From contig DASWWQ010000169.1 of assembly GCA_036405935.1 (NCBI GenBank), positions 1-54,763 of the forward strand: DNA of 54,763 nucleotides, read 5' to 3'. Numbering within the stretch: position 1 is the stretch's first letter; every line of letters begins with the position of its first letter. This document shows positions 1 to 54,763 of the stretch, piece by piece. This DNA comes from Flavobacteriales bacterium (GTDB lineage Bacteria > Bacteroidota > Bacteroidia > Flavobacteriales_F > PHOS-HE28). Below the pieces are notes generated by a model. The model was not told the DNA's origin. It saw only the letters and a list, made by a program, of their open reading frames with translations, and did not search any database. Made by a program: the position numbers and the translations under genes.

Positions 1-2084
1 GACTTCCGGAAATCCACGGGGCGGTTGATGAGCTTGAGGCCCGTGATCCGGATCGGAGCGGCCATGCTGTCCTGCATGAGTTCTTCGGGGTGGAAGTAGT
101 TGAAGCCGTTCACACCTCCGAACCAGAGCCGCCCGTCCACATCCTTGCAGTAGGCGTACCGGTTGAACTCGTTGCTCTGCAGACCATCGGTGATCCCGAA
201 GTTGCGGAAGGTCCTCGCCTTGCGGTCGTAGCACGCGATGCCCTGGTTGGTGCTCATCCACAGGTGACCCGCGTTGTCGGTGAGCACCCCGTAGACCACA
301 TCGTTCGGCAGCCCTTGTTTGGTGGTGATACGTTCCACCTCGCCCGTCCGCGTATCGAACCGGTTCAAGCCACCACCGCTGGTACCGATCCACAGCACAC
401 CGGTGGGGTCGTCCGGATCGGCGCAGATGGTGAAGATGATGTCCGTGGAGAACGACTTCGCGTTGCCCGGCATGGCGCGGAATTGCTTCCAACCACCGGT
501 ACGCGGATCCAAGCGGAACAGGCCCGACATGGTGCCCGCCCAGATGATGCCATCGGGACCTTCGTGTATGGCTGCCGTGAATGCGTAGGGGTCGTTCACT
601 GCTTTCACCGGCCAGCGGAACGGCGTGAATTCCCGCTTCCGCACATCGAACCGCCACAGCGCATGGTCGCCACCGAACCACAACGCGTCGTTCGTGCCCG
701 GCATCAGAGGGAAAGTATGTCCCGTCTCGGCATCCGGCGTTCCCTTGCCCACATTGAACAGCTCAACTTCACCACTGCGCGCTTCATAACGCATCAGCGC
801 ACCGGCGTTCATCGAGAACCAGTACTGCCCTTCCGGATCAAGCCATGCCATATCACTGTAGTCGTGCGTGGTCCGTACGTTGCGCGACGCAGGGATCGCA
901 CGCATCGACTTGATCCGCGTGGTGTACTTCCGTTGCGCGGGGTCGAACTCACCGAGCAATTCCCAATAGCGCCCGACCAGCACGGTTCCGTTCGATGTTG
1001 CCGTGAGCGATCGGATGCTGCGATCGTTCCAGGTATTGAAGCGTTCGATCCGTGGATCGTAGCGCAACAGCCCGTAGCCCGACGTGCCCAACCACATGGT
1101 ACCGCTCTTCTCGAAGAAGCAGACCAACAGGTCGGCCATGGCCAGCGCATGATGCGTGTCCGCCGCTCGGATCACGGTCATCCGCCGCTGCTTGGGATCA
1201 TAGCGGAACAGCCCGTTCGCGGTGGGCAGCCAGAGCATGCCGGCCTTGTCCAGTGTGAGCCTTTCGTTCGCCAACGGCTCCATCGGTCGTGCATGCACGT
1301 ATACGACGGATGATCGCCCGGTAGCGACATCGATCTCCACGATGTGGTCCACACCGACACCAAGAACGATGTTGCGCAACGTATCCTCCACGAAGCGAAG
1401 AGCCGGATGATAATAGGGGTCCGGTGTGCGATGCCATCCGGGAAGGGTGTCCAGCACATCGGTTCCATCGTGCCTGGGCGTCATGCGTTGGATGACGTGG
1501 TCCGTGGAGCCCCACAAGCGGCCGTCGCTGAAGATCTCGAAGGTGAAACTGCCCTCGTACCACCTTTTCGTGCATGGTGGAAGCGGCGCTCCGAATTCGA
1601 TCGGACCGGCGAACGTGAGTTTCACGAAGGCCCGGTTGCTCGATGCCCACAGGTCGCCGTTGTCGTCCAGTGCAATGCTCCCGGCCGCACCCCAATCGCC
1701 CATGGGATGCGTGAGCGGCATGTGGATGAAATTCTCCGTTGTGGGATCGAACAGGTCCACGCCCTTTCCGGTGCCCACCCACAGACGATCGTAGCGATCG
1801 ATGTAGAGCCCGCCGATGATGTTGGAGCTGATGCTCGTGCTGTCGTCCGGATCGTGGTTGAAGGACGTGAAGGTGTAGCCATCGTAGCGGTCCAGCCCAT
1901 CCTTGGTGCCGAACCAGAGGAAGCCGTACTTGTCCTGCACGATATCGTTCACCAAGCCTTGCGCAAGGCCGTCCTCGATGGTGATGGCCTTGAACGGGAA
2001 CTGGAGGGTGTCCACCTGCGCGTGCGATCCCCTGCCTCCGAAGCAGGCGAGCATCAGGACCCCGATGCGCAACACGTTCTTCAC
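1..2084 (-). CDS. Two-component sensor protein, N-terminal signal/TM segment plus beta-propeller (two-component regulator propeller / Y_Y_Y type) region. The C-terminal part lies beyond the left window edge.
   Basis: Absent from the ORF track because no stop lies in the window. My reverse-strand translation from GTG at 2084 reads VKNVLRIGVLMLACFGG. It then shows repeated blades (DKYGFLWFGTKDGLDRYDG, GVLWIGTSGGGLNRFD, GHLWMSTNQGIACYD, GRLWFGGVNGFNYFHPEEL) and stays open to position 1. The GTG overlaps the response-regulator stop (GTGA). Plus-strand ORFs 90..1313 and 1344..2360 are antisense shadows of this gene. Confidence 0.75.
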   Translation of the reverse strand, partial: MKNVLRIGVLMLACFGGRGSHAQVDTLQFPFKAITIEDGLAQGLVNDIVQDKYGFLWFGTKDGLDRYDGYTFTSFNHDPDDSTSISSNIIGGLYIDRYDRLWVGTGKGVDLFDPTTENFIHMPLTHPMGDWGAAGSIALDDNGDLWASSNRAFVKLTFAGPIEFGAPLPPCTKRWYEGSFTFEIFSDGRLWGSTDHVIQRMTPRHDGTDVLDTLPGWHRTPDPYYHPALRFVEDTLRNIVLGVGVDHIVEIDVATGRSSVVYVHARPMEPLANERLTLDKAGMLWLPTANGLFRYDPKQRRMTVIRAADTHHALAMADLLVCFFEKSGTMWLGTSGYGLLRYDPRIERFNTWNDRSIRSLTATSNGTVLVGRYWELLGEFDPAQRKYTTRIKSMRAIPASRNVRTTHDYSDMAWLDPEGQYWFSMNAGALMRYEARSGEVELFNVGKGTPDAETGHTFPLMPGTNDALWFGGDHALWRFDVRKREFTPFRWPVKAVNDPYAFTAAIHEGPDGIIWAGTMSGLFRLDPRTGGWKQFRAMPGNAKSFSTDIIFTICADPDDPTGVLWIGTSGGGLNRFDTRTGEVERITTKQGLPNDVVYGVLTDNAGHLWMSTNQGIACYDRKARTFRNFGITDGLQSNEFNRYAYCKDVDGRLWFGGVNGFNYFHPEELMQDSMAAPIRITGLKLINRPVDFRK

Positions 2085-2728
2085 GGCCTGTGTATCCCGT
2101 TGGTCATGGCGAAGACCACCAAACCGGCCACGTTGCGCGCGCCGGTCTTCAGCAGGATGTTGTTGCGATGCCCTTCCACCGTGCGTGGACTGAGGAAGAG
2201 CTGCTCCGCGATCTCCGGCGTGGTCTTCTCGGCACAGATCAGCTTCAGCACCTCGATCTCGCGTTCGCTGAGCGGATCGACCACGTTGAAGTACGGCCGC
2301 ACCTTGTTCTTCTTCACCAGCCCTTGCAACATCACCCGGCTCACCATGTCGCTGAAGTAGTAACCGCTTTCGGCCACGGAACGGATGGCGTTCTCGACCT
2401 CGCTGGCCTCGGCCGTCTTCAGCAGGTAGCCGTTGGCACCCAGTTCCATCAGGTGTACGATGAACTTCTCCTCCCCGTGCATGCTCAGCACCAGCACCTT
2501 CACCTCCGGATGATCGGTACGCATCCGTTCCATGGTCTCGATGCCGTCCATCACGGGCATCTCCAGGTCCAGCAGCACGATGTCCACCGGCACCACGGTG
2601 ATGGCCTTCAGCAGGTCCTTTCCGTTGGCGCATTCCAGGGCCACCTCGATGCCCTCCAGTTCGCGCAGCAGCATGGCCATGCCTTTCCGGAAGAGGTTCG
2701 TGTCGTCGGCGAGAGCGATGCGGATCAT
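2081..2728 (-). CDS. NarL/LuxR-family response regulator (REC + LuxR-type HTH)
   Basis: Taken from ORF 2081..2824, with the start moved to the internal ATG at 2728 (MIRIALADD...). Receiver signature IVLLDLEMPVMDG and C-terminal LSEREIEVLKLICAEKTTPEIAEQLFLSPRTVEGHRNNILLK. Confidence 0.9.
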   Translation of the reverse strand: MIRIALADDTNLFRKGMAMLLRELEGIEVALECANGKDLLKAITVVPVDIVLLDLEMPVMDGIETMERMRTDHPEVKVLVLSMHGEEKFIVHLMELGANGYLLKTAEASEVENAIRSVAESGYYFSDMVSRVMLQGLVKKNKVRPYFNVVDPLSEREIEVLKLICAEKTTPEIAEQLFLSPRTVEGHRNNILLKTGARNVAGLVVFAMTNGIHRP

Positions 2729-2780
2729 GGGGTGCAAGTTGTGGGCGTGCCTTCGCCCCGGTCCAGGTATTTCCACCTGT

Positions 2781-3134
2781 TCAGTGTTCCAGCGGGCCTG
2801 TGGAAGCCTGCTGCAGCGCGGCATCCGCTTCTGCGCTCCGCGCGAGTACGTCCTCGATCAACGCGGTACAGGCCTGTACGCCTTCGGTCCGCACGCGCTC
2901 CTCCAGTGTGGTGAGTGCTTCCATCAGCTCCTGGGCGCCCATCTGGTGGGCCATCGGACGGATGCTGTGGGCCGTGGCGGCCAAGGCTTCCGCATCGTCC
3001 GACAAGGCGTGCATCTCCAGTTCGGTGAAGAGCGCCGGTGCTTCGGACAGATACAGCGCGATGTACCTCGCCATGCGCGCGCGATCGCCGTTGCAGAAGC
3101 GCTCCAGGAAGGAGAGGTCGATGGGAGAGGGCAT
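2781..3134 (-). CDS. Stand-alone Hpt (histidine phosphotransfer) domain protein
   Basis: 117 aa, all-helical. LERFCNGD...YLSEAP...ALAATAHSIRPMAHQMGAQEL fits the Hpt pattern, with the phospho-His in AHSIRP. Same strand, immediately upstream of the response regulator. Confidence 0.75.
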   Translation of the reverse strand: MPSPIDLSFLERFCNGDRARMARYIALYLSEAPALFTELEMHALSDDAEALAATAHSIRPMAHQMGAQELMEALTTLEERVRTEGVQACTALIEDVLARSAEADAALQQASTGPLEH

Positions 3135-3339
3135 CGGGCCGGAAGGTAGAAAGGCAGCCTCAAGAACGGCGGCGGCCCCCGACGGAATGGACCGGGTGAA
3201 GGGCTTGTTCGGTCCGTGTTATCCTTCCCGGTTGCTTGGAGCGCGATCCTTCCACGCACTAAGGATCGGATAGGCCATGCGCAGCGTGTGCGCCGAATGT
3301 AAAGGGCCCTTCGCCACCTTTACCTCCACACTCCACGGC

Positions 3340-3693
3340 ATGCTCCTCGCGAAGATCCTCCTATGGACGGCCCGCATCGTCGGCGGCATCGTCCTCCTCT
3401 CCTTGTTGTTCACGGTGGTTCCGGAGATGCTCCGGGCCGATCCCGCAAAGGGCGAAGGATTGCCCGACAACCGCGCGCGCCTCGCCTTCCTGTGCTTCCC
3501 CGTGCTGATGTTGCTCGGATTGGCCCTGGCCTACTGGAAGCCCGGGCTCGGTGGTACGGTATCCTTGGTCGGCATGGCGGCTTTCTTCATGCTGCGTCCC
3601 GACCTGACCGGCGACCCGTTCATGCTTGCGCTCTGGATCCCCGGAGGTCTGTACGTGGGGTATGCGCTGTGCATGAGGATGGCGGCGGAGTAA
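3340..3693 (+). CDS. Small integral membrane protein, function unknown
   Basis: ORF 3277..3693 trimmed to the ATG at 3340 (MLLAKILLWTARIVGGIVLL...). Three to four hydrophobic helices. Confidence 0.5.
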   Translation: MLLAKILLWTARIVGGIVLLSLLFTVVPEMLRADPAKGEGLPDNRARLAFLCFPVLMLLGLALAYWKPGLGGTVSLVGMAAFFMLRPDLTGDPFMLALWIPGGLYVGYALCMRMAAE

Positions 3694-3731
3694 GCGATTG
3701 TCGCAAGTGCGTAATGTGCTTCCATTCGATC

Positions 3732-4346
3732 TCAGGTGCCGAGTTTCACTTGCAAGTGCTTCCCCGGTTCGGTGAATGGTATGATCAGCAGTCCGACACC
3801 GATCCCGATGACGCAGGGTGTAGCCACGCGCAGGTAACGGTCCGAGTTGAAAGTGCCGTCCCGGAAGCGCATGGCCTTCAAGGGCGCATAGATCAACAGA
3901 CCGATCGCGGAGAAAAGGGTGATCACTTGACCCATGCCGGCCGTGCTTGGATCGTATCGGATATGATCGATGCGGCCAAGTGCGTAGGTCCTGGGGACGT
4001 TCACGGTATCGTTCGTGAAACAGGTGATGTCCTTACCCTTTATTGGGGGATACAAATAGTTCTCATGGATCGACTCCGACCAATGTTCTGAGGCCAGCCA
4101 GACCGATATTGAATCGGGAGTCGTGAACTGCAGCATCCCTATCACGCGATGTTCATGCGTCACTCCTTCGATCGCCGGCAAGCTGTCCTTCAGATGCAGG
4201 GTGATCTGGCGATACGGCTTCAGGAACTTCGGCTTTCCGTTCGCCTTGATGAACTCGTACCGGAGATGCGTGTCGTACTCCTGCGCACAGACCACCAAGG
4301 GCAGGAGCAGGGCCCCCAGAAGCAAGGAGCGGAGCAGTGGTGACAT
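3732..4346 (-). CDS. Hypothetical secreted/membrane-anchored protein
   Basis: 204 aa. Signal peptide MSPLLRSLLLGALLLPLVVCAQ and C-terminal hydrophobic segments. Lower GC than surroundings (a 60-nt sample gives 53%). Confidence 0.55.
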   Translation of the reverse strand: MSPLLRSLLLGALLLPLVVCAQEYDTHLRYEFIKANGKPKFLKPYRQITLHLKDSLPAIEGVTHEHRVIGMLQFTTPDSISVWLASEHWSESIHENYLYPPIKGKDITCFTNDTVNVPRTYALGRIDHIRYDPSTAGMGQVITLFSAIGLLIYAPLKAMRFRDGTFNSDRYLRVATPCVIGIGVGLLIIPFTEPGKHLQVKLGT

Positions 4347-4447
4347 GGCCCGAACTTACGGGGTTGGAAGGGATGGCGTGCCGCATGTGTCACTTAGAAC
4401 CAGTCGCTTGCCGCTTTCATCGTACAGGAAAGTGCTAGGGAAGGTGG

Positions 4448-5134
4448 TCAACGCTCCTTCCTCGGGATCCAGTCCAACAATCCGATCAGTTCCGAATGAT
4501 ACTCGGCCACCCCACCATCGATCCGCTCAGTACCTCTGAGGCCGGTGAAACGATCCCGCCATCCGTCCAGATCATGCGCTGCACAGAGGAATAGATAGGC
4601 GACCAGTTCCTCGTTCAGGAAAGAGGCCGAATGAAGTCGCTTCTCCCATTGCTCAAGTTGAACGGTAGTGGGTACAGGTAGTTCAACGATCAAGGTGGAG
4701 CGCGTATCGATTGTCATGTTACCGCTTGGGTCCGCTGACCTGCTGAATTCCCATTTCCAACACGGTACGCTCATAAGATCCAGGAGCGGACCTTGAGGTA
4801 CCGTCATCAGCTCCATCACCACCAGCGAGGAATCCGTCACGGAGATGGTACACGTTTCCACAGCACTCCATTCGTGAAAGGAGGTGTCGGGGGCGGAGCA
4901 GTCATAAAGAGTGAACTCGGAAAAGAACGTGCCTTCATTCCCTCGGTCGATGTAGCCACAGAGCCCGATGGTGAGGTCCGATGTCACATGGAACAAGGAG
5001 TCCGGCGGTTTCAACTCATCATCCAGAAAGTCCCGGCATTGGCACGCGGGTACTTGACCGAAGGCGCTGTCGGAGCTGAAGCAAATGACCATGGCAACGG
5101 CCAGTAGAGCTCGCGACAACTGTAGAAAGGGCAT
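4448..5134 (-). CDS. Hypothetical secreted protein
   Basis: ORF 4448..5242 trimmed to the ATG at 5134 (MPFLQLSRALLAVAMVICFSSDSAFGQ signal peptide). No recognisable domain. Confidence 0.5.
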   Translation of the reverse strand: MPFLQLSRALLAVAMVICFSSDSAFGQVPACQCRDFLDDELKPPDSLFHVTSDLTIGLCGYIDRGNEGTFFSEFTLYDCSAPDTSFHEWSAVETCTISVTDSSLVVMELMTVPQGPLLDLMSVPCWKWEFSRSADPSGNMTIDTRSTLIVELPVPTTVQLEQWEKRLHSASFLNEELVAYLFLCAAHDLDGWRDRFTGLRGTERIDGGVAEYHSELIGLLDWIPRKER

Positions 5135-5238
5135 GGGGTAGGGAAAACAGTGGCACTGCAACGATCCCGAAGGTAGCGTACCCCCAACGTCAAAAGGGCC
5201 CCCTTGCGGGAGCCCCTTCGATCGAAGAGCGGTAGCTA

Positions 5239-6828
5239 TCATTCCACCAGGATGCTGGCGGCCGACCGCGTACCCCCTTGCTGTATCGTCAGCAGGTAGG
5301 CGCCCGGGCTCAGGGCGTCCGGCAGTTGCAGTTGGATCCGGTCGATGCCGTTGGCGTATTGCGTGGCCCGATAGGTCTGCACGAGCCGTCCGTCCGAAGT
5401 ATGGAGCAGGATACGTGCATCGGCGGAGATCGCACCGGCGGTCCGCACCACGATCGTATTGCCGGAGGCGGCGGGGTTCGGCATCACCAGAGCGGAGCCA
5501 AGCTCCTGTGTATCGGCGATGCCGTTGCTGAGGTCGTTCTTCAGGCGGGCGAGCAGGAAGTGGTTCTCGTTGTTCTCCGTGCGGGCCTGTCCACCCACCA
5601 GCACCTGGCCGTCGGCCTGCAGGGCCAGGCCGTAGATCATGGCGTACCGGTCCGGAACCCCGGGCATGGCCAGGCCGTTGTTCCCGAAGTCGGTGTCGCG
5701 CGTGCCGTCGCTGGCGTATTTCCAGACGGCCATGTCGAAGCCGTTGGGCGGTCCTTCACCCGAGGTTCCGGCCATGATGATGCGGCCGTCGGGCTGCAAT
5801 TCCAGTTCCCACGCATAGTCGAACTGGTCGAGGTCCTCCTCCACGGCACCATTGTCGCCGAAGGTGTCGTCCACTTCGCCGGTGGAGGTGAACTTCATCA
5901 GCAAGGCGCTGTAGTTGTAGTCCACGGTCACTGTTTTTCCCGCCACGATGATGGAGCCGTCCGCGGTCAGTTCCAGGTCGTAGGCCTCATCGTCCACGTT
6001 CCCATGGTTGTGCTTCACGATGCCATCGTCGCTGAAGGTGCCGTCGAGTGTGCCGTCGGCATTGAAGCGCACGAGGAGCAGCGTGTACCACAGTTCCGTC
6101 TCCCCGAAGAAGCCGGCGGCCACGATCTTGCCATCGGGCTGCAGTTGGAATGCCTTGAATGCCGAGGAGCCCACGGCCATCACCGGGATGCTGGCCACCC
6201 CTTGATCACCGAAGGTGGTGTCCAGATCCCCAGTGGCGGTGAAACGCACCACCACCGGGCGGCGCACGTAGTTCTCGTCGTGCGAGCTGCCGCAGACCAG
6301 GATGCGCCCTTCGCTGTCCAGCGCCACATCGAAGGCCATGTCCTCCGCATTCGCACCGGCGGGACTCACGAGCCGCGCCACCACGCCACCGATCCCGAAG
6401 TCCGGGTCGAGCGTGCCGTCGCTGTTGAGCTGGATCAGCAGGATCCGGTACTTCTGGTAATCGGTGGTGGCACCCACCAACAGGATCTTCCCGTCGGCCT
6501 TCACCACGGCGGAATAGAGCAGGGCCTCATTGTCCAGTTCGTGCATGAACACCCCGTCCGTGGCGAAATCGGTGTCGAGCGTGCCATCGGGCAGGTAGCG
6601 GAAGGCATAGGCGCGAGCGGTGTAGGTGGCATCCCAGCTCATCCCGAGGGTGATGATCTTCTGGTCGGGCTGCACCACGATGCGTTGCACGCCGTCCATG
6701 TTGTTCACGGGCTGGATCACGTAGCCCGTGCCGTTGAAGCTGGGGTCGAACGTGCCGAACTGGGCTGGGAGGGTGCCGAAGCACAGCAGCCCGAAGGCCG
6801 CAAGGAGGGAGGGTCGCAGTGTTCTCAT
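5239..6828 (-). CDS. Delta-60 repeat (beta-propeller) secreted protein with T9SS C-terminal sorting domain
   Basis: 529 aa with a signal peptide. Repeated DGTLDxxFGxxG / DGKILVxG units. C-terminus LVMPNPAASGNTIVVR...YLLTIQQGGTRSAASILVE is typical of T9SS CTDs. Confidence 0.75.
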   Translation of the reverse strand: MRTLRPSLLAAFGLLCFGTLPAQFGTFDPSFNGTGYVIQPVNNMDGVQRIVVQPDQKIITLGMSWDATYTARAYAFRYLPDGTLDTDFATDGVFMHELDNEALLYSAVVKADGKILLVGATTDYQKYRILLIQLNSDGTLDPDFGIGGVVARLVSPAGANAEDMAFDVALDSEGRILVCGSSHDENYVRRPVVVRFTATGDLDTTFGDQGVASIPVMAVGSSAFKAFQLQPDGKIVAAGFFGETELWYTLLLVRFNADGTLDGTFSDDGIVKHNHGNVDDEAYDLELTADGSIIVAGKTVTVDYNYSALLMKFTSTGEVDDTFGDNGAVEEDLDQFDYAWELELQPDGRIIMAGTSGEGPPNGFDMAVWKYASDGTRDTDFGNNGLAMPGVPDRYAMIYGLALQADGQVLVGGQARTENNENHFLLARLKNDLSNGIADTQELGSALVMPNPAASGNTIVVRTAGAISADARILLHTSDGRLVQTYRATQYANGIDRIQLQLPDALSPGAYLLTIQQGGTRSAASILVE

Positions 6829-7013
6829 GTGGAGGGTGTTTCGTTGTCGGCTGGATTTTCGGGTAGGTCCTTCCGTTTCAGCGCCTCGAGTTGTTCGAGC
6901 AGTTTCCGCCAGGCCGCTTGCTTCTCCTTCGCTCGTTCATGCATGCGTTCGAGGCGGGCCAAAGCGTCGGCCGGATCGGCGGATTTCGGGTGACGGATGG
7001 GGTCGTGGGTCAT
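6825..7013 (-). CDS. Small charged helical protein, hypothetical
   Basis: 62 aa. Its stop overlaps the downstream start (ATGA at 6825..6828), suggesting coupling. No homology recognised. Confidence 0.35.
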   Translation of the reverse strand: MTHDPIRHPKSADPADALARLERMHERAKEKQAAWRKLLEQLEALKRKDLPENPADNETPST

Positions 7014-7209
7014 GGACGGACTTCATTCCGCCAAGGGTGGATGGGAAGCCGGGGCGAATGTGCGGGGTGGTCCGGCCAGGTGGTGCCGGAAGAGACCCCA
7101 CATCCACTGCACAGCCGAACAGAAGGACCTTACATCCGCATTACAGGCCGAGCTAACCAGCTGATGAACAATAGGTTGGTGGCGATGGTTCCTTGGCCTG
7201 AAAATGCCG

Positions 7210-7327
7210 CAACGCAGAGGGCAAAGGCGCAAAGGACGCAGGGTCTGGAACGCTGAACGGCGCCACCAAGCGGGAGCCAAAGCATGGGAATAGCTCTGCG
7301 GCCTCCGCATCTCCGCCCTCTGCGTTG
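7210..7327. repeat. 13-bp perfect inverted repeat (CAACGCAGAGGGC / GCCCTCTGCGTTG) enclosing 92 nt
   Basis: Arms at 7210..7222 and 7315..7327. The right arm lies 8 nt beyond the stop of the TPR-LuxR regulator gene. The loop contains GCAAAGGCGCAAAGGACGCAG. Confidence 0.6.
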
Positions 7328-7334
7328 GACCGAT

Positions 7335-9041
7335 TCAGATCGACTGCAGGAAACCGATCAGGTTCACCTCCTCCCCCTCGATGCCGAGCTTCTTCCGGAG
7401 CCGTGAACGGGCCACGGTGATGCTGTTCAGGGTCTGCTGGGTGATGGCCGAGATGTCCTTGGTGGACATGTTCAGGCGGAGGAAGGCACAGAGCTTCCGT
7501 TCGTTGGGGGTGAGTTCGGGGAAGCGCTCCTGCAGCGTGCGGTAGAAGTTGGAGTGCACCCGGGTGAAGTGCGCCTCGAACGCCGCCCAGTTGTGTTCGT
7601 CGTGGTTCGCCTGAAGATCCCGGACGATCTCCTGGATCACCTGCTGGTTCTCCTGGCGGAAGGTGGGTTTGGCCTTCAGCAGGCGTTCGGCGATGTGCGC
7701 GATCAGCTCGTTGCGCTTCAATAGGAACAGGGCGTTGGCCGTCAGCTCGCGGTCCTTGGAGTCGAGGTTCTCGCGCAACGAGGCCTGCTCCGCCTCCAGC
7801 TTCTCGCTCTCCAACCGGAGCTTCTCGCTCTCCAGGCGCAGCTTCTCCTGTTCCAGGCGACTGTTCCTTACCCGCGCGCGCATCACCTTGAAGAGCAGGA
7901 AGGCGGTGAGCAGGAGGAAGAACAGCGCCCCGGCCAAGGCGATGTTCCAAAGGCGTTGCCGCGCATTCTCAGCGTCCTTGCGCTGCGCTTCCGCGCGGAA
8001 GGTCTCCCGTTCCTTGTCGCGCCGGAACTCCTCCTCCAGGCGGGCGATGGTCAACCGGCTGTCGGCGTTGTAGAGGCTGTCGTTGAGCGCCTTGAAGGCG
8101 CGGTGTGCGTCGAGCGCCGCCTCGTGGTTGCGCAGGGTGTCGTACACGAGCGACAAGGATTCCAGGGAGATCACCATCGACTCCCGGCTGCCGATCGCCT
8201 TGCCGATGGCCAGGGCCTTCTCGAAATGCTCCTGCGCCTCGGCGAACCGCCCGTAGAACACCTGGTTCTTCCCGAGGTTGTTCAGCACCTGCGCCTGACC
8301 ACGGGCATCACCCAGTTCCTTCCGCACGGCCAGCGACCGCAGGAAGTGCTCGTTGGCCCGGTCGTACTGCCCCATCTCCATCAGGCAGATGCCGATGTTG
8401 TTGTTCAAGGAGCTTTCGTTGCGCAGGTCGTGCAAGGGCCGGTTCATGCGTACGGCCTGCTCGAAGTAGGGCAGGGCCGTGGCGTAGTCGGAACGTTGGA
8501 TGTACACGCCGGCCATGTTGTTGAAGAGGCGCACCTTGCGCAACGCCAGCTGTGCGGTGTCCAAGCCCTGCGCCCCATCCAGGATACGCAAGGCCTCGTT
8601 GTAGCTGGCGATGCTCTTGTCCAGATCGCGCAGGTGGAAGTGCAACAGGCCGATGGCCATGCGGATGTCGGCCTGGGCCAGCCGCAGCTCCGGGGCTTCG
8701 GGGGACTTCGTCAACGCCTCCTCCACCGTGCGCTGCGCCCGCTGGTAGGTGGCCAGTGCAGCGGGCATCTCCCGCACGCCTTGGTAGGCATCGCCCAAGG
8801 TGATCAGCACACGCGCCCGATCGGCCGGTGATCGCATCGTATCGATGTGCTGTTCGTCCCGCAGCGCGAGCGCCAAGGCGGAGTCGGGATCCAAGGAGTG
8901 CCGGGTCCGTTCCGCATCGGGCGACGGGGTGCCCTGTTGGGCCGAGGCCGGGATGCTCACCAAGGCGATCAGCAACGCGATGCACCCTTGGAGCACGCGT
9001 GTGCTCCGTGACGAAGCGATGGGGCGGATCCGGTCGGTCAT
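7335..9041 (-). CDS. TPR-repeat protein with transmembrane/coiled-coil segment and C-terminal LuxR-type HTH (Bacteroidota TPR-LuxR regulator)
   Basis: ORF 7335..9173 trimmed to the ATG at 9041 (MTDRIRPIASS..., signal-like LIALVSIPASAQQ). Multiple TPR-like repeats, a TM helix (IALAGALFFLLLTAFLLF) and a coiled coil. C-terminal LTPNERKLCAFLRLNMSTKDISAITQQTLNSITVARSRLRKKLG. Confidence 0.8.
   Translation of the reverse strand: MTDRIRPIASSRSTRVLQGCIALLIALVSIPASAQQGTPSPDAERTRHSLDPDSALALALRDEQHIDTMRSPADRARVLITLGDAYQGVREMPAALATYQRAQRTVEEALTKSPEAPELRLAQADIRMAIGLLHFHLRDLDKSIASYNEALRILDGAQGLDTAQLALRKVRLFNNMAGVYIQRSDYATALPYFEQAVRMNRPLHDLRNESSLNNNIGICLMEMGQYDRANEHFLRSLAVRKELGDARGQAQVLNNLGKNQVFYGRFAEAQEHFEKALAIGKAIGSRESMVISLESLSLVYDTLRNHEAALDAHRAFKALNDSLYNADSRLTIARLEEEFRRDKERETFRAEAQRKDAENARQRLWNIALAGALFFLLLTAFLLFKVMRARVRNSRLEQEKLRLESEKLRLESEKLEAEQASLRENLDSKDRELTANALFLLKRNELIAHIAERLLKAKPTFRQENQQVIQEIVRDLQANHDEHNWAAFEAHFTRVHSNFYRTLQERFPELTPNERKLCAFLRLNMSTKDISAITQQTLNSITVARSRLRKKLGIEGEEVNLIGFLQSI
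7799..7861 (-). repeat. 3 x 21-bp tandem repeat inside the regulator coiled coil (encodes EKLRLES heptads)
   Basis: The three units are gcttctcgctctccaaccgga, gcttctcgctctccaggcgca and gcttctcctgttccaggcgac. Confidence 0.7.
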
Positions 9042-9222
9042 CAACGGTGGCGGGGTGGCGGCCAAAACTAAGTGGACCTTCCGGCCAGGACAATCGCGTT
9101 GCTCCGGTCGTTCCCCACCGCATGGAATGCACGAACGGCACCAGCCATATCGCGCTGCGATCCGGCGGGACAACCCAGCGGCCGGAACGCAAGGGGGCGT
9201 CGGTCGGTGCTCTTGGCGCCGC

Positions 9223-9990
9223 TCAGATGACCCCCGCTGCCAGCAGGGCCGCGATCGCCAGGATCAGCAGACCGACAAGGAGCTGCACCCCACGCATGGT
9301 CACCTTGGGGATCACCTTGCGCCCCCACCAGGCACCGAGGAAGGCCGCAAGCGTTGCAGCTGTCAGCAAAGGCCACTGATCCTGGAGGCCGAGCACGGTT
9401 CCACCGCGCAGATAGGTGGGTAGCCGCGTAAGGTCCACCAGACAGGCTATGGCCACGCCGCTGGCGATGAAGGCTTCCTTGCCCAGCCCGCTGCGCAACA
9501 GGAAGATGCTGCGGAGTGCACCTTGGTGCCCGCTCAGTCCCCCGAAGAAGCCGCTGACCACCCCGCCGGGTATCATCCAGTCCGGTGGTAGCGAGAGCTT
9601 GTTCAAGGTGCTGGAGATCTCGAACAGGCCGAACACGAGCATCGATCCGGCGATGATCAGGTCCAGGGGATCCACCGGATGCAGCACGCCTTGGTACAAG
9701 GCTTCGCGTGTGCCGAGCATCAGCATGAGGCGCGCACCGAGGAGGGCACCGAGAACGCCCGGCACACCGAAGAGCAGGATGGTGCGCCAGTGGATATCCC
9801 TCCACAGCAGTGCGAGCTTGAAGAGGTTGTTCAGCAAATGCACCACCGCGGTGAGCAGGATGGCCGTTTCCAGGGGAAAGAACAGCGCGAACACCGGCAG
9901 CAACAAAGTGCCCAGCCCGAAACCACTGATCAGGGTGATGAGCGAAGCGGCTAGCGCAACAGCGGGGATGAGGATGAAGGAGGCCTCCAT
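9223..9990 (-). CDS. TauE/SafE (TSUP) family anion exporter
   Basis: 255 aa, polytopic, duplicated 4-TM halves. GFGLGTLLLPVFALF and GGVVSGFFGGLSGHQGALR motifs typical of DUF81/TauE. Confidence 0.8.
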   Translation of the reverse strand: MEASFILIPAVALAASLITLISGFGLGTLLLPVFALFFPLETAILLTAVVHLLNNLFKLALLWRDIHWRTILLFGVPGVLGALLGARLMLMLGTREALYQGVLHPVDPLDLIIAGSMLVFGLFEISSTLNKLSLPPDWMIPGGVVSGFFGGLSGHQGALRSIFLLRSGLGKEAFIASGVAIACLVDLTRLPTYLRGGTVLGLQDQWPLLTAATLAAFLGAWWGRKVIPKVTMRGVQLLVGLLILAIAALLAAGVI

Positions 9991-10069
9991 GGATCCGCTT
10001 CAGGTCCTCTTGTTGGAGATCGAACGGTCCATCGTCCACTTGCCGGTGAAAACGGCGATGCGCATGCGC

Positions 10070-11143
10070 TCAGGGTGTTGGAACGGAACGACGGAAGTAC
10101 CGATCCCTGGCCCAGAAGGCCACGTTGACCAAGGCGATGAGCGCGGGCACTTCCACCAAGGGACCGATCACGCCCACGAAAGCCTGGCCGCTGTGGATCC
10201 CGAACACCCCGATGGCCACGGCGATGGCCAGCTCGAAGTTGTTGCCCGCCGCCGTGAAGGCGATGGAGGCGCTCTTGGAATAGTCGGCACCGAACCAACG
10301 GCCCACGGCCAGACTGATGACGAACATCACGGCGAAGTAGATCACCAGCGGGAGGGCGATCCGGAGAACATCGAGCGGCAGTTGCACGATCACCTCACCC
10401 TTGAGGCTGAACATCACGATGATGGTGAAGAGGAGCGCGATGAGGGTGATCGGGGAGATCCTCGGGATGAAGCGCTCACCATACCACTGTTCCCCTTTGT
10501 TGCGGATCAGGATGTACCGCGTCAGGAAACCAGTCGCGAACGGGATGCCCAGATAGATACCGACGCTCTGCGCGATCTCGCCGATCGGGACGTGGATCAC
10601 CGAAGCGTCGATCCCGAAGTACGGCGGAAGTACGGTGATGAAGAAGTACGCCTGAACGCTGTAGAGCAGCACTTGGAAGAGGCTGTTGAGCGCGACCAGC
10701 CCTGCGGCGTACTCGCGGTCGCCATCGGCCAGTTCGTTCCACACGATCACCATCGCGATGCATCGGGCGAGGCCGATCAGGATGAGGCCGACCATGTATT
10801 CCGGCTGGTCGCGGAGGAAGATCAACGCAAGAGTGAACATCAGCAACGGACCGATGATCCAGTTGAGCACCAACGAGGCGGTGAGCACGCGTGTATTGCG
10901 GAAGACCTCACCCATCTGCTCATAGCGCACCTTGGCCAAGGGCGGGTACATCATCAGGATGAGGCCGATGGCGATGGGCCAATTGGTGCTTCCGGTGGCC
11001 ATGCCAGCGATCGAAGCGCCGACCTGCGGAACGAAATGGCCAAGTGCTACGCCCATGGCCATGGCCAGGAAGATCCACAGGGTAAGGTAGCGGTCCAGGA
11101 AGCCGAGCTTCCTGCGTTCGTTGACCGGTGCACAGTGTTCCAT
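10070..11143 (-). CDS. acr3: ACR3-family arsenite efflux transporter
   Basis: 357 aa. [40 protein letters not shown] and [11 protein letters not shown] are hallmark Acr3 segments. Confidence 0.95.
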
Positions 11144-11144
11144 T

Positions 11145-11849
11145 TCAACGTGCGGCCTGTTGCATCACATACCACAGTTCCGCAGCGATCTGCAGGCACC
11201 GTTCGTCGTAGCGCGAGGCTTCCTCGGGTGTGTTGTCGGCTTCCTTGGGGTCGTTGTAGGGCAGGCTGATCCGGTCCAACGCGCCGAATACGATGGGGCA
11301 GTTCCGGTCGGCCTCCGAGCAGGTCATCACCGCGCAGAAGTCCTTTTGCGGGTTCGTGGCATCATCGTACTTCTTGCTCCAGCAGCGCTCGGCGGGATGG
11401 TCCTTCGCGAAGGATACCTCATGGACCGGGTTCTTCCCCTCGGGCTTCACCACTTGGAATCCGGCGCGCTCCAAGGCGGCCACCGCCCGGGGGTTGAAGG
11501 CCGTGGCCTCGGTGCCGCCGCTGTAGGTGCGCACGTGGTCATGTCCCCAGCTCCAGGCAGCCGTGGCCGCCCACAACTGGCCCAGGTGACTGCGCCGGCT
11601 GTTGTGCGTACAGATGAAGATGAGGTCGGCGGTCCGGCCTTCCGATCGACGTTCCTTCACGAACATGGCGAGGAGATCGAGACTCTCCTTGCGGTCAGCG
11701 GGAATGCTGGCCACGGCCGGGAGCACCCGTTCGTTCACGTAGCGCTGCAGTTCGGGGTGAAGGGTGCGGTCCATGGGACGGGTGGCAATGGTGTGGGGGA
11801 GAAGGGTCGTCAGAAGGAGGAGTGGGAACATGATGATGGAGTTCAGCAA
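11145..11849 (-). CDS. arsC: LMW protein-tyrosine-phosphatase-fold arsenate reductase with N-terminal extension
   Basis: CX5R P-loop in [14 protein letters not shown] plus a later CSEAD segment. Sits between arsM and acr3. The hydrophobic N-terminal extension ([11 protein letters not shown]) makes the exact start uncertain (11849 or 11831). Confidence 0.75.
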
Positions 11850-12718
11850 CAGTTGCTGTCGGTTCCGCAGCAGGCGGCCTTCAATTCCGACTGGTCACTT
11901 GGAGCTTGTCGTGGGACGGGTTTGGTGGCTGATACCGTGATGCTGAAGATGCCGGCATCCCCGGCCTTGTACGAGGCGATCTCCTCCGCCCCGAGGTATC
12001 GGCCCAGGATATCGTCCGGCACCAGGATGGGTTTGCGCTTCTGGATCGTCACTTGCTCGAAGCCCAGGTCGTGTATGATGCCGAGGTATTCGTGCTCGGG
12101 CAGGGCGCCGGCAACGCAGCCCGCGTACATCTCGGCGCTCTCCTTCAGCGCAGCGGGGATCGTACCGCGCAGCACCACATCGCTGATGCTGAAGTGGCCG
12201 CCCGGCTTCAGCACGCGCAGCACCTCGCTGAAGGCCTTGCGTTTGTCGGGCACCAGGTTCAGCACGCAGTTGCTCACCACCACGTCCACGATACGGCTCG
12301 TGAGCGGAAGGGCTTCGATATCGCCTTGGCGGAACTCCACGTTCTGGTAGCCCAGCTTGGCGGCGTTGGCCTTCGCCTTGGCCACCATCTCCGGGGTGAA
12401 GTCCACGCCGATCACCCGGCCGTCCGCTCCGGTCTCGTGGCGGGCGATGAAACAATCGTTGCCCGCACCGCTGCCAAGGTCGAGCACGGTATCGCCCGGC
12501 TTGATCCCCGCGAACTGCGTCGGCAGGCCGCAGCCCAGGCCGAGGTCCGCGTCGGGCGCGTAGCCTTTGAGCCCGGTGTAGTCATCGGTCATGATGTTGT
12601 ACACCTCGGTGCTGCAGCCTCCGGCACCACAACAGCTGCTGGCGTTCGTCTCCTTGTCCTGCGTGGCGATCTCCGCATACTTCGTGCGGACCATCTCCTT
12701 GATCTCCTGTTCGTTCAT
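11843..12718 (-). CDS. arsM: Arsenite S-adenosylmethionine methyltransferase
   Basis: ORF 11843..12820 trimmed to the ATG at 12718 (MNEQEIKEMVRTKYAEIA). Cys pairs SSCCGAGGC and [12 protein letters not shown] motif VLDLGSGAGNDCF. Confidence 0.9.
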   Translation of the reverse strand: MNEQEIKEMVRTKYAEIATQDKETNASSCCGAGGCSTEVYNIMTDDYTGLKGYAPDADLGLGCGLPTQFAGIKPGDTVLDLGSGAGNDCFIARHETGADGRVIGVDFTPEMVAKAKANAAKLGYQNVEFRQGDIEALPLTSRIVDVVVSNCVLNLVPDKRKAFSEVLRVLKPGGHFSISDVVLRGTIPAALKESAEMYAGCVAGALPEHEYLGIIHDLGFEQVTIQKRKPILVPDDILGRYLGAEEIASYKAGDAGIFSITVSATKPVPRQAPSDQSELKAACCGTDSNCC

Positions 12719-12737
12719 GGTTCTGTATGGGATGGGT

Positions 12738-13070
12738 TCAACAGCAGCTGCTGTCGAGGGGTCGGTATTTGTCGAACAGGGTGTTGAAGCCGGCCTGCAC
12801 CTTGGCCCACACCTTGGCATCGATGCAGTAGCACACGCTGGTGCCTTCCACCGTGCCGGTGATCAAGCCCGACTCCTTCAGTTCGCGCAGGTGTTGGCTG
12901 ATGGTGGCCTGCGCCAACCCCAGCTCGTCCACCAGGCTGCCGCAGACGCAGGTGTTCCGTTTCAGCAGGTACTGCAGGATGGCGATGCGCGCCGGATGCC
13001 CCAGCACCTTCGCCCATTGGGCCAGCTGGTTCTGTTGCGTGGTGAAGAGGTCGGTCCGTGTGACACCCAT
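12738..13070 (-). CDS. arsR: ArsR/SmtB-family metalloregulator
   Basis: 110 aa. LGHPARIAILQYL, metal-site CVCG, and the HTH LAQATISQHLRELKESGLI. Confidence 0.9.
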   Translation of the reverse strand: MGVTRTDLFTTQQNQLAQWAKVLGHPARIAILQYLLKRNTCVCGSLVDELGLAQATISQHLRELKESGLITGTVEGTSVCYCIDAKVWAKVQAGFNTLFDKYRPLDSSCC

Positions 13071-13083
13071 GTTCCGTTGAATG

Positions 13084-13099
13084 ATCGCAATATTACGAT
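13084..13099. promoter_or_regulatory. Imperfect 16-bp palindrome ATCGCAATATTACGAT, candidate ArsR operator
   Basis: Lies 14 nt upstream of the arsR start in an AT-rich patch of the arsR / araC-like divergent intergenic region. 14/16 positions are self-complementary. Confidence 0.4.
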
Positions 13100-13180
13100 A
13101 TATGGATCGATGGGGGTGCCTGGTCCGGAATTTTCCCTGGATCCCCTGGTCCGTACTTTCCGCCCGACATCCTGAACGTC

Positions 13181-13978
13181 GTGGAATACAACGAACATCC
13201 GGTCCCCGCTATCCTGTCCGGGGCCGTGCGTTGCCTCTGGACCTTGCGCGGGGATCCCGGTGCGGTGTCGCCCGAGCCGCAACCCGTATTGCCCGATGGC
13301 TGTGCGGAGCTGATCCTGAATTCGGCCGAACCGTTCGAGGAGTGGGAGGAGGGAGCTTGGCGGAAGCAGCCGGTCCGATTCCTCTACGGTCAGATCACGC
13401 AGGCCATCCGGTTGCGTCCTGCCGGAGCCACGGCGATGATCGGTGTGCGCTTCCATCCTTGGGGCGTCCACCGGCTTTTCGGTGCCGATGCCGTTGCCGA
13501 AGGGAAGACCCCCCTGGATCTCATCGATGGCGCAATGGACCAAAGCATGTCCGTGTCATTGCGCGATCGACCGTTCCCGGATGCCGTCCCGGTGGTGATC
13601 GGGGCCTTGGCGGAGCGGCCGCAACAACCGGTGGAACCCGCCTTGCTGCGTTTCATCCAGGCGTTGCAGGATCCCGAGGCCGGCCCGTTGGAACGCCTGA
13701 AGGCCGAAGTCCCCTTGAGCGAGCGCCAGTTGGAGCGCCGTTTCCTGGCCGTGGTGGGACTGCGCCCCAAGCTCCTCGCGCGGATCATCCGCTTGCGAAG
13801 GGCGATCGACCTGCTGCATGGTGGCGATGTGAAGGGCTTCGCCGCCCTGGCCCACGCGGCGGGGTATTTCGATCAGGCGCATTTCAACCGCGACCTCAAG
13901 GCCTTCACCGGCATGCCCCCACGGGCCTACTTCAAGCAGGACCTGTTGCTGCCCGAGTACTTCAGCGGTGTGCGATGA
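13181..13978 (+). CDS. AraC-family transcriptional regulator
   Basis: 265 aa with a GTG start. C-terminal LSERQLERRFLAVVGLRPKLLARIIRLRRA...GYFDQAHFNRDLKAFTGMPPRAY is the AraC HTH pair. Confidence 0.85.
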   Translation: MEYNEHPVPAILSGAVRCLWTLRGDPGAVSPEPQPVLPDGCAELILNSAEPFEEWEEGAWRKQPVRFLYGQITQAIRLRPAGATAMIGVRFHPWGVHRLFGADAVAEGKTPLDLIDGAMDQSMSVSLRDRPFPDAVPVVIGALAERPQQPVEPALLRFIQALQDPEAGPLERLKAEVPLSERQLERRFLAVVGLRPKLLARIIRLRRAIDLLHGGDVKGFAALAHAAGYFDQAHFNRDLKAFTGMPPRAYFKQDLLLPEYFSGVR

Positions 13979-14043
13979 TCGCCGGTTCCGTACAAGTCCG
14001 GCCGGCGGTGGAACACTTGTTTTGCTCCAACATCCCGGACCCC

Positions 14044-14496
14044 ATGAAACACCTGTTCGCCTTCCTCTGCGTGCTGTTCCTTCTCCCGGCCACGTTCGCC
14101 CAACAAGCACCCCTTGATCCCTGGACCGAACAGCTCGTGGGCCGTTGGGAAGGACCCTTGGGCGCGGGCACCTACGCCGAGGAATGGCACAAGGTTCAGG
14201 ACGGAACCTACGAAGGCACGGCGCGGATGACGCAGGGCGGAAAGGTGGTGAGCACCGAACGGATGCGGCTGACCTGGTTCGCGGGAAGCTGGCTCTTCAT
14301 CGCCTCCACCGAACACGGGATCACCTGCTTCGTACGCGCCTCGGACCGTGCCGATACGTGGATCTTCCAGAACCGCGAGCACGACTTTCCCCAACGCATC
14401 GGCTACACGATCAAGGGAGATGTCCTGAGCGCTTGGATCGATGACGGCAAGGACAACGGCCAGCGCATGGACTTCCACCTCGCGAGGTTGAAGTAA
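14044..14496 (+). CDS. Hypothetical secreted protein (about 150 aa)
   Basis: This is the real part of the chimeric ORF 13081..14496. ATG at 14044 followed by signal peptide MKHLFAFLCVLFLLPATFAQ. Confidence 0.55.
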   Translation: MKHLFAFLCVLFLLPATFAQQAPLDPWTEQLVGRWEGPLGAGTYAEEWHKVQDGTYEGTARMTQGGKVVSTERMRLTWFAGSWLFIASTEHGITCFVRASDRADTWIFQNREHDFPQRIGYTIKGDVLSAWIDDGKDNGQRMDFHLARLK

Positions 14497-14525
14497 AGGG
14501 TTTCGATGCGCGCCCTTGACCGTCG

Positions 14526-15311
14526 TTATCTGGACCGCAACAGCGTCAGGAACCAACCCGTTCCCAAGGACAGCAGCACGAGGGGCAACAGGCCCGGCTC
14601 CTGCTCCACCATCACCATGTAGGCCAGCGTCACCGCCCCGATGGCGGCCACCAGAAGGGACAGCACCGCGCGCACCGGAAAGCGATCGAACACCGAGGAG
14701 CCCTTTGTGGGCAATGCACCATCCGCGGTGCTGGCGGCTTGACGGAAGAGCTGCGCGGAGGCCGACCAGAACAGGACGAATATCGCGTTGATCGCCAGGA
14801 CCAGGCCTTGGCTTTCGGCGGTCACCGCATCCGTGGCGAAGGCGAATACTGTCACCGCCACTTGGACCACTGCGGTCGCGAGCATCAGGTGGGAGAGGGT
14901 CCTGGCGTGGAGGCCCGGCAGCAGGGCGCTCAGCAAGGGGAGCACCGCGATGGCCAGGTAGAGCACGTTCGCCGTGTTGGCGCCCGAGCCCACGAAGCCC
15001 ACGGCGGCATTGCTCCACACCAGGAGGAAGGTGGCCGCAATGGCCAGCAGGGCACCGGTGCGGTAGGTGTCGTCCGTGGAACGGCGCAGCACCAGTTCGA
15101 AGAGCAGCCCCGAGCCGCCCAGCAGCAGGGCGGCCACCAGGAAGTCCGCGGCGTCCCACGCTACCTCGTGCGTGAAGAACATCGCTATCGCGGGAAGCAG
15201 CAGCACCAAGGCGGCGCCGGACCAGCCTACGATCCGTAGGATGTTCCACCGCTGTTCGGAGCTGTTCATGCCTCCCATCATCCGTTTTCCGCTTGGTGCT
15301 GTCATGGCCAT
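14526..15311 (-). CDS. Polytopic membrane protein, function unknown
   Basis: ORF 14526..15542 trimmed. Candidate starts are the ATG at 15311 or at 15269 (MNSSEQRWNILRIVGW...). About 7 hydrophobic helices. Confidence 0.5.
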   Translation of the reverse strand: MAMTAPSGKRMMGGMNSSEQRWNILRIVGWSGAALVLLLPAIAMFFTHEVAWDAADFLVAALLLGGSGLLFELVLRRSTDDTYRTGALLAIAATFLLVWSNAAVGFVGSGANTANVLYLAIAVLPLLSALLPGLHARTLSHLMLATAVVQVAVTVFAFATDAVTAESQGLVLAINAIFVLFWSASAQLFRQAASTADGALPTKGSSVFDRFPVRAVLSLLVAAIGAVTLAYMVMVEQEPGLLPLVLLSLGTGWFLTLLRSR

Positions 15312-15470
15312 GGTCCTTGGTCGTGTTTGTACTGGTTCAAAGTACTTTGAGTTGCAAAGTTGATCCGGATAACGCCACGGCGCAAATCGGATCCACGAAC
15401 GGTTGGGCGGAACGGGACCGTTCCTGTCCCCAACGCTTGGGCCCGGATGGGCGTTACCGGCTTCAATGGC

Positions 15471-15540
15471 GTGAAGTGATAGCCCTTTGTCGCGCGCCGC
15501 CACGTCTGGCGCGGAGGGTTCCCGGGACTTTTGCCCCATC
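15471..15540 (+). promoter_or_regulatory. Conserved 70-nt upstream module, copy A (operator-like block plus -7-like box)
   Basis: Aligns without gaps to 17195..17264. Block 1 is TGAAGTGATAGCCCTTTGTCG and block 2 is CCCGGGACTTTTGCCCCATC. Ends 13 nt before the ATG at 15554. Confidence 0.55.
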
Positions 15541-15553
15541 ACTTCACCCGACC

Positions 15554-16039
15554 ATGTTCCGACCAGCCGAGCTTCTTCTTTCGATCGCCGCCATGAGCTT
15601 CATCATCGTGATCGGCGGAGCCACCTATGAGCACCTGGCCTTCGTGCCCCAGTGGACCGCTGCACCGCCGGCCTCCTTGGCGATGTTGCAAGGGCCTTAT
15701 GGCTTGAGGGCCCAGGATTTCTGGATCCCCATCCACCCGGTGACGTTAGTGCTGATGGGGTCGGCGCTCCTGGTCAACTGGCGCGGTCCGCGGCGCCGCA
15801 CCATCGGCCTGGCCTTGGGTGGCTATGTGGTCGTGTTGGCGGTCACCTTCGCGTTCTTCGTACCCGAGCTCATCGCCATCACCACCACCCCTTACGCAAC
15901 CGTGGTGGACCCCGGGCTCCAGGCCCGCGCCGCACGCTGGGAGACCCTCAGTCTGGTGCGGCTTTCCGTGCTCATGGTCCTGGCGATGGTGTTGCTTTCG
16001 GCACTCACCATCCCCAGCGGCGCTTCGCGCAAGGCATGA
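15554..16039 (+). CDS. Small 4-TM membrane protein (DUF1772/anthrone-oxygenase-like, tentative)
   Basis: ORF 15293..16039 trimmed to the ATG at 15554 (MFRPAELLLSIAAMSFIIVIGGATYEHLAFVPQW). Size and topology fit DUF1772. The family call is from memory only. Confidence 0.5.
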   Translation: MFRPAELLLSIAAMSFIIVIGGATYEHLAFVPQWTAAPPASLAMLQGPYGLRAQDFWIPIHPVTLVLMGSALLVNWRGPRRRTIGLALGGYVVVLAVTFAFFVPELIAITTTPYATVVDPGLQARAARWETLSLVRLSVLMVLAMVLLSALTIPSGASRKA

Positions 16040-16096
16040 GCGGTGGACTTCGGGGTGGAGGGGATGTTTCCTCCGATTCCTACGCGACCCGTGTGT

Positions 16097-17143
16097 TCAA
16101 GCTCGAAGCGCTCCTTGGCGGAACTCCTTCGGTGTGCTGCCTGTCCATTGGCGGAAGGCCCGTTGGAACGAGGTGGGTTCGAAGTAGCCCAGCTTGTGCG
16201 CGATGTCGGCGATGGTCAGCTCCGGGTTCGCCAGCAGGTGCTCGGCGAGCTCCTGCTTCACCGCATCCGATAGTTCCCTGAACGTGGTGCCCTCCTGGCT
16301 CAGCTTGCGCTGCAAGGTGCGCGGCGTCAGGTGCAGCACTTCGGCGATGACCTCCAACGGCGGGAAGGTGATCTGCATGTTGCCGAGCATCACTTGTTTC
16401 ACCTTCTCCGAGAAGGCCCCTGCTGCGGCGTGCTTGCGCTGCTGCTCCTCGTACAGCTCCTTCAGCATGGCGTTCAGCGGCTGGTTATGGCCGATGAGCG
16501 GTGCCCGCAGGTCGGCTTCGGTGAAGACCATGCAGTTCGCCTCCTCGCCGAACGACGGGCGGCACCGGAAGATGCGCTCGTACTCACCGATGTCGGCCGG
16601 GCGGGCATGGCGAAAGCCCAAACGGATGGGCCGGATGTGCTTCCGCGTGAGCAGTTCCAGCTGATGGACGACCGAGGAGTACGAGGTTTCGATCACGTGC
16701 GCCGCCGTCACCGGCGATCGCTCCCACCACACCGGTACGACCTCCGTGTACAGATGCACCTCATCACCCACTGTGGCCAGGCGGAAGGTCTGCAGGTTGG
16801 TGAAGGCCTGGCTGAACTCCTGGGCGCCGCGCAGCACATCCAAGGCGTGTTTGCTGCTACCGATCAGAAGGCCCGCAAGCCCCAGCGCCGAAAGGTCCGT
16901 GCGTTCACCCATATGCAGACCCAACAGGGGATCGCCCGAGACACGGATCGCCGACGACAATCCCGCACAGCATTGGTCCAGGGTGAGGCGCATGTCGCCC
17001 GCTTCCAGGTCGTCCATCGTGATGCCGATGTCCGCACAGATCTCCGCCATGCCCTTCGCATTCCCGCCGGCATACAGCACCGTGTTGCGCACGATGGTCA
17101 TGCCCACCCACAGCGTGGACGTCGTCGATCCGCTGCTCTTCAT
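16097..17143 (-). CDS. AraC-family transcriptional regulator (AraC-type ligand-binding N-domain + HTH)
   Basis: ORF 16097..17398 trimmed to the ATG at 17143 (alternative 17101). C-terminal LTPRTLQRKLSQEGTTFRELSDAVKQELAEHLL...IADIAHKLGYFEPTSFQRAFRQWTGSTPKEFR. Confidence 0.85.
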   Translation of the reverse strand: MKSSGSTTSTLWVGMTIVRNTVLYAGGNAKGMAEICADIGITMDDLEAGDMRLTLDQCCAGLSSAIRVSGDPLLGLHMGERTDLSALGLAGLLIGSSKHALDVLRGAQEFSQAFTNLQTFRLATVGDEVHLYTEVVPVWWERSPVTAAHVIETSYSSVVHQLELLTRKHIRPIRLGFRHARPADIGEYERIFRCRPSFGEEANCMVFTEADLRAPLIGHNQPLNAMLKELYEEQQRKHAAAGAFSEKVKQVMLGNMQITFPPLEVIAEVLHLTPRTLQRKLSQEGTTFRELSDAVKQELAEHLLANPELTIADIAHKLGYFEPTSFQRAFRQWTGSTPKEFRQGALRA

Positions 17144-17194
17144 GCTCGCGTTCACCCTTTCGGCCGAAGATAGAAGCGGCGCACAACGCGTGGC

Positions 17195-17264
17195 ATGAAG
17201 TGACAGCCCTTTGTCGTGAACCGCCACCTCCCAAGGCCCGGTGCCCGGGGACTTTTGCGCCATC
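17195..17264 (+). promoter_or_regulatory. Conserved 70-nt upstream module, copy B
   Basis: Block 1 is TGAAGTGACAGCCCTTTGTCG (contains GACA-N6-TGTC). Block 2 is CCGGGGACTTTTGCGCCATC. Ends 12 nt before the ATG at 17277. Lies in the divergent region shared with the AraC gene. Confidence 0.55.
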
Positions 17265-17276
17265 AACAACGCCACC

Positions 17277-18725
17277 ATGCGCACGTTCCTCTTCCGCCGC
17301 ACCGCACTGCTCGTGTTCGGTCTGATGCCGTTCCTGTCGAACGCCCAGGACAGCACCTTCACCATCGTACCCCGGCTGTTGCTGGACCTCCCTCTCATCG
17401 ATGCACCCTATGCCTGGCATGCGGCAACGATGTCCGCCAACAAGCGCCTCGGTACCACCGACGGAACGAACGCCGCACCGGGGGCGGGCGACCTGTTGCG
17501 GGGCTATGAGAACCCGTCCATGCAGCAAGCACTCACCGTGACCAAGGGCCTGCACGCAACGAACTACTACCTCACCAACACCCTCTGGAACCGGGCCATC
17601 GCGCCCACGACCCGGAAGCGCTACCTGCTGAACCGCTTGGTGGCCAACGTGCAGGCCGGCGTGGTGGACTACGTGCTGGCCTACAACCTCATGGTGTTCG
17701 GGCCCGCCTGGATGCATGAGGAATTCCATCGGTCAGGCACCACGCTGCGCGGCATCCCCACCTTCAACGAGACCTACTACCGCTTCGGGGGCGGCATCCC
17801 GAGCGCTTCGGTATCCCACGTGGCCGATGCCGACATGGTGCGCTTCAAGCAGGAGGCACCGAACGAACTGGTCCGAAGTTTCGCAGCAGGCATCGAAGCC
17901 CAGTACGCGCTGCTGCGCAACATGCAGCAGGACGATCTCTTCCAGCGCACGCACTACCCCAACGTGGCGATGAACATCCTCATCACCAAGCAGGCGGTGG
18001 GCTATGTACGCCAGTTCCGCGCGGCGGACTATGACCGGAGCATCGACACGATGAACCACTACGGCAACGACATGGCCGAACGCGACTACGTGGGTTGGGA
18101 CTTCACCGCATGGGTGTACGACCTGCACCGGCCGGAGGAAGGCTATGCGGAGCGCGGTGTGCATCCCAACGGCAACGGCATCGACCGCGCCATCAAACGT
18201 TCGCGGCTCACCGCCGAGGAGGACGCCTACCTGGTGCGCATGGGCGACCTGCAGTACCTGAACTTCCTCTCGCCGAACATGATCGGGGTGCACGGCTTCC
18301 GGATCGGTGCCGGTACGCGCTTCAACTTCGCCGTGCGCCACATCCTGACCTCGTTCGGGTACGACCTCGGTGGTGATCTGCTCCTCGATCGCAAGGGCAG
18401 GCATTGGATGCTCGGCATCCACACCTACCACAACCACGCGCGCAGCTTCGGCGGAGTGGAACTGATGCGCAAGGGCCTACGCATGGGCGCTGCTGAAGTG
18501 GACCTGCGCGGCATGCTGTGGATGCAACCCGAACGCGGTGGCTTCTACGATCGGCAGGGGAAGGCCGGTGGCCTCCTCACCGTTCGCGCCGCCTTCCCCT
18601 TGGGCGGTCCATTCAAGGCCTATGCCGAGGCCGAAGGCAAGTCCGCCGGCTGGGTGATGGCCAACCCCTACCTCGATACCAACCTCAGCATCCGCGCCGG
18701 CCTCGCACTCGACATCCATCGCTGA
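17277..18725 (+). CDS. Hypothetical exported protein with an HExxH motif and a beta-rich C-terminus
   Basis: ORF 17241..18725 trimmed to the ATG at 17277 (MRTFLFRRTALLVFGLMPFLSNAQ signal). HEEFH at nt 17715..17729. The C-terminal strands end in SIRAGLALDIHR. Confidence 0.6.
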   Translation: MRTFLFRRTALLVFGLMPFLSNAQDSTFTIVPRLLLDLPLIDAPYAWHAATMSANKRLGTTDGTNAAPGAGDLLRGYENPSMQQALTVTKGLHATNYYLTNTLWNRAIAPTTRKRYLLNRLVANVQAGVVDYVLAYNLMVFGPAWMHEEFHRSGTTLRGIPTFNETYYRFGGGIPSASVSHVADADMVRFKQEAPNELVRSFAAGIEAQYALLRNMQQDDLFQRTHYPNVAMNILITKQAVGYVRQFRAADYDRSIDTMNHYGNDMAERDYVGWDFTAWVYDLHRPEEGYAERGVHPNGNGIDRAIKRSRLTAEEDAYLVRMGDLQYLNFLSPNMIGVHGFRIGAGTRFNFAVRHILTSFGYDLGGDLLLDRKGRHWMLGIHTYHNHARSFGGVELMRKGLRMGAAEVDLRGMLWMQPERGGFYDRQGKAGGLLTVRAAFPLGGPFKAYAEAEGKSAGWVMANPYLDTNLSIRAGLALDIHR

Positions 18726-18779
18726 TCACGTCCTCCCGACCTCGACACCAGAACAGAAACACACAACATCCATTCTCCC

Positions 18780-19772
18780 ATGAAACAGATCCTCGCACTC
18801 CTCATCGGCGGTACGCTCCAACTCGGTGCTTCCGCACAGACCGTCCTCACGGCGGCCACCAACAGCCCGGCCCTTGGCACCGGCTATACCCTCCACTACG
18901 GCGCGTACGTCGCACCCGGCATTCCCGGGATCGGCCAGACCTGGAATCTTGCCGGCCTCTCGGCGGACAGCAGCCTCGCGGTGGAATTCGTGGAACCGGC
19001 GAACACGCCCCAAGGTGCACAGTTCCCGACCGCCACCATAGCGGAGGTGAACGACGTGGTGACGCAGTACTACCGCGTCACCGCCAACGGCATCCACTTC
19101 GCCGGCAGCGACGATGGCGAGAGCCTCATCGTGCATGCGCCACAAGGCACCTACCTGCCGTTCCCGTGCACCTTCGGCACCACGTGGAGCACGCCGCAGA
19201 ACGCCACCTTCACCGTCGAGGGATCCACCGTGACCCGCACCGGCACCTTCAGCGGTCATGTGGATGGTAGCGGTACCCTGGTGCTGCCCGGTGCCACCAT
19301 CCCCAACGTATTGCGCGTGCACTGGACCCATGTGCTGCAGGATGTCATGGGGCCCATCACCATCGCACATGTCTACGACAGCTATGCCTTCTTCACGGCC
19401 GGACATGGTCACCCCATCGCCGAAGTCGTCACCGCCTCCATCGACTTCGGTGGTGGACCGCAGGTGCGTCAGTTCAGCCGTTGGACCGCCGATGTGAGCA
19501 CCGGCATCGATGTGCCCGAAGCGGTCGGTGTGTCCGTGTTCCCCAACCCGGCCAGCGAAGAGGTGTCCATCACCTGGTCCGCCGACTTCGGCCGCCGCGC
19601 CGCGGTGTCCGTGATGGACATGGCCGGCCGCGCCGTGATGCTCGGGCGCTACACCGCCGTGCAGGGCACCACCACCCGCGTGGACATCCAACGCCTCTTC
19701 CCCGGTATGTACCAGCTCGTCCTCGTGGGGGAGAACGGCCAACGCGCCTGGGCTTCCCTCTGTGTGCGTTGA
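18780..19772 (+). CDS. Secreted protein with T9SS C-terminal sorting domain
   Basis: Signal peptide MKQILALLIGGTLQLGASAQ. C-terminal VSVFPNPASEEVSITW...GMYQLVLVGENGQRAWASLCVR. Confidence 0.7.
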   Translation: MKQILALLIGGTLQLGASAQTVLTAATNSPALGTGYTLHYGAYVAPGIPGIGQTWNLAGLSADSSLAVEFVEPANTPQGAQFPTATIAEVNDVVTQYYRVTANGIHFAGSDDGESLIVHAPQGTYLPFPCTFGTTWSTPQNATFTVEGSTVTRTGTFSGHVDGSGTLVLPGATIPNVLRVHWTHVLQDVMGPITIAHVYDSYAFFTAGHGHPIAEVVTASIDFGGGPQVRQFSRWTADVSTGIDVPEAVGVSVFPNPASEEVSITWSADFGRRAAVSVMDMAGRAVMLGRYTAVQGTTTRVDIQRLFPGMYQLVLVGENGQRAWASLCVR

Positions 19773-20055
19773 TCCCTGGGCACGCTGATCCGAACCCGAA
19801 CGACCATGGATACCGCACTCCTTGCACCCGCGCGCGCTGCACTGTTCCGCCGCTCCGCGCACCGCACCCTTCCTGCGCACTCCGGCCGTTGGCTGGTCCA
19901 TCTGCCCGGCATCCTCTTCTTCACCCTCATCGTGGTCGCGCATCTGAGCTTCCGGTCCTCGGCCGGAGCACGCACCGCACCACGACCGGATGCCATGCGG
20001 ACGCACGCCTACTTCCTTCCCGCAGCACCCACGCTGCCCTAACGATCCGCATCAC

Positions 20056-21684
20056 ATGTTCCATTCCATGAACGATGCCCTCAAATGGGCCGGTCTCCTC
20101 CTCGGCGTCCTGTTGATCCTCGCCGGCGCCATCGGTCTCTGGGTGCGATCGGTGCTCCCCGCACCGCAAGGCGTTCCCGTGGTGCTGCAGCAAGGGTTGT
20201 TCACCCCACCTGCACAACCCTTGGCCGCGGACGACCGGTTCCTCTACCGCTCGGCCACCGAGCTCGCTGCAATGATCCGTTCCGGGCAGGCCACCTCCAC
20301 GGAGATCGTCCGGGCCTGCATCGCCCGCATCCAGCAGCACAACCACCGCTACAACGCCCTGATCTGGCTGCGCGAGGAGGAAGCCTTGGCCGATGCCGCA
20401 CGCGCGGATGCGGCCATCGCCCGCGGGGATACCGCGCTCGGTGCCTTGCATGGGGTGCCGATCACCATCAAGGAACAGTTCTGGGTGAAAGGCTCGCCCA
20501 GCACGCTCAACGCACGCCGGTTCGGCTTCGTGGCTCCCGAGGATGGCGCGTTGGTGCAGAGCCTCAAGCGGGCAGGGGCCATCCTCCTCGGCACCACCAA
20601 CGTGCCCTTCATGCTCAGTGATTACCAGACCCACGGCGAGGTCTATCCCACGGCCAGCAATCCCTACGACACCACGCGGACGCCCGGTGGCAGCAGCGGG
20701 GGAGGTGCAGCGGCGCTGGCCGCCGGGTTCAGTGCCGCGGAACTGGGCAGCGATATGGGCGGCAGCATCCGCGTGCCCAGCGCCTTCTGCGGTCTGTGGG
20801 CCCTGAAGCCCACGTACGGCGCGCTCAACCAGACCCACGGCGGATGGCCCGATACCACCCGCGTGCAACGGCGTTTGGCGATGGCTTCACCCGGACCGAT
20901 GGCGCGTGCACCCGAGGACCTCGCACTGCTCTGGGATGCCTTGAAGGTGACCCCGATCGATCCGCGTTTCCAGCAGCCCATCACCCGTCCGGAGGCTTCC
21001 ACCCGTACGCTCAAGGACCTTCGTTTCGCTTGGGCGGACGAGTGGGCCGAAACGAACTACACCGCGCAGGTGGGCCGCGATGTGCGGGAGAAGATGCAGG
21101 AGCTGGTCCAAGCCCTGGGTCGCGAGGGATCGGCGATGGCGAACACCGTACCGCCGATCCATGCGGACCTCATGCGCTGCTTCTTCGCCACGTTCGCCAC
21201 CGTGCATGGCGAGGACGGTTCGTGGCTCCTCCGCAAACTGATGACCCGGCAGCTGCGTGCGCTCGATCCGGGTACCGGCATCTTCGACAGTTACGAGCAG
21301 GCCATGAACGACACCTCCGATGCGAACTGGCTACGCATCACGGCGGATCGCACGCGGCTCACCGCCAGCTGGGAGCGCTTCTTCCAAGAGCACGACTTCC
21401 TGGTCCTTCCCGTCACCTATGGGCCGGCCTTCATCCAGTGCGAACAGGGCGCGGAACTGCAGGGCGACAACGGACCGGTGCGCTACATGGGATACGTACC
21501 CTTCGGCGCCATCATCAACGCCACGGGGCACCCTACGTTGTCGGTGCCCATGGGGCTGAATGCCCAAGGTTTGCCCATCGGACTGCAGGTGGTGGGACCG
21601 CTGCACTCCGAGGAGGAACTGTTGCATCTGGCGATGCTCTTGAAGCCTTTGGTGAACGGCTTCGTGCCTCCACCGCAGCCATGA
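20056..21684 (+). CDS. Amidase-signature family amidase with N-terminal TM anchor
   Basis: ORF 19990..21684 trimmed to the ATG at 20056. GGSSGGGAAALAAGFSAAELGSDMGGSIRVPSAFCGLWALKPTYG is the AS signature. Confidence 0.9.
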   Translation: MFHSMNDALKWAGLLLGVLLILAGAIGLWVRSVLPAPQGVPVVLQQGLFTPPAQPLAADDRFLYRSATELAAMIRSGQATSTEIVRACIARIQQHNHRYNALIWLREEEALADAARADAAIARGDTALGALHGVPITIKEQFWVKGSPSTLNARRFGFVAPEDGALVQSLKRAGAILLGTTNVPFMLSDYQTHGEVYPTASNPYDTTRTPGGSSGGGAAALAAGFSAAELGSDMGGSIRVPSAFCGLWALKPTYGALNQTHGGWPDTTRVQRRLAMASPGPMARAPEDLALLWDALKVTPIDPRFQQPITRPEASTRTLKDLRFAWADEWAETNYTAQVGRDVREKMQELVQALGREGSAMANTVPPIHADLMRCFFATFATVHGEDGSWLLRKLMTRQLRALDPGTGIFDSYEQAMNDTSDANWLRITADRTRLTASWERFFQEHDFLVLPVTYGPAFIQCEQGAELQGDNGPVRYMGYVPFGAIINATGHPTLSVPMGLNAQGLPIGLQVVGPLHSEEELLHLAMLLKPLVNGFVPPPQP

Positions 21685-21694
21685 TCGGCCCGGC

Positions 21695-21988
21695 CTACGG
21701 CTCGTAGAGCCGAAGGCGTTGCTCCATGGTCCGTACCTGCTGCTGCATGCGGTCCATCCGTTCCAAGAGGTGGCTGATCGCCTCCAGCCCTTCCAGGTTG
21801 ATATCAAGATCGAAGTGCATACGGGCCAGCTGCTCCAAGCGGGCCACCTGGTCGGCGGGGAGGAAGTGCTGTTCCTCCTGCACCACCACATGGATCAGCC
21901 CGCGATCGGTGAGCGCCTGCACGAAGGTGAGGTCCAGCTCCTCGTGGCGGCAGTAGAGCTCGATGGAGATGAGTGGTCCGGTGCTCAT
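21695..21988 (-). CDS. cbpM: Chaperone modulator CbpM-like (MerR-like fold)
   Basis: 97 aa. Overlaps the stop of the upstream J-domain gene by 4 nt. Size and position are typical of cbpM. Confidence 0.7.
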
Positions 21989-22902
21989 GGCTGCGGTTCG
22001 GTTCGGGCGAGCTGTTCGAAGAGCGCGCGCTGTTCGGGGGTGAGCGTGGTGGGCAGCTCCACGGTGTAGGTGACGTACAGATCGCCGTGCTGCCCTTCCT
22101 GCTTGTACACGGGAAAGCCCTTGCCCTTGAGCTTCACGCGGGTGCCGGTCCGGGTGCCGGGCGCGGCCTTGAGCTTCACGATCCCATCGAGGGTTTCCAC
22201 TCGCACCTCGCCGCCCAGCATCGCGGTGCTCAGGTTGATGCTTGCCGTGGTGTACAGGTCGGCACCGACCCGCTTGAAACGCGGATGCTCCTGCACCACG
22301 AAGGTGAGGTAGAGGTCGCCCGGTGGACCACCGTTGACGCCCGCACCACCTTGTCCGGGGATGCGGATGGTCTGCCCGTCCTCCACGCCCGCCGGCACCG
22401 TGATGCGCAGCTGCTTGCCGTTCACGGTGAGGGTCTGCTGATGCGTGGTGCGTGCACCCATCAGGTCCAGTTGCGACTCCGCCCGGTAGTCCGGCCCGCG
22501 GTATTTCACTTCGCGCCGGCCACGCCCGCGCCCGCCGAACAGGTTGCCGAAGAGGTCGTTCATCTCCTCCTCGCTCATGGTGCTTCCGTCGCCGAAGCCC
22601 GCATCACCGGTGAATGCTCCACCGGAACCGCCTGCGCCTTGCTGGGCACGTTGCTTCTCCTGCGCCTCGATCTGGTCGGCATGCTTCCAATGCTCCCCGT
22701 ACTTGTCGTACTTCCTGCGGCTGTCGGGATCGCTCAGCACCTCCTGCGCCTCGTTGATCTCCTGGAACTTCCGCTTGGCCTCCGTGTCGTTGGGATTGAG
22801 GTCGGGGTGGTACTTGCGGGCCAGCTTGCGGTAGGCGCTCTTGATCGCGTCCGCGCCTGCGCTGCGCTCGAGGCCGAGCACCTTGTAGTAGTCCACTGCC
22901 AT
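21985..22902 (-). CDS. cbpA: J-domain co-chaperone / curved-DNA-binding protein CbpA
   Basis: [37 protein letters not shown] (HPD motif), a G-rich linker, DnaJ C-terminal domains, and no zinc finger. Confidence 0.9.
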
Positions 22903-22996
22903 GGGGGATGAAAATACGGCGGGTCCCGGCCCGGCCGTCAGCGGGCGTGTGCACCGGAAGCCGTGCCGGGTGCCCCGGTCATCAGCATCGAGCTTC

Positions 22997-23863
22997 TCAA
23001 GGCATCAGCGAGCGCCCGTGCGCGATACGGCCCTGCCCGTTACGCGCCTCGAAGAGCACCACACCCGTACCTGATGGAAGGGCGATGCTTTGACCGTCAT
23101 AGCGCACCTGCACCTCACCGACACTCCGCCCCAGCGTATCCCACAATTGCAACCGGAACGGCACTGGCGTGGATGCGCCCACCCGCACCACGGCGCTGCC
23201 ATCGCCCTGCGGCAGCAGACGAACGGAGCGCTCGTCCATCAGCGCCTCGGACAGGCCCGTGTTGAAGTTCAGCGCGAGGTCGTCCACCTGGAAGTAGGCG
23301 CATTCGCCCGTGCTGGCGCCGGCGCACATACAGTTGACGCAGGAGGAGATCTGGATCACCAACGTGTCGGGTGCCGCCAGGCTCGTGTGGTCGATGTCCA
23401 GCGTGAACGGTGCCCAAGTGGCCTGCTCCCCGAACAGTTCCTCGCCGATGCCCACCGTGTCGCGTTGCAGGGTGGCGGCGTTCCAGCGCGTCAGCAGCAC
23501 CTGTACCCGCGCGGAGTTGTCTTCGCCCTCCTCCAGGTCACCGGCCGTTCGTTTGTACCAGCCCGTAAGCTGGTCCGGAATGCCCGTGATCGGAAGTCCC
23601 TCGGGACCGGGCCAAGCGTTCGGACCATTGGAGGCATAGCCCTCCGCATACCAGTACCAGTTCCACACCGAGAGGGCATAGTTGCCGCTGTGCGCATCGC
23701 CCACCAGGGCCGCACCGTAGTCGGCACCGAAGGTCCAGTTGTAGGGTAGGGTGGGCAGCTCCGGATCGAAGGGCACGATGACCGCCTCGAAACCGCCGTT
23801 GGACACTTGGGCCGATGCCGTGATCCCGAGCAGGACCGATACCAGGGTGAACGTGTTGCGCAT
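22997..23863 (-). CDS. Hypothetical secreted protein with CTD-like C-terminus
   Basis: ORF 22997..23983 trimmed to the ATG at 23863 ([19 protein letters not shown]). C-terminal about 80 aa are beta-rich ([13 protein letters not shown]...[21 protein letters not shown]). Confidence 0.6.
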
Positions 23864-24054
23864 GGGATGGCTGTTGATGCCGACAAAGCAAGGAGGCCCT
23901 CCGGCCCCGCGCACTGGACGGAGGCGGGGAGGTGTTGGACAATTCGGGGGAAGCACAGGGCCGTGATCGCGACCATACTGCAAGACCCGGCATGAAGGGA
24001 ATGGGGTCCTCCGGCGGTGCAGGGGCCGATAAGCCGGTGCGTGCCGTGATCGCT

Positions 24055-24747
24055 TCAGCGCTTGCTGCTCACGAAATGTCGGAGCTGGTTCATGATGTTC
24101 TCCGCACGCTCCGTAGATACCCGTGGATCGAGGTGTGCGTGGATCGCTTCGTGGAGATCTTTCCGTCGGAGCAGTGAGCTGAACTCCTGCCGGAGGTAGT
24201 GCTGCACATCATCAGGTGCATTCCGGAATTCCTCCAACCACCCCAGCCTGCCATCGAGAACGAAGACGATATCCTCGAAGTCCTTGCTGGTGCGCATGTC
24301 ACCGCCGCGGCTTTTGAACGCTTCCAGTTTGGTGGCCAGGAAATACGGCGTGGTCAACAGCTTGATCGTCGAAGCGTCGGGAAGTACATGGTCCAGAGCA
24401 TGGGTCATGCCGGGTATGTACCACTTGTTCGTGGGGCCGATCGCTGGCACATCCGTTGGCATGATGTCCACCATGACGCCGTGGAACCGATAACGACAGA
24501 TGACCTCATCCTCCGGCGAATGATGGAACCCCAATCGGCGCAGACGTTCTTCCAAGCGCTCATACTCCGTGTAACTGGATACCACGATGACCAGATCGAT
24601 ATCGGAGGTCGGTCGCGGAATATCCGCACCCGGGTCGTTGGCGTACAGACTGACCACTGCGCCACCTACGAACACCACTTGGTCGCGCAGTTCCTCCAGG
24701 CCACCGGCGACCAACTGTACGGATTGGATGTTGATCGTATCGCGCAT
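24055..24747 (-). CDS. Nucleotidyltransferase-fold protein, AbiEii/MNT-like toxin candidate
   Basis: FVGGAVVSLYANDPGADIPRPTSDIDLVI fits the GG/GS...DxD minimal NTase motif. The start overlaps the upstream stop (TGATG; alternative GTG at 24750). Confidence 0.55.
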   Translation of the reverse strand: MRDTINIQSVQLVAGGLEELRDQVVFVGGAVVSLYANDPGADIPRPTSDIDLVIVVSSYTEYERLEERLRRLGFHHSPEDEVICRYRFHGVMVDIMPTDVPAIGPTNKWYIPGMTHALDHVLPDASTIKLLTTPYFLATKLEAFKSRGGDMRTSKDFEDIVFVLDGRLGWLEEFRNAPDDVQHYLRQEFSSLLRRKDLHEAIHAHLDPRVSTERAENIMNQLRHFVSSKR

Positions 24748-25259
24748 CACTTCAAGCGTCTCGCCAGTTCCTTGGCAGCCTCCGCACGTTCGCGCGTACG
24801 GCCCACACGTAGCGCATCCGTGAGTGCAAGGAGCGCGTGAAACTCCGGGTCGTTCAAGGAGGCGGCAACGGCACCCGGATAGAGTGGAGGGATCTCGTGT
24901 CCGCGTTCCTCACCCATGGCCGATGCCCAAACGTAGGTCTCTTCGCTCATGAACTTCGAACGCAACGGTGAAGCGGAATGAGCGGTGGGCACGCCACGTA
25001 CCATACCGCCGGGCCGGGCCGGGAACACATAGGCAAGACCATGCTGAAGGAAGTCGAGCAGCGCCTGGACCGCCACTTTGCGTTTGCCGGTATCGATCAA
25101 ACCGGCCAATGCCGAGCGCTTCAGTGAATTGCTCACCTCAGCAGGGCTCAGATGCAATGCCGCCGCCACCTCCCGGGCCAACCAGGGCTTTTCTCCGAGT
25201 GCCGCGATCTTGAGCAGCACCGCCACATCCTGTGGCCGCATTCCTTTATGAACGTTCAT
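24747..25259 (-). CDS. Winged-HTH protein, AbiEi-like antitoxin candidate
   Basis: 170 aa. N-terminal wHTH-like RPQDVAVLLKIAALGEKPWLAREVAAALHLSPAEVSNSLKRSALAGLI. Coupled to the NTase gene. Confidence 0.5.
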   Translation of the reverse strand: MNVHKGMRPQDVAVLLKIAALGEKPWLAREVAAALHLSPAEVSNSLKRSALAGLIDTGKRKVAVQALLDFLQHGLAYVFPARPGGMVRGVPTAHSASPLRSKFMSEETYVWASAMGEERGHEIPPLYPGAVAASLNDPEFHALLALTDALRVGRTRERAEAAKELARRLK

Positions 25260-25405
25260 GATTCATGATTCGTGAATTGCAAATATAGGCTGGGCTGGAT
25301 CACCTGTTCGTCCATCAGTTGGTCCGGCAGGCCGTGGCTACATTGGTCTGCTCCATCATGCACCCCCGCTCAGTGCACCGCCGAGCGGCAGACACACCAC
25401 CCATC

Positions 25406-25765
25406 ATGCACAAGACCCTGCTCCAGATCACCTACTGGACCTTGCTCGCCTCGGGCATCCTGCACTACATCGCCGACGTGCTCTCGCAATACCTGCGCGG
25501 CGTGCGCACCCCCAGCGCCGAGACCACGCTCTACTACGGCCTGAACACCGCCTACGCGCTGGGCCAAGTGGTCTTCGCCACCTGCGCCCTGCTCATCCTC
25601 CGCAGCGGCTCGTCGCTGATGGACAGCACCGGCGGCATCGCCCTCAGCTTTGCGGCCGTGATCGGCTGGCTTGTCTTCAGCTTCGTCTTCATCGAATACA
25701 CCCCGCCCCGCATCTTCATGGGCCTGGTGCTGGCGCTGCTGGTGGTGGCGACGGTGGTGCGGTGA
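25406..25765 (+). CDS. Small 4-TM membrane protein, unknown function
   Basis: ORF 25319..25765 trimmed to the ATG at 25406 (MHKTLLQITYWTLLASGILHY...). This is the last high-GC gene before the island. Confidence 0.5.
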   Translation: MHKTLLQITYWTLLASGILHYIADVLSQYLRGVRTPSAETTLYYGLNTAYALGQVVFATCALLILRSGSSLMDSTGGIALSFAAVIGWLVFSFVFIEYTPPRIFMGLVLALLVVATVVR

Positions 25766-25888
25766 GGAGGGCGATTTGTCTCAGAGCATTTGTCCAGTTT
25801 GAATTTTCAACGGACACAGGTCTGTCTCCAGCTATGAGAGGTCAAAGCACTGCACAATCAGGTGTGGAAAGCCCTGCCATAGTGGGGA

Positions 25889-25920
25889 TTGATCCTATAT
25901 GACTTGGTGGACTTACTTTG
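25889..25920 (+). promoter_or_regulatory. Candidate Bacteroidota-type promoter of the island operon (TTG-N21-TTACTTTG)
   Basis: TTG at 25889..25891 and TTACTTTG at 25913..25920 (7/8 to TAnnTTTG). Lies 27 nt upstream of the ATG at 25948. Confidence 0.35.
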
Positions 25921-25947
25921 GGACAATACGCAAAGCGCAGATTTGGG

Positions 25948-26922
25948 ATGAAGCGTGCAGAAAACAAGCGAACGATTCGCGCGATCGACATGTTCGCTGG
26001 CGGGGGAGGTAGCAGTTGGGGGGCCAAACAGGCCGGAGTGAAGGTGGTTGCCGCGTTTGACTTGTGGCATCTTGCCGAGAAGAACCACGAGGCCAACTTC
26101 CCCGATGTGCGGTTCTATCGTGATCGGCTGGAGAACCTGGATTTGAAAAAGGTCCGTAAAGAGGTGGGCCGGATCGATCTGATCATGGCCTCGCCCGAGT
26201 GCACGAACCACAGCCCGGCCAAAGGCAACAAACCACGCAGCGAGGAAAGCAAGGACACCGCATTTCAAGTCACGCGCTTCGCAGAGGCCTTCAAGCCAAA
26301 GTGGATCGTGGTGGAGAACGTGGTGAACATGCGGAAGTGGTCGCGCTATAAGGAGTTCCAGGGCAAGCTCGAAGCGCTAGGCTATAAGTGCACTGAGCAA
26401 GTATTGAATGCAGCCGACTTTGGAGTGGCCCAAAGCAGGCGGCGACTGTTCCTCCTGTGCCAGCGAGGCAAGAAGGCACCACTCAAGACACACAAGCCCG
26501 ACCTGCCCAAGGTCAGCGTGAGGCCCATCGTGAACATGAACGGTGCGTACCGATGGACACCACTCAACCAGCCCAGACGGGCGAAGGCGACCTTAGAACG
26601 TGCTTCGCGAGGCTTTGAGAAGATGGGCTACAACAGCGCCTTTTTATTAGTCTACTATGGCTCGGATGGCGGTGGTGGCTGGCAGCGATTGAGCCGTCCA
26701 TTGCGCACGATCACAACTGTGGACCGGTTCGCCATCGTGAAGCCGACTCCGCAGGGTCACGTGATGCGGATGCTACAGGTACCGGAACTACAACAAGCGA
26801 TGGGTATGCACGGCATGTGCTTCGAACACGGCACTCGGCGAGACAAGATTAAGATGATTGGGAATGCTGTGTGTCCCCCTGTCATGGCCACTGTACTCAG
26901 AGAACTTACTCGCAACAAGTAA
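25948..26922 (+). CDS. DNA (cytosine-5)-methyltransferase
   Basis: ORF 25918..26922 trimmed to the ATG at 25948. Motif I DMFAGGGG, motif IV ASPECTNHS (P-E-C, not the canonical P-C-Q), ENV (VVENVV), QSRRRLFLL, motif X GNAVCPPV. Confidence 0.92.
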   Translation: MKRAENKRTIRAIDMFAGGGGSSWGAKQAGVKVVAAFDLWHLAEKNHEANFPDVRFYRDRLENLDLKKVRKEVGRIDLIMASPECTNHSPAKGNKPRSEESKDTAFQVTRFAEAFKPKWIVVENVVNMRKWSRYKEFQGKLEALGYKCTEQVLNAADFGVAQSRRRLFLLCQRGKKAPLKTHKPDLPKVSVRPIVNMNGAYRWTPLNQPRRAKATLERASRGFEKMGYNSAFLLVYYGSDGGGGWQRLSRPLRTITTVDRFAIVKPTPQGHVMRMLQVPELQQAMGMHGMCFEHGTRRDKIKMIGNAVCPPVMATVLRELTRNK

Positions 26923-29036
26923 TGGCAGAGCCGGATAGCAAAAAGGGTGTGCAGCTGCATCCGGATGATCTTGTCTTTCAGGTCAAACCGCGCATTCTGG
27001 GACTTCTCGGTGACCAACTAATACGAGACGCTACGCTTGCGGTGTTCGAATTGGTGAAGAACGCATACGATGCCGATGCAAACGAGTGCACCGTAACACT
27101 TGAGGATGCTCTCGATCCGCGCAAATCCCGAATCACGGTCAAAGACAACGGGTCGGGTATGACGCGGGAAACGATTCAAGATTCATGGATGGTGATTGCG
27201 ACAGACTTTCGAACGAGTCAGCGCGCTCGGAACGAAAGAAGTCCTCGGTACAATCGATATGCACTTGGCGAGAAAGGACTTGGGCGCTTCTCTATTCATA
27301 AGCTTGGCCATGAAATCAGAATGACTACAAGGACTGATGGCGGTCCTGAGTATGTTCTGCAAATCCAATGGGATGAACTTGAAAGTTCTAGCGATTTACG
27401 CTTGAGTCCTATTCGCCTGATCACGAGGGAGCCTGAAGTCTTTAAGGGAAAGAAGCATGGCACCCTTATGGAAATTTGGAAGTTACGAGAAGTGTGGGAG
27501 CGTGGTTCCGTGAGACGACTGCATCGTGCCGTGAATAGTCTTTGTTCCCCATTTGACGCCCCCGATGACTTCAAGGTCGAGCTAAAGGTGCCGGGGAATG
27601 AGGAACTGCTTAAAGGACTGCTTCAGGCAGAGAAGATTCCGACTTATGCGCTATACCACGTAAAAGGGCACTTCGAAGGTCATAGGTTGGAGTTTGACTA
27701 CAAGTTCACACCACCGGTTGGACTGCAGCCACTGTTGACCCCGAGCAAGAAGGCCAAGCATTTCTCAGGTAACCTTCAGCGGAAAGAGCTCAAGGGCAAA
27801 CGCAAGCAAGTAACGTTCGATCTGTCGCAACATGAAATTGGTCGGGTTGAATTCGAATTCTGGTTGTTTGATCGGGATCCAGCCGTCTTGCGTGCATCGA
27901 CGGATGACATCAAGGGACTCAAGGATTACCTCGATGAGAATGGTGGGGTAAGAATCTACCGCGACGGAATACGTGTTTATGACTTTGGAGAGCCAGGTAA
28001 TGACTGGCTGAATCTGGATATCCGACGCGTTAACACGCCAACTGCACGTACAAGTAACAATCAGATTATTGGTGCTTTATGGCTCTCAGCTGAGGATAGC
28101 GGCGACCTGAGAGAGAAATCAAATCGTGAGGGGTTCATTGAAAGTCCCGCCTTCAACGATTTCAAAGACGCCGTCATTTCGGTTCTAACCAACGTTGAAG
28201 CAGAGAAGACCCGGGATCAGCAGCACGTGCGCGAAGCTGTTGGTAAGGGCACTGGAGGTCGTGTTTTCACGCACCTGAATGAGTTGCGCGATACGCTTGC
28301 GCAAAAGGGCATGCTGGAGGAGTTGGACCCCCAATTGAAGAAGGTCGAACGCGAGATGGAGTTGTACCGCGACCAGCTATTGCATGCGGCCGTTCCAGGT
28401 CTCTCCATGGGCATGATGCTTCATGGTGCTGAGAAAATCATGGAAGAGCTTCGCGCTGCGGTCAACAAGGGCGAGAGTGTAAAGCACGTTGCAGCGCTTG
28501 TTGATCGGCTGTACAGAGCGATGCGACCGGTCACAAACCTGCTGAAGGACCCAGGCATCGGCAAAACGACGGCCACCGCGTTAATCGCGGAAGCCAAGTT
28601 CTCGACGGCGTTACGTCTTAAGCGTCATGGCATCGCCCCGATCTATCCAGAGCGCCCGTTTGATTTCCCCGTGCGTGGCTCAAAACAAATGCTGGTTGCC
28701 GCGCTTACCAACTTGGTTGACAACGCAATCCACTGGCTAGAGGTCAAGAACCCGGATAAGAAGATTCTCTATCTGAGCACGACAAACGATTTGAGTTCGG
28801 GGCCGGCCATCGTGGTGGGGGACAATGGTCCTGGATTCGGGAGTGATGATCCTCAAGATCTGGTCCTGCCCTTCTTTACACGACGGAGAGACAGCATGGG
28901 ACTCGGTCTCTATATCGTTAACGAGGTAATGGCAGCGAATCAAGGGCGATTGGTCTTTCCGGCAAAAGGAGATATCAACCTGCCGAAGGAAGTTACCGGT
29001 GCCGTGGTCGCGTTGCAGTTTCCAGACAAGCCATGA
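26922..29036 (+). CDS. Double Bergerat-fold protein: N-terminal MORC/MutL/Hsp90-type GHKL ATPase module plus C-terminal histidine-kinase-like DHp + CA module
   Basis: The ATG at 26922 shares one nt with the MTase stop (TAATG). N-terminal half: ELVKNAYDA (N box), DNGSGM (G1, nt 27144..27161), GEKGLGRFS (G2). C-terminal half: helical MMLHGAEKIMEEL (His501, nt 28422..28424), NLVDNAIHW, GDNGPGF (nt 28821..28838), GLGLYIV. No TM segments. Confidence 0.8.
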   Translation: MAEPDSKKGVQLHPDDLVFQVKPRILGLLGDQLIRDATLAVFELVKNAYDADANECTVTLEDALDPRKSRITVKDNGSGMTRETIQDSWMVIATDFRTSQRARNERSPRYNRYALGEKGLGRFSIHKLGHEIRMTTRTDGGPEYVLQIQWDELESSSDLRLSPIRLITREPEVFKGKKHGTLMEIWKLREVWERGSVRRLHRAVNSLCSPFDAPDDFKVELKVPGNEELLKGLLQAEKIPTYALYHVKGHFEGHRLEFDYKFTPPVGLQPLLTPSKKAKHFSGNLQRKELKGKRKQVTFDLSQHEIGRVEFEFWLFDRDPAVLRASTDDIKGLKDYLDENGGVRIYRDGIRVYDFGEPGNDWLNLDIRRVNTPTARTSNNQIIGALWLSAEDSGDLREKSNREGFIESPAFNDFKDAVISVLTNVEAEKTRDQQHVREAVGKGTGGRVFTHLNELRDTLAQKGMLEELDPQLKKVEREMELYRDQLLHAAVPGLSMGMMLHGAEKIMEELRAAVNKGESVKHVAALVDRLYRAMRPVTNLLKDPGIGKTTATALIAEAKFSTALRLKRHGIAPIYPERPFDFPVRGSKQMLVAALTNLVDNAIHWLEVKNPDKKILYLSTTNDLSSGPAIVVGDNGPGFGSDDPQDLVLPFFTRRRDSMGLGLYIVNEVMAANQGRLVFPAKGDINLPKEVTGAVVALQFPDKP

Positions 29037-30436
29037 TTGAACAGCTCACTTCACCTTCAGTTTGCCTGATTGACGACGAAGCCGAGGACTATGGGCCGAT
29101 GCTAAAGGCCTTGTTCAGGCTGGGGGTCGCATGTATTCACTTTACAGGCTCGTCACATAAAGGAACGCCCAAGAAGCCTTTGGCAGATTTGCAACTCGTG
29201 TTCATGGATTTGCATCTGCAAGGCAGCATGGGCAAAACGGCGACTGCTCATGCCGTGAACGTTTTCACAAAGACAGTTTCTCCCAAGGCTGGTCCAGTGG
29301 TGGTGGTCATTTGGAGCAAGTATGCCAACGATCCTCCTCACGATCTCCCTCCCGAAGATGAGGCAACTACAGAAGTTGGCCGTTTCAAAACCGCGCTTAA
29401 GGAAACGATGGGTGATGCCTATGATCGCCTAATCATGTTAGTAATGCCCAAACCTCATCGAAATCAAAGGCCAGCCAATGATCGTTGGGTTCGCGATGTT
29501 GCAAACGGGGTAAAGCAAATTCTTGGGCAGCGCGCGGGTATCGGCCTCCTCTGGTCATGGGAGAAGATGGCAAAAGACGCTGCGGGTTCTGTATGTGGAA
29601 TCTTGACAACGCTCGCACTTGGCATGGCTCGTGCGAGCAATGCACCGGCTACTGATGATGGAGGGGAGCCTCTGAATGAGAACATAAAGCAGCTCATGAA
29701 GCTGCTCGCACAGTCCCAAGGTGCATCAGACTGTAGCCCCAAAACCGCCGCGCGCTACCTCATCATGACGATGAATCAATTGGCGCAAGACCAGCTCGAA
29801 CACTTTGTGATCCCCAAGAAGGTCGATGAACAAGGCGCATGGCTCTCAAATGCCTTGAATGCAAATGAACCCCCAGGATTGGATCGAGCTGAACTGAACG
29901 CGATGCTCCTTAGCACCCAGTCAACGGGACAAGATTTCAAACCGGGTACCGTTTATGAGGTGGAGAATGCCTCGGCGTGGGAGAGGCATACTGGACTGAG
30001 CCTCGAAGAGCTGAGATTCGATTGTTGTGTAAAAGGAGCCACAGCCCTTGCAGAGTTGACAGCCAATAGCACTCTGGTTCTCGTGGAATTGACACCTAGT
30101 TGTGACTACGCTCATGTGGGCAAGAGGAAGACCTCGGTTCTTATGGCGGGGCTTGCTGTAAATGAGGCTGCACTAAGACACATCAAGACAGCAGGAACTA
30201 CTAAAATTATTCCTCAGCCGATTGGCGGCAATCAGAGAAATCCGCTGACTAATCGCTTTGCCACGCCTCAGAAGAAGATTGGATTTGTCTTCTGCAGCAT
30301 GTATCCAACAGTTCTGCCTTTGAAGAAGCAACCTAAATGGATTAAGCCCATGGCGCGATTGCGAGAGACCGTGGCAATGGACGTACGATACTGGGCCTCA
30401 TCGCAAGCCGCCCGAGTGGGCTATCTGTCAGTCTGA
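29033..30436 (+). CDS. Receiver (REC)-domain protein with unassigned ~325-aa C-terminal domain
   Basis: ATGA overlap with the upstream gene. REC signature residues are present: LIDDE (D14, D15), VFMDLHL (D59, nt 29207..29209), VVVIWSKY (S95), VMPKP (K140-P141). I recognise no HTH, TM or catalytic motif downstream. Confidence 0.75.
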   Translation: MIEQLTSPSVCLIDDEAEDYGPMLKALFRLGVACIHFTGSSHKGTPKKPLADLQLVFMDLHLQGSMGKTATAHAVNVFTKTVSPKAGPVVVVIWSKYANDPPHDLPPEDEATTEVGRFKTALKETMGDAYDRLIMLVMPKPHRNQRPANDRWVRDVANGVKQILGQRAGIGLLWSWEKMAKDAAGSVCGILTTLALGMARASNAPATDDGGEPLNENIKQLMKLLAQSQGASDCSPKTAARYLIMTMNQLAQDQLEHFVIPKKVDEQGAWLSNALNANEPPGLDRAELNAMLLSTQSTGQDFKPGTVYEVENASAWERHTGLSLEELRFDCCVKGATALAELTANSTLVLVELTPSCDYAHVGKRKTSVLMAGLAVNEAALRHIKTAGTTKIIPQPIGGNQRNPLTNRFATPQKKIGFVFCSMYPTVLPLKKQPKWIKPMARLRETVAMDVRYWASSQAARVGYLSV

Positions 30437-30563
30437 CGATAAGCTTCAGTCATATCAGTGTTTCTGCCTCTCCCCAGAGAACACCTTGAAGAGCAAGAGG
30501 CCCTCCACCGCTCCTCCAAAGAGCATCCGCGACGTGGATGGTCTGTTGGTCCAAGTCACGGTA

Positions 30564-31016
30564 ATGCCAGATGACTTGCTCCTACTTCTGCGCGCCAGAT
30601 TGGAAGAAGAGATGCGCAAGCGTAAGATTGCATTCTCAGTCGGGGCGGTCGGTGAGGGACTTGTGATAAGCCATTTCAAAGGAACTCCTGGACTACCTAA
30701 TCTTCAACTTGCTCCTACCGGAACGAAGAATGTCGATGCGCTTTCGCGAAATGGTGATCGCTATTCGATCAAGACCATCTGCAATGCGAAGAAGACAGGG
30801 ACGATCTATCCCGACGCTTTGGACAAGGACAGACAGCTTTTTGAGTACTTGATTATCGCGCGTTTGACTGCTGACTGGTCATTGCATAGCATTCATCAGT
30901 TCAGCTGGAGCGCTTTCTTGGAAGTTCGTTCGTGGGACAAACGGATGAACGCTTGGTATGTAGCCATTTCTGAACGAGCCATGGCTAAGGCAACGCGCAT
31001 CTTGCCGGTTGAGTAG
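30564..31016 (+). CDS. Small PD-(D/E)xK-like protein (candidate restriction-endonuclease-fold), hypothetical
   Basis: ORF 30486..31016 uses a TTG start. The first ATG is at 30564 (MPDDLLLLLRARL...). GAVGEGLVISHF...GTKNVDALSRNGDRYSIKT gives an E...D...(S)xK arrangement resembling the nuclease core. The assignment rests on motif only. Confidence 0.45.
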   Translation: MPDDLLLLLRARLEEEMRKRKIAFSVGAVGEGLVISHFKGTPGLPNLQLAPTGTKNVDALSRNGDRYSIKTICNAKKTGTIYPDALDKDRQLFEYLIIARLTADWSLHSIHQFSWSAFLEVRSWDKRMNAWYVAISERAMAKATRILPVE

Positions 31017-31293
31017 GCTCTGCATGTCGCTTTAAGGACAGCAGCTGAAAATCTGGAGCCCGCTTATGCGCGTCTTCGGGCATTTCAACGGCGCGATTTG
31101 AGTACTGGAGCGCTCACAGTTTCTACACCTCGCCCGTTATACCTGCTCATCGGTCCGGATCAGTTATCGCGTTGGGAACTTGATCTCCATTTGCTTCGTG
31201 GTACTCCTCCGGCCGCCAAAACGCCGTCTTCAGCGAGGCAGAAAGGACTTACCTACACAGCATCGGAAACTTCGATCAGGCGTTTCTGTCGAA

Positions 31294-32331
31294 CTACGGC
31301 CGATCCACGAAATCGAAGAAGAAGGCGAAACCGTGTTGCTGTTCCAAGACGTGCTTCGCTTCGTCGGCCGCGTAGGTCTGGAGGTGGATGGTGGCCCGAT
31401 TGCGCTCCACCTGCAGCAGACCTTCCGGTGTGGAGGTGAAGGTGGCTTGGCGCGGTCCCCGGAACACATTGAAGTAGCCGTTCGGGTCCGGAGAAAGGGT
31501 GCAGGCTTCCCCACCGTCATCGGTCCCGTGGTGCCAAAGCACGGCGGTCTCGGCGAGTATGGCGAAGTCCTTGGGGTGGAGATAGCCGTTGCGCATGGCT
31601 CGGGCGAAGAGGTCCTGATGATCGGAGAAGAAACACTTGGAATGCAACACGATGTTCATGGGGCATTTCAACCGCAATTCGTTCTCCTCGGGTGGGAGTT
31701 GGCCGTACTCGGCATAGGGGTCTCGGCGACCGGTGCGTTGCAGGAAGCTCGCACGCCCCGCTGTTGTGGTGATCCCCAGCACGCGCTCGTTGATGTACCG
31801 GCCGTGCACGAGGAAGGAATCGAGCAGGAACCGGCGCGTGGCCTCCTCGCTGGTCCGGAACGCGCGTATGCGCTCCGTGTCCGTGCCCATCACCAGCTTG
31901 ATGCTGTCCGAGACATGGCACTGCGTGCAGATGAAGTCGAAGAGGTCCGCACGCTCGGGAGGCTGCACCTGTGCGTCCTTGAACACTTGAGCAACGAGCG
32001 CTCTTTGCCGCGCATCCAAGCCGCGACGCAGTAGGGGAGCGGCATCCAGCGCGGTGATGGGCATGCCCTGGCGCGCGGCGATGCCGAGGAAGTGCAAGAG
32101 GCGCCGCTCGTCCTTCAGGGAAAAAGCGATCTGCGCGGCGATGTAGGGGTCCTTGACGTATGGACGGAACTGCGCGAAAGCCAGGTCGTACTCCACATAG
32201 CAGGAGGAGTCGCGGTGGGCGATGAACTTCCGTTCCGCGGTGTTGATGAGGTCGTAATAGGCGGTGTAGTCGGCGGCGAGAACGGCGCGGCCCAAGAGCA
32301 GGAGCAGGGCGGAGAGCAGGGCTTTGCGCAT
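31294..32331 (-). CDS. Hypothetical secreted protein
   Basis: ORF 31294..32517 trimmed to the ATG at 32331 (MRKALLSALLLLLGRAVLAADY; alternative ATG at 32346). High GC, so the backbone resumes here. Confidence 0.55.
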   Translation of the reverse strand: MRKALLSALLLLLGRAVLAADYTAYYDLINTAERKFIAHRDSSCYVEYDLAFAQFRPYVKDPYIAAQIAFSLKDERRLLHFLGIAARQGMPITALDAAPLLRRGLDARQRALVAQVFKDAQVQPPERADLFDFICTQCHVSDSIKLVMGTDTERIRAFRTSEEATRRFLLDSFLVHGRYINERVLGITTTAGRASFLQRTGRRDPYAEYGQLPPEENELRLKCPMNIVLHSKCFFSDHQDLFARAMRNGYLHPKDFAILAETAVLWHHGTDDGGEACTLSPDPNGYFNVFRGPRQATFTSTPEGLLQVERNRATIHLQTYAADEAKHVLEQQHGFAFFFDFVDRP

Positions 32332-32734
32332 TGCGTCGTTCAGCATGTGACGTGGGCGTACTATTTCGTAGCCACGATCAGGAACGCGAAAATATCCTTC
32401 GTGAAGGCGAAAGGCCGGAGGCCTACATATTCGTGCCGGGGACTTGGTCCGAAGTGACCGGATCAGGCCAAGAACGGATCTACTTGGTTGCCATCGACCG
32501 AACGCGTTCGAACCCAACGGCGTTGATGACCCTTGGATCGAACCCGCTGGAAAGTTCCTGGAACGGCGGAGCCGGTAAGGTGTCCGAAATCGTCATGCCG
32601 GAAGAGTTGTTCGCATCGACATCACCTGCGTGACGGACCGCACATGGCCCTGCGCGGGAAGTTGACGCGTAGCGAGTTCTCGCTATTGGAAGGGTGCCTC
32701 GGTCCGGCGTTCTTTGCTCGTTCAACCTCCTCCC

Positions 32735-35700
32735 ATGCGTGCCCTTTTCCTGTACTTCGTCCTGCTGCCCGTCCTGCTGAAGGCCCAAACACCCACCTAT
32801 GCCTGGGCCCACAGTGTGCGCAACGTAGGCACGGACGGGCAAGGGAACCAGTGCATCGATGTGTCCACCGCCCCCGATGGTAGCCTGTATGCGATCGGGA
32901 TCTCGTACGGCACGGAGGTGATCATCGACGATGTGCTGCTGCCCATGCAGGGCGACCGCCGCTACCTGGTGCGTTTCGACAGCACGGGTAATCCCTTGTG
33001 GAGCCGCAGTCCGGGTGGTTGGGCGGTGGCCGCGGATGGGAATAATGGTGTCTATGTAGCCGGCTTGTTGTTCCAACCGCTCACCTTCGCCGGTACCACC
33101 TACACCCCCAGCGGCAACGATGCCTTCCTGGCGAAATACGGTCCCGATGGCGAGGAACTCTGGCTCCGCAGAATGGGTGGTGCGGGCGATGATGGCGCCT
33201 TCGATGTGGCCGTGGATGGACTGGGCCGCGTGCATGTGAGCGGTTTCTTCACGGGCACGGTGGACTTCGGTGGTGCCACGCTCACGGCCACGCATGCACA
33301 AACGGGTTTCCACGCCAGCTACAACGCTGCCGGTAACCTGCAGTGGGCCGCGCTGGCCGGTGGATACGACCCACCGGAACCGGGGGTGTACACCTGGAAC
33401 GCCCTTGCCTGTGACGGGGAGGGCAACAGCTACATCACGGGCAATTTCACCGGCACCGGTCTGTTCGGAACCAATAGTACGTCCATCAACACCACGCAGA
33501 CCGAACGGCAGTACCTGGCGCGATACGATGCGAACGGCGCCTGCATCTGGGCGGTGGTGAACGGCTCCGCTACGGGGAATGTGGGATCCCACATCTCCCT
33601 ATCCGCCACCGGTGGATTGTACCTGTGCGGCAGTTTCAAGGGTACGGCGGCTTCGTTCGGAGCGAACAACACGGTGTACAATGCGCACCCCAACAACGCT
33701 CAGATCTACGTGGCCCGGTACGACACCGCAGGCGATGGGCAATGGGCCGTGATCCTGACCGGTGGCGTGTTCGGCAGCTCCGCCAGCAGCGTTTGCACCG
33801 ATGCTGCCGGCACGGTGTGGGTGACCGGAACAGCGGGGTCGGGCAGCTCGGACCCGGAGGATGAACTCGTGGATGTCGGTGGCTTCGAGGTATTCGACAA
33901 CCTGATCTTCATTGGTCAGCTCGATCCCGATGGCACGGTGCTGAACGTGGAGAACATGGTGGGCCTGCAATCGCACGGCGCGCACACCATCGATGCCTTC
34001 GGCGCCCACATCACCTACGGATCGCTCTTCAGCTACCGCAATTTCGACCCTGCGGGCATGGCGGTGTTCGGCTCGTCGTTGCTCGATGCCGACAACGGCT
34101 ATGTGGCGCGCTATTCACCCGGCTTCGCATACCGCTGGTTGCGGATGGCGGGGCAGCCTGGCGTGGCGGCTGATGCCACCACCGCCGTGGCGTTGGGCAC
34201 CGCTGGGGAGGTATACAGCACGGGCTACTTCAACACCACGGCCATCATCTGCGGTGACACCTTGTGGGCACCGTTGGAGAACACGCACATCTGGCTGAAC
34301 AAACGTGCGGCGGACGGCAGTTGCTTGTGGAAACGGCAGATCAGGTGCAGCCGCGCCGGCAGCATGTCGCAGGTCAACGCGGCCTTGGGCATGGCCGTAG
34401 CGGCGAACGGCGATGTGGTGTTGTGCGGTCGTTTCTTCGGCACCATCGACTTCGGTGCGGTGCAGTTGACGAGCGTGGGGCGGGCCGACCTCTTCCTGGC
34501 GCGCTTCAACGCGGACGGCACCTGCTTGTGGGCCGTGCGCGGCGGTGGCACCGGTGATGACGAGGGCACCGCGCTCGCGCTGACAGCGAATGGCGACATC
34601 GGGGTCACCGGTGCGTACACGGGCAGCGCCACGATCGCGGGTGTTGCACTCACCAGCCAAGGTGCCACCGACGGTTTCGTGGCGCGGTACAGCGGTAGTG
34701 GGAACAGCCTGGCCTGTGCAAGCTTCGGTGGCAGCGCGGCGGACTTCGGTTCGGCCATTGCCGTGGACGCGACAGGCAACGCATACGTTGCGGGCCGCTT
34801 CACCACCAGCGCCACCTTCGGCACCACCACGCTGGAGAGCACGGCTCTGGAAGACCTCTTCGTAGCGCAATACACGCCCACCAATACCGTGGGGTGGGCA
34901 GTGGGCAGCACGGGTGCGGACCACAAACAAGCGAACGGCATCGCCTTGGGTGCGGGCGGTCGCCTCCATGTGGTAGGCACCTACTACGCGAGCCTCACCT
35001 GGGGTGCCACCACGATCATGGGCGACCCCGCGGCATACCACCCCTTCTTCGCCACCCTGAACACCGCCGGTGAAATGCAATGGTTGCATGACCTGCCCTG
35101 CACCGACGGTTCCGCCCAGGTCATCCGGGTGCGCCCCGGTGGCGAAGTGGTGGTGGGCGGCCAATTCAGCGGAAGTCTGGATGTGGGCACCACGACCGTG
35201 ACCACGAGCGGCACATCGGCAGCTTGGATGGCCGCATTCAACCCCGAAGGCGAAGACCATTGGGTGCAGGTGATGGAGGGCAGTACCAGCGGCGATGCAG
35301 GCCTCTGCTCCACCCTTGCCGTGGACGCCGAACAGGTGATCGCTGGCGGCCATTTCGGCAACTACGTCTTCATGGCCTTTTTCCAACCCGGTTCCACCTT
35401 CTCGTTCGATGCAGGGAGCACTGCTGATGATCTGTTCGCGCCGAACAGTTACGACGCCTACGTGGCGAAGTACACCATCCCGCAGATCATGGCCATCGAT
35501 GAAAGGGGCAGTTCGGCGTTGCTGCTCGCCCCGAACCCGGTGACCCGCACCGGCACCGTCCAACCCGATGCTCCGCTTGCCCCCGACGCCACGGTCCGCA
35601 TCAACGACATCACCGGCCGCACGGTCCACGTACCCTTGCTCCGGCAAACGGAACGGTTCACCTTCGATGCAAGCGCCTTGGCACCGGGAACCTATTTGCT

Positions 35701-35752
35701 CACGCTGGAGCAAGGTGGGATGCAGCGCAGTGTGCGCTTCGTGAAGGAGTGA
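32735..35752 (+). CDS. Large SBBP-type beta-propeller repeat protein with T9SS C-terminal sorting domain
   Basis: ORF 32714..35752 trimmed to the ATG at 32735 (MRALFLYFVLLPVLLKAQ). Repeated GxxxDxGxAIAVDxxGNxYVTGxF units. C-terminus LLLAPNPVTRTGTV...GTYLLTLEQGGMQRSVRFVKE. Confidence 0.8.
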   Translation: MRALFLYFVLLPVLLKAQTPTYAWAHSVRNVGTDGQGNQCIDVSTAPDGSLYAIGISYGTEVIIDDVLLPMQGDRRYLVRFDSTGNPLWSRSPGGWAVAADGNNGVYVAGLLFQPLTFAGTTYTPSGNDAFLAKYGPDGEELWLRRMGGAGDDGAFDVAVDGLGRVHVSGFFTGTVDFGGATLTATHAQTGFHASYNAAGNLQWAALAGGYDPPEPGVYTWNALACDGEGNSYITGNFTGTGLFGTNSTSINTTQTERQYLARYDANGACIWAVVNGSATGNVGSHISLSATGGLYLCGSFKGTAASFGANNTVYNAHPNNAQIYVARYDTAGDGQWAVILTGGVFGSSASSVCTDAAGTVWVTGTAGSGSSDPEDELVDVGGFEVFDNLIFIGQLDPDGTVLNVENMVGLQSHGAHTIDAFGAHITYGSLFSYRNFDPAGMAVFGSSLLDADNGYVARYSPGFAYRWLRMAGQPGVAADATTAVALGTAGEVYSTGYFNTTAIICGDTLWAPLENTHIWLNKRAADGSCLWKRQIRCSRAGSMSQVNAALGMAVAANGDVVLCGRFFGTIDFGAVQLTSVGRADLFLARFNADGTCLWAVRGGGTGDDEGTALALTANGDIGVTGAYTGSATIAGVALTSQGATDGFVARYSGSGNSLACASFGGSAADFGSAIAVDATGNAYVAGRFTTSATFGTTTLESTALEDLFVAQYTPTNTVGWAVGSTGADHKQANGIALGAGGRLHVVGTYYASLTWGATTIMGDPAAYHPFFATLNTAGEMQWLHDLPCTDGSAQVIRVRPGGEVVVGGQFSGSLDVGTTTVTTSGTSAAWMAAFNPEGEDHWVQVMEGSTSGDAGLCSTLAVDAEQVIAGGHFGNYVFMAFFQPGSTFSFDAGSTADDLFAPNSYDAYVAKYTIPQIMAIDERGSSALLLAPNPVTRTGTVQPDAPLAPDATVRINDITGRTVHVPLLRQTERFTFDASALAPGTYLLTLEQGGMQRSVRFVKE

Positions 35753-35815
35753 AACGGGTTCGTGAGCTGAGCCCTTCACCGAGCCCTACCTGTATGTCCC
35801 GGGTGGCAGACCCCG

Positions 35816-36358
35816 CTACATGTTGCGGCGATATTGACCACCGACCTCGAACATGGCGGCGGTCAGCTGCCCCAACGAACAGTACTTGGTCGCCTCCATG
35901 AGCACTTCGAACATGTTCTCGTTCTTGATCGCGGCCTGCTGCAGGTCCTTGATCGCCTTGGCGGCTTCTTCGCTGTAGGCGGCACGCAGGTTCTCCACCG
36001 TGGCGATCTGGGCCTCTTTCTCCTCTTCCGTTGCCCGGATCACCTCCTTCGGCAATACGGTCGGAGAACCTTTGGAACTCAGGAAGGTGTTCACACCGAT
36101 GATCGGGTATTCGCCGGTGTGCTTGAGGGTCTCGTAGTGTGGGTGCCACGAAGATCTCCGATCCAGCGCCACTGCGGCCGGGCCGCAGCCCTGCGGGTGA
36201 GCGCCCCTCGTCCGCCCATACTTCGTTGCTCGTCGGTCAGCTACCGGGTGGTAGCCTCCCTACCTCGCGCCTCGTCTGGCCGAACGATGGACGCTCATGG
36301 CATCTGTTCGGAGATCTCCGAGGCACCCTGGCTCTCCTCCTGGATGCGGCTGCGCTGG
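35816..36358 (-). pseudogene. icmF: 3' remnant of a second icmF copy (last ~125 codons), interrupted by a MITE-like element
   Basis: The ORF 35816..36172 peptide is identical over about 105 aa ([13 protein letters not shown]...GGQYRRNM) to the C-terminus of the intact icmF. By my hand alignment the DNA differs at roughly 25 of about 320 positions, all synonymous and including TCG versus AGC Ser. Homology resumes at 36329..36358 after the insertion. Confidence 0.85.
36141..36328. mobile_element. 188-bp MITE-like element with 23-bp terminal inverted repeats
   Basis: Left end GGGTGCCACGAAGATCTCCGATC (36141..36163). The reverse complement of the right end (36306..36328) is GGGTGCCTCGGAGATCTCCGAAC, 20/23 matching. 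It interrupts sequence that is contiguous in the intact icmF (37128..37140). Confidence 0.6.
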
Positions 36359-36366
36359 ATAGTGGC

Positions 36367-36804
36367 TCATTGAATGTTCAAGGTAAAGGAGCCACCATTC
36401 CCGCAAGCCAGCAGATGCACATTGTAACTACCATTGGGAAAGTCGGTTATGTTCAACCATTGCAGTGAGTCCTGGTCGAACGCAAAGCCAATTGTGTCAA
36501 CTATACCATTCCCGGTTATCCTGTAGTCTGACCTCGTGCCCCAGGGCGGAAAGTGCAGCAGTTGTTGCGGGCACTCATGATCGCGCACAATCGTCGTGTC
36601 AAAGGAGCGTGTTCCGGGAAGATCGAGATCCGCTGGTACGATGAGCGAATAGCGGCAAGTGTCCATGCCGGGCTCTACCTCGCCGTTCCTGATAGCCGTT
36701 TCGCGCATTTCACTGTAATGGCAGAAGACAACGTTCTCCCACCACCAGTTACCGACTGCTCCGGCACCGGCAAGCACAAGCGCGAGGAACAGCCCCCACC
36801 TCAT
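36367..36804 (-). CDS. Hypothetical exported protein (145 aa), low GC
   Basis: Signal-like MRWGLFLALVLAGAGAVG. Exactly fills the gap between the stop of the intact icmF (36807) and the end of the 3' remnant homology (36358). Confidence 0.55.
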   Translation of the reverse strand: MRWGLFLALVLAGAGAVGNWWWENVVFCHYSEMRETAIRNGEVEPGMDTCRYSLIVPADLDLPGTRSFDTTIVRDHECPQQLLHFPPWGTRSDYRITGNGIVDTIGFAFDQDSLQWLNITDFPNGSYNVHLLACGNGGSFTLNIQ

Positions 36805-36806
36805 GG

Positions 36807-39800
36807 CTACATGTTCCTGCGGTACTGCCCACCGACTTCGAACATGGCGGCGGTCAGCTGTCCAAGGCTACAGTACTTGGTCGCTTCCATGAGCACTTCG
36901 AACATGTTCTCGTTCTTGATCGCGGCCTGCTGCAGGTCCTTGATCGCCTTGGCGGCTTCTTCGCTGTAGGCCGCGCGCAGATTCTCCACCGTGGCGATCT
37001 GCGCCTCCTTCTCTTCCTCCGTTGCCCGGATCACTTCCTTCGGCAATACGGTCGGAGAACCTTTCGAACTCAGGAAGGTGTTCACACCGATGATCGGGTA
37101 TTCGCCGGTGTGCTTCAGCGTTTCGTAGTAGAGGCTTTCCTCCTGGATGCGGCTGCGCTGGTACATGGTCTCCATGGCGCCGAGCACGCCGCCGCGTTCG
37201 GTGATGCGGTCGAACTCGGTGAGTACGGCCTCTTCCACCAGGTCGGTGAGCTCTTCGATGATGAAGCTGCCCTGCAACGGGTTCTCGTTCTTGGCCAGGC
37301 CGAGCTCCTTGTTGATGATCAGCTGGATGGCCATGGCGCGGCGCACGCTTTCCTCGGTGGGCGTGGTGATGGCCTCGTCGTAGGCGTTTGTGTGCAGGCT
37401 GTTGCAGTTGTCGTAGATGGCGTAGAGCGCCTGCAACGTGGTGCGGATGTCGTTGAAGTCGATCTCCTGCGCGTGGAGGCTGCGGCCGCTGGTCTGGATG
37501 TGGTACTTGAGCATCTGGCTGCGCTCGTCGGCGCCGTAGCGGTGCTTGAGCGCCTTGGCCCAGAGGCGGCGCGCCACGCGGCCCATCACGGCGTATTCGG
37601 GGTCCATGCCGTTGCTGAAGAAGAAGCTCAGGTTGGGCGCGAAGGCGTTGATGTCCATGCCGCGGCTGAGGTAGTACTCCACGTAGGTGAAGCCGTTGGC
37701 CAGCGTGAACGCGAGCTGCGAGATGGGGTTGGCGCCGGCCTCCGCGATGTGGTAGCCGCTGATGCTGACGCTGTAGAAGTTGCGGACCTTCTTGTCGATG
37801 AAGTACTGCTGCACGTCGCCCATCAACCGCAGCGCGAACTCGGTGCTGAAGATGCAGGTGTTCTGCGCCTGGTCCTCCTTGAGGATGTCGGCCTGCACGG
37901 TGCCGCGGACCTGCGCGAGGGTGTCGGCCTTGATCTTGGCGTAGACGTCGGGGGGGAGGACTTGGTCGCCGGTTATTCCGAGCAACAGCAAGCCGAGACC
38001 GTCGTTGCCTTGGGGGATCTCACCATGGTAATGCGGCCGTGCGCTGCTGGCCTTAGGCTGCTGGCTGCTGGCCTGCTTGGCGTGGCCAGTAGCCAGGAGC
38101 GAGGAGCCAGCAGCTTTCCACCGCTCTTGGATCTTCTTCTCCACCTCTGCTTCCAGTCCGTGCTCCCGGATATACTTCTCGCAGTTCTGATCGATGGCTG
38201 CGTTCATGAAGAAGCCGAGCAGCATGGGTGCCGGACCGTTGATGGTCATGCTCACGCTGGTGGTGGGTGCGCTCAGGTCGAAGCCGCTGTAGAGCTTCTT
38301 GGCATCGTCGAGGCAGCAGATGCTCACGCCACTGTTGCCCACCTTGCCGTAGATGTCGGGACGGCGGCCGGGATCATGCCCATACAGCGTCACGCTGTCG
38401 AAGGCGGTGCTGAGGCGCTTGGCCGGTAGGCCTTGGCTGACGTAGTGGAAGCGCTTGTTGGTGCGCTCGGGTCCGCCCTCGCCGGCGAACATGCGTGCGG
38501 GATCCTCGCCTTGGCGTTTGAACGGATAGATGCCCGCCGTGTAGGGGAAGAAGCCGGGCGTGTTCTCCTGCATGGCCCAGCGGACCTTGTCGCCCCAGCT
38601 GCGGAACTTCGGCAGCGCCACCTTCGGGATCTTCAGGTGACTGAGGCTCTCGGTGTGGTTGGGCACCTTGATCTCCTTGCCGCGTACCAGGTAGGTGTAG
38701 AACTCGCCGCTGTACTTCTCCTCTTCGCTCTTCCAGCCCGTGAGCATGGACCAGAGGTGGGGGTCGAGATCCTTGCGCAGCTCATCGAACTTCTTGACCA
38801 ATGAAGCTACTTCTGGGCCCAGTTGCGGGTTGACGGGTTGACGGGTTGTGTGTTGGCTGTCGTCCTCCACCCGTAACCCGCCAACCCGCAACCCGTCAAC
38901 GCTTTCGAGCAGATCCGGTCCCCCGAAGGTCAGAACGGCCGAGTACAATCCGTACAGCTTGTCCGCGATCTCCGCCTGCTGCTTCACCTTGCCGTCGTAG
39001 CGGCGGTTGTTCTCGCTGATCTCGCTGAGGTAGCGGCTCTTGGCGGGGGGGATGATCCAGACCTTTTCGCTCATCTCGTCGTGCGCGGCGAAGGTGCTCT
39101 TGAAGTCCGTGCCCGTCTTCTCGGCGATCTTCTTCATCAAGCGCGCATAGAGCACGTTGGTGCCGGGATCGTTGAACTGGCTCGCGATGGTGCCCACCAC
39201 GGGCAGGTCATCGTCATTGGCGTCCCACAGCTGGTGGTTGCGCTTGTACTGCTTCTTCACGTCGCGCAGGGCATCGAGGGCGCCGCGCTTGTCGAACTTG
39301 TTGATGGCCACCACATCGGCGAAGTCGAGCATGTCGATCTTCTCCAACTGCGTGGCCGCGCCGAACTCCGGCGTCATGATGTAGAGGCTGACGTCGCTGT
39401 GGTCCAGGATCTCGGTGTCGCTCTGGCCGATGCCGCTCGTTTCCAGCACGATCAGGTCGAAGCCTGCGGCCTTCAGCACGCTCACCGCCTCCTTCACGTG
39501 CTTGCTCAGCGCGAGGTTGCTCTGGCGCGTGGCCAAGGAACGCATGTACACCCGCTCCCCGCGGATGCTGTTCATGCGGATGCGGTCGCCCAGCAGCGCA
39601 CCGCCGGTCTTGCGCTTGCTCGGGTCCACGGAAATGACACCGATCGTCTTCGTGGGTTGGTCCAGGATGAAACGGCGGATCAGCTCATCCACCATGGAGG
39701 ATTTGCCCGCGCCGCCCGTACCCGTGATGCCCAGCACCGGCGCCTTGCTGGCCTCGGCCTTCTTGTGGATCTCGTCGGCGATCTTCCCGAACACCGCCGG

Positions 39801-40334
39801 GTGGTTCTCCGCCGTGCTGATCAACTTGGCGATGGCCGGCCAGTTCTGCGGCGTCAGCTTCTTCGCTTCGCCGTTCACCTTGTCGCTGAGGTCGAAGTCG
39901 GCCTTCTCCAGCATGTCGTTGATCATGCCCTGGAGGCCCATCGCGCGGCCGTCGTCCGGATGATAGAGTCGCGTGATGCCGTACCGATGCAGTTCCTCGA
40001 TCTCCTCGGGCAGGATGGTGCCGCCGCCGCCGCCGAAGATCTTGATGTGCCCTGCGCCCTTCTCCTTCAGCAGGTCGTACATGTACTTGAAGTACTCCGT
40101 GTGCCCGCCCTGGTAGCTGGTCATGGCGATGGCGTGCGCATCCTCCTGGATCGCGGTGTTCACCACGTCCTCCACGCTGCGGTCGTGCCCCAGGTGGATC
40201 ACCTCGGCGCCGGTGCTCTGGATGATGCGCCGCATGATATTGATGGCGGCATCATGGCCATCGAAGAGGCTGGCGGCGGTAACGACGCGGATCTTGTGCT
40301 TGGGCTGGTAGGGAGGGGCGGTGACGAAGGACAT
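36807..40334 (-). CDS. icmF: Fused isobutyryl-CoA mutase (B12-binding domain + MeaB-like GTPase + mutase TIM barrel)
   Basis: 1175 aa. N-terminal B12 domain ([18 protein letters not shown]), P-loop [16 protein letters not shown], and a C-terminal methylmalonyl-CoA-mutase-like domain ([19 protein letters not shown]). Confidence 0.93.
38043..38114. repeat. In-frame hairpin-forming insertion in icmF (GCTGCTGG-type repeats)
   Basis: 31-nt arms at 38043..38073 and 38084..38114, 24/31 complementary, with a 10-nt loop. Encodes part of [18 protein letters not shown]. Confidence 0.6.
38822..38900. repeat. In-frame hairpin-forming insertion in icmF (GGGTTG-type heptamer/octamer repeats)
   Basis: Left arm GTTGCGGGTTGACGGGTTGACGGGTTG (38822..38848). 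The reverse complement of the right arm (38868..38900) is GTTGACGGGTTGCGGGTTGGCGGGTTACGGGTG. Encodes [27 protein letters not shown] in the GTPase-mutase linker. Confidence 0.65.
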
Positions 40335-40635
40335 GCTGGGCTGCCGCAGCTAGGGCGCGGCTTGCCGCGAAGGTATTGGTCCAGCTTCTATCGGGGCGCG
40401 TTCGGGCGTGCCCCTTCCCCCACTCACCCTTCCAACGCACGGGTCGCGTGCTACGCTGTAGTCCCGCACCATCGGCCAGCGGCTGCTCTTGCGGCGGTGG
40501 CTTCCTGCTGTCGCCTCATCGCTGTGGCATCCCCAAGGCCTCTGGGTGCGCGAGCTGTCGCTACGCCCGCTCACGCGGAACTCGTTCCCGGTCCTGAACT
40601 GTCGATTGCAAGACCTCTCCAATCCGAGTTCCGGT

Positions 40636-41469
40636 TCAATGCTCCTGATCATACATCCCCATGATGTGCCGCATTGCTTCTTCTTGAACGCTTGCTAGCA
40701 TTGGGTCATCGGGGTGAAGGGCAGTGTAGTGCTGTAGGAACCATATCGGGATCTGGTCATGCTGGAATCTCCAATTCGAATCTTCCTCCGTCCGTTTCAT
40801 CTCACAGAACAATCGACTTTCCTTTCTGGAATTATCCCACAAATAAGCATGGTAGGCTATTCCCAATGCCTCGTTCAGGTGGCCCATGGTTCGATCATAA
40901 CGTTTGATGATCTTATCCCTTGGCACATCATGTCCACCCTGCTTCACCCGGATCTCCTTCACGCGTTGCACGTTGATATCCGGGGTCTCCGTAGAAACGA
41001 AGTACAAGTACACCTTGTAGCCCGCCGCCTTCGCCCGCTTCATCAACTCCAGCTTGTTCGGATGGCTGAACACCGTCTCGAAGGAGAACTTCCGCTTCGC
41101 CTTCAGTAACTCATCGTACAGGAACTGCGCGATCAGCTGGGCCACACGGTCCTTGGGCAACGCGGGTTCAGAGCGGACGCGTTTCGGTGTCCAACGCACA
41201 CCTTCAGCCAATCGCTCAACGGTCAATGCCTTATCCAACAAGCCTGAAATGTTCGCAAAGGCTATGAAGCCCTCGGTACCCAGTTCCAGATCGAACGGCG
41301 TTAGATCATAGCCCTTGCCCAACGCTTTCGCTATTTCGTCCGCGTTGATGTACACACCGAAGTCGACGGGGCGTCCATTCACCCGTGCCTTCCGAACCTC
41401 CTCGATGATAGTGGTCTTACCTGATCCGTTTGGACCAGCGAATACCCGCAAGCGCAACGAACGCGCCAT
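40636..41469 (-). CDS. Zeta-toxin / COG4185-type P-loop kinase-fold protein
   Basis: 277 aa. Walker A VFAGPNGSGKTT. FETVFSHP...GYKVYLYFVSTETPDINVQRVKEIRVKQGGHDVPRDKIIKRYDRT matches the zeta/AAA_33-like pattern. Lower GC than neighbours. Confidence 0.75.
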   Translation of the reverse strand: MARSLRLRVFAGPNGSGKTTIIEEVRKARVNGRPVDFGVYINADEIAKALGKGYDLTPFDLELGTEGFIAFANISGLLDKALTVERLAEGVRWTPKRVRSEPALPKDRVAQLIAQFLYDELLKAKRKFSFETVFSHPNKLELMKRAKAAGYKVYLYFVSTETPDINVQRVKEIRVKQGGHDVPRDKIIKRYDRTMGHLNEALGIAYHAYLWDNSRKESRLFCEMKRTEEDSNWRFQHDQIPIWFLQHYTALHPDDPMLASVQEEAMRHIMGMYDQEH

Positions 41470-41473
41470 AGGT

Positions 41474-41698
41474 TCAAGCTGCCGGTAGTTCGATCCGCTT
41501 GACCTTCTTCTTCACCTTGCCGCTCTTGTCCACCCGCACCAACCAGCCATCCTGAACCACCAACAAGGTATCGACCACCTTGAACGCTGCTTTGCTGGCC
41601 GCTTTGGTCGCCGTGGCCGAAGCGCGCCGCAAGGCCTTGCTCGTGAGCGGAGCTTTCACCGCCTTCTTGCGGGGGCGCGCAGTGGATTTCGTGGCCAT
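41474..41698 (-). CDS. Small basic protein, candidate cognate antitoxin/partner of the zeta-like gene
   Basis: 74 aa and Lys/Ala-rich. Lies 4 nt upstream of the zeta-like gene on the same strand. Confidence 0.45.
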   Translation of the reverse strand: MATKSTARPRKKAVKAPLTSKALRRASATATKAASKAAFKVVDTLLVVQDGWLVRVDKSGKVKKKVKRIELPAA

Positions 41699-41715
41699 GG
41701 GTGAAAGATACGCCC

Positions 41716-41900
41716 GTATCGTGCCTCATGTGGATCACCTCCGCTCCGGTGCTCTGGATGATACGCCGTATGATGTTGCCCGGGTCAGAGCCCGGGGCAG
41801 GTTCCGGCCTCGTGGTCATCGAAGAGGCTGGCGGCGGTAACGACGTGGATCCCTCGACAAGCTCGGGACAGGTTCTTGTGCTTAGGGACGTAGGGAGGGG
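41716..41900 (-). pseudogene. icmF: 5' remnant of the second icmF copy (about first 55 codons) with small palindromic insertions
   Basis: The reverse strand reads PFVQAPPYVPKHK...[13 protein letters not shown]...[19 protein letters not shown], versus [51 protein letters not shown] in the intact gene. Upstream-region similarity continues to about 41965 (GGGCGTGCCCC block). Confidence 0.75.
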
Positions 41901-42056
41901 CTTGGACGAATGGCCTGGCGTGAAAGTACCGGGCACGATGCGAACGCGGAAGTGTTTGGGCGTGCCCCGGCCCAAAGCCAGCCGGGTCGGGCCGACCGCT
42001 GGAAGTCCGCAGTCGTGGTTCCGGAGCCTTGGCCCCATCACGGTAGCTTTGTCCGC

Positions 42057-43589
42057 ATGACGAAGAACATGCGCATCCGCCTCCGCCACTTGAAGGTGGG
42101 CGATTTCATCGAGCTGCGCGATACCATGAAAGAGGCCTATCCCGACATGGATAGTGCCATTTGGCGGGAAGATCATATCGACAAGCTGATCCACTTGTTC
42201 CCGGCCGGTCAATTGTGTGTCACCGTGAATGGGCAAGTGGTGGCCGTGGCGCTTTCCATCGTGGTGGATTACGATCTGTACGGCGACAACCACACGTACA
42301 AACAGATCACCGGCAACTACACCTTCAGCACCCACGACCCGGCCGGTGATGTCCTGTACGGCATCGACATCTTCGTTCATCCCGGATACCGCGGTATGCG
42401 CTTGGCACGCCGGCTGTACGAAGGGCGCAAGGAGCTGTGCGAACGACTGAACCTGAAGTCGATCATCGCGGGTGGGCGCATACCCAACTATGCCCAGTAC
42501 GCCGATACGCTGAAGCCGCGCGAATACATCGAGAAGGTGAAGATGAAGGAGCTGCACGACCCTACGCTCAGCTTCCAGCTCAGCAACGATTTCCACGTGC
42601 TGAAGGTGATGACCGGATACCTGCCCGGTGATACCAGTTCACGCGAATTCGCCACGCTGATCGAGTGGAACAACATCTACCACGATCAACGGCCCAAGAT
42701 CGCCGGCCGTGCCAACGACGTGGTGCGTCTGGGACTCGTGCAATGGCAGATGCGTACCATGGCCAACCTCGATGCGCTCTACGATCAAGTGGAGTTCTTC
42801 GTGGATGCCGTGAGCAGCTACCAAGCCGATTTCTGCCTCTTCCCCGAGCTTTTCAACGCACCGCTGCTGGCCGAGTACAACCACTTGGGCGAAGCGGCCG
42901 CCATGCGCGGATTGGCCCGCCACACCGAACCGTTGCGGGACAAGTTCGTGGAGTTCGCGATCCGCTACAACGTCAACATCATCACGGGTTCCATGCCCTG
43001 GATCGATGGTGATCTGCTGAAGAACGTGGGCTACCTCTGCCGTCGCGATGGCAGTTGGGAGAAGTTCGAGAAGATCCACATCACCCCCAACGAAGTGCAG
43101 TACTGGGGCATGACCGGTGGCGATGAGGTGCGTGTATTCGATACGGATTGTGGCAAGATCGGCATCGTGATCTGCTACGATGTGGAGTTCCCGGAACTCT
43201 CACGCCTACTGGCCTTGCAAGGCATGCAGATCCTCTTCGTGCCCTTCCTTACCGATACGCAGAACGGCTACATGCGCGTGCGCCGGTGCGCCCAAGCACG
43301 TGCCATCGAGAACGAGTGCTACGTGGCCATCGCCGGTAGCGTGGGCAACCTGCCCAAGGTGGAGAACATGGACATCCAGTTCGCCCAAAGCGCCGTGTTC
43401 ACGCCCAGCGATTTCGCCTTCCCCACCAACGGCATCAAGAGCGAGGCCACGCCCAATACCGAGATGACCTTGATCGTGGACGTGGACCGCGACCTGCTCA
43501 AGGAACTGCACGCCCACGGCAGCGTACGCATCATGCGCGATCGCCGTACCGACCTCTATAGCCTGCAGTTGCTGAAGAAAGGAACGTAG
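42057..43589 (+). CDS. Bifunctional GNAT N-acetyltransferase / carbon-nitrogen hydrolase (nitrilase superfamily) protein
   Basis: ORF 41910..43589 trimmed to the ATG at 42057. GNAT segment IDIFVHPGYRGMRLARRLY. CN-hydrolase with FPELF, KIHITP and the catalytic-Cys segment GIVICYDVEFPE. Confidence 0.88.
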   Translation: MTKNMRIRLRHLKVGDFIELRDTMKEAYPDMDSAIWREDHIDKLIHLFPAGQLCVTVNGQVVAVALSIVVDYDLYGDNHTYKQITGNYTFSTHDPAGDVLYGIDIFVHPGYRGMRLARRLYEGRKELCERLNLKSIIAGGRIPNYAQYADTLKPREYIEKVKMKELHDPTLSFQLSNDFHVLKVMTGYLPGDTSSREFATLIEWNNIYHDQRPKIAGRANDVVRLGLVQWQMRTMANLDALYDQVEFFVDAVSSYQADFCLFPELFNAPLLAEYNHLGEAAAMRGLARHTEPLRDKFVEFAIRYNVNIITGSMPWIDGDLLKNVGYLCRRDGSWEKFEKIHITPNEVQYWGMTGGDEVRVFDTDCGKIGIVICYDVEFPELSRLLALQGMQILFVPFLTDTQNGYMRVRRCAQARAIENECYVAIAGSVGNLPKVENMDIQFAQSAVFTPSDFAFPTNGIKSEATPNTEMTLIVDVDRDLLKELHAHGSVRIMRDRRTDLYSLQLLKKGT

Positions 43590-43655
43590 CACAGCTCGGC
43601 GACAAACAGTACAACCGCTTCCATACACACCGGATCGGACCAACGCAAATCACCC

Positions 43656-44018
43656 ATGAACACCAAGGATATCGGTAACCGGCTCGTGGAACTCTGCCGC
43701 CAAGGCAAGTTCGATGAAGCGGTGCATGAACTCTACGCAGAGGACATCGTCAGTGTGGAGGCCGGGGGGCCGCCCGGCATGGACCGGACCGCGCGGGGCA
43801 AGCCGGCCGTTATCGCCAAGGGCGAATGGTGGTCGGCGAACCACGAGGTGCACAGCGTCACCGCTGAAGGACCGTTCCCGATGGACGACCGTTTCGCGGT
43901 GTATTTCCTCATCGACCTTACGAACAAGCCCAGCGGCCAACGCATCGCCATGAAGGAGGTGGCGCTCTACACCACCGCCAACGGGAAGATCGTACGCGAG
44001 GAGTTCCTGTACGGGTAG
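43656..44018 (+). CDS. SnoaL-like / NTF2-fold protein
   Basis: 120 aa. N-terminal IGNRLVELCRQGKFDEAVHELYAEDIVSVE, typical of SnoaL-like small proteins. Confidence 0.7.
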   Translation: MNTKDIGNRLVELCRQGKFDEAVHELYAEDIVSVEAGGPPGMDRTARGKPAVIAKGEWWSANHEVHSVTAEGPFPMDDRFAVYFLIDLTNKPSGQRIAMKEVALYTTANGKIVREEFLYG

Positions 44019-44028
44019 AGCGGATCGT

Positions 44029-45255
44029 TCACTCCACCGCCGCCAGCTTCTCCCCATACCGCCCCAAAAGTTCCCAGATGCGGATGTGGTGGGTGAAGTC
44101 CTCCAGGTCGGTGTTCACGATCAGGTAGCGGCCCACGCCGGTGCTCCGGTCCACGAAGAGCATGGAGAAGGTACCGGGATCACCGCCGGTGTGCCCGAAG
44201 TAGGTCCCGGAGCCGAAGCCCATGAGGATGCCCATGTTGTGCTCATCGGTGAACGGCCCCTTGGCGCGGTCCACGAAGTGCGCGGCCGTCAATTGCTCGC
44301 GGAAGTACTCGGCATAACCGGCCTTGTCCAGGACGGTGCCTTCACCGCGATGGCCCCTGATCAGTTCCGCCACGTATTTCGCCATGTCCGCGGGTGTGCT
44401 GACGAACCCTCCATCCGGGTAGGTGATGCAGTAGTAGTCCGGGTAGTGTTCGGTGCGTGTGCGGTACAGCTGCGTCATTTGAATGTCGCTGCGTGGGCCC
44501 ATGCGCCAGTAGGACGATGCCATGCCCAGCGGGTCCAGGATATGCTGTTGGGTGAACGCATCGAACGACATACCCGTTGCCTTCTCCACGACCAACGCTG
44601 CCAGCGTTGCGCCGACGTTCGAGTATTCGAACCTTTCACCGGGCTTCGTGTCCATGAAGGCCGAATTGGAGTAGTAGGCACTGTCCTTCATCAGGTAGCG
44701 CCGGAGGAAGGTCTCCATGGGCAGAGCGGCGGAAGGCGCACTGAACCGGCAAGGGCTGATGTCGATGGACAGGTGGGCCTGCAGGTCGGCGGTATCGGAA
44801 AGGATGTACGTCCGATGCAGGTAGTCGTCGGTGTCCGTGATCGAGGACGTGTGCGTAACGAGATGCCGGAGCGTGATCGGCACCTCGGCGTGGTTCGGGT
44901 TGATGATGGCGAAAGGCAGGTGTTCCGCGATCGGGTCATCGAGCTGCAGCTTCCCGAGCTGTTGTGCCTTCAGCACCGCCAGACCGACCAAGGTCTTCGA
45001 GATGGACGCGATCGGCTGACGCGTATGGTCCCCGTAAGGAAGATGCCGGGCCACATCGGACCGGCCGAAGCCACGGTGGTACAACACGCCATCGGGTCCC
45101 GCAAGCGCCACACAGAAACCGTTGATGTCCGCGCTTTGGCTCAGCAGCGTCAGGGAGTCGGACAGCTCCTTTTCCAGCGATGCGCGGTCGGTAGGGGTAT
45201 TGGTGCCGCACGCCGCGAGCAGGCCAACAAGGGGGGTGAGGAATAGGAGCTTCAA
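44029..45255 (-). CDS. Beta-lactamase-fold serine hydrolase lipoprotein
   Basis: ORF 44029..45414 trimmed to the TTG at 45255 (MKLLFLTPLVGLLAAC lipobox). SxxK motif in IASISKTLVG. Confidence 0.8.
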   Translation of the reverse strand: MKLLFLTPLVGLLAACGTNTPTDRASLEKELSDSLTLLSQSADINGFCVALAGPDGVLYHRGFGRSDVARHLPYGDHTRQPIASISKTLVGLAVLKAQQLGKLQLDDPIAEHLPFAIINPNHAEVPITLRHLVTHTSSITDTDDYLHRTYILSDTADLQAHLSIDISPCRFSAPSAALPMETFLRRYLMKDSAYYSNSAFMDTKPGERFEYSNVGATLAALVVEKATGMSFDAFTQQHILDPLGMASSYWRMGPRSDIQMTQLYRTRTEHYPDYYCITYPDGGFVSTPADMAKYVAELIRGHRGEGTVLDKAGYAEYFREQLTAAHFVDRAKGPFTDEHNMGILMGFGSGTYFGHTGGDPGTFSMLFVDRSTGVGRYLIVNTDLEDFTHHIRIWELLGRYGEKLAAVE

Positions 45256-45416
45256 TGTGGAGGACCGTGTGCGAAGATCCGACCGCTGGGGGGGCGCAAA
45301 GGTTGCCCGGCAGGCTTCAGCCTTCCTGTGTTGAACAAATCCCGGCGCTTTTCCGTAGCGGTGGGCAGGCCGCTTTCTCTTTGCGGCTGCGTCCTTCTCC
45401 TGGACCAACCACACCT

Positions 45417-47498
45417 ATGCGCAGAATACCATCCCTCCTCGTTGTCGCTCTGGCGTTGAACGCCGCCACCCTCCACGCTCAGACCCCCACCTACGCCTGG
45501 GCCCGGTTCGCCGGGAACATCGGCAACCAACAGGCCAGTGGACGTGCCATCGCGGTGGATACCCAGGGCAACGTCTTCGTGGCCGGTATCGGTGCACCCA
45601 GCATCAACTGGGGTGGCATCAACCTCACCAACTGCCAGCAGTACCTGATGAAGGCCGACAACAGCGGCACGGTGCTCTGGGCGAAGAAGATCCCCATGCG
45701 GCCGGATTTCCTGGCCACGGACAGCCAGGGCAACGTGTACGTTTCCGCCTCGGCCCAAGGTGCGGTGAACCTCGATGGCACCACCGTGCCCGGTGACTTC
45801 TCCACGGCAAGCGTGCTGTTGGTGAAGTTCGATCCGCAAGGCACGCTGCTCTGGTTCCGGAACCACCTCCCGAACACCGACCACACCACGCCCGGACGGG
45901 TGATGGTGGATGCGGCCGATAACGTGTACCTGTGCGGGGCCTTCAATACCAGCATCACCATCGGGGGGGTCACCTACACCGGTCAACCGGAGAACGGTTC
46001 GGCGGTCTTCGCCGTGAGCTATGCGCCGGATGGGACCTTTCGGCGCGCCAATGCCACTTCATCCGCACCGCCGGTGGCCAGCTTGAACATCATGGCGGTG
46101 GCCGCCTGTGATACCACCTGCGCCATCATCCGCGGTGGAGTGTTCGGTGGTGTCGATGAGTTCCAGATCGGGGACTTCAACCTGACCGTTACCAGTGAAC
46201 AGATGCCCGCATTCAACGCCTACCTGGCCAAATGGGCGCCCAACGGTGAGGTCCTTTGGGCAAAGGCCTCCGGTGGCATCGGTACGGAGGATCTCACCGA
46301 CGTGGTCGTGGGCCGTCGTGGGCACATCGTCATCGGCGGCTCCTTCACGGGCGATTTCTTCGACCCCGATAGCGCAACAGTGTTCGGAAGGCGCCTGTTC
46401 CTGCAGAGCCAGAGCTACAACCTCGCGGACATGTACACGGCGTCGTTCACCCCGGATGGTGAAGTGGATTGGATCGAACGCGCCGGTGGCAACCACGTCG
46501 ATGGTGGGCCGATGCTCAGCGTGGATGCCATGGACAATGTCTACGCCTACGGCGGCGGATTGAGCGGGTTGATGACCTTCGGTCAGTTGGAGGTGTATCC
46601 GTTCCGCGGCAGCTACATCGTGAAGTTCGCGCGGAACGGTGAGGTGCGCTGGGCCAAGCTGATGATGGCCGGAGTGGGCGATGGCAACAACTGCCTGGGG
46701 GCGGCTGCCGATACCCACGGGAACGTCTATGTCACCGGCATGCAGAGCGATACCATCCGCTTGGATGCGTTCCAGAACATCACTCCGGCCTCGAACAACT
46801 TCGATGTGTTCGTGGCCAAGCTCAACAACTGCACGCCCGCCGTTTCGGAGGTGAACGCTTCGGGGCCCACGGTCTTCTGTCCGGGCGATAGCGTGGACCT
46901 GATCGCACCCGATGCCGCCGATCATCTCTGGAGCACGTTCGCCACCACGCCCGTGATCACGGTGGAAGAGGCCGGTTCCTATTCGGTGGTCACCTCCGAT
47001 ATGAACGGATGCATGACCTGGAGCGATACCGTGGAGGTGGAGCTCTTCGCGCCCGTGGTGCCGACGGCCACGTTGACGGATGGACTGCTCAGCAGCACCA
47101 CGGCCTCCGCCTACCAGTGGATCCTGGACGGGGAGGCGATCCCCGACGCCACCGACCAGACCTTCGATCCCATCGCCGACGGCTCCTACGCCGTGGTGAC
47201 CACCGACGCCAACGGCTGCGTCGCGCTTTCCCCTGCTGTGTTCTTCACGTCGGTGGGCCTCGCTGAAGCCCTCGCCCCGATCGATCGGGTGCTGACCTTG
47301 GGGGATGGGCGGGTCACCATCCTGTTGGGTGCGCCCGTGGATGGGCTTTGCATCCTGAACGCTGCGGGACAGGTGGTCCGGCGCGTGGAGCGACCCGCAC
47401 AGGACCGCGTGGAGCTGCAACTGATGGCGGGAGCTTACGTGTTGCGGAGCATGCGCAACGGTGTGCCGCAGTCGCAGCGCTTCGTGGTGATGCGCTGA
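45417..47498 (+). CDS. SBBP-type beta-propeller repeat protein with Ig-like region and T9SS C-terminal domain
   Basis: ORF 45255..47498 trimmed to the ATG at 45417 (MRRIPSLLVVALALNAATLHAQ). The N-terminus AQTPTYAWARF is paralogous to the protein at 32735..35752 (AQTPTYAWAHS). Confidence 0.75.
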   Translation: MRRIPSLLVVALALNAATLHAQTPTYAWARFAGNIGNQQASGRAIAVDTQGNVFVAGIGAPSINWGGINLTNCQQYLMKADNSGTVLWAKKIPMRPDFLATDSQGNVYVSASAQGAVNLDGTTVPGDFSTASVLLVKFDPQGTLLWFRNHLPNTDHTTPGRVMVDAADNVYLCGAFNTSITIGGVTYTGQPENGSAVFAVSYAPDGTFRRANATSSAPPVASLNIMAVAACDTTCAIIRGGVFGGVDEFQIGDFNLTVTSEQMPAFNAYLAKWAPNGEVLWAKASGGIGTEDLTDVVVGRRGHIVIGGSFTGDFFDPDSATVFGRRLFLQSQSYNLADMYTASFTPDGEVDWIERAGGNHVDGGPMLSVDAMDNVYAYGGGLSGLMTFGQLEVYPFRGSYIVKFARNGEVRWAKLMMAGVGDGNNCLGAAADTHGNVYVTGMQSDTIRLDAFQNITPASNNFDVFVAKLNNCTPAVSEVNASGPTVFCPGDSVDLIAPDAADHLWSTFATTPVITVEEAGSYSVVTSDMNGCMTWSDTVEVELFAPVVPTATLTDGLLSSTTASAYQWILDGEAIPDATDQTFDPIADGSYAVVTTDANGCVALSPAVFFTSVGLAEALAPIDRVLTLGDGRVTILLGAPVDGLCILNAAGQVVRRVERPAQDRVELQLMAGAYVLRSMRNGVPQSQRFVVMR

Positions 47499-47503
47499 GC
47501 GGC

Positions 47504-48157
47504 TCAGCCCTTGGCCAGTGCCTTGATGTCCTTCACCTCGAGGATGTTCTTCGGATAGCCTTGGGTCACGGCGTTGATCATGGCGCGGCCGACCTCCTGC
47601 ATGCGGCAGGTGGAACCGGGCATCAGCACCGCGAAGAGCGGAACGAGCAGGCGCTGGTAGGTCTTGGGGTTGTGTTGCCCCGGGCTCGGCTTCATGATGC
47701 CGGGGCGGAAGTTGTATTGCCCCTTGAAGCCCAGTCGGGCGAGTGCATTCTCGGTGCGGCCCTTCACGCGGGCCCACATCATCCGCCCTTTTTCGCTGCT
47801 GTCCGTGGCGGCGCCGCTGATGTAGATGAACACGCACCCGGGCGAGGCCTCGAGCAGGGTCCGGGCGAAGGCGAGCGTGGCGTGGTAGGTGATGCGCGTG
47901 TATTCCTCCTCCTTCATCCCGACGGAACTGATGCCCGCGCAGAAGAAACAACCATCGTATCCGACCAGCCGGTCCCGCATGCCGTCGAGCGTGAAGAAGT
48001 CCTTCACCAGAAGCTCCTTCAGCTTCGCATGTTGGCGCCCGCAGGTCTTGCGGCCCACCACCAGCACTTCGGAGATGGCCGGATCCGCCAGGCATTCGAT
48101 CAGCACGCCTTCGCCCACATAGCCGGTGGCCCCGGTGAGGATGATCTTCTTGCCCAT
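47504..48157 (-). CDS. NAD(P)H-binding (atypical SDR / NmrA-like) protein
   Basis: ORF 47504..48199 trimmed to the ATG at 48157. Rossmann motif ILTGATGYVGEGV. Confidence 0.8.
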   Translation of the reverse strand: MGKKIILTGATGYVGEGVLIECLADPAISEVLVVGRKTCGRQHAKLKELLVKDFFTLDGMRDRLVGYDGCFFCAGISSVGMKEEEYTRITYHATLAFARTLLEASPGCVFIYISGAATDSSEKGRMMWARVKGRTENALARLGFKGQYNFRPGIMKPSPGQHNPKTYQRLLVPLFAVLMPGSTCRMQEVGRAMINAVTQGYPKNILEVKDIKALAKG

Positions 48158-48256
48158 GTTGGTCCGTTGTTCCGCAAAGGTGTGTTGGGGAAGACGCACG
48201 CCTGATCAAATCCCTTCATACCGTTACCCTGCACCATCCAGCGCATTCCCTCATCC

Positions 48257-49543
48257 ATGTTGTTGCTCCGAACGTTCCTGCTGTGTGTTCTCTTTCCCGC
48301 TGCCGCCTTGGTGCAGGCCTGTACCGCCTTCAAGTCCACCCAGCACGGGCGGACCCTGGTGGGCAACAACGAGGATGCCTGGAGCATCAATGCGCAGGTC
48401 CGGTTCGAGCAGGGGCGCGATGGCGCATACGGTGCGGTGTATTTCGGCCACTTCAACGGCCACCCCATGCGGCGGATGGTGGATCAGCTCGGCATGAACG
48501 AGAGGGGCCTCGTCTTCGACGGCTTGGGGATCCAGCCGAAGAGCGTTCGGCCCGTTCCGGGCAGGAAGCAGATGCCCTTCGACGAACTGATGCCCCTGGT
48601 GTTGCGCAGCTGTGCCGATGTCCATGAGGCGGCCGCGATGCTGCGCACCATGGACAACAGCTGGCTCTATTCCTCGATGCTCTTCCTGGTGGACCGCAAC
48701 GGGGAATACCTCATCGTGGAAGGGGATACGCTGATCCTCGGCAACGACCCCACGTATGCCGTGGGCAACTGGCGGATGAGCACGTGCTCCGATCCCGACG
48801 CCATTCCGATCCCCCGCCTGCAGGCCGGGCGGACCCTGTTGCACCAAGGCCTGGACAGCACCCGGACCGCTGCGCTGGAGGTGTTGCGCAGCATGAAGGC
48901 CTGCCGTGCCCGCTTGGGAGAAGGCACTTTGTTCAGTACGCTCTTCGACACCAAGGCCGGCACAGCGCAACTCTACTTTTATCACGACTTCGACCAGGCC
49001 GTCACCTTCGATCTGAAGGAGGAACTGGCCAAGGGCGATCGCGTGCTGGACATGGCCGCCTTGTTCCCGGTGAATGCGGAGTACGAGCGGTTGCTGGCCT
49101 ATCGCACCCCCTTCCATCAGCGTTGGCTGTTCGTGGCGCTGCTGCTGCTCGGTGTGGCGGCCTTGATCATCGCTGCGATGTCGGGTGTGCTGCTGCTGGG
49201 CAAACTGATCGCGCGCCTACGGCGTAGGGCATCCACCGTGGACGGCTGGCTGCAGGCCATCCTGCTGCTCTGTTGCTCGGCCACGTTGCTGCTGCTCGCC
49301 TTCCTGCTGTTCAACGAAGGCGTGTACTACTTCGGGCTGGGCCAAGCTGTGGAGCCGATCTGGCCACCGCTGCGTTACCTGCCGGCGTTGCTGGTGCTGG
49401 CCGTGCTGCTGCTGGTCGTCCGCATCATCCCCCGGATGCGGGATCGCCGCTCAGGGGCCTTCCAACGTGGGGCCTTGGCGCTTTTCGGCGCTGCGGAACT
49501 GGCCTTCGTCGGCTTGTTGTTCTACTGGCAGCTGGTGTTCTGA
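48257..49543 (+). CDS. Ntn-hydrolase (choloylglycine hydrolase / linear amide C-N hydrolase-like) domain fused to a C-terminal multi-TM region
   Basis: Signal peptide ending ...LVQA|CTAFKSTQHGRTLVGNNEDAW (a mature-N-terminal Cys typical of the family). The last ~140 aa form about 4 hydrophobic helices. Confidence 0.6.
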   Translation: MLLLRTFLLCVLFPAAALVQACTAFKSTQHGRTLVGNNEDAWSINAQVRFEQGRDGAYGAVYFGHFNGHPMRRMVDQLGMNERGLVFDGLGIQPKSVRPVPGRKQMPFDELMPLVLRSCADVHEAAAMLRTMDNSWLYSSMLFLVDRNGEYLIVEGDTLILGNDPTYAVGNWRMSTCSDPDAIPIPRLQAGRTLLHQGLDSTRTAALEVLRSMKACRARLGEGTLFSTLFDTKAGTAQLYFYHDFDQAVTFDLKEELAKGDRVLDMAALFPVNAEYERLLAYRTPFHQRWLFVALLLLGVAALIIAAMSGVLLLGKLIARLRRRASTVDGWLQAILLLCCSATLLLLAFLLFNEGVYYFGLGQAVEPIWPPLRYLPALLVLAVLLLVVRIIPRMRDRRSGAFQRGALALFGAAELAFVGLLFYWQLVF

Positions 49544-49545
49544 GC

Positions 49546-52137
49546 TCAGCGCACGACCAACCGCTGCTTCCAGGTGCGGTCGCCGCAATGCAGCTCCACC
49601 ACGTAGAGCGCAGGTGCAAGTCCGGTCACGTCCAGTACCAGTGAACGAGCGCCTCGGCCCATGCCCACGTTGCGCACGAGCCGGCCATCCGCTGCATGCA
49701 CACGCACGAAGGCCGGGGCATCCAGGGGTTTGCCCAAGGAGATCGTCACGGCCTCTTCCGTGGGATTGGGCATCAGCGTGAAACCGATGGGATCCGTGGT
49801 GCCCGCATCGGTGATGCCGGTGCTGATGCAGGCCGCAGGCACATCGAAGGCTTCGACCTGGTCCGTACGATCGAAGGAACTGCCTTGGTCGGCGCTGTAG
49901 CCGAGGCCCCGGCGCGCGAAGGTTTCCCAGATCAGGCAGGCATGTTGCGCACCGTAGGCGATGGTGTCGGCGCGCAGGATGGCATCACGTCCATCCACGA
50001 AACCCGGGTTGCAGGGTTGCAGCTTCAGGCCGTCCATCATCAGCTGGATGGCGATGTTGTTGCCCCCCGTTCCGTTGTAGAGGTCCGGGTCGTAGCCGTG
50101 CTCCTCGATCAACGCCCAGTTGAGGTCCCACAGCATGGTGGCCCAGACGAAGCCGATGCCGTGCGGCTCGGTGAGCGCTTGGCTGTTGGTGTTGCCGTAG
50201 GTGTAATCGTTCACCGCGAAGTCGGTGGAGTAGGGAGCGGGCCGGATGCCATCGCCGTCCACCGCCTGGTTGCGAACGAAGGTGCCCACCCCGCGCACAT
50301 CGCTCGGCCCATCGTCCGCGCGCTGTGTCAGCATCAATCCCATCCAATCGCTCCAACCTTCACCCATCTGCTCGGCGTTCCACAGGCAATCGGAGTTGGC
50401 CGGACCGCCCGTGAGCCGGGTGGATACACCATGTCCGTATTCGTGTGCGATGATGCCGTTGTCGAAATCCGAATCGCGGAGGTCGGCGTTGTCCACCCCC
50501 ATCAGGGTACCGTGCACGGGGCCGTCCTCCAAGGCCTGTTTGATGGTGTTGCCATCGCTCAGCGAGATCATCACCGAGGGGATGACGATGCCTTCCTGTC
50601 CCTCGCTGCCGCCCATGGCGATGGGGTCGCCGCCCACATTGTTGATCACGATCACGGCGGTGGCTCCGGCGGCCTGTAGCGCCAGCACCTTGTTCACGAA
50701 GGTGCACTGGCCGCGATCCACCAAGGCGATGTGCCCGTCGATCGCGGAAGCGTTCAGCAGGTTATCGCACCCATCGTTCACCGGCGCGGTATCATCCTCC
50801 ACCAGGATGAGGTCGGAGCTGATGGGTTCGGAAGGCAGTTCGGGACCGAAACCGGCCAGCGAGTTGAGGTAGTTCCCCGCGATGGACTCCGGTGAGTCGA
50901 TCAGCAGGGTGCTGTCCGTGGAGGTGCGCCACAGGTACATCTGCATGTAGCCGTGCGAACCATCCGGTGGCGTGGCGAAGTTGGCGTTGTTCATGCCGCC
51001 GCCGTCCTGCGCTTGCGCCATCACCTCATCGCCGCTCGCGCCCAGCCCGTTGGCGTTGTGCGCTTGGAAGTTGCCGCTCTCCTCATCGAAGCCGTAGTGG
51101 TACCACACGTCGTGCAGCACGTTGCAGGTGTAGAAGAGGTTGGTGATGGCCGCATCGAGGTAGTCCGCGGGTGCTTGCGGGGGGACATAGGGAAAGTCGA
51201 ACTGCAGACCGGCACCGCCGCTGGGGCTGTAGCCCGGTTCATCATCGTTGTCGAGGTCCTCCCAAGCGTACACATTGTTGCCCCGGGTTGTGGTGTATTC
51301 CGCACCGGCCGCTCCGTTCACATCGTGCCAGCCGAAGGGCGAGGCTACGGGGTCGGAAGGGTCCATTACCAACGTATGGGGCCCGTGCGAAGGACTTTCC
51401 GTGGGGAAGGGAAAGACGCGGTAGCCGGATCCATCGGGGGGCGGGGGAGCGAGTGGTGCTGGTGCAGCGGCCAGATCGTCCAAGGCGCGGTAGGCCGGCG
51501 CTGCGGTGGGATGGGCGCAATGCGTCACGTAGTCCACTTGGCGGAGGATCGAGCCATCGTGGGCATCCACCGCGAGGTGCCACCAGTTGTCGGTGGTGAT
51601 GGAGCGGATGGTGAGGTCCCACGCCAAGCGGATGCGGCCATCGGGCAGGGCTTCGTAGAGCAATCGGGCGGGGATGGGGTCGTGCGAAATGCCGGCACCG
51701 CTCAGGACCAGATCGGTCGGGGAGTTGGTGCGGACCACCTGCGTGCTGCTTATGGGCAGCAACAAATGCTTGGCTGCACTGCGATAGGCTTCCACCGCGG
51801 TGAGGGCCGGCGTTGCCGCACCGCTGCGACCGTGGACATCGCTGCGCAGCCGGTTACCGAAGGACACCACCTTGCCTTCGAGCACGGCGAAACTGGCCAC
51901 CGCATTGTGCACCGGAAGACCATGGGCGGTCTGCTCGATGTACACGTAGGTGACGCCCTTGCGATCGGTGCTCCTGGAAGTGACCTGCCACTCGACTGCA
52001 TCGCGTGCAGTGAGGCCGGATCGCGCGTGTTCCTGCGCCAACCAGCGGCGCACCACATCGGAGGCCTCTTGTGCAGAGGTGAGGGTGCTGAGAAGGAACA
52101 GCGCGGGGAGCAGCTGTAAGCGGAGTGATCGGGCCAT
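49546..52137 (-). CDS. M36 (fungalysin-type) zinc metallopeptidase with PA-like insert and T9SS C-terminal domain
   Basis: ORF 49546..52218 trimmed to the ATG at 52137 (MARSLRLQLLPALFLLSTLTSAQ). HEYGHGVSTRLTGGP zinc site. C-terminus FTLMPNPTEEAVTISL...LYVVELHCGDRTWKQRLVVR. Confidence 0.88.
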   Translation of the reverse strand: MARSLRLQLLPALFLLSTLTSAQEASDVVRRWLAQEHARSGLTARDAVEWQVTSRSTDRKGVTYVYIEQTAHGLPVHNAVASFAVLEGKVVSFGNRLRSDVHGRSGAATPALTAVEAYRSAAKHLLLPISSTQVVRTNSPTDLVLSGAGISHDPIPARLLYEALPDGRIRLAWDLTIRSITTDNWWHLAVDAHDGSILRQVDYVTHCAHPTAAPAYRALDDLAAAPAPLAPPPPDGSGYRVFPFPTESPSHGPHTLVMDPSDPVASPFGWHDVNGAAGAEYTTTRGNNVYAWEDLDNDDEPGYSPSGGAGLQFDFPYVPPQAPADYLDAAITNLFYTCNVLHDVWYHYGFDEESGNFQAHNANGLGASGDEVMAQAQDGGGMNNANFATPPDGSHGYMQMYLWRTSTDSTLLIDSPESIAGNYLNSLAGFGPELPSEPISSDLILVEDDTAPVNDGCDNLLNASAIDGHIALVDRGQCTFVNKVLALQAAGATAVIVINNVGGDPIAMGGSEGQEGIVIPSVMISLSDGNTIKQALEDGPVHGTLMGVDNADLRDSDFDNGIIAHEYGHGVSTRLTGGPANSDCLWNAEQMGEGWSDWMGLMLTQRADDGPSDVRGVGTFVRNQAVDGDGIRPAPYSTDFAVNDYTYGNTNSQALTEPHGIGFVWATMLWDLNWALIEEHGYDPDLYNGTGGNNIAIQLMMDGLKLQPCNPGFVDGRDAILRADTIAYGAQHACLIWETFARRGLGYSADQGSSFDRTDQVEAFDVPAACISTGITDAGTTDPIGFTLMPNPTEEAVTISLGKPLDAPAFVRVHAADGRLVRNVGMGRGARSLVLDVTGLAPALYVVELHCGDRTWKQRLVVR

Positions 52138-52378
52138 GGGAAGGAGGCACGGAAAAGGGGGCCGGGCCGATGGAAAGATACCGAGGAGGAGGATCGCGTT
52201 GCCTCCCTGATCAGCCAACGATGGGGCTGGCCTTCGGAACCCAAGGTCGATCCGGTACGTTCGGCCCGGTCGACGCGTCCGATACCCGAGATCAGCACGA
52301 TCGTCCCATAGATCGGGCTGTTCCGGCCACTTGATGCTAATTAGATGTTGTTTTGCTCAGAAGCTATACTCGCTCCTG

Positions 52379-52804
52379 ATGCCCGACAACCGGAACTGTC
52401 CGAAGTGCAACAGCGATCAGGTGGTGCGCAGCGGCATCGTGCAGGACCGTCAGCGCTACCGTTGCAAGAAGTGCGGCTACCACTTCACGGTGAACAAGCT
52501 GGGCAAACGCATCGACAACTATTACGTGGTGAAGGCGCTCCAACTGCATTTGGAGGGCGTAAGCCTGCGCGAGATCGAGCGCCTGTTGGGGGTGAGCCAT
52601 GTGAGCGTGCTGAACTGGGTGCGCCAGTACCACATCAAGGTGCCCGAGCAGCGCGACTATCGCCCGAGCTACAAGGTGCTGGACCATACGGAGCTGGTGG
52701 AATTCATGCGTGATAAGTCCCACCTGAGCGGTGCGGGCATGGTGGTGACCGAGCTCGGCGACAAGTTCATGGTGATCCGTTGGGAACGGATCCGCAAGGA
52801 TTGA
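52379..52804 (+). CDS. IS1 InsA-like zinc-ribbon + HTH protein (orphan; no transposase catalytic ORF nearby)
   Basis: ORF 52331..52804 trimmed to the ATG at 52379. CPKCNSDQVVRSGIVQDRQRYRCKKCGYHFT followed by the HTH-like LEGVSLREIERLLGVSHVSVLNWVRQY, resembling IS1 InsA. Confidence 0.65.
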   Translation: MPDNRNCPKCNSDQVVRSGIVQDRQRYRCKKCGYHFTVNKLGKRIDNYYVVKALQLHLEGVSLREIERLLGVSHVSVLNWVRQYHIKVPEQRDYRPSYKVLDHTELVEFMRDKSHLSGAGMVVTELGDKFMVIRWERIRKD

Positions 52805-52940
52805 CGGGGATCCCCGGCGGTTCGGATATGTATGCTTAACGAAAAAGTACCACCGCTTTGGCGAAGGGGGAGGACCGGATGCTACTTCGGCACCGATGGG
52901 ATGGCACCGCCGCTTTCCCGACACCAATCCCCGGACCCTC

Positions 52941-54371
52941 ATGCGACTACTTCTCCTCCGCTCCGCGCTGGCCTGTTCGCTGGTGCTGCCCCTGACCGCT
53001 CTGGGCCAGGGTTCCGAACTCTATGGCCCCGGCATCAAGCTGAAGCCGAAGGCCGACGGGGATGCGTACATCCGCTTCATCTTCTGGAACCAGCTCTGGA
53101 CCCGCTACTACGAGAACAACCCCGGAACCCTGATCAACGGGGAGAAGGCGGACAACAACTTCGACATCGGCATCCGCCGCGCGCGTTTCCTGGCACTGGC
53201 GCAGATCAGTCCACGCTACCTGGTGCTCTTCCATGCCGGCATCAACAACCAGACCTTCGCTACGGGCGGTGTGCCCAACGGCGGTGTCACCGGCAACGGC
53301 GGCACGTACACCAGCGGCAAGAAGCCGGGCATCTTCATCCACGATGCCTGGAACGAGTACGCCGTGGTGCCCGCTGGAAAACGCGAGGATGGCAGCGCCA
53401 AGCCCTTCAGCCTGTATGCCGGCTTCGGTCTGCACTACTGGAACGGCATCAGCCGCATGAGCAGCGCCAGCACGCTCAACTTCCTCACCATCGATGCGCC
53501 CATCTTCAACTGGCCGCACATCGAACAGGCCGACCAGTTCGCGCGCCAGTTCGGCTTCTACCTGAAGGGCAAGGCCGGCAAGCTGGACTACCGCCTGCAT
53601 GTGAACAAGCCCTACGCCACCACAGCGGTGCCCACGCCCACGCCCAGCACCGGCAAGGTGGTGGCGGTGGACAACAGTGGGAATCCGCAGGCGGCCTTCG
53701 GCGGCTACCTGATGTACCAGTTCCTGGAGCAGGAGAGCAATGTGCTGCCCTTCACCGTGGGCAGCTATGTGGGCACCAAGAAGGTGTTCAACATCGGTGC
53801 GGGCTTCTACAACCAGGCCGCCGGCACGCGCAGCAGCATCATCCAGGACGGTGATACCACGTTGCGCAAACACGACATCAACCTGCTCGGTATCGATGTC
53901 TTCGCCGATCTGCCCTTCGGTGGCGACAAGAACATGGCCGTGACCGCCTACTCCGTCTACTACATCCAGGATTGGGGTCCGAACTACCAGCGTACGGTGG
54001 GCATCATGAACACCGGAACCGTGGATACCTCGGTCCCTATCGCCGACCGCAATCCCATCGGTGCGGGCAACGCACGGGTGCTGGAGGGTACCGGCAACAT
54101 CTGGTACACACAGGCCGGCCTGTTGCTGCCGAAGAGCATCAGCACGAAGATGCGCCTCCAACCCTTCGTGGCCTACACCATGAAGGACATCGACTTCTAC
54201 AGGACCACGATGGGCTTCGTGGATGCCGGCTTCAATGTGCTGCTCGACGGGCATCACGCCAAGCTCACCTTCCAGTACAGCAGCCGTCCGGATGTACGCT
54301 TGGAGGCCACGGACTACAAGGTGAAGGGTAACCTCGGTGAGTTCCTCCTCCAGGCCCAGGTCTATCTCTAG
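52941..54371 (+). CDS. Outer-membrane porin-like beta-barrel protein
   Basis: ORF 52896..54371 trimmed to the ATG at 52941 (MRLLLLRSALACSLVLPLTALGQ). Alternating beta-strand pattern. C-terminal ...LGEFLLQAQVYL with an aromatic penultimate residue. Confidence 0.6.
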   Translation: MRLLLLRSALACSLVLPLTALGQGSELYGPGIKLKPKADGDAYIRFIFWNQLWTRYYENNPGTLINGEKADNNFDIGIRRARFLALAQISPRYLVLFHAGINNQTFATGGVPNGGVTGNGGTYTSGKKPGIFIHDAWNEYAVVPAGKREDGSAKPFSLYAGFGLHYWNGISRMSSASTLNFLTIDAPIFNWPHIEQADQFARQFGFYLKGKAGKLDYRLHVNKPYATTAVPTPTPSTGKVVAVDNSGNPQAAFGGYLMYQFLEQESNVLPFTVGSYVGTKKVFNIGAGFYNQAAGTRSSIIQDGDTTLRKHDINLLGIDVFADLPFGGDKNMAVTAYSVYYIQDWGPNYQRTVGIMNTGTVDTSVPIADRNPIGAGNARVLEGTGNIWYTQAGLLLPKSISTKMRLQPFVAYTMKDIDFYRTTMGFVDAGFNVLLDGHHAKLTFQYSSRPDVRLEATDYKVKGNLGEFLLQAQVYL

Positions 54372-54397
54372 TTCCAACGATCACATAACGCATCCAC

Positions 54398-54763
54398 ATG
54401 GCAGCAACAACAGCAACGGCCGCTTCTCCGAAGGGCATCTGGAAGGTGATCTGGGCCTCCTCGCTCGGCACCCTCATCGAGTGGTACGACTTCTACATCT
54501 TCGGCAGCCTGGCCACGGTGATCGCCACGCAGTTCTTCCCGAAGACCAATCCCACGGCCGCGCTCCTCAGTGTGCTGGCCACCTTCGCCGCGGGCTTCAT
54601 CGTGCGTCCCTTCGGCGCGCTGGTCTTCGGCCGGATCGGCGATATCGTCGGTCGCAAGTACACCTTCCTGCTCACGCTCATCATCATGGGCGGTTCCACC
54701 TTCTGCATCGGTCTGGTGCCGAGCTACGAGAGCATCGGCTTCGCGGCACCGATCATCGTGCTG
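54398..54763 (+). CDS. MFS transporter, metabolite:H+ symporter-like (N-terminal part; continues beyond the window)
   Basis: Not in the ORF track (no stop in window). The ATG at 54398 gives MAATTATAASPKGIWKVIWASSLGTLIEWYDFYIFGSLA...FGRIGDIVGRKYTFLLTLIIMG, the MHS-family signature region. Confidence 0.85.
   Translation, partial: MAATTATAASPKGIWKVIWASSLGTLIEWYDFYIFGSLATVIATQFFPKTNPTAALLSVLATFAAGFIVRPFGALVFGRIGDIVGRKYTFLLTLIIMGGSTFCIGLVPSYESIGFAAPIIVL

Follow-up and report, generated by a model that had tools for sequence, protein, structure and literature searches.

A candidate immune module that links a C5 methyltransferase to a paraMORC-type histidine kinase and a receiver protein in a Flavobacteriales defence island

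A cassette of three genes, encoding a C5 cytosine DNA methyltransferase (g1), a soluble protein with a GHKL ATPase module and a histidine-kinase core (g2) and a receiver protein with a distinct C-terminal domain (g3), is real and widespread, and one copy forms part of a defence island in the 54,763-nucleotide stretch of Flavobacteriales DNA analysed here (the window). Our tentative reading, plausible but short of probable, is that this locus belongs to the paraMORC "HK-like/RR-like" group as a sister of Ambrosia and acts as a methylase-linked, two-component-like immune module, in which a MORC-like kinase would sense DNA and His-to-Asp phosphotransfer would gate an effector in g3. A first-pass annotation of the DNA letters had presented the locus as an undescribed system. 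This claim fell, since the linkage of an HK-like/RR-like pair to C5 methylases was published in 2021 (Bellieny-Rabelo, Pretorius & Moleleki, Genome Biol Evol 2021, PMC8011034) and Ambrosia was the subject of a 2025 preprint (van den Berg et al., bioRxiv 10.1101/2025.09.30.679545). New in this analysis is the C-terminal domain of g3, which is confidently modelled and is related by sequence to no known family.

The 2021 study described the cassette type by computer analysis. Its HK-like proteins (HATPase_c_3, HEF_HK and HATPase_c) and RR-like proteins (Response_reg_2) are linked to C5 methylases, Vsr and paraMORC ATPases, and paraMORC ancestry was proposed; the original homologues had been noticed through their induction during plant infection stress. 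Only a regulatory role was put forward, with the speculation that the pair controls restriction-modification (R-M) systems (PMC8011034). Ambrosia (AbrR-AbrA-AbrB-AbrC-AbrD) is a hybrid of R-M and two-component parts that protects P. aeruginosa against phages, and protection is lost in AbrB N40A and AbrC D60A mutants (bioRxiv 10.1101/2025.09.30.679545). It has been reported only in Gammaproteobacteria, with 537 instances. Its authors assign a wHTH to AbrC, observed induction of reporters at the abrA and abrD positions on infection, and favour transcriptional control over a receiver-gated effector (same preprint).

Results

Four co-directional ORFs (g1–g4) were found as first described, all confirmed in the window sequence. 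They lie in a low-GC island (GC 0.50–0.57 over 26–31 kb, against 0.60–0.67 in the flanks) and comprise the following features:

25948..26922, + strand: g1, C5 cytosine DNA methyltransferase (324 aa from ATG; alternative TTG start at 25918)
26922..29036, + strand: g2, predicted soluble paraMORC-type histidine kinase (704 aa; GHKL-S5-like ATPase module, then DHp, then CA)
27006..27491, + strand: N-terminal GHKL ATP-binding domain of g2 (about residues 29–190; E43 at 27048–27050, N47 at 27060–27062)
28422..28424, + strand: codon of g2 H501, the predicted phospho-accepting His of the DHp helix, chosen by conservation
28674..29021, + strand: C-terminal CA domain of g2 (N box N597/N601, G1 box D634xGxG, F box, G2 box G660LGL)
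29033..30436, + strand: g3, predicted receiver-effector protein (467 aa; REC, helical linker, novel C-terminal domain)
29054..29527, + strand: REC domain of g3 (about residues 8–165; D59 codon at 29207–29209)
29918..30433, + strand: C-terminal domain of g3, candidate effector (residues 296–467; beta-barrel-like, possibly MazF/PemK-like)
30564..31016, + strand: g4, accessory small PD-(D/E)xK-like protein (150 aa from ATG 30564; 176 aa from TTG 30486)

The proposed translational coupling of the first three genes was borne out by reading the sequence: the g1 stop and g2 start overlap at 26920–26924 (caagTAATGgca, TAATG), and the g2 stop and g3 start share the four nucleotides ATGA at 29033–29036 (gccATGAttg), an overlap of the same length being seen again in homologous loci. 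A PADLOC candidate defence pair, PDC-M21, adjoins the locus.

Linkage was assessed across 84 independent loci, each with a g2 homologue. In 76 of these the gene directly after g2 is g3-like, and in 72 a g1-type methyltransferase lies nearby. The arrangement is not due to chance, and the REC protein co-occurs with the double-GHKL protein and a methyltransferase; the 12 loci with no such methyltransferase within reach include several contig ends. The pairwise linkage of about 90% compares with 91.6% in the 2021 study, and the placement of the C5 methyltransferase upstream and Vsr downstream is shared as well. The g2 family exceeds 3000 clusters at 90% identity, and in species-representative genomes homologues were found at no fewer than 504 loci. 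Many phyla carry the g2/g3 type, and 16 viral contigs of IMG/VR also have g2 homologues, as do conjugative plasmids. The neighbours of the core are for the most part housekeeping genes and most loci have no separate nuclease, so the effector is probably contained in g2/g3. AspBHI-like methyl-dependent nucleases occur in 7–9 of the 84 loci, several have C-protein-like HTH genes upstream, and receiver-only proteins of about 194 aa, similar in size to AbrC, are encoded in some homologous loci. A Vsr gene is present in 59 of the 84 loci, though none was found in the window; its frequency would imply that the methyltransferase is constitutively active on host DNA.

These surroundings could also suit a module outside defence, serving housekeeping epigenetics or repair, in which the MutL-like kinase and the receiver monitor m5C-associated damage (T:G mismatches) or, in an alternative form, control methylation-dependent gene expression. 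The prevalence of Vsr, the functional MutL–Vsr interaction known from the literature, the frequent embedding among housekeeping genes and the discovery of the first homologues through plant infection stress are consistent with such a role. The island context and the viral and plasmid-borne homologues were counted for an immune module. We regard the two housekeeping forms, taken together, as very improbable.

The identification of g1 as a C5 methyltransferase with its core motifs stands. The protein matches Pfam DNA_methylase over its full length (6e-38) and the PADLOC DrmMII-type methyltransferase model (2e-96). Motifs I, IV (SPEC), VI (ENV), VIII (QxRRR) and X (GNxVCPP) are kept in 63 g1 homologues linked to g2/g3, and the target-recognition region is likewise conserved among them.

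For g2, the description as a MutL/MORC-type GHKL module followed by DHp and CA agrees with profile searches at both ends of the protein. The N-terminus contains a HATPase_c_3 domain (residues 40–181, Pfam, 3e-20) and matches the BbrUII/HgiDII GHKL restriction-enzyme family NF050001 of NCBIfam (residues 21–219, 3e-24), with E43, N47, D75xGxG and G116–R122 conserved at 95–100% in 84 homologues. The C-terminus matches CA domains of solved histidine kinases in the PDB (2.4e-09 and weaker) and has N, G1, F and G2 boxes whose residues are 97–100% conserved in the same set. We accordingly assign g2, from sequence, as a histidine-kinase core preceded by a fused GHKL/MutL-like ATPase module. H501 was upheld as the phospho-acceptor: this residue, 100 positions upstream of the N-box residue N601, is invariant in the 84 homologues, compared to 27% conservation for H488. 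The residue that follows it is Glu in 71% of these homologues and Gly in the window clade; an acidic residue at this position is, according to the discussion of a 2026 preprint, needed for kinase activity in canonical HisKA proteins.

The HK-like proteins of the 2021 study share the architecture of g2, being soluble, with HATPase_c_3 at the N-terminus, a conserved His in the DHp and HATPase_c at the C-terminus; yet the residue after the His is Gly in the window clade instead of Glu/Asp, and the Pfam models from that work, PF19191 and PF19192, gave no match to the window proteins or to any of the relatives tested. The N-terminal half of g2 aligns by BLASTP with the first 399 aa of AbrB (28% identity, E 2e-41), N47 corresponding to the essential AbrB N40. 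The same type of N-terminal ATPase module occurs in HgiDII/BbrUII enzymes and in the validated GHKL-Shedu protein VcSduA (paraMORC3), whose nuclease is under the control of the GHKL N-domain. Both groups have the nuclease directly fused to the ATPase, whereas g2 has the DHp-CA kinase core in the nuclease position and would direct its output to a separate receiver.

Every residue named in the first-pass annotation, H501 of g2 included, was found in place; in g3, D14, D15, D59, S95, K140 and P141 were confirmed codon by codon and show no or almost no variation across the family. Profile–profile alignment of the g3 N-terminus with CheY/Spo0F/PhoB/NtrC/OmpR receivers (hhalign, Prob 95.5%, E 1.5e-8) places D14/D15, D59, S95 and K140 on CheY D12/D13, D57, T87 and K109, and D59 also parallels the AbrC phospho-Asp D60. 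The AF2 model has the beta-alpha topology of a REC-like fold, for which Foldseek returned the response regulators EutV, Rv1626, FixJ, DctD and PorX, plus flavodoxins. The g3 N-terminus is thus assigned as a true receiver domain, in line with the RR-like proteins of 2021, adjacent receiver-like proteins that have every REC residue and "no other known domain".

The remainder of g3 had been said to contain no DNA-binding or known output motif, and we likewise detected no HTH or other DNA-binding domain and no known output domain; the protein had no match in Pfam, NCBIfam, PADLOC or PDB sequences. A profile search gave 1457 representatives of the g3 family at 50% identity. The C-terminal domain, left undefined in 2021 together with the g4 accessory gene, spans about 170 beta-rich residues, is conserved in 76 of the 84 loci and was modelled with a pLDDT of 89.4 and a pTM of 0.86 (residues 296–467). 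Its invariant residues are G305, C357, D358 and G463; P304, E352, G373, R442, R444 and R461 are near-invariant. MazF/PemK toxins were the top Foldseek matches in both PDB and BFVD, with target-normalised TM-scores up to 0.64–0.67 and E values of 0.1–2, which are below significance, while the hhalign probability for this link was 0.5% and no Pfam or PDB sequence match was obtained. The g3 motif E-x-S-P-x-C-D-x-x-Q-x-K-R loosely resembles D-L-S-P-x-x-G-x-E-Q-x-x-x-R-P of the MazF/PemK/CcdB fold, but g3 has an extra N-terminal strand and three helices, and membership is not established. We list the domain as a candidate effector that may be toxin-like and is possibly of MazF/PemK-like fold.

These features of g3 bear on an alternative in which g2/g3 form a purely regulatory two-component system that switches nearby R-M-type genes (g1, g4, Vsr and methyl-dependent nucleases) in response to infection or stress, as proposed for Ambrosia and in the 2021 study. 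The Ambrosia reporters and AbrC wHTH, the AbrC-sized receiver-only proteins and the speculation of the 2021 authors point this way. So does the occurrence of methyl-dependent nucleases (the AspBHI-like enzymes, and g4, labelled "methyl-directed", in 16 loci) beside an m5C methylase, a combination that would need tight control. Yet g3 carries, in place of a DNA-binding domain, the conserved beta-rich domain with its invariant polar residues; the translational coupling that ties g1, g2 and g3 into one operon would make g3 mainly a regulator of its own expression; and beyond methyltransferase and Vsr most loci hold nothing to regulate. The constitutive methylation implied by frequent Vsr likewise argues against such a switch, which we consider unlikely.

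The g4 gene more likely starts at ATG 30564 than at TTG 30486, since the alignments with homologues and with the PADLOC model begin only at residue 27. The E...D...xK core described for it was recovered as invariant E57, D84 and S94-I-K96 (176-aa numbering), together with invariant QLFE and RSWD, and the protein matches the PADLOC "Type II methyl-directed restriction enzyme" model PDLC03213 at 1.2e-47 and Pfam DUF6998 weakly. Its family comprises more than 1200 clusters at about 65–70% identity. Membership of g4 in the system did not survive the comparison: it is present in 16 of the 84 g2 loci and absent from 68, and it occurs without g2/g3 in C-protein/MTase/g4/Vsr cassettes and after Dcm-Vsr on a Sinorhizobium plasmid. 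We assign g4 as an accessory, small PD-(D/E)xK-like and putatively nuclease-like protein outside the core.

In a second alternative, the locus is an ATP-dependent Type II-like R-M system, and g2 and g3 together make up its restriction endonuclease. The GHKL clamp would load on unmethylated sites, the cutter would be the g3 C-terminal domain, or else a nuclease (g4 or Vsr) brought in by the MutL-like module, and the kinase and receiver features would serve only as an internal switch. PADLOC and DefenseFinder Type II REase profiles, besides NF050001, do touch the N-termini of g2- and AbrB-like proteins. The tightly linked methyltransferase with its conserved target-recognition region and Vsr alongside recalls classical m5C R-M, as do the C-protein-like genes; MutL is known from the literature to work with Vsr and MutH nucleases, and g4 offers a nuclease-like core and its own C-M-g4-Vsr cassettes. 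However, the profile matches are confined to the GHKL domain (g2 residues 21–219; positions 5–196 of a 659-position model), so that existing defence-finder models touch g2-like proteins through this domain. Neither g2 nor g3 showed a nuclease motif or fold, the g3 C-terminal domain resembles MazF-type barrels and not any DNA nuclease, and g4 is missing from most loci and Vsr from the window. That the phosphotransfer residues are fully conserved speaks for signalling as the main function, and we give the endonuclease interpretation a low probability.

Discussion

Under the immune-module reading that we tentatively prefer, g1 would methylate a fixed cytosine motif on host DNA as a self mark, and a g2 dimer would engage DNA through its MutL/MORC-type GHKL-S5 clamp. 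As g2 has a kinase core where its relatives have a nuclease, engagement of unmodified or invading DNA would be converted into H501 autophosphorylation through the DHp-CA core. The phosphoryl group would pass to D59 of g3, whose stoichiometry with g2 the ATGA overlap would fix, and phosphorylation would free or dimerise the g3 C-terminal domain, a toxin-like and possibly MazF/PemK-like effector that may stop infection and perhaps also host growth. As an optional add-on, the putative small nuclease g4 could form an ordinary R-M-like pair with g1.

We counted for this model the domain identities, conserved catalytic residues, linkage and defence-island context; the AbrB homology with the Ambrosia mutants and the GHKL-Shedu and BbrUII/HgiDII precedents; the family-wide conservation, invariant polar residues and confident model of the g3 C-terminal domain; and the g2 homologues on viral contigs and conjugative plasmids. 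Counted against it were the sub-significant MazF/PemK resemblance, the Ambrosia authors' preference for transcriptional control, the Gly after H501 and the 12 loci with no g1-type methyltransferase within reach.

Like Ambrosia, the locus combines an R-M-like module with a kinase/receiver pair in one cluster, and a nuclease labelled methyl-dependent adjoins the methyltransferase. The Ambrosia methyltransferase is N6-adenine-specific and its nuclease is of the HNH type, in contrast to C5 (g1) and PD-(D/E)xK-like (g4) here; Ambrosia has an XRE regulator, which the window lacks, and its reported restriction to Gammaproteobacteria differs from the many phyla of the g2/g3 type. AbrC, a 209-aa protein with a receiver and a short helical tail described as a wHTH, lacks the 300-aa extension of g3 and has no detectable similarity to it.

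Detocs, described by Rousset et al. in 2023, reportedly consists of a kinase (DtcA), a buffer receiver (DtcB) and a receiver-PNP effector (DtcC). The likeness drawn early on between Detocs and the locus holds as a functional analogy, both appearing to follow a two-component phosphorelay logic that ends in a receiver-effector and not in a transcription factor. It does not extend to homology: g2/g3 gave no Detocs signal in PADLOC, Pfam or NCBIfam, and the locus has neither a second receiver gene as a buffer nor a nucleoside phosphorylase effector. Its sensor is instead a GHKL-S5 module, and, unlike in Detocs, a methyltransferase is integral to the cassette.

Genomic setting of the locus

The four genes form a co-directional run on the plus strand, with a minus-strand gene pair directly upstream:

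25948-31016, plus strand: four-gene co-directional set, from ORF calls
25948-26922, plus strand: g1, C5 cytosine methyltransferase, 324 aa
26922-29036, plus strand: g2, GHKL ATPase and histidine-kinase protein, 704 aa
29033-30436, plus strand: g3, receiver, linker and C-terminal domain protein, 467 aa
30486-31016, likelier 30564-31016, plus strand: g4, small PD-(D/E)xK-like accessory protein
24055-25259, minus strand: PDC-M21-like gene pair directly upstream of g1-g4, 231 aa and 170 aa, with a 4-nt mutual overlap

Direct reading of the sequence bore out the junctions described in the first-pass annotation, TAATG between g1 and g2 and ATGA between g2 and g3. GC content is 0.50-0.57 over 26-31 kb (0.50-0.59 over window 24000-31000) versus 0.60-0.67 in the flanks. 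The upstream pair matches PDC-M21, a candidate defence system in PADLOC (B, 6e-60; A, 4e-41), its larger, 231-aa protein also giving a weak match to the Pfam AbiEii nucleotidyltransferase toxin family (1.5e-11). It adds another defence or toxin-antitoxin-like module immediately next to g1-g4. Because this pair lies immediately upstream, we regard a small defence island as the setting of the locus, and the defence context assigned earlier was right. Of the other ORFs nearby, one encodes a small membrane protein and one, of 407 aa, is unrelated. Scans of the island borders returned no tRNA, no integrase and no convincing flanking direct repeats; promoter and terminator scans gave counts at or under shuffle expectation and were uninformative. 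The flanking ORFs at 22997-23983 (minus strand) and 32714-35752 (plus strand) both encode signal peptides, and the larger may end in a C-terminal tail of sorting type, recalling those of type IX secretion substrates in Bacteroidota; these features may point to a high-GC Bacteroidota host.

A conserved methyltransferase-kinase-receiver unit

Homologues of g2 fall into more than 3000 clusters, occupy at least 504 loci in a one-genome-per-species collection and span Proteobacteria, Acidobacteriota, Planctomycetota, Verrucomicrobiota, Chloroflexota, Bacteroidota and other phyla. Plasmids account for 130 records, 57 of which cover at least 80% of g2, and 16 viral or prophage contigs from IMG/VR (loci L098-L113) carry homologues, often close to a contig end; prophages may carry the module as cargo. 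For g3, a word-based search retrieved only 12 relatives and a profile search 1457 representatives at 50% identity, the low count being a sensitivity artefact of the word-based method. Using tblastn, we found a g3-like gene straight after g2 in nearly every locus.

Among 84 analysed loci with a g2 homologue, g3 is the next gene in 76, and a g1-type methyltransferase is present in 72, lying upstream in the same orientation or downstream in convergent orientation, in line with the linkage of these genes implied by the first-pass annotation. Vsr occurs in 59 of the loci and g4 in 16. Because of these counts, we define the conserved unit as methyltransferase, kinase and receiver-effector, usually accompanied by Vsr, with g4 as an accessory. 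Most of the genes that directly border this core are housekeeping genes. Recurrent extras comprise AspBHI-like m5C-dependent nucleases (7), HsdS (5) and MvaI/BcnI (2), and the AspBHI-like type (RE_AspBHI_N plus Mrr_cat) is the commonest, at 7-9/84 loci (L002, L029, L031, L050, L069 and others).

A soluble kinase built on a GHKL module

The N-terminal GHKL domain of g2 (HATPase_c_3, 3e-20, residues 40-181) is the only part of the protein touched by restriction-enzyme models: the match to the BbrUII/HgiDII GHKL restriction enzyme family is limited to residues 21-219. A very strongly conserved middle region follows, which contains GGxRIYRDGIRVYDFGEPGNDW and probably represents the S5/transducer part of a MutL/MORC-type module. 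The C-terminus is a histidine-kinase core whose CA domain (residues ~585-700) carries the N, G1, F and G2 boxes, and no membrane segments are evident, as for a soluble kinase. In the validated GHKL-Shedu protein VcSduA and in HgiDII-type enzymes, a module of the GHKL-S5 kind precedes a nuclease, whereas in g2 it precedes the kinase core.

The predicted phospho-accepting histidine was set by family conservation; alignments to solved kinases begin after helix 1. H501 is present in every one of 84 aligned homologues (100%), the next residue being Glu in 71% and Gly in the window clade, whereas H488 is conserved in just 27%, so the choice of H501 made from the sequence at first reading was the right one.

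A receiver with an uncharacterised C-terminal domain

Searches with the g3 sequence gave no match in Pfam (Response_reg included), NCBIfam, PADLOC or PDB sequences. Its N-terminus nevertheless adopts the beta-alpha receiver topology in an AlphaFold model, with the response regulators EutV, Rv1626, FixJ, DctD and PorX as Foldseek matches. A 52-sequence g3 profile aligned over 118 columns with CheY, Spo0F, PhoB, NtrC and OmpR in hhalign (Prob 95.5%, E 1.5e-8), placing D14/D15, D59, S95 and K140, all conserved in the family, on CheY D12/D13, D57, T87 and K109. On this profile and model evidence, the g3 N-terminus counts as a genuine receiver. No HTH or other DNA-binding output was detected in g3; the proposal of a receiver without HTH output is supported by the profile alignment and by the absence of any other Pfam domain.

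The C-terminal domain, residues 296-467, was modelled from the 52-sequence alignment with a pLDDT of 89.4 and a pTM of 0.86. G305, C357, D358 and G463 are invariant, and P304, E352, G373, R442, R444 and R461 nearly so. This domain is conserved, well folded and uncharacterised, and it sits where an output domain is expected. Foldseek searches of the PDB returned MazF toxins as well over half of the top 50 matches, and in BFVD, PemK/MazF/endoribonuclease entries took ranks 1, 2 and 4; all MazF/PemK matches have E values of 0.1-2, with target-normalised TM scores up to 0.64-0.67. At the sequence level, hhalign against MazF, Kid and ChpBK gave a Prob of 0.5%, 24 members scanned against Pfam at E <= 10 gave no match, PF02452 included, and a PDB profile search yielded no sequence match. 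We therefore treat the modelled MazF-like fold as a lead rather than a finding. In longer homologues, a search for other N-terminal fusions to this domain turned up no Pfam domains.

Relation to described systems

The first-pass annotation proposed an undescribed defence system. Its domain logic holds for the methyltransferase, GHKL-kinase and receiver assignments; the claim of novelty and the placing of g4 in a four-gene core do not, the latter given the 16/84 count and the occurrence of g4 without g2 or g3. The arrangement was published in 2021 by Bellieny-Rabelo, Pretorius and Moleleki (PMC8011034), who described a soluble HK-like protein with HATPase_c_3, DHp and HATPase_c domains beside an RR-like protein in which every receiver residue is present and no further known domain is seen. 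They reported 91.6% linkage over 644 regions, with C5 methylases upstream and Vsr downstream, proposed a paraMORC origin, and speculated on a role in regulating R-M systems (PMC8011034). g2 has the same soluble architecture, and g3 resembles the RR-like protein in its receiver residues and lack of another Pfam domain; the tight linkage and the C5-MTase/Vsr neighbourhood are likewise common to both, although the window has the methyltransferase without Vsr. A difference lies at the predicted phospho-acceptor, where the histidine of HEF_HK precedes an acidic residue and H501 of the window clade a Gly.

PF19191 (HEF_HK), given as a current Pfam entry in a 2026 preprint, did not match g2 even at E <= 10 and is missing from the Pfam annotations precomputed for 120 close homologues, and PF19192 (Response_reg_2) did not match g3; neither model was found in homologues from Pseudomonas, Comamonas, Burkholderia, Rhizobium, Campylobacter, Enterobacter or Hymenobacter, with the proviso that the library copies of these models may not behave as published. 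Because neither the window proteins nor the tested relatives are matched, the window clade falls outside the curated models.

The second precedent is Ambrosia (AbrR-AbrA-AbrB-AbrC-AbrD), validated as a defence system in Pseudomonas aeruginosa by van den Berg et al. (bioRxiv 10.1101/2025.09.30.679545). AbrR is its XRE regulator, AbrA its N6 MTase, AbrB the HATPase, AbrC the receiver and AbrD the HNH nuclease; defence is abolished by either AbrB N40A or AbrC D60A (10.1101/2025.09.30.679545). The first 399 residues of AbrB, the portion taken from Table S1 of that study, align with g2 in BLASTP (E 2e-41, 28% identity) and match all 115 homologous loci examined. AbrC shows no similarity to the g3 profile and, in tblastn, no match in any of the 115 loci; AbrD has no match there either. 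Because AbrB aligns with g2 and AbrC and AbrD are without counterpart, sequence comparison places the window system as a sister of Ambrosia, with the AbrB-type kinase alone in common. Thus g1 is a C5 MTase where AbrA is an N6-adenine MTase, g3 has 467 aa and an extra domain where AbrC has 209 aa, g4 is PD-(D/E)xK-like where AbrD is an HNH nuclease, and no HTH ORF corresponding to AbrR lies upstream of g1 in the window. At L057 (10103-10687), L062 (2367-2951) and L070 (5723-6310), a ~194-aa protein, near AbrC in size, follows g2 in place of the ~450-aa g3, in some cases with Type I HsdM/HsdS genes nearby; such loci may bridge the two types of system.

Detocs, whose kinase is DtcA, differs in encoding a separate buffer receiver, DtcB, whereas the window set has one receiver gene only, and in the receiver-PNP effector DtcC, whereas g3 lacks a nucleoside-phosphorylase or other Pfam match. 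In PADLOC 2.0.0, which may lack Detocs models, g2 matched REase_II models only and g3 none. The kind of system is hence already on record, from computational work in 2021 and from a validated sister in 2025; what is new is a C5-MTase/long-receiver branch that escapes the Pfam models and carries an uncharacterised candidate effector domain.

The methyltransferase and its accessory gene

Over its full length, g1 is a C5 cytosine methyltransferase (Pfam 6e-38). Its catalytic motifs and target-recognition region are both kept in 63 homologues from many phyla, and the conserved recognition region suggests that methyltransferases of this type share one methylation specificity. Motif IV, at residues 83-87 (window 26194-26208), reads S-P-E-C-T, with Glu rather than Pro before the catalytic Cys; this form recurs in at least 90% of the 63 homologues and marks the subfamily of methyltransferases travelling with g2 and g3. 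A match of g1 to the DrmMII model raised DISARM, which we rejected: no other DISARM gene (DrmA helicase, DrmB/DUF1998, DrmC/DrmE) was found among the neighbours.

A cognate endonuclease for g1 could be g4, which matches the PADLOC model "Type II methyl-directed restriction enzyme" at 1.2e-47, but g4 is missing from 68/84 loci. The protein is PD-(D/E)xK-like with an invariant E...D...SxK core, and its family, of >1200 clusters, keeps ~65% mean column identity between phyla, unusually high conservation for a nuclease of the restriction type. It always adjoins a C5 MTase (noted for the window and for loci L115 and L094), including in plain C-protein/MTase/g4/Vsr cassettes without g2 or g3, and on one Sinorhizobium plasmid it follows Dcm-Vsr. 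The label "methyl-directed" would be paradoxical beside a methylase. A BisI- or DpnI-like identity was rejected: no PDB sequence match appeared at E <= 0.7, though BisI-family structures (BisI, Eco15I, NhoI) are deposited.

A proposed methylation-referenced phosphorelay

The best-supported reading is a methylation-referenced phosphorelay through g1, g2 and g3, in which we infer every step past the domain assignments. g1 would mark self DNA, and the GHKL-S5 module of g2 would engage DNA. Because the kinase core takes the nuclease position in g2, the DNA signal would become H501~P and then D59~P on g3, which could release the C-terminal effector. We consider it possible, if rather unlikely, that the whole constitutes an R-M-like sensor of self and non-self that does not respond by cleaving DNA, in which a methylase mark, a MutL/MORC-type clamp-kinase and His-to-Asp transfer unlock a MazF-like toxin domain, not recognised before, on the receiver protein. 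If true, a phospho-gated abortive-infection effector would be present in hundreds of species of many phyla.

Three other readings stay in contention. On the first, which follows the model of the Ambrosia authors, g2 and g3 would be a purely transcriptional regulator of R-M genes. g2 and g3 might instead form a restriction complex that cuts DNA; restriction-enzyme models do reach the GHKL domain of g2. Against this reading, Foldseek matches of the g3 C-terminal domain included no PD-(D/E)xK, HNH or other nuclease fold, on which grounds we rejected a DNA nuclease at that position. A repair or epigenetic role tied to Vsr would suit the many loci with that gene. The recurrence of nucleases annotated as m5C-dependent (AspBHI-like, possibly g4) beside an m5C methylase echoes the Ambrosia paradox and bears on these rival readings.

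Were the phosphorelay to hold, bacterial two-component signalling would be joined to epigenetic marking of self, with an effector domain as output rather than a transcription factor or a sensor-fused nuclease. Once defined, the g3 C-terminal domain would count as a new effector type, and knowing it could help to explain Ambrosia. The cassette is also a bacterial example of a MORC-like ATPase tied to cytosine methylation; eukaryotic gene silencing, too, has this pairing at its centre. The family is large and spread by plasmids and prophages, and its annotation is misleading: the names in use are "sensor histidine kinase", "ATP-binding protein" and "hypothetical protein", while certain defence finders report a Type II restriction enzyme.

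Follow-up and report, generated by a model that had tools for sequence, protein, structure and literature searches.

A MutL/MORC-type ATPase fused to a sensor-kinase core and encoded with a receiver-fold partner beside a cytosine-5 methylase

Closest described systems

The closest counterparts of the locus analyzed here were described in a purely computational study by Bellieny-Rabelo, Pretorius, and Moleleki (2021; PMC8011034), in which proteins combining HATPase_c_3, HEF_HK, and HATPase_c were found to occur with Response_reg_2 and to be linked to restriction-modification. In that study, the HEF_HK kinase showed 91.6% linkage with a receiver-like gene, the methylase neighborhood was significantly enriched over shuffled genomes, and a regulatory role was suggested for the pairs. 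The proteins encoded in the window, that is, the whole 54,763-nucleotide stretch of Flavobacteriales DNA that was analyzed, share with these pairs a soluble architecture of ~700 aa (HATPase_c_3, a DHp-like His helix, and HATPase_c), an adjacent receiver-like gene, an upstream C5 methylase, frequent Vsr in the family, and a patchy distribution among phyla. However, the window proteins are missed by both PF19191 and PF19192, the residue that follows the core His is Gly in the window clade versus Glu or Asp in the published family, and the window adds a small nuclease. The window clade is a divergent member of an architecture and a genomic context already published in 2021, and the present result is a well-supported annotation, not a discovery. 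For annotation purposes, the 2021 Pfam models miss most of the family, the window clade included.

Prokaryotic MORC and paraMORC proteins (Iyer, Abhiman, and Aravind 2008; PMC2292703), like the window protein, possess intact GHKL motifs followed by an S5-type domain, and paraMORC neighborhoods, as here, include cytosine methylases and Vsr. The paraMORC families, however, carry nuclease, TIR-like, or uncharacterized domains at their C-termini, or have helicase partners, and none was reported to combine a kinase core with a receiver partner. Type II restriction enzymes of the BbrUII/HgiDII type (NF050001) have at their N-terminus a GHKL domain whose subtype is that of aa 21 to 219 of the window protein, a similarity seen also with PADLOC REase_II models, and are likewise associated with C5 methylases. 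Nevertheless, the window protein scores 85.5 bits against a cutoff of 550 and covers profile positions 5 to 196 of 659 only, the rest of it being a kinase core that is proposed to signal to a separate protein.

The C-terminal 210 aa share the His hairpin and the N, G1, F, and G2 boxes of the catalytic ATP-binding (CA) domain with class I kinases (CpxA, EnvZ, and PhoR type), and the partner protein shares the DD/D/T/K receiver signature with CheY-like response regulators. Unlike class I kinases, the window kinase lacks transmembrane, PAS, and HAMP segments, places a second complete GHKL ATPase in the sensor position, has no HisKA match, carries Gly at H+1, and is paired with a receiver protein that has no known output domain. 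In bacterial immunity, CapK-CapS (PMC13373217) resembles the window in that a GHKL-fold kinase links a nucleic-acid signal to phosphorylation of an adjacent partner, which for the window is a proposal. Single-stranded DNA switches CapK on, and phosphorylation of its partner controls immune operons. In contrast to the window kinase, CapK belongs to the anti-sigma-factor-type Ser kinases and carries HTH and STAS domains, it phosphorylates a STAS-wHTH repressor, and CapK-CapS includes no His-Asp chemistry, MORC-like module, or methylase.

Two GHKL modules of different subtypes in one protein

The features of the locus are as follows.

25918..26922, + strand: C5 cytosine DNA methyltransferase, 334 aa from TTG (Pfam, TIGR00675, PADLOC)
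26922..29036, + strand: GHKL ATPase and histidine-kinase core fusion, 704 aa, soluble (translation, profile searches, AlphaFold [AF2] model)
26979..27536, + strand: MutL/MORC/Hsp90-type Bergerat ATPase domain, aa ~20 to 205 (HATPase_c_3, motif conservation, Foldseek)
27564..28136, + strand: transducer (S5-like) middle domain, aa ~215 to 405 (beta-rich with helices in AF2; Foldseek)
28146..28379, + strand: three long linker helices from transducer to kinase core, aa 409 to 486 (AF2 helices 409 to 439, 446 to 461, and 465 to 486)
28395..28553, + strand: DHp-like helical hairpin, aa 492 to 544, with candidate phospho-acceptor His501 (conservation, AF2)
28560..29021, + strand: sensor-kinase type CA domain, aa ~547 to 700 (NCBIfam, PDB, conservation)
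29033..30436, + strand: receiver-domain partner, 467 aa, start overlapping the kinase stop by 4 nt (ATGA)
30486..31016, + strand: small accessory protein, 176 aa from TTG, start uncertain (PADLOC, conserved residues)

The 704-aa protein was confirmed to consist of a MutL/MORC/Hsp90-type ATPase, a transducer, linker helices, a DHp-like hairpin with His501, and a CA domain. Its ATG at 26922 shares bases with the stop of the methylase gene lying upstream (TAATG); initiation at an alternative GTG (26871) would make the protein 17 aa longer, but the N-termini of homologues instead line up with the Met at 26922. The original prediction, made from the DNA letters and their translation, was that a single polypeptide carries two different Bergerat-fold modules. 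This was borne out: the open reading frame is real, the Pfam, NCBIfam, and PDB matches lie well beyond chance, and the peptides quoted in support (ELVKNAYDA, DNGSGM, GEKGLGRFS, NLVDNAIHW, GDNGPGF, GLGLYIV, and GGVRIYRDGIRVYDFGEPGNDWLNLD) are all present in the translation. HATPase_c (PF02518) matches two separate stretches of the protein (E=2.3e-19, Pfam), and the two modules belong to different GHKL subtypes, with profile searches confirming the predicted HATPase_c_3 of the MutL/MORC/Hsp90 type at the N-terminus and the sensor-kinase CA type at the C-terminus. In both modules, the ATP-binding motifs show at least 97% conservation, being kept in 78 to 80 of 80 relatives at 37 to 64% identity.

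In the N-terminal module, HATPase_c_3 (PF13589) matches aa 40 to 181 (E=3.3e-20, 72.9 bits versus a cutoff of 25, Pfam). Motifs I (E43/N47), II (D75-x-G77-x-G79), III (G116-x-K118-G119-x-G121), and IV (G180-T181) are kept in 78 to 80 of the 80 relatives (97 to 100%). The segment from aa 21 to 219 resembles the N-terminus of the BbrUII/HgiDII restriction enzymes (3e-24) and MutL (2e-6) in NCBIfam, and the weak matches of the N-terminus to PDB entries are MutL, HtpG, GyrB, and MORC3.

The middle region, which the original prediction had left unassigned, turned out to be the transducer half of the MutL/MORC/Hsp90-type ATPase. The whole N-terminal half superposes on MutL LN40, MORC2/3/4, and the N+M domains of Hsp90/TRAP1 (Foldseek, E about 1e-8 to 1e-10), with TM(target) values of 0.51 for MutL LN40 and 0.40 to 0.42 for MORC3, and with TRAP1 and GRP94 also matched; the S5 assignment is based on these whole-chain matches, obtained with an AF2 model of the 704-aa protein of mean pLDDT 73. 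The AlphaFold check that had been suggested yielded both a beta-rich middle domain with this superposition and a helical hairpin before the CA domain. The transducer contains a strongly conserved loop, GEPGNDWLNLD-RRVNTPTARTSNNQ (aa 356 to 381), an EK-NREGF motif, and K399, a candidate gamma-phosphate-sensing lysine.

The hairpin helices (496 to 515 and 520 to 540) directly precede the alpha/beta CA domain in the AF2 model. His501 (codon 28422-28424; motif MMLHGAEK) is found in 80 of 80 relatives from genomes and in 41 of 43 distant representatives. The protein accordingly has two GHKL domains and an invariant His501, in line with the predicted phospho-acceptor, although this His is not the single one in the segment: His488 and His522 sit in the same helical region, and neither is conserved among the 80 relatives. 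In the phmmer alignment, the H-box of the histidine kinase 9p6i was placed on the nonconserved His488. Profile searches recovered HATPase_c_3 and HATPase_c but no HisKA-type model, with no Pfam match to HisKA, HisKA_2, HisKA_3, or HWE_HK in the 704-aa protein. HEF_HK (PF19191) failed to match the whole protein or aa 437 to 573 alone, even at E<=10, and was likewise missing from three relatives at ~38 to 44% identity. Weak HEF_HK matches are present in 4 of the 43 distant representatives; three identified matches (17.8 to 21.4 bits, below the 24.1 cutoff) come from full-length homologues and map onto window aa 492 to 544, with T-H-E aligned to L-H-G. Judged by this alignment, the DHp-like hairpin corresponds to the HEF_HK region of the distant relatives. 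The 704-aa protein is a relative with the HEF_HK architecture that falls outside the Pfam family as modelled.

The residue after the core His is Gly in 18 of the 80 relatives (the window protein and its whole clade), Glu in 61, and Gln in 1. In HisKA-type kinases, the acidic residue that follows the His assists catalysis. Because Gly replaces this residue after His501, autokinase activity in the Gly502 clade may be low or proceed in another way.

The CA domain retains the N box (N597/D600/N601), the G1 box (D634-x-G636-x-G638), the F box (F651), and the G2 box (G660-x-G662), the motif residues being kept in 79 to 80 of 80 relatives. In NCBIfam, aa 554 to 702 match the CA domains of CpxA, PhoR, AtoS, and CreC (1.7e-9 to 1.5e-8), and aa 486 to 682 match the PDB entries of 9p6i (9.4e-7) and CpxA (1e-3).

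A receiver-fold partner in a methylase cassette

The original prediction passed over the gene context, in which the order is methylase, kinase, receiver protein, and small nuclease. The 467-aa partner consists of a REC-like (beta-alpha)5 domain (aa ~8 to 165), a helical region (aa 166 to 295), and an alpha/beta domain (aa 296 to 467). In the AF2 model, strands 10 to 13, 35 to 37, 55 to 59, 89 to 95, and 133 to 139 with helices between them form the (beta-alpha)5 fold, and the receiver pattern of an acidic pair after beta1, an Asp after beta3, a Thr/Ser after beta4, and a Lys after beta5 is satisfied by D14, D15, D59 (codon 29207-29209), S95, and K140-P141. Among the partner's homologues, D14 is conserved in 97%, D15 in 91%, D59 in 100%, and W94 in 99%, together with T/S95 and K140 (94 to 100%). 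Foldseek retrieved only response regulators and flavodoxins (Rv1626, EutV, PorX, RcpB, and flavodoxins), and 9 of the 12 weak matches in a PDB profile search are receiver domains in which the DD and D59 positions fall in register.

Neither PF19192 (Response_reg_2) nor PF00072 matched the whole partner or its aa 1 to 156, even at E<=10; no Pfam, NCBIfam, or PADLOC family matched the partner, four relatives gave no Pfam receiver match, and none of 21 database homologues has a precomputed Pfam domain. In distant plasmid-borne relatives, the partner matches the canonical Response_reg (2e-5 to 3e-6) and is named "response regulator" by PGAP.

The C-terminal part of the partner contains the invariant residues N289, G305, C357-D358, R442, R444, R461, and G463. 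Within the C-terminal domain, no Lys or His is conserved, and Foldseek gave no structural match, which argues against a PD-(D/E)xK or HNH nuclease. The Campylobacter partner aligns weakly with this domain (hhalign E=0.021, probability 2%), with the PSCD and AR-G motifs kept. The partner evolves faster than the kinase, with 32 to 39% versus 57 to 64% identity.

The methylase matches Pfam DNA_methylase (7e-38), TIGR00675 dcm (3.9e-31), and the PADLOC DrmMII model (2.5e-96); its true start may be a few codons downstream of the TTG. The 176-aa protein is probably a PD-(D/E)xK-type nuclease, given its match to the PADLOC "type II methyl-directed restriction enzyme" PDLC03213 (1.2e-47) and the residues E57, D84, S94-I-K96, Q117, and E120 conserved among 17 homologues. 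No Vsr gene is present in the window.

Neighborhoods were compared across 79 related loci from many phyla. The receiver partner adjoins the kinase in 73 of them, and 52 of these 73 show the 4-nt overlap seen in the window. A C5 methylase is present in at least 67 of the 79 loci (a homologue of the window methylase in 63 and another C5-methylase family in 4), and was not found in 12, several of which are truncated contigs. Methylase and kinase reading frames often overlap or abut, in several gene orders. Vsr, a repair nuclease, is present in 57 loci, whereas the small nuclease is present in only 14, next to the methylase or the receiver gene; homologues of this nuclease also occur in a different GHKL/Z1 cluster, next to Dcm-Vsr, and by themselves in a Bacillus prophage-like region. 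Among the 79 loci, no further family of nucleases recurs, the largest extra neighbor family being present in 9. A HMMER search of 1.84 billion representatives yielded 1206 clusters (50% identity) at E<=1e-30, nearly all ~700 aa in length and matching end to end, and labeled "sensor histidine kinase" or "ATP-binding protein" in databases. The family is patchily spread across many phyla, and members were also identified on conjugative plasmids of Campylobacter, Burkholderia, and Rhizobium. In the favored reading, the cassette is built around cytosine-5 methylation and is horizontally mobile. In the window, it lies in a low-GC island (0.52 versus 0.63) and adjoins an AbiEii toxin gene.

A possible phosphorelay and its alternatives

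The best explanation of the whole, held with moderate confidence, is a soluble hybrid sensor kinase with a receiver partner within a C5-methylation cassette. The paraMORC/MutL-type GHKL ATPase and the S5-like transducer would occupy the usual place of the sensor domain, and the C-terminal half would serve as a class-I-like kinase core. The methylase, whose identity is clear from its profile matches, would mark host DNA. The MORC-like module would then bind ATP and dimerize in the manner of GHKL-S5 ATPases, probably while on DNA, when a signal from nucleic acid or methylation state arrives. This change could travel along the linker helices and reach the DHp hairpin, where the CA domain, judging from its intact motifs, would phosphorylate His501, and the phosphoryl group would pass to Asp59 of the receiver protein, a step suggested by the conservation of the receiver residues and by the coupling of the two genes. 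The phosphorylated receiver might, more speculatively, activate its fast-evolving C-terminal domain, with which the adjacent small nuclease may act in this sub-clade, jointly restricting foreign DNA or stopping infection. The original prediction that, through the fusion, an ATPase event would give rise to a phosphorylation signal is supported, and gains evidence because the five phospho-chemistry residues are all retained in the product of the coupled receiver-fold gene. We infer kinase activity, DNA clamping, and phosphotransfer from these features; a limited literature search found no bench experiment on any family member.

A more specific version, offered tentatively and somewhat short of probable, is a His-to-Asp phosphorelay inside a methylation-based self/non-self system, in which the MORC-like clamp would sense foreign or unmethylated DNA and the receiver C-terminus would be a new kind of effector. 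In this putative effector domain, a Cys-Asp pair and three Arg are invariant, no Lys or His is conserved, and there is no structural relative. Were this reading correct, it would be the first restriction-type defense under the control of two-component chemistry, with the Gly502 clade as a natural H-box variant. A genuine phosphorelay would bring together two of the most familiar bacterial themes, two-component signalling and restriction-modification, and the family would offer a tractable bacterial model for DNA sensing by MORC-type ATPases.

It is unlikely that the kinase half is instead a pseudo-kinase, or a second ATPase or dimerization module, with the 704-aa and 467-aa proteins forming a stable ATP-dependent restriction complex in which the receiver serves for docking and no phosphotransfer takes place. 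Such a complex would fit the lack of HisKA, HEF_HK, or Response_reg_2 matches in the window proteins, the change of the acidic H+1 residue to Gly throughout the window clade, and the common role of GHKL domains as ATP-driven dimerization switches, which the Foldseek neighbors illustrate. Yet a scaffold needs neither an invariant His501 nor intact N, G1, F, and G2 boxes, nor the joint conservation of D14, D15, D59, T/S95, and K140, and these kinase and receiver residues are kept even inside the Gly502 clade.

Two-component systems mostly regulate transcription, and a similarly improbable reading is that the pair acts as a controller protein does, adjusting the expression or activity of the neighboring methylase or restriction genes without being restriction machinery itself. 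A regulatory role was suggested by the 2021 authors (PMC8011034), and the window methylase and small nuclease could already make a conventional type II pair. The long helical region and C-terminal domain of the receiver protein could bind DNA (AF2), but searches of this protein with Pfam, NCBIfam, and Foldseek revealed no DNA-binding output domain, whether HTH, wHTH, or of another kind. Furthermore, 65 of the 79 related loci have no small nuclease or other recurrent nuclease to regulate, and the fast evolution of the receiver fits an arms-race effector better than a housekeeping regulator.

Less probable still is that two independent systems are neighbors in a defense island, namely, a methylase (with or without Vsr and the small nuclease) and a methylation-independent kinase-receiver abortive-infection module: an Enterobacter mori plasmid pair, a distant relative, lies beside an AbiJ-like gene with no annotated methylase in its 5-kb flanks, 12 of the 79 loci lack a detected methylase, and the small nuclease travels with Dcm-Vsr in a different system or alone, but the methylase recurs across many phyla and gene orders, often in overlapping or abutting frames (TAATG in the window), several of the 12 exceptions are truncated contigs, and the enrichment over shuffled genomes in the 2021 study (PMC8011034) was significant.

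The cassette and its genomic island

The original prediction, that the protein encoded at 26922-29036 of the window combines two GHKL ATPase modules of different types in a single polypeptide, proved to be essentially right, and the feature is real. The gene for this 704-aa protein (hereafter, the kinase) lies in a low-GC island (GC ~0.52 at window ~25.5-31.3 kb versus 0.63 in the flanks) that holds a cassette of four co-directional genes:

25918-26922, +: C5 cytosine DNA methyltransferase (Pfam DNA_methylase, 7e-38; PADLOC DrmMII, 2.5e-96)
26922-29036, +: 704-aa protein with two GHKL modules (kinase)
29033-30436, +: 467-aa receiver-fold protein (recognized by AlphaFold2, Foldseek, and conservation)
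30486-31016, +: 176-aa protein (PADLOC "type II methyl-directed restriction enzyme")

The stop codon of the methylase gene overlaps the ATG of the kinase gene (TAATG), and the stop codon of the kinase gene and the ATG of the 467-aa gene share a 4-nt overlap. The arrangement suggests a single operon. A scan for sigma-70 promoters and terminators gave counts no higher than those in shuffled controls, as expected if the host belongs to the Bacteroidota. No tRNA, integrase, or convincing flanking direct repeats were found at the island boundaries.

A gene for an AbiEii-type nucleotidyltransferase toxin (24055-25259, -; Pfam, 1.5e-11) directly adjoins the cassette. The gene upstream of it, with a 4-nt overlap between the two, encodes 170 aa, matches no family, and is possibly the AbiEii antitoxin. 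With this pair next to the cassette, the region resembles a defense island. A 1012-aa protein encoded at 32714-35752 (+) has a C-terminal sorting domain for type IX secretion (Por_Secre_tail), a sign of a Bacteroidota host.

ATP-binding modules and candidate phospho-acceptor of the kinase

All of the motif peptides quoted in the original prediction were found in the translation of the kinase gene, and searches of Pfam, NCBIfam, and the PDB agree on two GHKL modules of different types. Pfam places HATPase_c_3 at aa 40-181 (3.3e-20) and HATPase_c on two separate stretches. In NCBIfam, similarity to the N terminus of the BbrUII/HgiDII restriction enzymes (3e-24) and to MutL (2e-6) covers aa 21-219, and similarity to the CpxA, PhoR, AtoS, and CreC catalytic domains (1.7e-9 and weaker) covers aa 554-702. 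Among PDB sequences, the N terminus weakly matches MutL, HtpG, GyrB, and MORC3, and aa 486-682 match histidine kinases (9p6i, 9.4e-7; CpxA, 1e-3). Conservation and modeling together show two intact ATP-binding modules: the N-terminal motifs (E43, N47, D75-G77-G79, G116-K118-G119-G121, and G180-T181) and the C-terminal motifs (N597, D600, N601, D634-G636-G638, F651, and G660-G662) are kept in 78-80 of 80 sequences.

From the N terminus, the AlphaFold2 model (mean pLDDT, 72.9) runs through an alpha/beta domain of the GHKL type at aa ~20-205, a middle domain rich in beta strands at aa ~215-405, and three long helices spanning aa 409-486. A hairpin of two helices (496-515 and 520-540) follows, and another alpha/beta domain for ATP binding (aa 547-700) comes last. 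In Foldseek, the model matches GRP94, TRAP1, Hsp90, MORC2/3/4, and the N-terminal 40-kDa fragment of MutL (E values of 1e-8 to 1e-10 over 440-500 aligned columns; TM score of 0.51 normalized to MutL LN40). By these matches, the middle region, previously left unassigned, is the predicted transducer half of a MutL/MORC/Hsp90-type ATPase. A PHROG family of unknown function (phrog_8137, a 572-position profile) matches aa 345-473, which cover the conserved transducer loop and linker helices (3.6e-25), so this part of the protein is also found in some phage proteins.

The helical segment had been thought to carry a single plausible phospho-acceptor histidine. Two others, His488 and His522, also lie in it, and His501 is the residue that stands out by conservation: located in the modeled hairpin preceding the second module, it is present in all 80 relatives of the kinase (37-64% identity, from genomes of many phyla) and in 41 of 43 more distant representatives (27-41% identity). 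His488, which a phmmer alignment to the H-box of PDB 9p6i had put forward, was ruled out because this position is occupied by T, H, S, A, or R in the relatives.

A weak point of the kinase reading is the residue that follows His501. In relatives, the sequence around the histidine is h-H-E-(V/I)-E-(K/R)-G; the window protein and its clade have L-H-G-A-E-K, with glycine in place of the acidic residue after the histidine. The window protein and every one of the 18 clade members among the 80 relatives, which are all the sequences with at least 57% identity, have this Gly502 (28425-28427); 61 of the 80 have Glu. The change is thus specific to the clade and affects a residue that normally assists kinase catalysis. 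Two further histidines, both outside the hairpin, are almost invariant: His569 (28626-28628), where the CA domain begins (80/80 relatives and 34/43 distant representatives), and His126 (27297-27299), which follows motif III in the N-terminal module (79/80 relatives).

The receiver-fold partner and the 176-aa protein

The 467-aa protein belongs to no Pfam, NCBIfam, or PADLOC family. Its N terminus is receiver-like: among 69 orthologs from the related loci, D59 (VFMDLHL) is present in 100%, D14 in 97%, D15 in 91%, and W94 in 99%, 71% have Thr at position 95, where the window protein has Ser, and 94% keep K140, which precedes a Pro in the window protein. Two smaller alignments agree on the conserved receiver positions, and K140 is invariant in both. 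An acidic pair, an Asp, a Thr or Ser, and a Lys constitute the canonical set of CheY-like receivers; alignments and model alike show that the coupled partner keeps the phospho-acceptor residues. In the AlphaFold2 model (pLDDT, 75.1), a (beta-alpha)5 domain at aa 10-165 is followed by long helices (aa 168-293) and an alpha/beta domain (aa 300-460), and Foldseek retrieves flavodoxins and response regulators (Rv1626, EutV, PorX, and RcpB). The family profile gave 12 weak matches to PDB sequences, 9 of them to receiver domains, with the DD pair and D59 positions in register.

For the C-terminal domain, no match was found in Pfam, NCBIfam, PADLOC, PHROGs, the PDB profile search, or Foldseek against PDB and BFVD. 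Invariant or nearly invariant residues in the C-terminal part are W176, E177, D253, N289, G305, C357-D358-x-x-Q, R442-L-R444, and R461-x-G463; the Cys-Asp pair and the three Arg are strictly invariant. The ortholog alignments contain no conserved Lys or His in this domain, which argues against a PD-(D/E)xK or HNH nuclease. The 467-aa protein diverges at about twice the rate of its operon neighbors: in same-genome comparisons with the window, the receiver protein has 32-39% identity, the kinase 57-64%, the methylase mostly 52-70% (26% at one outlier locus), and the small protein 61-71%.

Among PADLOC models, the one for a type II methyl-directed restriction enzyme recognizes the 176-aa protein (1.2e-47); the PDB search gave no relatives for it. 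E57, D84, S94-I-K96, Q117, and E120 are kept across 17 homologs, a pattern compatible with a PD-(D/E)xK core. Its gene adjoins the methylase gene in some loci and the receiver gene in others. A homolog on Rhizobium etli p42f also follows Dcm-Vsr in a different GHKL/Z1 cluster, and another occurs by itself on a Bacillus thuringiensis plasmid, in a region that resembles a prophage. The protein may serve the methylase as its cognate nuclease, be a methyl-directed add-on, or act together with the receiver protein. It would be odd for a methylase to be accompanied by a methyl-directed nuclease.

Distribution, related families, and proposed mechanism

A scan of one genome per species yielded 80 loci, 79 of them distinct, in lineages that include Alpha-, Beta-, and Gammaproteobacteria, Acidobacteriota, Verrucomicrobiota, Planctomycetota, Chloroflexota, Gemmatimonadota, Myxococcota, and Bacteroidota.

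Gene content of the related loci
Receiver-like gene directly after the kinase gene: 73/79 loci
Same 4-nt kinase/receiver overlap: 52 of the 73 loci
Homolog of the window's methylase: 63/79 loci
Different C5-methylase family: 4 more loci
Vsr: 57/79 loci
176-aa protein: 14/79 loci

By these counts, the core consists of the methylase, (in many loci) Vsr, the kinase, and the receiver protein, with the small protein as an accessory, and gene content shows a conserved link of the cassette to cytosine methylation. Unlike the 57 loci with Vsr, the window lacks this gene. No other nuclease recurs in the related loci, the largest additional neighbor family being present in 9/79. At E ≤ 1e-30, the kinase family comprises 1206 clusters (50% identity), nearly all of ~700 aa and matching end to end.

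No known defense system was recovered: PADLOC reached the N-terminal GHKL domain alone, through type II restriction enzyme models, and the receiver protein had no match. MADS, reportedly an eight-gene N6-adenine-methylase system, looked unrelated. The same architecture has been described by comparative genomics: Bellieny-Rabelo et al. (2021; PMC8011034) reported proteins combining HATPase_c_3, a new DHp-like domain (HEF_HK, PF19191), and HATPase_c, of which 91.6% are linked to a receiver-like Response_reg_2 (PF19192) protein, with C5 methylases upstream and Vsr downstream, and proposed an origin from paraMORC ATPases. Earlier, Iyer et al. (2008; PMC2292703) described GHKL-S5 "paraMORC" ATPases in restriction-modification neighborhoods with cytosine methylases and Vsr. 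The window proteins are not direct members of HEF_HK or Response_reg_2 by Pfam, even as isolated segments at E ≤ 10, and several of their relatives likewise match neither model. Four of the 43 distant full-length homologs gave weak HEF_HK matches; the three identified score below the gathering threshold and fall on window aa 492-544, where their T-H-E lines up with L-H-G. Given the shared design and the lack of Pfam matches, the window proteins are of the same architectural kind, in a clade beyond the reach of these models. The kinase, a divergent representative of this computationally described family, does not amount to a new kind of system; accurate annotation is warranted, and it would be a good target for experiments.

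Searches under HEF_HK, Response_reg_2, and paraMORC turned up no experiments with any family member, and a recent study published under a different name is possible. CapK-CapS (PMC13373217) is a conceptual analog with experiments, in which an ssDNA-activated GHKL-type kinase phosphorylates its partner and so controls immune operons. In the mechanism that we propose, the MORC-like half would act as the sensor through ATP-driven dimerization, probably on DNA; the kinase core would phosphorylate His501; the phosphoryl group would move to Asp59 of the receiver protein; and that protein's C-terminal domain, with or without the small nuclease, would perform restriction or abortive infection. A methylation-linked role in defense is likely for the cassette, and phosphotransfer within the kinase/receiver pair is nearly as probable. 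The mechanism taken as a whole we favor slightly.

More distant versions are borne on plasmids. A distant form of the kinase occurs in 41 Campylobacter plasmid records, conjugative plasmids of pTet size among them; the plasmid examined, C. jejuni pAR-0413-1 (4998-9463), encodes it with a 340-aa response regulator and dcm. PGAP names on this plasmid are "sensor histidine kinase," "response regulator," and dcm. Such distant plasmid-borne partners match the canonical Response_reg (2e-5 to 3e-6), and the partner from Campylobacter gives a weak alignment to the 467-aa protein's C-terminal domain, keeping PSCD and AR-G (hhalign E = 0.021, probability 2%). The Enterobacter mori pair adjoins an AbiJ-like gene, with no annotated methylase within the 5-kb flanks. 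Hymenobacter-like plasmids also bear distant relatives of the cassette.

Follow-up and report, generated by a model that had tools for sequence, protein, structure and literature searches.

What does a receiver protein control when it is encoded directly behind a DNA methyltransferase and a histidine kinase-like ATPase, and when its C-terminal portion matches no sequence family? The window, the whole 54,763-nucleotide stretch analyzed here, raises this question at positions 29033..30436 of the forward strand, where an open reading frame of 467 aa with an ATG start encodes a receiver followed by an output module; we call the protein REC-X. The open reading frame is real and present as the first-pass annotation, which suspected an effector in the C-terminal portion, had described it (ORF list). 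At E ≤ 1e-3, 1,457 representatives (clusters at 50% identity) were retrieved as relatives. Conservation counts were taken from an alignment of 111 diverse relatives, and Pfam was scanned with 83 relatives at two thresholds, E ≤ 0.01 and E ≤ 10; no recurrent Pfam family appeared among the 83 at either, and family scans of REC-X itself against Pfam, NCBIfam, PADLOC, and PHROGs gave nothing usable. PDB sequence searches with REC-X profiles (12 and 111 sequences) matched response regulators alone, each weakly (E 0.17–0.97), a word-indexed homologue search with the 83-sequence alignment returned almost no further relatives, and a genome-collection scan with a narrow alignment recovered seven close loci.

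Gene neighborhood and kinase partner

The C5 cytosine DNA methyltransferase (25918..26922, forward strand, 334 aa; Pfam PF00145, E 7e-38; PADLOC DrmMII-like, 2.5e-96), the kinase partner (26922..29036, forward strand, 704 aa), and REC-X are translationally coupled: the kinase ATG (26922) overlaps the methyltransferase stop as TAATG, and the REC-X ATG overlaps the kinase stop as ATGA. A small accessory protein of 176 aa follows at 30486..31016 on the same strand, read from TTG with a possible ATG at 30564; it is restriction-endonuclease-like (PADLOC mREase_II, PDLC03213, 1.2e-47) with a weak DUF6998 match, and among related loci its orthologues (59–73% identity) were found in L001, L003/4, L008, and L010 only. 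The GC content of the island is ∼52%, compared with ∼63% for the chromosome; no flanking tRNA was found, and a promoter and terminator scan of the island stayed at chance level. The kinase and REC-X genes are adjacent in every locus examined (L001–L020), their distribution is patchy and mobile (plasmids, transposon neighborhood), and Vsr, Mrr, HNH, AbiE-like, and other defense genes neighbor them. In most related loci examined the triad of methyltransferase, kinase, and REC-X recurs, with the methyltransferase directly upstream and usually of the m5C type, once of the N6/N4 type; some distant loci have no adjacent methyltransferase. This varying chemistry fits a restriction-modification (R-M)-like logic and not a tie to one chemistry. 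Accessory nucleases vary as well: HNH or Mrr genes lie downstream of REC-X in some other loci, and in L009, L011–L014, and L016, which have none, the methyltransferase, kinase, and REC-X alone are conserved. In comparison to a Type II R-M system, the methyltransferase is present and the PADLOC restriction-enzyme model is matched by the optional small protein alone. No standard nuclease domain (PD-(D/E)XK, HNH, GIY-YIG, or PLD) was found by Pfam, NCBIfam, and PDB sequence searches in the three-gene core outside the REC-X output module and the kinase middle region.

The kinase partner consists of an N-terminal GHKL ATPase of the paraMORC type, a middle region that is conserved, the DHp segment with the H-box residue His501, and a C-terminal CA domain, as assigned from Pfam, NCBIfam, PDB, and orthologues. 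Pfam matched HATPase_c_3 and HATPase_c, NCBIfam matched HK and BbrUII/HgiDII N-terminal models, and the PDB histidine kinase 9p6i_A aligned to residues 486–682 (E 9e-7). The ATP-binding motifs of both GHKL domains are intact, with NLVDNAIHW, DNGPGF, and GMGLGLY conserved. The codon of His501, the predicted phospho-donor (MMLHGAEK), lies at 28422..28424 on the forward strand; this residue is the sole DHp-region histidine conserved in the distant kinases of L015, L017, and L018 (FHE[VI]E[RK]), and it is kept even where the REC-X proteins of the orthologues are just 22–24% identical to that described here. The H-box of this kinase subfamily reads H-G, not H-E, the acidic residue after the histidine being missing. 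Judged by sequence, the partner has a histidine kinase-type DHp/CA core with an invariant H-box histidine, and its autokinase activity is not assured given the H-G variant. Like the paraMORC/MORC ATPases of R-M loci it is encoded beside a methyltransferase, and its first ∼200 residues match HATPase_c_3 as well as the BbrUII/HgiDII N-terminus (E 3e-24). The match to the BbrUII/HgiDII Type II enzyme model (NF050001), however, extends over just positions 5–196 of 659 and scores 85 bits against a 550-bit cut-off, and in contrast to that family the C-terminal half of the partner is a histidine kinase core, and its gene is followed by that of a separate receiver protein.

To the first-pass annotation we add that the kinase partner carries a fused paraMORC GHKL ATPase, that the small restriction-endonuclease-like gene downstream could supply the nuclease instead, and that the gene pair is already in the literature (Bellieny-Rabelo, Pretorius & Moleleki 2021, PMC8011034). 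The available part of that paper describes HK-like (HEF_HK, PF19191) and RR-like (Response_reg_2, PF19192) pairs associated with both C5 methyltransferases and paraMORC ATPases, found by comparative genomics with 91.6% HK/RR linkage; it contains no analysis of the last 300 residues of the RR-like protein. As described there, the gene order is identical (C5 methylase, soluble GHKL protein, and a ∼450-aa protein with a divergent receiver) and the loci likewise lie in R-M-rich neighborhoods; HEF_HK shares the N-terminal HATPase_c_3, DHp-like H-box, and C-terminal HATPase_c of the kinase partner, and Response_reg_2 shares with REC-X the conserved DD, D, T, and K and the loop insertions (PMC8011034). 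Neither PF19191 nor PF19192 matched REC-X or the kinase partner of the window at E ≤ 1, and in L015, L019, and L020 the receiver-like proteins and the kinases likewise escaped both models. Among the 83 family members scanned, PF19192 matched none at E ≤ 0.01 and was absent from the matches listed at E ≤ 10. Since the published models miss the REC-X clade, either the clade lies outside them or the models are narrow. The pair matches the published HEF_HK/Response_reg_2 architecture, in a comparison made by architecture, with the Pfam models unmatched.

A divergent receiver domain

Residues 1–165 of REC-X (29033..29527, forward strand) were assigned to a receiver domain from hhalign, the structural model, Foldseek, and conservation. 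The phospho-chemistry residues, which the first-pass annotation had considered intact, are conserved in 90–100% of the 111 relatives: D14 in 107, D15 in 100, the phospho-acceptor D59 in 110, T/S95 (Ser here) in 107, and K140 in all 111, with a proline directly after K140 (P141 here) in 72. A comparison by hhalign of the family profile with five canonical receivers (CheY, Spo0F, PhoB, NarL, and OmpR) gave 92.9% probability (E 3.6e-7, 118 columns), in a register that pairs D14/15, D59, and K140 with D12/13, D57, and K109 of CheY. The AF2 model has a (βα)5 flavodoxin-like fold with β1–α5 at residues 10–165, and Foldseek with the full-length model returned EutV, Rv1626, FixJ, DctD, PorX, and flavodoxins (E 1.6e-4 to 1e-2). 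Between β4 (residues 89–95) and α4 (residues 114–132) the model places an insertion of ∼18 residues (96–113, low confidence at 101–106), in agreement with the ∼17 residues counted earlier. The likeness to canonical CheY-like receivers (PF00072) thus comprises the (βα)5 fold, the acidic pair, the acceptor Asp, the T/S that ends β4, and the K-P at β5. REC-X differs from them in this insertion, in an invariant Trp before the T/S, in an output that matches no known DNA-binding or enzymatic domain, and in its distance from the Pfam model: searched with single sequences, the PF00072 HMM did not match REC-X, and two of 83 members matched at E of at least 0.026 only. These profile and model comparisons indicate that the N-terminus is a genuine but highly divergent receiver. 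Two relatives (P0065 and P0114) keep the receiver and have C-termini unrelated to the REC-X output module; these may be frameshifts.

The output module

The AF2 model of residues 166–467 is confident (pLDDT 92.6, pTM 0.87) and divides into an acidic helical and a basic β-rich subdomain. The former (residues 166–295, 29528..29917, forward strand; pI 5.0), delimited from the model, conservation, and pI, carries the conserved W176-E177, D253, and N289; the latter (residues 296–467, 29918..30433, forward strand; pI 9.6), delimited from the model and Foldseek, carries P304-G305, G373, R442, R444, R461, and G463. Within the β-rich subdomain, conservation defines a signature motif, E352-x-[ST]354-P355-x-C357-D358-x-x-x-Q362 (30086..30118, forward strand; here ELTPSCDYAHV), as a candidate active site. 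An alignment of homologues for invariant acidic, His, or Cys residues found C357 and D358 in 111 of 111 relatives and E352 in 105, with no conserved His; P355 is present in 102 and Q362 in 92. REC-X of the window has V in place of the consensus Q362 and N in place of P377. The conserved core of the module consists of E352-x-[ST]-P-x-C357-D358 together with R442, R444, R461, and G463. Of the patches that had looked conserved by eye, LVELTPSCDYAHVGKRK holds the invariant core E352/P355/C357/D358 and the C-terminal ARVGYLSV holds R461/G463, whereas GFVFCSMYPTVLPL is weakly conserved.

The remainder of the protein had been described as having no transmembrane helices and no placeable motif, and both statements held: residues ∼145–467 contain no hydrophobic segment and gave no family match against Pfam, NCBIfam, PADLOC, or PHROGs. 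Foldseek of the 166–467 model against the PDB and BFVD gave nothing below E 0.01. Going by the model, the module is without a recognizable relative in solved structures, and the suggestion that it may be a new fold stands on the confident C-terminal model and the lack of a significant match in either library. Known catalytic centers were compared by eye and rejected. A caspase-like His-Cys dyad would use H267, which occurs in just 42 of 111 relatives and is Q in REC-X here; a PTP-type C-x5-R loop is at odds with the C-x7-R spacing of REC-X and with R365 in just 66 of 111; for PD-(D/E)XK, a conserved Lys beyond E352/D358 is missing from the family; helices, not the hairpin of GIY-YIG, follow the PGxVY strand in the model; and HNH or PLD would call for a His that the family does not conserve. 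In one further relative (P0044) the output module stands behind a Mur-ligase N-terminus, a fusion that appears to be an artefact of assembly or gene calling.

Effector, adaptor, or signaling protein

We give an even chance to REC-X being a phosphorylation-gated effector, the response regulator-like output of a cytoplasmic, methyltransferase-linked, two-component R-M-like defense module. The paraMORC GHKL ATPase, joined to the DHp/CA core, would be the DNA or nucleotide-state sensor; once triggered, most plausibly by DNA without the modification of the co-encoded methyltransferase, it would lead to phosphorylation of His501, from which the phosphoryl group would pass to D59 of REC-X. Phosphorylation would then switch on the C-terminal module, probably through receiver-driven dimerization or release of the first long helix, which carries an LWxWE motif directly after α5. 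The module, with its basic β-barrel-like domain, invariant E-x-[ST]-P-x-C-D center, and four conserved arginines, is predicted to act on nucleic acid. We infer the phosphotransfer, its trigger, the effector role, and the substrate alike. The effector role is suggested by the methyltransferase and defense-island context together with the rapid evolution of the module: REC-X is 37% identical where its partners are 79–89% identical, its dN is 4–10 times higher, and its evolution is mosaic and fast, making it the most rapidly diverging component, as is typical of conflict-system effectors. This divergence could alternatively reflect weaker constraint or an adaptor or recognition role. The effector role is also argued for by the lack of a standard nuclease domain elsewhere in the core, and by a module that is confidently folded and basic with invariant C357/D358 and near-invariant E352, R442, R444, and R461. 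Against it stand the lack of any sequence or structure match of the module to a nuclease, toxin, or other enzyme, the H-G H-box, the substitutions at Q362 and P377, the distant loci without a methyltransferase, and the restriction-endonuclease-like protein downstream here and in some loci. A bolder form of the proposal, in which the module is an unrecognized enzyme fold whose Cys-Asp (E-x-S/T-P-x-C-D) center is the killing arm, switched by aspartyl phosphorylation, of an immune system of a new class, "phosphorelay-gated restriction," and in which the MORC-like ATPase reads DNA methylation and reports it by His-Asp relay without cutting directly, is tentative, with the balance tilted against it.

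The restriction-enzyme-type PADLOC match directly downstream here and in four other locus groups, and the HNH or Mrr genes downstream elsewhere, would also suit a noncatalytic regulator or adaptor. Once phosphorylated, its output would bind either DNA or another protein, be it the paraMORC-kinase, the small endonuclease-like protein, or a neighboring nuclease such as HNH or Mrr; it would license the bound partner or adjust how strongly methyltransferase or restriction genes are expressed, and the killing itself would be done elsewhere. No catalytic fold was recognized in the module, its basic β-domain is compatible with plain DNA binding, and a regulatory role was proposed for the pair in the available part of the 2021 paper (PMC8011034). 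We consider this unlikely, however: the accessory nucleases are absent from those loci where the three-gene core alone is conserved, searches of REC-X revealed neither an HTH nor another known DNA-binding output, and an invariant Cys-Asp with conserved Glu and Arg across relatives of ∼20% identity looks catalytic and not structural.

A narrower form of the effector proposal, which we judge improbable, makes the module a diverged MazF/PemK/CcdB-superfamily toxin, a barrel dimerized by receiver phosphorylation into a metal-independent endoribonuclease or gyrase poison, with abortive infection and not DNA restriction as the outcome. MazF acts as a dimer, and receiver domains commonly act by dimerization. 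MazF/PemK was the sole coherent Foldseek group in both libraries (probability ∼0.2–0.69, target-normalized TM ∼0.46–0.63, 107–174 columns), a weak but recurrent resemblance of the β-rich subdomain, which like these toxins would be a small basic barrel with a C-terminal helix. The order of elements in the model, as we read it (one strand behind P-G and another leading into E-x-S-P, then a short helix and long hairpins, with a final helix beyond the R-x-R strand), follows the MazF topology. All these matches nevertheless had E of at least 0.2, below significance; hhalign of the family profile with four MazF/Kid sequences gave 0.08% probability, none of the 83 members matched PemK_toxin (PF02452), and position 347, which on visual comparison corresponds to the MazF catalytic Arg preceding the conserved Pro, varies among relatives (K/R/T/I/V). 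To our knowledge, the invariant Cys-Asp has no equivalent in MazF. REC-X differs from MazF/PemK/Kid also in its ∼130-aa helical subdomain, in extra helices after the first strand, and in having no antitoxin. Least probable of all is a nonimmune pair devoted to housekeeping or epigenetic signaling, in which physiology is adjusted to the DNA methylation or nucleotide status being sensed, perhaps through a phosphotransfer-independent pseudo-receiver: the H-G H-box, the loci without a neighboring methyltransferase, and the infection- or stress-induced Pectobacterium genes in which, per the available part of PMC8011034, the pair was first noticed would fit it, but the receiver phospho-chemistry residues and both kinase ATP sites are strongly conserved, the distribution is patchy and mobile, and REC-X evolves in the fast, mosaic manner typical of conflict systems.

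The output module combines a very-high-confidence model with no recognizable relative among the solved or viral-predicted structures searched, and its few invariant residues are clean mutational targets, making it a tractable candidate for a new enzymatic activity. Two-component systems are usually viewed as sensors of the environment with transcription as their output. The His-Asp pair described here appears, in mobile defense islands of many phyla, to be firmly tied to DNA methyltransferases and MORC-type ATPases; the receiver protein accounts for ∼1,450 clusters, and its kinase partners number in the thousands. Should the relay indeed gate an effector, self/non-self DNA discrimination would be coupled to a response in a new way, and bacterial MORC-like ATPases would gain a biochemical read-out.

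Receiver domain of REC-X and its kinase partner

REC-X, the 467-aa product of an open reading frame at 29033-30436 (+ strand), had been described in the first-pass annotation as an intact receiver followed by a C-terminal domain of ~325 aa, a putative effector. No receiver match in REC-X was returned by single-sequence scans of HMM libraries, including Pfam and NCBIfam. A family profile was built from 111 sequences (relatives with 18-40% identity to the window protein) and compared by hhalign with CheY, Spo0F, PhoB, NarL, and OmpR, and the resulting match spanned 118 columns, with a probability of 92.9% (E 3.6e-7). In this register, D14/D15 correspond to D12/D13 of CheY, D59 to D57, and K140 to K109; each of these residues, and also the Thr or Ser that closes beta4, is retained by 90-100% of the 111 relatives. 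In the full-length AlphaFold model, aa 10-165 form a (beta-alpha)5 unit whose beta4-alpha4 loop is long and poorly ordered, and the Foldseek matches for REC-X were response regulators and flavodoxins. On the basis of the profile match, the conserved residues, the model, and the structural search, the presence of a real receiver was borne out. Two individual relatives, P0065 (350 aa) and P0114 (304 aa), keep the divergent receiver (aa 1-170) and continue into unrelated C-terminal sequence, which is either an alternative output or the product of a frameshifted or fused gene call.

The kinase partner (704 aa, ATG at 26922, + strand) begins with a MORC/MutL-type GHKL domain that matches HATPase_c_3 and also the N-terminus of the BbrUII/HgiDII restriction-enzyme model. 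A very conserved middle region of ~280 aa separates this domain from the histidine-kinase core, of which aa 486-682 align to the PDB histidine kinase 9p6i_A (E 9e-7). The core has intact N, G1, and G2 boxes, and His501 (codon 28422-28424) is the sole conserved DHp His in an alignment with three distant orthologues. In most HisKA kinases an acidic residue directly follows the H-box His; the distant orthologues possess it (F-H-E-[VI]-E-[RK]), whereas the window's subfamily does not (L-H-G-A-E-K). The protein is strongly conserved, with its best 119 relatives (own copy excluded) all 61-80% identical, and ~3,000 matches were obtained below E 1e-10.

Operon, genomic setting, and related loci

The gene for REC-X is the third in a tightly packed operon. 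The first gene encodes a C5 cytosine methyltransferase (25918-26922, +; PF00145, 7e-38) and its stop codon overlaps the ATG of the kinase gene (TAATG), the stop codon of which in turn overlaps the ATG of REC-X (ATGA). Directly upstream on the opposite strand (24055-25259), an AbiEii-type nucleotidyltransferase toxin (231 aa) and a MarR/HTH-like partner (170 aa) are encoded, matching the PADLOC candidate system PDC-M21 (B, 6e-60; A, 4e-41). Because this pair adjoins the methylase operon, the region is considered a small defence island, in which no Vsr homologue was found. The GC content at ~26000-31000 is 51-53% (~52%) compared to 61-66% in the flanks (chromosome ~63%), a drop consistent with the operon block having been acquired horizontally. 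No tRNA genes were found anywhere within the window. The genes surrounding the operon block encode, among others, an M36 peptidase, T9SS-tailed proteins, and a 1,175-aa fusion of IcmF-like architecture that joins a B12-binding domain, a MeaB-like GTPase, and methylmalonyl-CoA mutase (36807-40334, -), a gene content indicative of a chromosome of Bacteroidota type. The window also encodes two large SBBP beta-propeller repeat proteins (32714-35752, with a T9SS C-terminal sorting domain, and 45255-47498), which together with the GC content of ~63% likewise suggest a Bacteroidota-type host.

The operon has the same architecture as the pair reported by Bellieny-Rabelo et al. (2021; PMC8011034), in which an "RR-like" Response_reg_2 protein (PF19192) was linked to an "HK-like" HEF_HK protein (PF19191) in 91.6% of 644 regions. 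In that paper, the HK-like protein is paraMORC-related, C5 methylases lie upstream, and a regulatory link to restriction-modification systems is offered as speculation; no analysis of the C-terminal 300 residues of the RR-like protein was found in it. PF19191 and PF19192 matched neither the window proteins nor any scanned relative, and the window system is filed by architecture as the same kind, outside those Pfam models. No experimental follow-up to the pair was found in the literature, and an unvalidated predicted defence system with HATPase and REC domains in a 2026 machine-learning survey may or may not be the system of the window. We conclude that the gene is a member of a bioinformatically known, functionally uncharacterised kind of system.

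A REC-X homologue lies directly 3' of the kinase fusion in 20/20 related loci, and the stop codon of the kinase gene usually overlaps the start codon of the REC-X gene. A methyltransferase directly precedes the pair in most of these loci (C5 in nearly all). An N6/N4-type DNA methylase (PF01555) takes the place of the C5 enzyme in L020 (MT837790.1, 764-5620); thus, the kinase/REC-X pair is not tied to a single methylation chemistry. That record and L019 (MT838277.1), both from human faeces and labelled "UNVERIFIED: Bacteriophage sp.", are 5-6 kb long, consist essentially of the methylase-kinase-REC-X triad, contain no phage genes, and could be pieces of bacterial DNA instead of phage sequence. 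No methylase is present upstream of the pair within the DNA covered for L002, or directly upstream in three distant loci (L015, L017, and L018), although in L018 one is encoded downstream, on the opposite strand. Among these three, one pair is located on a conjugative Agrobacterium plasmid within a defence island and one adjoins Tn7-like TnsA/TnsB genes. Most related loci with a C5 methylase also carry a gene for Vsr (very short patch repair; compared: L001, L003, L008-L014, and L018), and the Vsr of L005 is a truncated 83-aa remnant.

The identities between the window and L005 were 89% for the methylase, 79% for the kinase, and 37% for REC-X; the corresponding values were 84%, 77%, and 39% for the window and L016, and 90%, 85%, and 50% for L009 and L013. 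For L009 and L011, REC-X (88%) was conserved equally with its operon neighbours. The dN of REC-X was 4-10 times that of its methylase and kinase partners in the discordant pairs, and the synonymous divergence of L011/L013 climbed along the operon from 0.59 to 1.7 to >4. Together, the dN excess and the rising synonymous divergence point to recombinational replacement of REC-X alleles, and hence a mosaic operon, no less than to fast point evolution. Because very different REC-X alleles accompany near-identical methylases, REC-X is unlikely to carry the DNA-sequence specificity.

The output module and its possible role

When aa 166-467 were modelled alone from the 111-sequence alignment, the pLDDT was 92.6 and the pTM 0.87. 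The model comprises an acidic helical subdomain (aa 166-295, pI 5.0) and a basic beta-rich subdomain with a long terminal helix (aa 296-467, pI 9.6). G305, C357, and D358 are invariant (111/111 sequences), and at least 90% of the sequences share W176, E177, D253, N289, P304, E352, P355, G373, R442, R444, R461, and G463. The window protein deviates from the core motif, E-x-[ST]-P-x-C-D-x-x-x-Q, by having Val at the Gln position; it also has Asn at the usually conserved P377. None of the standard nuclease motifs fits the conserved residues. Within the universally conserved core, only the output module is uncharacterised, and no other part evolves as fast.

The most economical model, which we hold to be an evenly balanced proposition, is that REC-X is a phosphorylation-gated effector in a restriction-modification-like module. 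The paraMORC ATPase would detect DNA that lacks the cognate modification; phosphorylation of His501, and then of D59 in REC-X, would follow through the fused kinase core, and the output module would carry out the response on nucleic acid. The initial reading as a putative effector stands in part: the receiver is real and the output module has a confident model, and the effector role itself is a proposal of the strength just given. A less probable alternative is that REC-X is a non-catalytic adaptor or regulator licensing a separate nuclease. The small protein encoded downstream (176 aa, 30486-31016), after a gap of 50-130 nt, matches the PADLOC "methyl-directed Type II restriction enzyme" model PDLC03213 (1.2e-47) and weakly matches DUF6998, and its putative D...x-K motif reads S-I-K. 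This endonuclease-like gene is confined to four locus groups (orthologues 59-73% identical); other loci have HNH, Mrr, or nothing recognisable downstream of the pair. A more specific form of the effector model, with a MazF-like RNase as the output module, is doubtful. MazF/PemK toxins were the only coherent group in the Foldseek search (probability up to ~0.69, target-normalised TM ~0.46-0.63, E at least 0.2), which gave no match below E 0.1 in the PDB and none below E 0.01 in BFVD. The profile comparison of the REC-X family with MazF/Kid sequences was negative, and PemK_toxin was matched by no family member scanned; the modelled likeness is possibly one of fold rather than homology. A signalling role outside immunity is quite improbable, as is a pseudo-receiver. 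The output module is attractive in combining a confident model with clear mutational targets.

Follow-up and report, generated by a model that had tools for sequence, protein, structure and literature searches.

Several genomic elements restore the gene end that they interrupt, such as e14 in icd, the dusA-specific islands, which act at a 5' end, and SGI1 at trmE. As at the locus described here, their insert brings a replacement end that leaves the gene intact, the displaced end persists as a partial duplicate beyond the cargo, and the two copies of the end differ mostly at synonymous sites. However, e14, the dusA islands and SGI1 rely on a single att site and on a tyrosine or serine integrase of their own, whereas the icmF cassettes carry one or two genes with no integrase found, have variable junctions and occupy both ends of one gene. 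A second comparison is with homology-facilitated illegitimate recombination (HFIR). HFIR and the merodiploids formed in natural transformation (PMC3784515) combine one homologous anchor with one non-homologous joint and predict partial anchor duplications, variable end points and no recombinase of their own, as seen at icmF, but they are laboratory events in competent species. In additive islands, new arrivals push older elements and partial targets deeper into the island (bioRxiv 10.1101/2020.12.28.424599), and the tycheposons of Prochlorococcus share with icmF the insertion beside an intact target and the arrays of partial targets interleaved with defence- and toxin-antitoxin-type cargo. Rhs/CdiA orphan arrays likewise consist of a full-length gene, cargo and displaced 3' fragments that hold a conserved, recombinable coding stretch (PMC3967940).

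Results

The window analysed here is a 54.8-kb stretch from an uncultured Flavobacteriales bacterium, and the features described below lie on its minus strand. Its intact icmF (36807..40334) encodes 1175 amino acids with the Pfam domains B12-binding, MeaB and MM_CoA_mutase, identifying a fused isobutyryl-CoA mutase, a B12 enzyme, and not the IcmF of type VI secretion, and the protein is 86-92% identical to IcmF from Flavobacteriales MAGs. A previous reading of the sequence alone (hereafter the sequence-only reading) had placed icmF remnants on both sides of this gene, and these are real, as the repeats were recovered at the positions given there. At the 3' end, self-BLASTN and a repeat search paired 35815-36138 with 36806-37129 (324 bp, 92%) and 36330-36358 with 37133-37161 (28/29 identical). 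At the 5' end, these searches paired 41719-41778 with 40183-40242 (88%), 41805-41851 with 40247-40293 (91%) and 41871-41917 with 40289-40335 (77%). In the live icmF, the counterparts of the stubs are the last ~107-118 codons (36807..~37161), the first ~51 codons and the promoter region; the only other sizeable repeat in the window (15467-15541 vs 17191-17265) covers 78 bp at 77%. The interpretation of the stubs as displaced ends of a gene that formerly started and stopped at these positions holds.

The upstream remnant (41719..41917), equivalent to codons 1-51, is the displaced start of the resident icmF as had been proposed, but it is plainly degraded: the start codon has changed from ATG to AGG, two insertions of about 22-24 nt are present at 41779-41804 and ~41852-41870, and eight replacements in ~49 codons fall on residues invariant in nine relatives. 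The duplication extends over the promoter-proximal region (GGGGCACGCCC..CCGGTACTTTCACG). The old copy of this region (41919..41975) has CCGGTACTTTCACG at 41919-41932 and GGGGCACGCCCAAAC at 41954-41968, and the upstream-region alignment located CCAATACCTTCGCG at 40366-40379 and GGGGCACGCCCGAAC at 40399-40413 in the copy before the live gene. The old region also aligns with the sequence directly before the icmF ATG in the relatives L084, L171 and L175, and with that preceding the 5' stubs in L083, L086 and L167.

A 20-nt junction (41699-41718) joins the 5' stub to a cassette composed of a small basic ORF (41474..41698, 74 aa), a zeta-toxin-like P-loop protein gene (40636..41469, 277 aa) and a spacer (40335..40635) that contains the duplicated promoter-proximal region and a ~137-nt repeated element (40441-40577). 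The Pfam Zeta_toxin match is weak (30.9 bits, cut-off 22.3) and covers residues 111-189 only, and the protein belongs to a large Bacteroidota family whose members carry the names 'predicted ABC-type ATPase' or zeta toxin. The small ORF precedes the zeta-like gene by 4 nt and is its constant partner, with counterparts 68-72% identical to it preceding every zeta homologue examined; Pfam and PADLOC gave no match for it, and it is presumed to be an antitoxin or regulator. As in epsilon/zeta systems, a P-loop zeta-like protein follows a small co-oriented ORF after a 4-nt gap in several unrelated genomic contexts, although the small ORF does not resemble epsilon and the toxin role is predicted from sequence. 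In L175 and L171 the pair stands immediately before an icmF that has no stub, and L177 has it in an unrelated context; homology to these three starts ~15 nt before the small-ORF ATG. The ~137-nt element is conserved and is found again immediately past the 3' end of zeta in L171-L174. Copies that are 91-98% identical to their shared consensus border icmF and katG fragments in L083, L169 and L179.

The downstream remnant had been read as one continuous piece, whereas it consists of a proximal 29-nt block (36330..36358, codons ~1058-1068), where the 3' duplication starts, a 191-nt non-coding element (36139..36329) and a distal part (35816..36138) with codons 1069-1175 and the stop, a pseudogene fragment without an upstream body. 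The element is MITE-like, with terminal inverted repeats GGGTGCC..GGCACCC, and splits the stub at codon 1068/1069. In the icmF sense its predicted RNA fold reached -126.5 kcal/mol (z = -7.1), compared to z = -1.8 for the other strand, and an Rfam search matched no family. A 95%-identical copy occupies the same place in L169, which also has a 74% copy splitting another icmF fragment at codon 942, and the target sites of both copies resemble CTCWASTAC.

Over 106 codons the 3' stub differs from the live icmF at 25 nucleotides, including an AGC/TCG serine switch, with no amino-acid change (dS 0.36), which bears out the peptide identity and the roughly 25 synonymous differences counted by hand in the sequence-only reading; one further codon differs (Y1069H), at a junction. 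Start loss, changes at clade-invariant residues and small insertions are all absent, unlike in the 5' stub. Synonymous-only divergence of this extent indicates that both copies evolved as functional genes, which is impossible for a truncated local copy, and agrees with the earlier conclusion that the two copies diverged under purifying selection in different lineages. A purely local origin, by tandem duplication of icmF in this lineage followed by deletions and insertion of cargo with no imported ends, would fit the observation that the two 3' copies of the window are closest to each other (92% vs at most 84% to other assembled lineages). However, functional 3' ends from two sequencing runs described below (X4 and X7) fall in the allele group of the stub at 93-96% identity, and together with the synonymous-only divergence this makes a local origin very improbable.

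Between the live icmF and the 3' stub lies ORF145 (36367..36804), predicted to be a small membrane-anchored protein with an Ig-like beta-sandwich; its AlphaFold model (pLDDT 70) contains a TM helix and a beta-sandwich and gave no significant match against the PDB. The ORF had been called low in G+C, but at 0.56-0.57 vs about 0.60-0.65 around it the difference is not striking. Its start codon lies 2 nt past the icmF stop. Pfam and PADLOC searches returned no match, and only four clusters of relatives were found among 5.8 billion proteins. Gene neighbourhoods were read for three homologues (L167/L168, L169 and L170), each of which begins at the end of an icmF 3' end, and the junction of the 29-nt block with the ORF145 cassette is also present in L169.

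Two runs contain strains with an uninterrupted 3' end; the sequence-only reading had proposed to look for an uninterrupted ancestral locus by synteny. In X7, the stop of a relative's live icmF is followed directly by the sequence found past the stop of the stub in the window. In X4, a 99.5%-identical strain has the 5' stub and the zeta cassette, while at the 3' junction its icmF continues unbroken into the gene that also follows in the window. X4 could have lost the 3' cassette secondarily, through recombination of one repeat with the other, in which case the cassette is still a separable unit and the argument for independent gain is weaker. Since the functional ends of X4 and X7 belong to the allele group of the stub, donor and recipient were related lineages.

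The earlier concern about mis-assembly was also pursued. Logan contigs of the soil-metagenome runs X1 and X2, which may be the window's own source, match every junction exactly. Independent support comes for the 5' architecture from a 1774-bp contig of X4 with 8 mismatches, and for the 3' architecture from L169, a 228-kb contig of GCA_963851815.1 that is colinear with the window (3' end, ORF145 homologue, 29 nt, element, stub). An artefact would involve either an uninterrupted icmF mis-joined with a free ~1-kb circle (3' end, ORF145, 29 nt, element), or a two-strain chimera with mis-joins across shared identical stretches of 50-86 bp. The Logan contigs break inside the identical stretches (36095-36124) and so cannot phase the copies, and related samples do contain strains with an uninterrupted 3' end. 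However, depth is even at ~6-8x over stub, element, ORF145 and flanks in X1 and X2, the 25 differing sites can be phased by ordinary paired reads, the contig of L169 was assembled independently from another MAG, and analogous arrays are present in CP064979.1. Even taken together, the two versions of an artefact are therefore extremely unlikely.

In the close clade, 3' stubs were found in seven of ten distinct genomes and 5' stubs in five, while only 2 of ~160 distant relatives had stubs; the relatives are metagenome assemblies or MAGs, only CP064979.1 being a single 4.48-Mb record. Some relatives are stubbed at one end only, and in others the stubs stack with one or two cargo genes between them. 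L077 has two stubs, L086 the order icmF, ORF95, stub, ORF197, stub, L167 the order ORF151, stub, DUF2281+PIN, stub, and L179 three 3' stubs (a ~363-codon fragment, q1133-1175 and q1154-1175) with ORF135 and ORF129 between them. Except in L032 (~220 nt), the gaps on either side of the cargo are short, 0-80 nt from an icmF-type stop to its start and 0-30 nt from its end to the next stub. In L169 and L179, large old fragments join the upstream region to codons ~813-1175. The last 648 bp of icmF are 100% identical in L084 and L175, which have similar downstream gene content but different IcmF proteins overall, indicating recombination breakpoints inside icmF. An arrangement like that of icmF was also seen at katG in L083, where two copies of the 3' end (521 bp, 92%) flank a HigB/HTH pair.

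Stub starts vary widely (codons ~813, 1021, 1058, ~1072, 1131, 1133, 1135, 1140-1148 and 1154-1155), and at the 5' end two junctions were examined, one at codon 47 and one at codon 51. In several stub/live pairs a mismatch already occurs in the first 3-14 nt, indicating that no identical core is shared. These junctions bear on the possibility that the stubs are scars of site-specific integration, in which integrase-borne islands, or cassettes moved in trans, brought replacement ends into att sites in the icmF ends, as e14 does at icd, and the mobility genes were later deleted. Duplication of the target end with restoration of the gene is a hallmark of such elements, and serial integration yields partial-target arrays in tycheposon islands (bioRxiv 10.1101/2020.12.28.424599). 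In addition, the first 29 nt of the duplication in the window are nearly identical (28/29), and at least four genomes of the clade (L083, L086, L167 and L169) have stub starts grouped around codons 1140-1148, which could reflect a preferred site rather than shared ancestry. On the other hand, the spread of starts from codon ~813 to ~1155 without a common core, the size of the units (merely 0.3-1.4 kb) and the occurrence of the pattern at either end of icmF and also at katG do not fit, nor do more than 15 cassettes in nine genomes without an integrase, even as fragments. No integrase or transposase domain was detected when all cargo ORFs of the window, L032, L077, L083 and L086 were scanned, and none was among the Pfam hits recorded for the cargo of other relatives, where several small ORFs had no hit. 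We regard site-specific scars as unlikely, though as an explanation to be kept in mind.

Synonymous divergence forms a mosaic along the live icmF. Codons 813-1068 show a dS of 0.11-0.14 vs relatives, whereas the last 107 codons show 1.2-1.5 between lineages, with a sharp switch near codon 1075-1080, so that the dS of the terminal ~100 codons is about 10 times that of the preceding 256. Only the last ~100 codons look foreign, and the gene body does not look foreign to the clade. Moreover, at the rate of the 5' stub about 17 changes would be expected in the 106 codons of the 3' stub and none was observed (Poisson P about 4e-8); this unequal decay indicates that the stubs differ in age.

These results count against the history preferred in the sequence-only reading, a single xenologous replacement in situ, in which a ~5.4-kb foreign block with the small ORF, the zeta-like gene, a whole icmF and ORF145 deleted the interior of the resident gene. 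The layout of stub, cargo, whole gene, cargo and stub is formally compatible with it, and the large fragments of L169 and L179 (codons ~813-1175) indicate that whole-gene-scale events occur in the clade. However, one block does not account for a 5' stub with eight invariant-site changes, two insertions and start loss beside a 3' stub with none, for deep divergence confined to the end of the gene, for X4 with one cassette only, or for the one-ended and stacked events among relatives, and we consider it improbable. The fallback offered in the same reading, two successive integrations by gene-end homology, fared better: two separate insertions fit the evidence much better, while Campbell-type circles would be one option for how they occurred.

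Discussion

Taken together, the locus probably reflects two separate end-replacement insertions by cassettes composed of a gene end and cargo, with recombination anchored in conserved icmF. In the older event, at the 5' end, a compact cassette would have joined the resident icmF at codon 51, bringing the small ORF, the zeta-like toxin gene, the ~137-nt repeat element, and an icmF promoter and first codons that replaced the resident ones, and the resident promoter and first 51 codons would have been pushed upstream, where they decayed. In the recent event, at the 3' end, a replacement icmF terminus with the tightly coupled ORF145 would have joined at about codon 1058, pushing the resident last ~117 codons downstream as a stub that also came to hold the 191-nt inverted-repeat element. 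Each event leaves icmF intact and adds cargo in the icmF orientation.

The very high conservation of icmF may have provided the anchor for entry of the cassettes by homologous recombination, with illegitimate joining creating the far junction once. Afterwards, the direct repeats of live end and stub would act as portable homology arms, through which a cassette could be excised as a circle that reintegrates through a single crossover, or a double crossover could copy it into another genome. Arrays would grow as new cassettes enter beside the live gene and older stubs shift outwards, and an element-encoded integrase would not be needed. We know of no description of such events recurring at one gene across a clade.

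We infer this recombination route from the anatomy of the loci; the sequences examined showed neither a donor nor a circular form or an intermediate of recombination. A recombinase acting in trans on unrecognised sites is possible. Simple co-transfer of the entire unit does not account for the contrast, between the window and L169, of the 191-nt element at 95% identity with the neighbouring ORF145 at a dS of 1.3. The repeats at the junctions, that is the 137-nt element and the 191-nt element at its two similar targets, might play an active part that lies outside the proposed model.

Compared to tycheposons, which carry integrases and replication modules, adjoin tRNA genes and leave partial tRNA copies (bioRxiv 10.1101/2020.12.28.424599), the icmF arrays repeat the coding end of a metabolic gene, with no mobility genes or fragments seen. 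In Rhs/CdiA arrays the encoded toxin differs between displaced tips, with the matching immunity gene as cargo (PMC3967940), whereas the displaced tips of icmF encode the live gene's own peptide and the gene is a housekeeping enzyme. In conclusion, though integrase-less and very compact, the icmF cassettes appear by analogy to resemble additive islands and Rhs orphan arrays.

The live icmF gene and its displaced ends

The 1175-aa ORF at 36807..40334 (minus strand) is assigned by domain content and order as IcmF, a fused isobutyryl-CoA mutase, since Pfam places its three domains in the order of that enzyme: B12-binding at residues 16-119, the MeaB G-protein domain at residues 169-368 and MM_CoA_mutase, with its best stretch at residues 799-1168 (E 6e-118). 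The closest proteins carry the source names methylmalonyl-CoA or isobutyryl-CoA mutase, and numerous Flavobacteriales MAGs represented in the protein database encode an IcmF at 86-92% identity. Variable linkers of live icmF genes contain imperfect, in-frame palindromes of 60-85 nt, both in the window (38829-38900, first linker) and at relatives' loci, which are numbered with an L (L083 10216-10289; L167 7940-7999 and 8700-8775; L179 11434-11517 and 12202-12276; L180 12224-12288), and they look like hairpin-forming insertions tolerated there. Two further IcmF relatives, P0037 (1321 aa) and P0093 (1326 aa), have an in-frame insert of approximately 160 residues with DUF559 (Vsr-like endonuclease) in the second linker, placed by alignment of P0037 between the equivalents of window residues 743 and 760; at L032, MTES_1575/DUF559 is a free-standing ORF after the 3' stub.

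Self-comparison recovered the displaced gene ends, or stubs, where the sequence-only reading had described them. On the 3' side, 35815-36138 matched 36806-37129 (324 bp, 92%) and a short block at 36330-36358 matched 37133-37161 (28/29), and on the 5' side three blocks within 41719-41917 matched 40183-40335 (77-91%); the only other such repeat in the 54.8-kb window was one short weak match (78 bp, 77%; 15467-15541 vs 17191-17265). The direct repeats measure 351 nt on the 3' side and approximately 200-260 nt on the 5' side, unrelated filler at the cassette junctions is limited to 8 nt and 20 nt, and the insert carries a replacement gene-end copy, with the live icmF complete and both displaced ends retained.

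Logan contigs of the soil metagenome runs X1 and X2 match the window exactly at all junctions with even depth, and break within stretches identical between the copies; these runs may be the window's own source. The architecture is independently supported on both sides. For the 5' side, a 1774-bp contig of run X4, which holds a 99.5%-identical strain, covers 40221-41993 with 8 mismatches and spans the live 5' end, spacer, zeta-like gene, small ORF and 5' stub, and for the 3' side the 228-kb contig of L169 (GCA_963851815.1) is colinear with the window through the icmF 3' end, an ORF145 homologue, 29 nt, a 191-nt element and the stub.

The two stubs differ in decay. Over codons 1070-1175 (106 residues) the 3' stub encodes the same peptide as the live gene, with 25 nucleotide differences in 21 codons (dS 0.36), no amino-acid change and an AGC/TCG switch for one serine, as had been noticed from the sequence; the probability of such an all-synonymous pattern by chance alone is about 1e-17. 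This fragment had also been read as continuous, which it is not, the 191-nt element separating its first 29 nt (codons ~1058-1068) from the rest. The 5' stub, by comparison, has AGG in place of its start codon, two insertions of ~22-24 nt each, and replacements at eight positions where nine relatives show no variation (M1, S2, R16, G26, D28, M34, L48, and G49). Damage at that rate predicts about 17 invariant-site changes across the 106 compared codons of the 3' stub, against 0 observed.

The 5' duplication takes in the promoter-proximal region too. The motif CCGGTAnTTTCGC, which lies immediately 5' of the icmF ATG in L084, L171 and L175, precedes the 5' stub in the window (41919-41932), with a second, slightly different copy before the live gene (40366-40379). 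In L083 and L086 the sole promoter-like motif is upstream of the 5' stub, and the stub may therefore serve the live icmF as a leader or as an upstream ORF. The 5' stubs of several lineages also carry small palindromic insertions, e.g., CCTGCCTGCCGGCAGGCAGG, at two shared positions, following codons ~16 and ~33 (window 41779-41804 and ~41852-41870; L083 6180-6218; L086 ~7934-7953; L167 6317-6342), and their sequences vary from lineage to lineage.

Number of insertion events

The sequence-only reading had favored a single xenologous replacement, in which a foreign segment of ~5.4 kb carrying its own icmF recombined into the resident gene. Against this reading stand the unequal ages of the stubs, the separability of the cassettes in X4, the native gene body and the one-ended or repeated events in relatives, while its fallback of separate insertions with gene-end homology is backed by the contrast in stub decay, X4, a mosaic of dS values and the relatives. 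In X4, a contig from the stub-type 3' end runs directly into the icmF body, with ...ACAGGCTTTCCTCCTGGATGCGGCTGCGCT following position 36138, at a depth of ~10x equal to that of the zeta-cassette contig; a further contig links the stub-type 3' end to the downstream T9SS gene, and ORF145 and the 191-nt element are absent from the run (depth 0 at 36171-36841). In the more distant relative of run X7, the icmF end is likewise uninterrupted and its stop codon is followed by CTGTATTTCCCGGGTGGCAGACCCC, as after the stop of the stub in the window. Given these uninterrupted ends with the window's post-stub sequence, the 3' stub corresponds to the original end of the gene. The 3' cassette may occur or be missing regardless of the 5' cassette, X4 having either never gained the 3' cassette or lost it via repeat recombination. 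No uninterrupted ancestral 5' locus was found in X6, X7, X8, and X12, whose contigs part from the window at 40375, within the promoter motif. The same four runs lack, at 80% identity or more, the GNAT/nitrilase gene that lies upstream in the window.

Compared with L083 and L169, dS is 0.11-0.14 at icmF codons 813-1068, 0.36 at codons 60-330 and 1.2-1.5 over the last 107 codons, and identity falls abruptly near codon 1075-1080 in every pairwise comparison, with the peptide nearly invariant both at codons 813-1068 and in the last ~100 codons. Judged by these values, the icmF body is not foreign to the clade. The approximately ten-fold contrast between 36807-37130 (codons 1069-1175) and 37131-37900 (813-1068) in the window is also seen in L083, L086, L167, L169, L171, L175, L179, and L180, and could reflect termini travelling with cargo, recombination that homogenizes the upstream block, or selection acting against tandem repeats that resemble each other. 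Taken together, two independent end-replacement events at the window icmF are likely, each leaving a stub as an ordinary scar, and the stubs do not speak for wholesale xenologous replacement.

Cargo of the window cassettes

Each cassette consists of a gene-end copy with its cargo. The 5' cargo of the window contains a zeta-like gene, whose protein matches PF06414 (Zeta_toxin) at 30.9 bits (cut-off 22.3) with partial coverage, residues 111-189, carries the Walker A motif GPNGSGKT and belongs to a large Bacteroidota family. The gene is always preceded by a conserved partner of 73-75 aa, which in the window is basic, 74 aa long and 68-72% identical to its counterparts, and which gave no family match. 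In L175 the pair lies directly upstream of icmF, without a stub and with a 163-bp spacer, in L171-L174 upstream of icmF with one gene between, and in L177 in an unrelated context (82% identity). Since homology among these copies starts only ~15 nt 5' of the small ORF's ATG, arrangements like that of L175 could have been donors of the 5' cassette. In the donor search, no 3' end, ORF145 or zeta pair of a relative was close enough, the best reaching 78-82% at the DNA level.

On the 3' side, ORF145 starts 2 nt past the live icmF stop and ends 8 nt short of the 3' stub. Only four related clusters were found among 5.8 billion proteins, and each homologue with its neighborhood read starts at an icmF 3' end. 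Its predicted structure combines a membrane helix at the N terminus with an Ig-like sandwich; a fold search returned weak Ig-like matches only (TM about 0.3), and a look-up of the exact protein returned no record.

Elsewhere in the window, 25918-31016 has genes for a DrmMII-like C5 cytosine methylase, a HATPase_c_3 protein (721 aa) weakly matching restriction enzymes, an unknown protein of 467 aa and a methyl-directed/Vsr-like endonuclease, and is probably a restriction-modification or defense islet; a G+C content of 0.49-0.55 over ~30000-31400 marks the 3' part and flank of this lower-G+C block.

Elements at the cassette junctions

The 191-nt element (36139-36329) has terminal inverted repeats and, read as RNA in the direction of icmF, forms a long rod (-126.5 kcal/mol, z = -7.1; other strand z = -1.8). 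Two genomes yielded three copies, of which two occupy different icmF positions whose target sequences are similar: the window and L169 copies are 95% identical, though the adjoining ORF145 has a dS of 1.3, and a 74% copy in L169 breaks another icmF fragment at codon 942. The two insertion sites are each similar to CTCWASTAC and show a loss of 3-4 nt in place of a clean target-site duplication, and no parent transposase was identified. The element is probably a site-preferring MITE surviving only in dead copies; an active role in rearrangement is conceivable. An intron or riboswitch was rejected, as the element occurs only in dead copies, makes a net insertion of 188 nt with an in-frame stop and has no family match.

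A second conserved element of ~137 nt, probably structured, lies 3' of the zeta-like gene in the window (40441-40577) and in L171 (10861-10972), and borders icmF or katG fragments on their outer side in L083 (17112-17249), L169 (7344-7482 and 17677-17815) and L179 (17753-17886), where its copies are 91-98% identical to their common consensus. It gave no Rfam match; no Rfam family reached the gathering threshold in the whole window, and relaxed E-values on 35700-36900 gave chance-level matches only.

Cassettes in related genomes

Ten distinct genomes of the 86-92% IcmF group were compared (the window, L083, L084, L086, L167, L169, L171, L175, L179, and L180). IcmF-query scans of GTDB and JGI contigs gave, among the matches listed, only 66-74% relatives, which served as a background rate; 3' stubs occurred in 2 of the ~160 distant loci listed, namely L032 and the Hymenobacter terrenus locus L077, which has two. 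Within the group, 3' stubs were present in seven of the ten genomes (the window, L083, L086, L167, L169, L179, and L180) and 5' stubs in five (the window, L083, L086, L167, and L179), and L084, L171 and L175 had none. Several loci form arrays: icmF, ORF95 (DUF6881), stub, ORF197, stub in L086; icmF, ORF151 (an ORF145 homologue), stub, DUF2281 and PIN, stub in L167; and, in L169, an alpha/beta hydrolase, an ORF145 homologue and a DUF4160 pair distributed among five fragments. In L179, on a single 4.48-Mb record (CP064979.1), a 5' stub reaching codon 47 and two small ORFs occupy the 5' side, and downstream are a long fragment joining the upstream leader to codons ~813-1175, then ORF135, a stub, ORF129 and a stub. 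L083 has a remnant followed by an AAA_15 ATPase, a methylase and a BsuBI/PstI-type restriction enzyme.

The katG 3' end of L083 is also duplicated (521 bp, 92%; 17245-17764 vs 18984-19501), and its live end and stub enclose genes for a HigB toxin and an HTH_3 partner in the same architecture as at icmF, indicating that icmF is not the sole target of the process.

Cargo ORFs typically start 0-80 nt past the icmF-type stop, often as ATGTGATG, and end 0-30 nt ahead of the next stub, with L032 (~220 nt) as an exception. Cassettes hold one or two genes each, mostly toxin-antitoxin, defense-type or unknown membrane proteins, and the cargo is heterogeneous, including an Ig-like membrane protein, toxin-antitoxin pairs, a hydrolase and restriction-modification genes. 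Between icmF and the first 3' stub of L077 (14070-15125) lies a PDDEXK_2 protein of the PD-(D/E)XK nuclease family transposases; no second gene resembling a nuclease or transposase was seen in a cassette. Long dead icmF copies, in which the upstream leader is fused to codons ~813-1175 with the 137-nt element before, occur in L169 (7344-10989 and 17677-19914) and L179 (17753-20123). The two in L169 are 95.5% identical over 558 bp; that contig has no intact icmF, and a metal-resistance cluster sits in place of the icmF 5' two thirds.

Route of cassette entry

Overall, the icmF locus of the window is probably best explained by two end-replacement insertions through recombination anchored in the very conserved icmF. 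The cargo lies between direct repeats of target homology, and the outer junctions are variable and non-conserved. Direct scans found no integrase or recombinase domain in the window cargo ORFs or within about 10 kb on either side, nor a recombinase domain in the cargo of L032, L077, L083, and L086, and no recombinase was among the Pfam hits recorded for L167, L169, L179, and L180; altogether, more than 15 cassettes in nine genomes had no integrase or fragment of one, partly by direct scan and otherwise by Pfam hits on record.

The main rival is a site-specific recombinase acting in trans to move the cassettes. Such an enzyme would suit the clustering of some stub starts at codons 1140-1148, but neither a common crossover position nor an identical core was found across independent events: stub starts are spread over codons ~813 to ~1155, the pair of 5' junctions examined falls at codons 47 and 51, and several stub/live pairs mismatch within the first 3-14 nt. 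The idea of an att site common to the window, L169 and L167 at codon 1069 was rejected, as the boundary in the window and L169 is the insertion point of the 191-nt element inside a longer stub, and the stub of L167, without the element, starts at about codon 1072. The window contains no tRNA or tmRNA genes, hence this is not a tRNA-type att site.

For the entry of the cassettes, we lean slightly toward recombination on the sequence comparisons at hand. Under this route, the far joint would have formed once through illegitimate joining, the direct repeats would then permit a unit to loop out and return through a single crossover, or to be copied through a double crossover into any icmF-bearing genome, and new units would come in beside the live icmF. 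Recombination breakpoints inside icmF are evident in L084 and L175, which differ overall but are 100% identical over the last 648 bp of the gene and similar in downstream gene content.

More tentatively, and on balance doubtfully, the truncated housekeeping-gene copies (both icmF ends and the katG 3' end) may be portable homology arms of integrase-free mini-cassettes that excise, spread between diverged lineages and stack via host recombination, perhaps assisted by the structured 137-nt and 191-nt junction elements, with the ten-fold dS excess as a by-product. That excess could then stem from the movement of termini together with cargo, or from diverged repeats being the only stable ones.

Relation to known systems

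If recombination-anchored insertion is correct, a core metabolic gene would serve as a landing pad where accessory genes join at both ends, the gene never being broken and the cargo having no mobility gene. This would offer toxin-antitoxin and defense-type genes a cheap path between diverged uncultured Bacteroidota lineages that integrase-seeking tools would miss. Partial gene-end copies would mark insertion events, with their state of decay as a relative clock, and the last ~100 codons of icmF would have a history unlike the rest of the gene, affecting single-gene phylogenies and dN/dS scans in the clade.

No description of icmF-end cassettes was found in the literature searched. The pushing logic resembles that of tycheposon islands, in which new units are placed beside the target (bioRxiv 10.1101/2020.12.28.424599), whereas the icmF cassettes have no integrase. 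They also resemble Rhs orphan arrays (PMC3967940), but the icmF tips encode an identical peptide, likewise without an integrase; the divergent toxin tips and cognate immunity genes of Rhs/CdiA-type systems were not found, the stub tip being the same 106 residues as in the live gene. A resemblance to transformation merodiploids (PMC3784515) is again set apart by the icmF cassettes being without an integrase. In conclusion, additive-island and orphan-array behavior is known, and the wider pattern is new as a variant of it: compact integrase-less cassettes behind replacement ends, at both ends of a core gene and recurrent in a clade.
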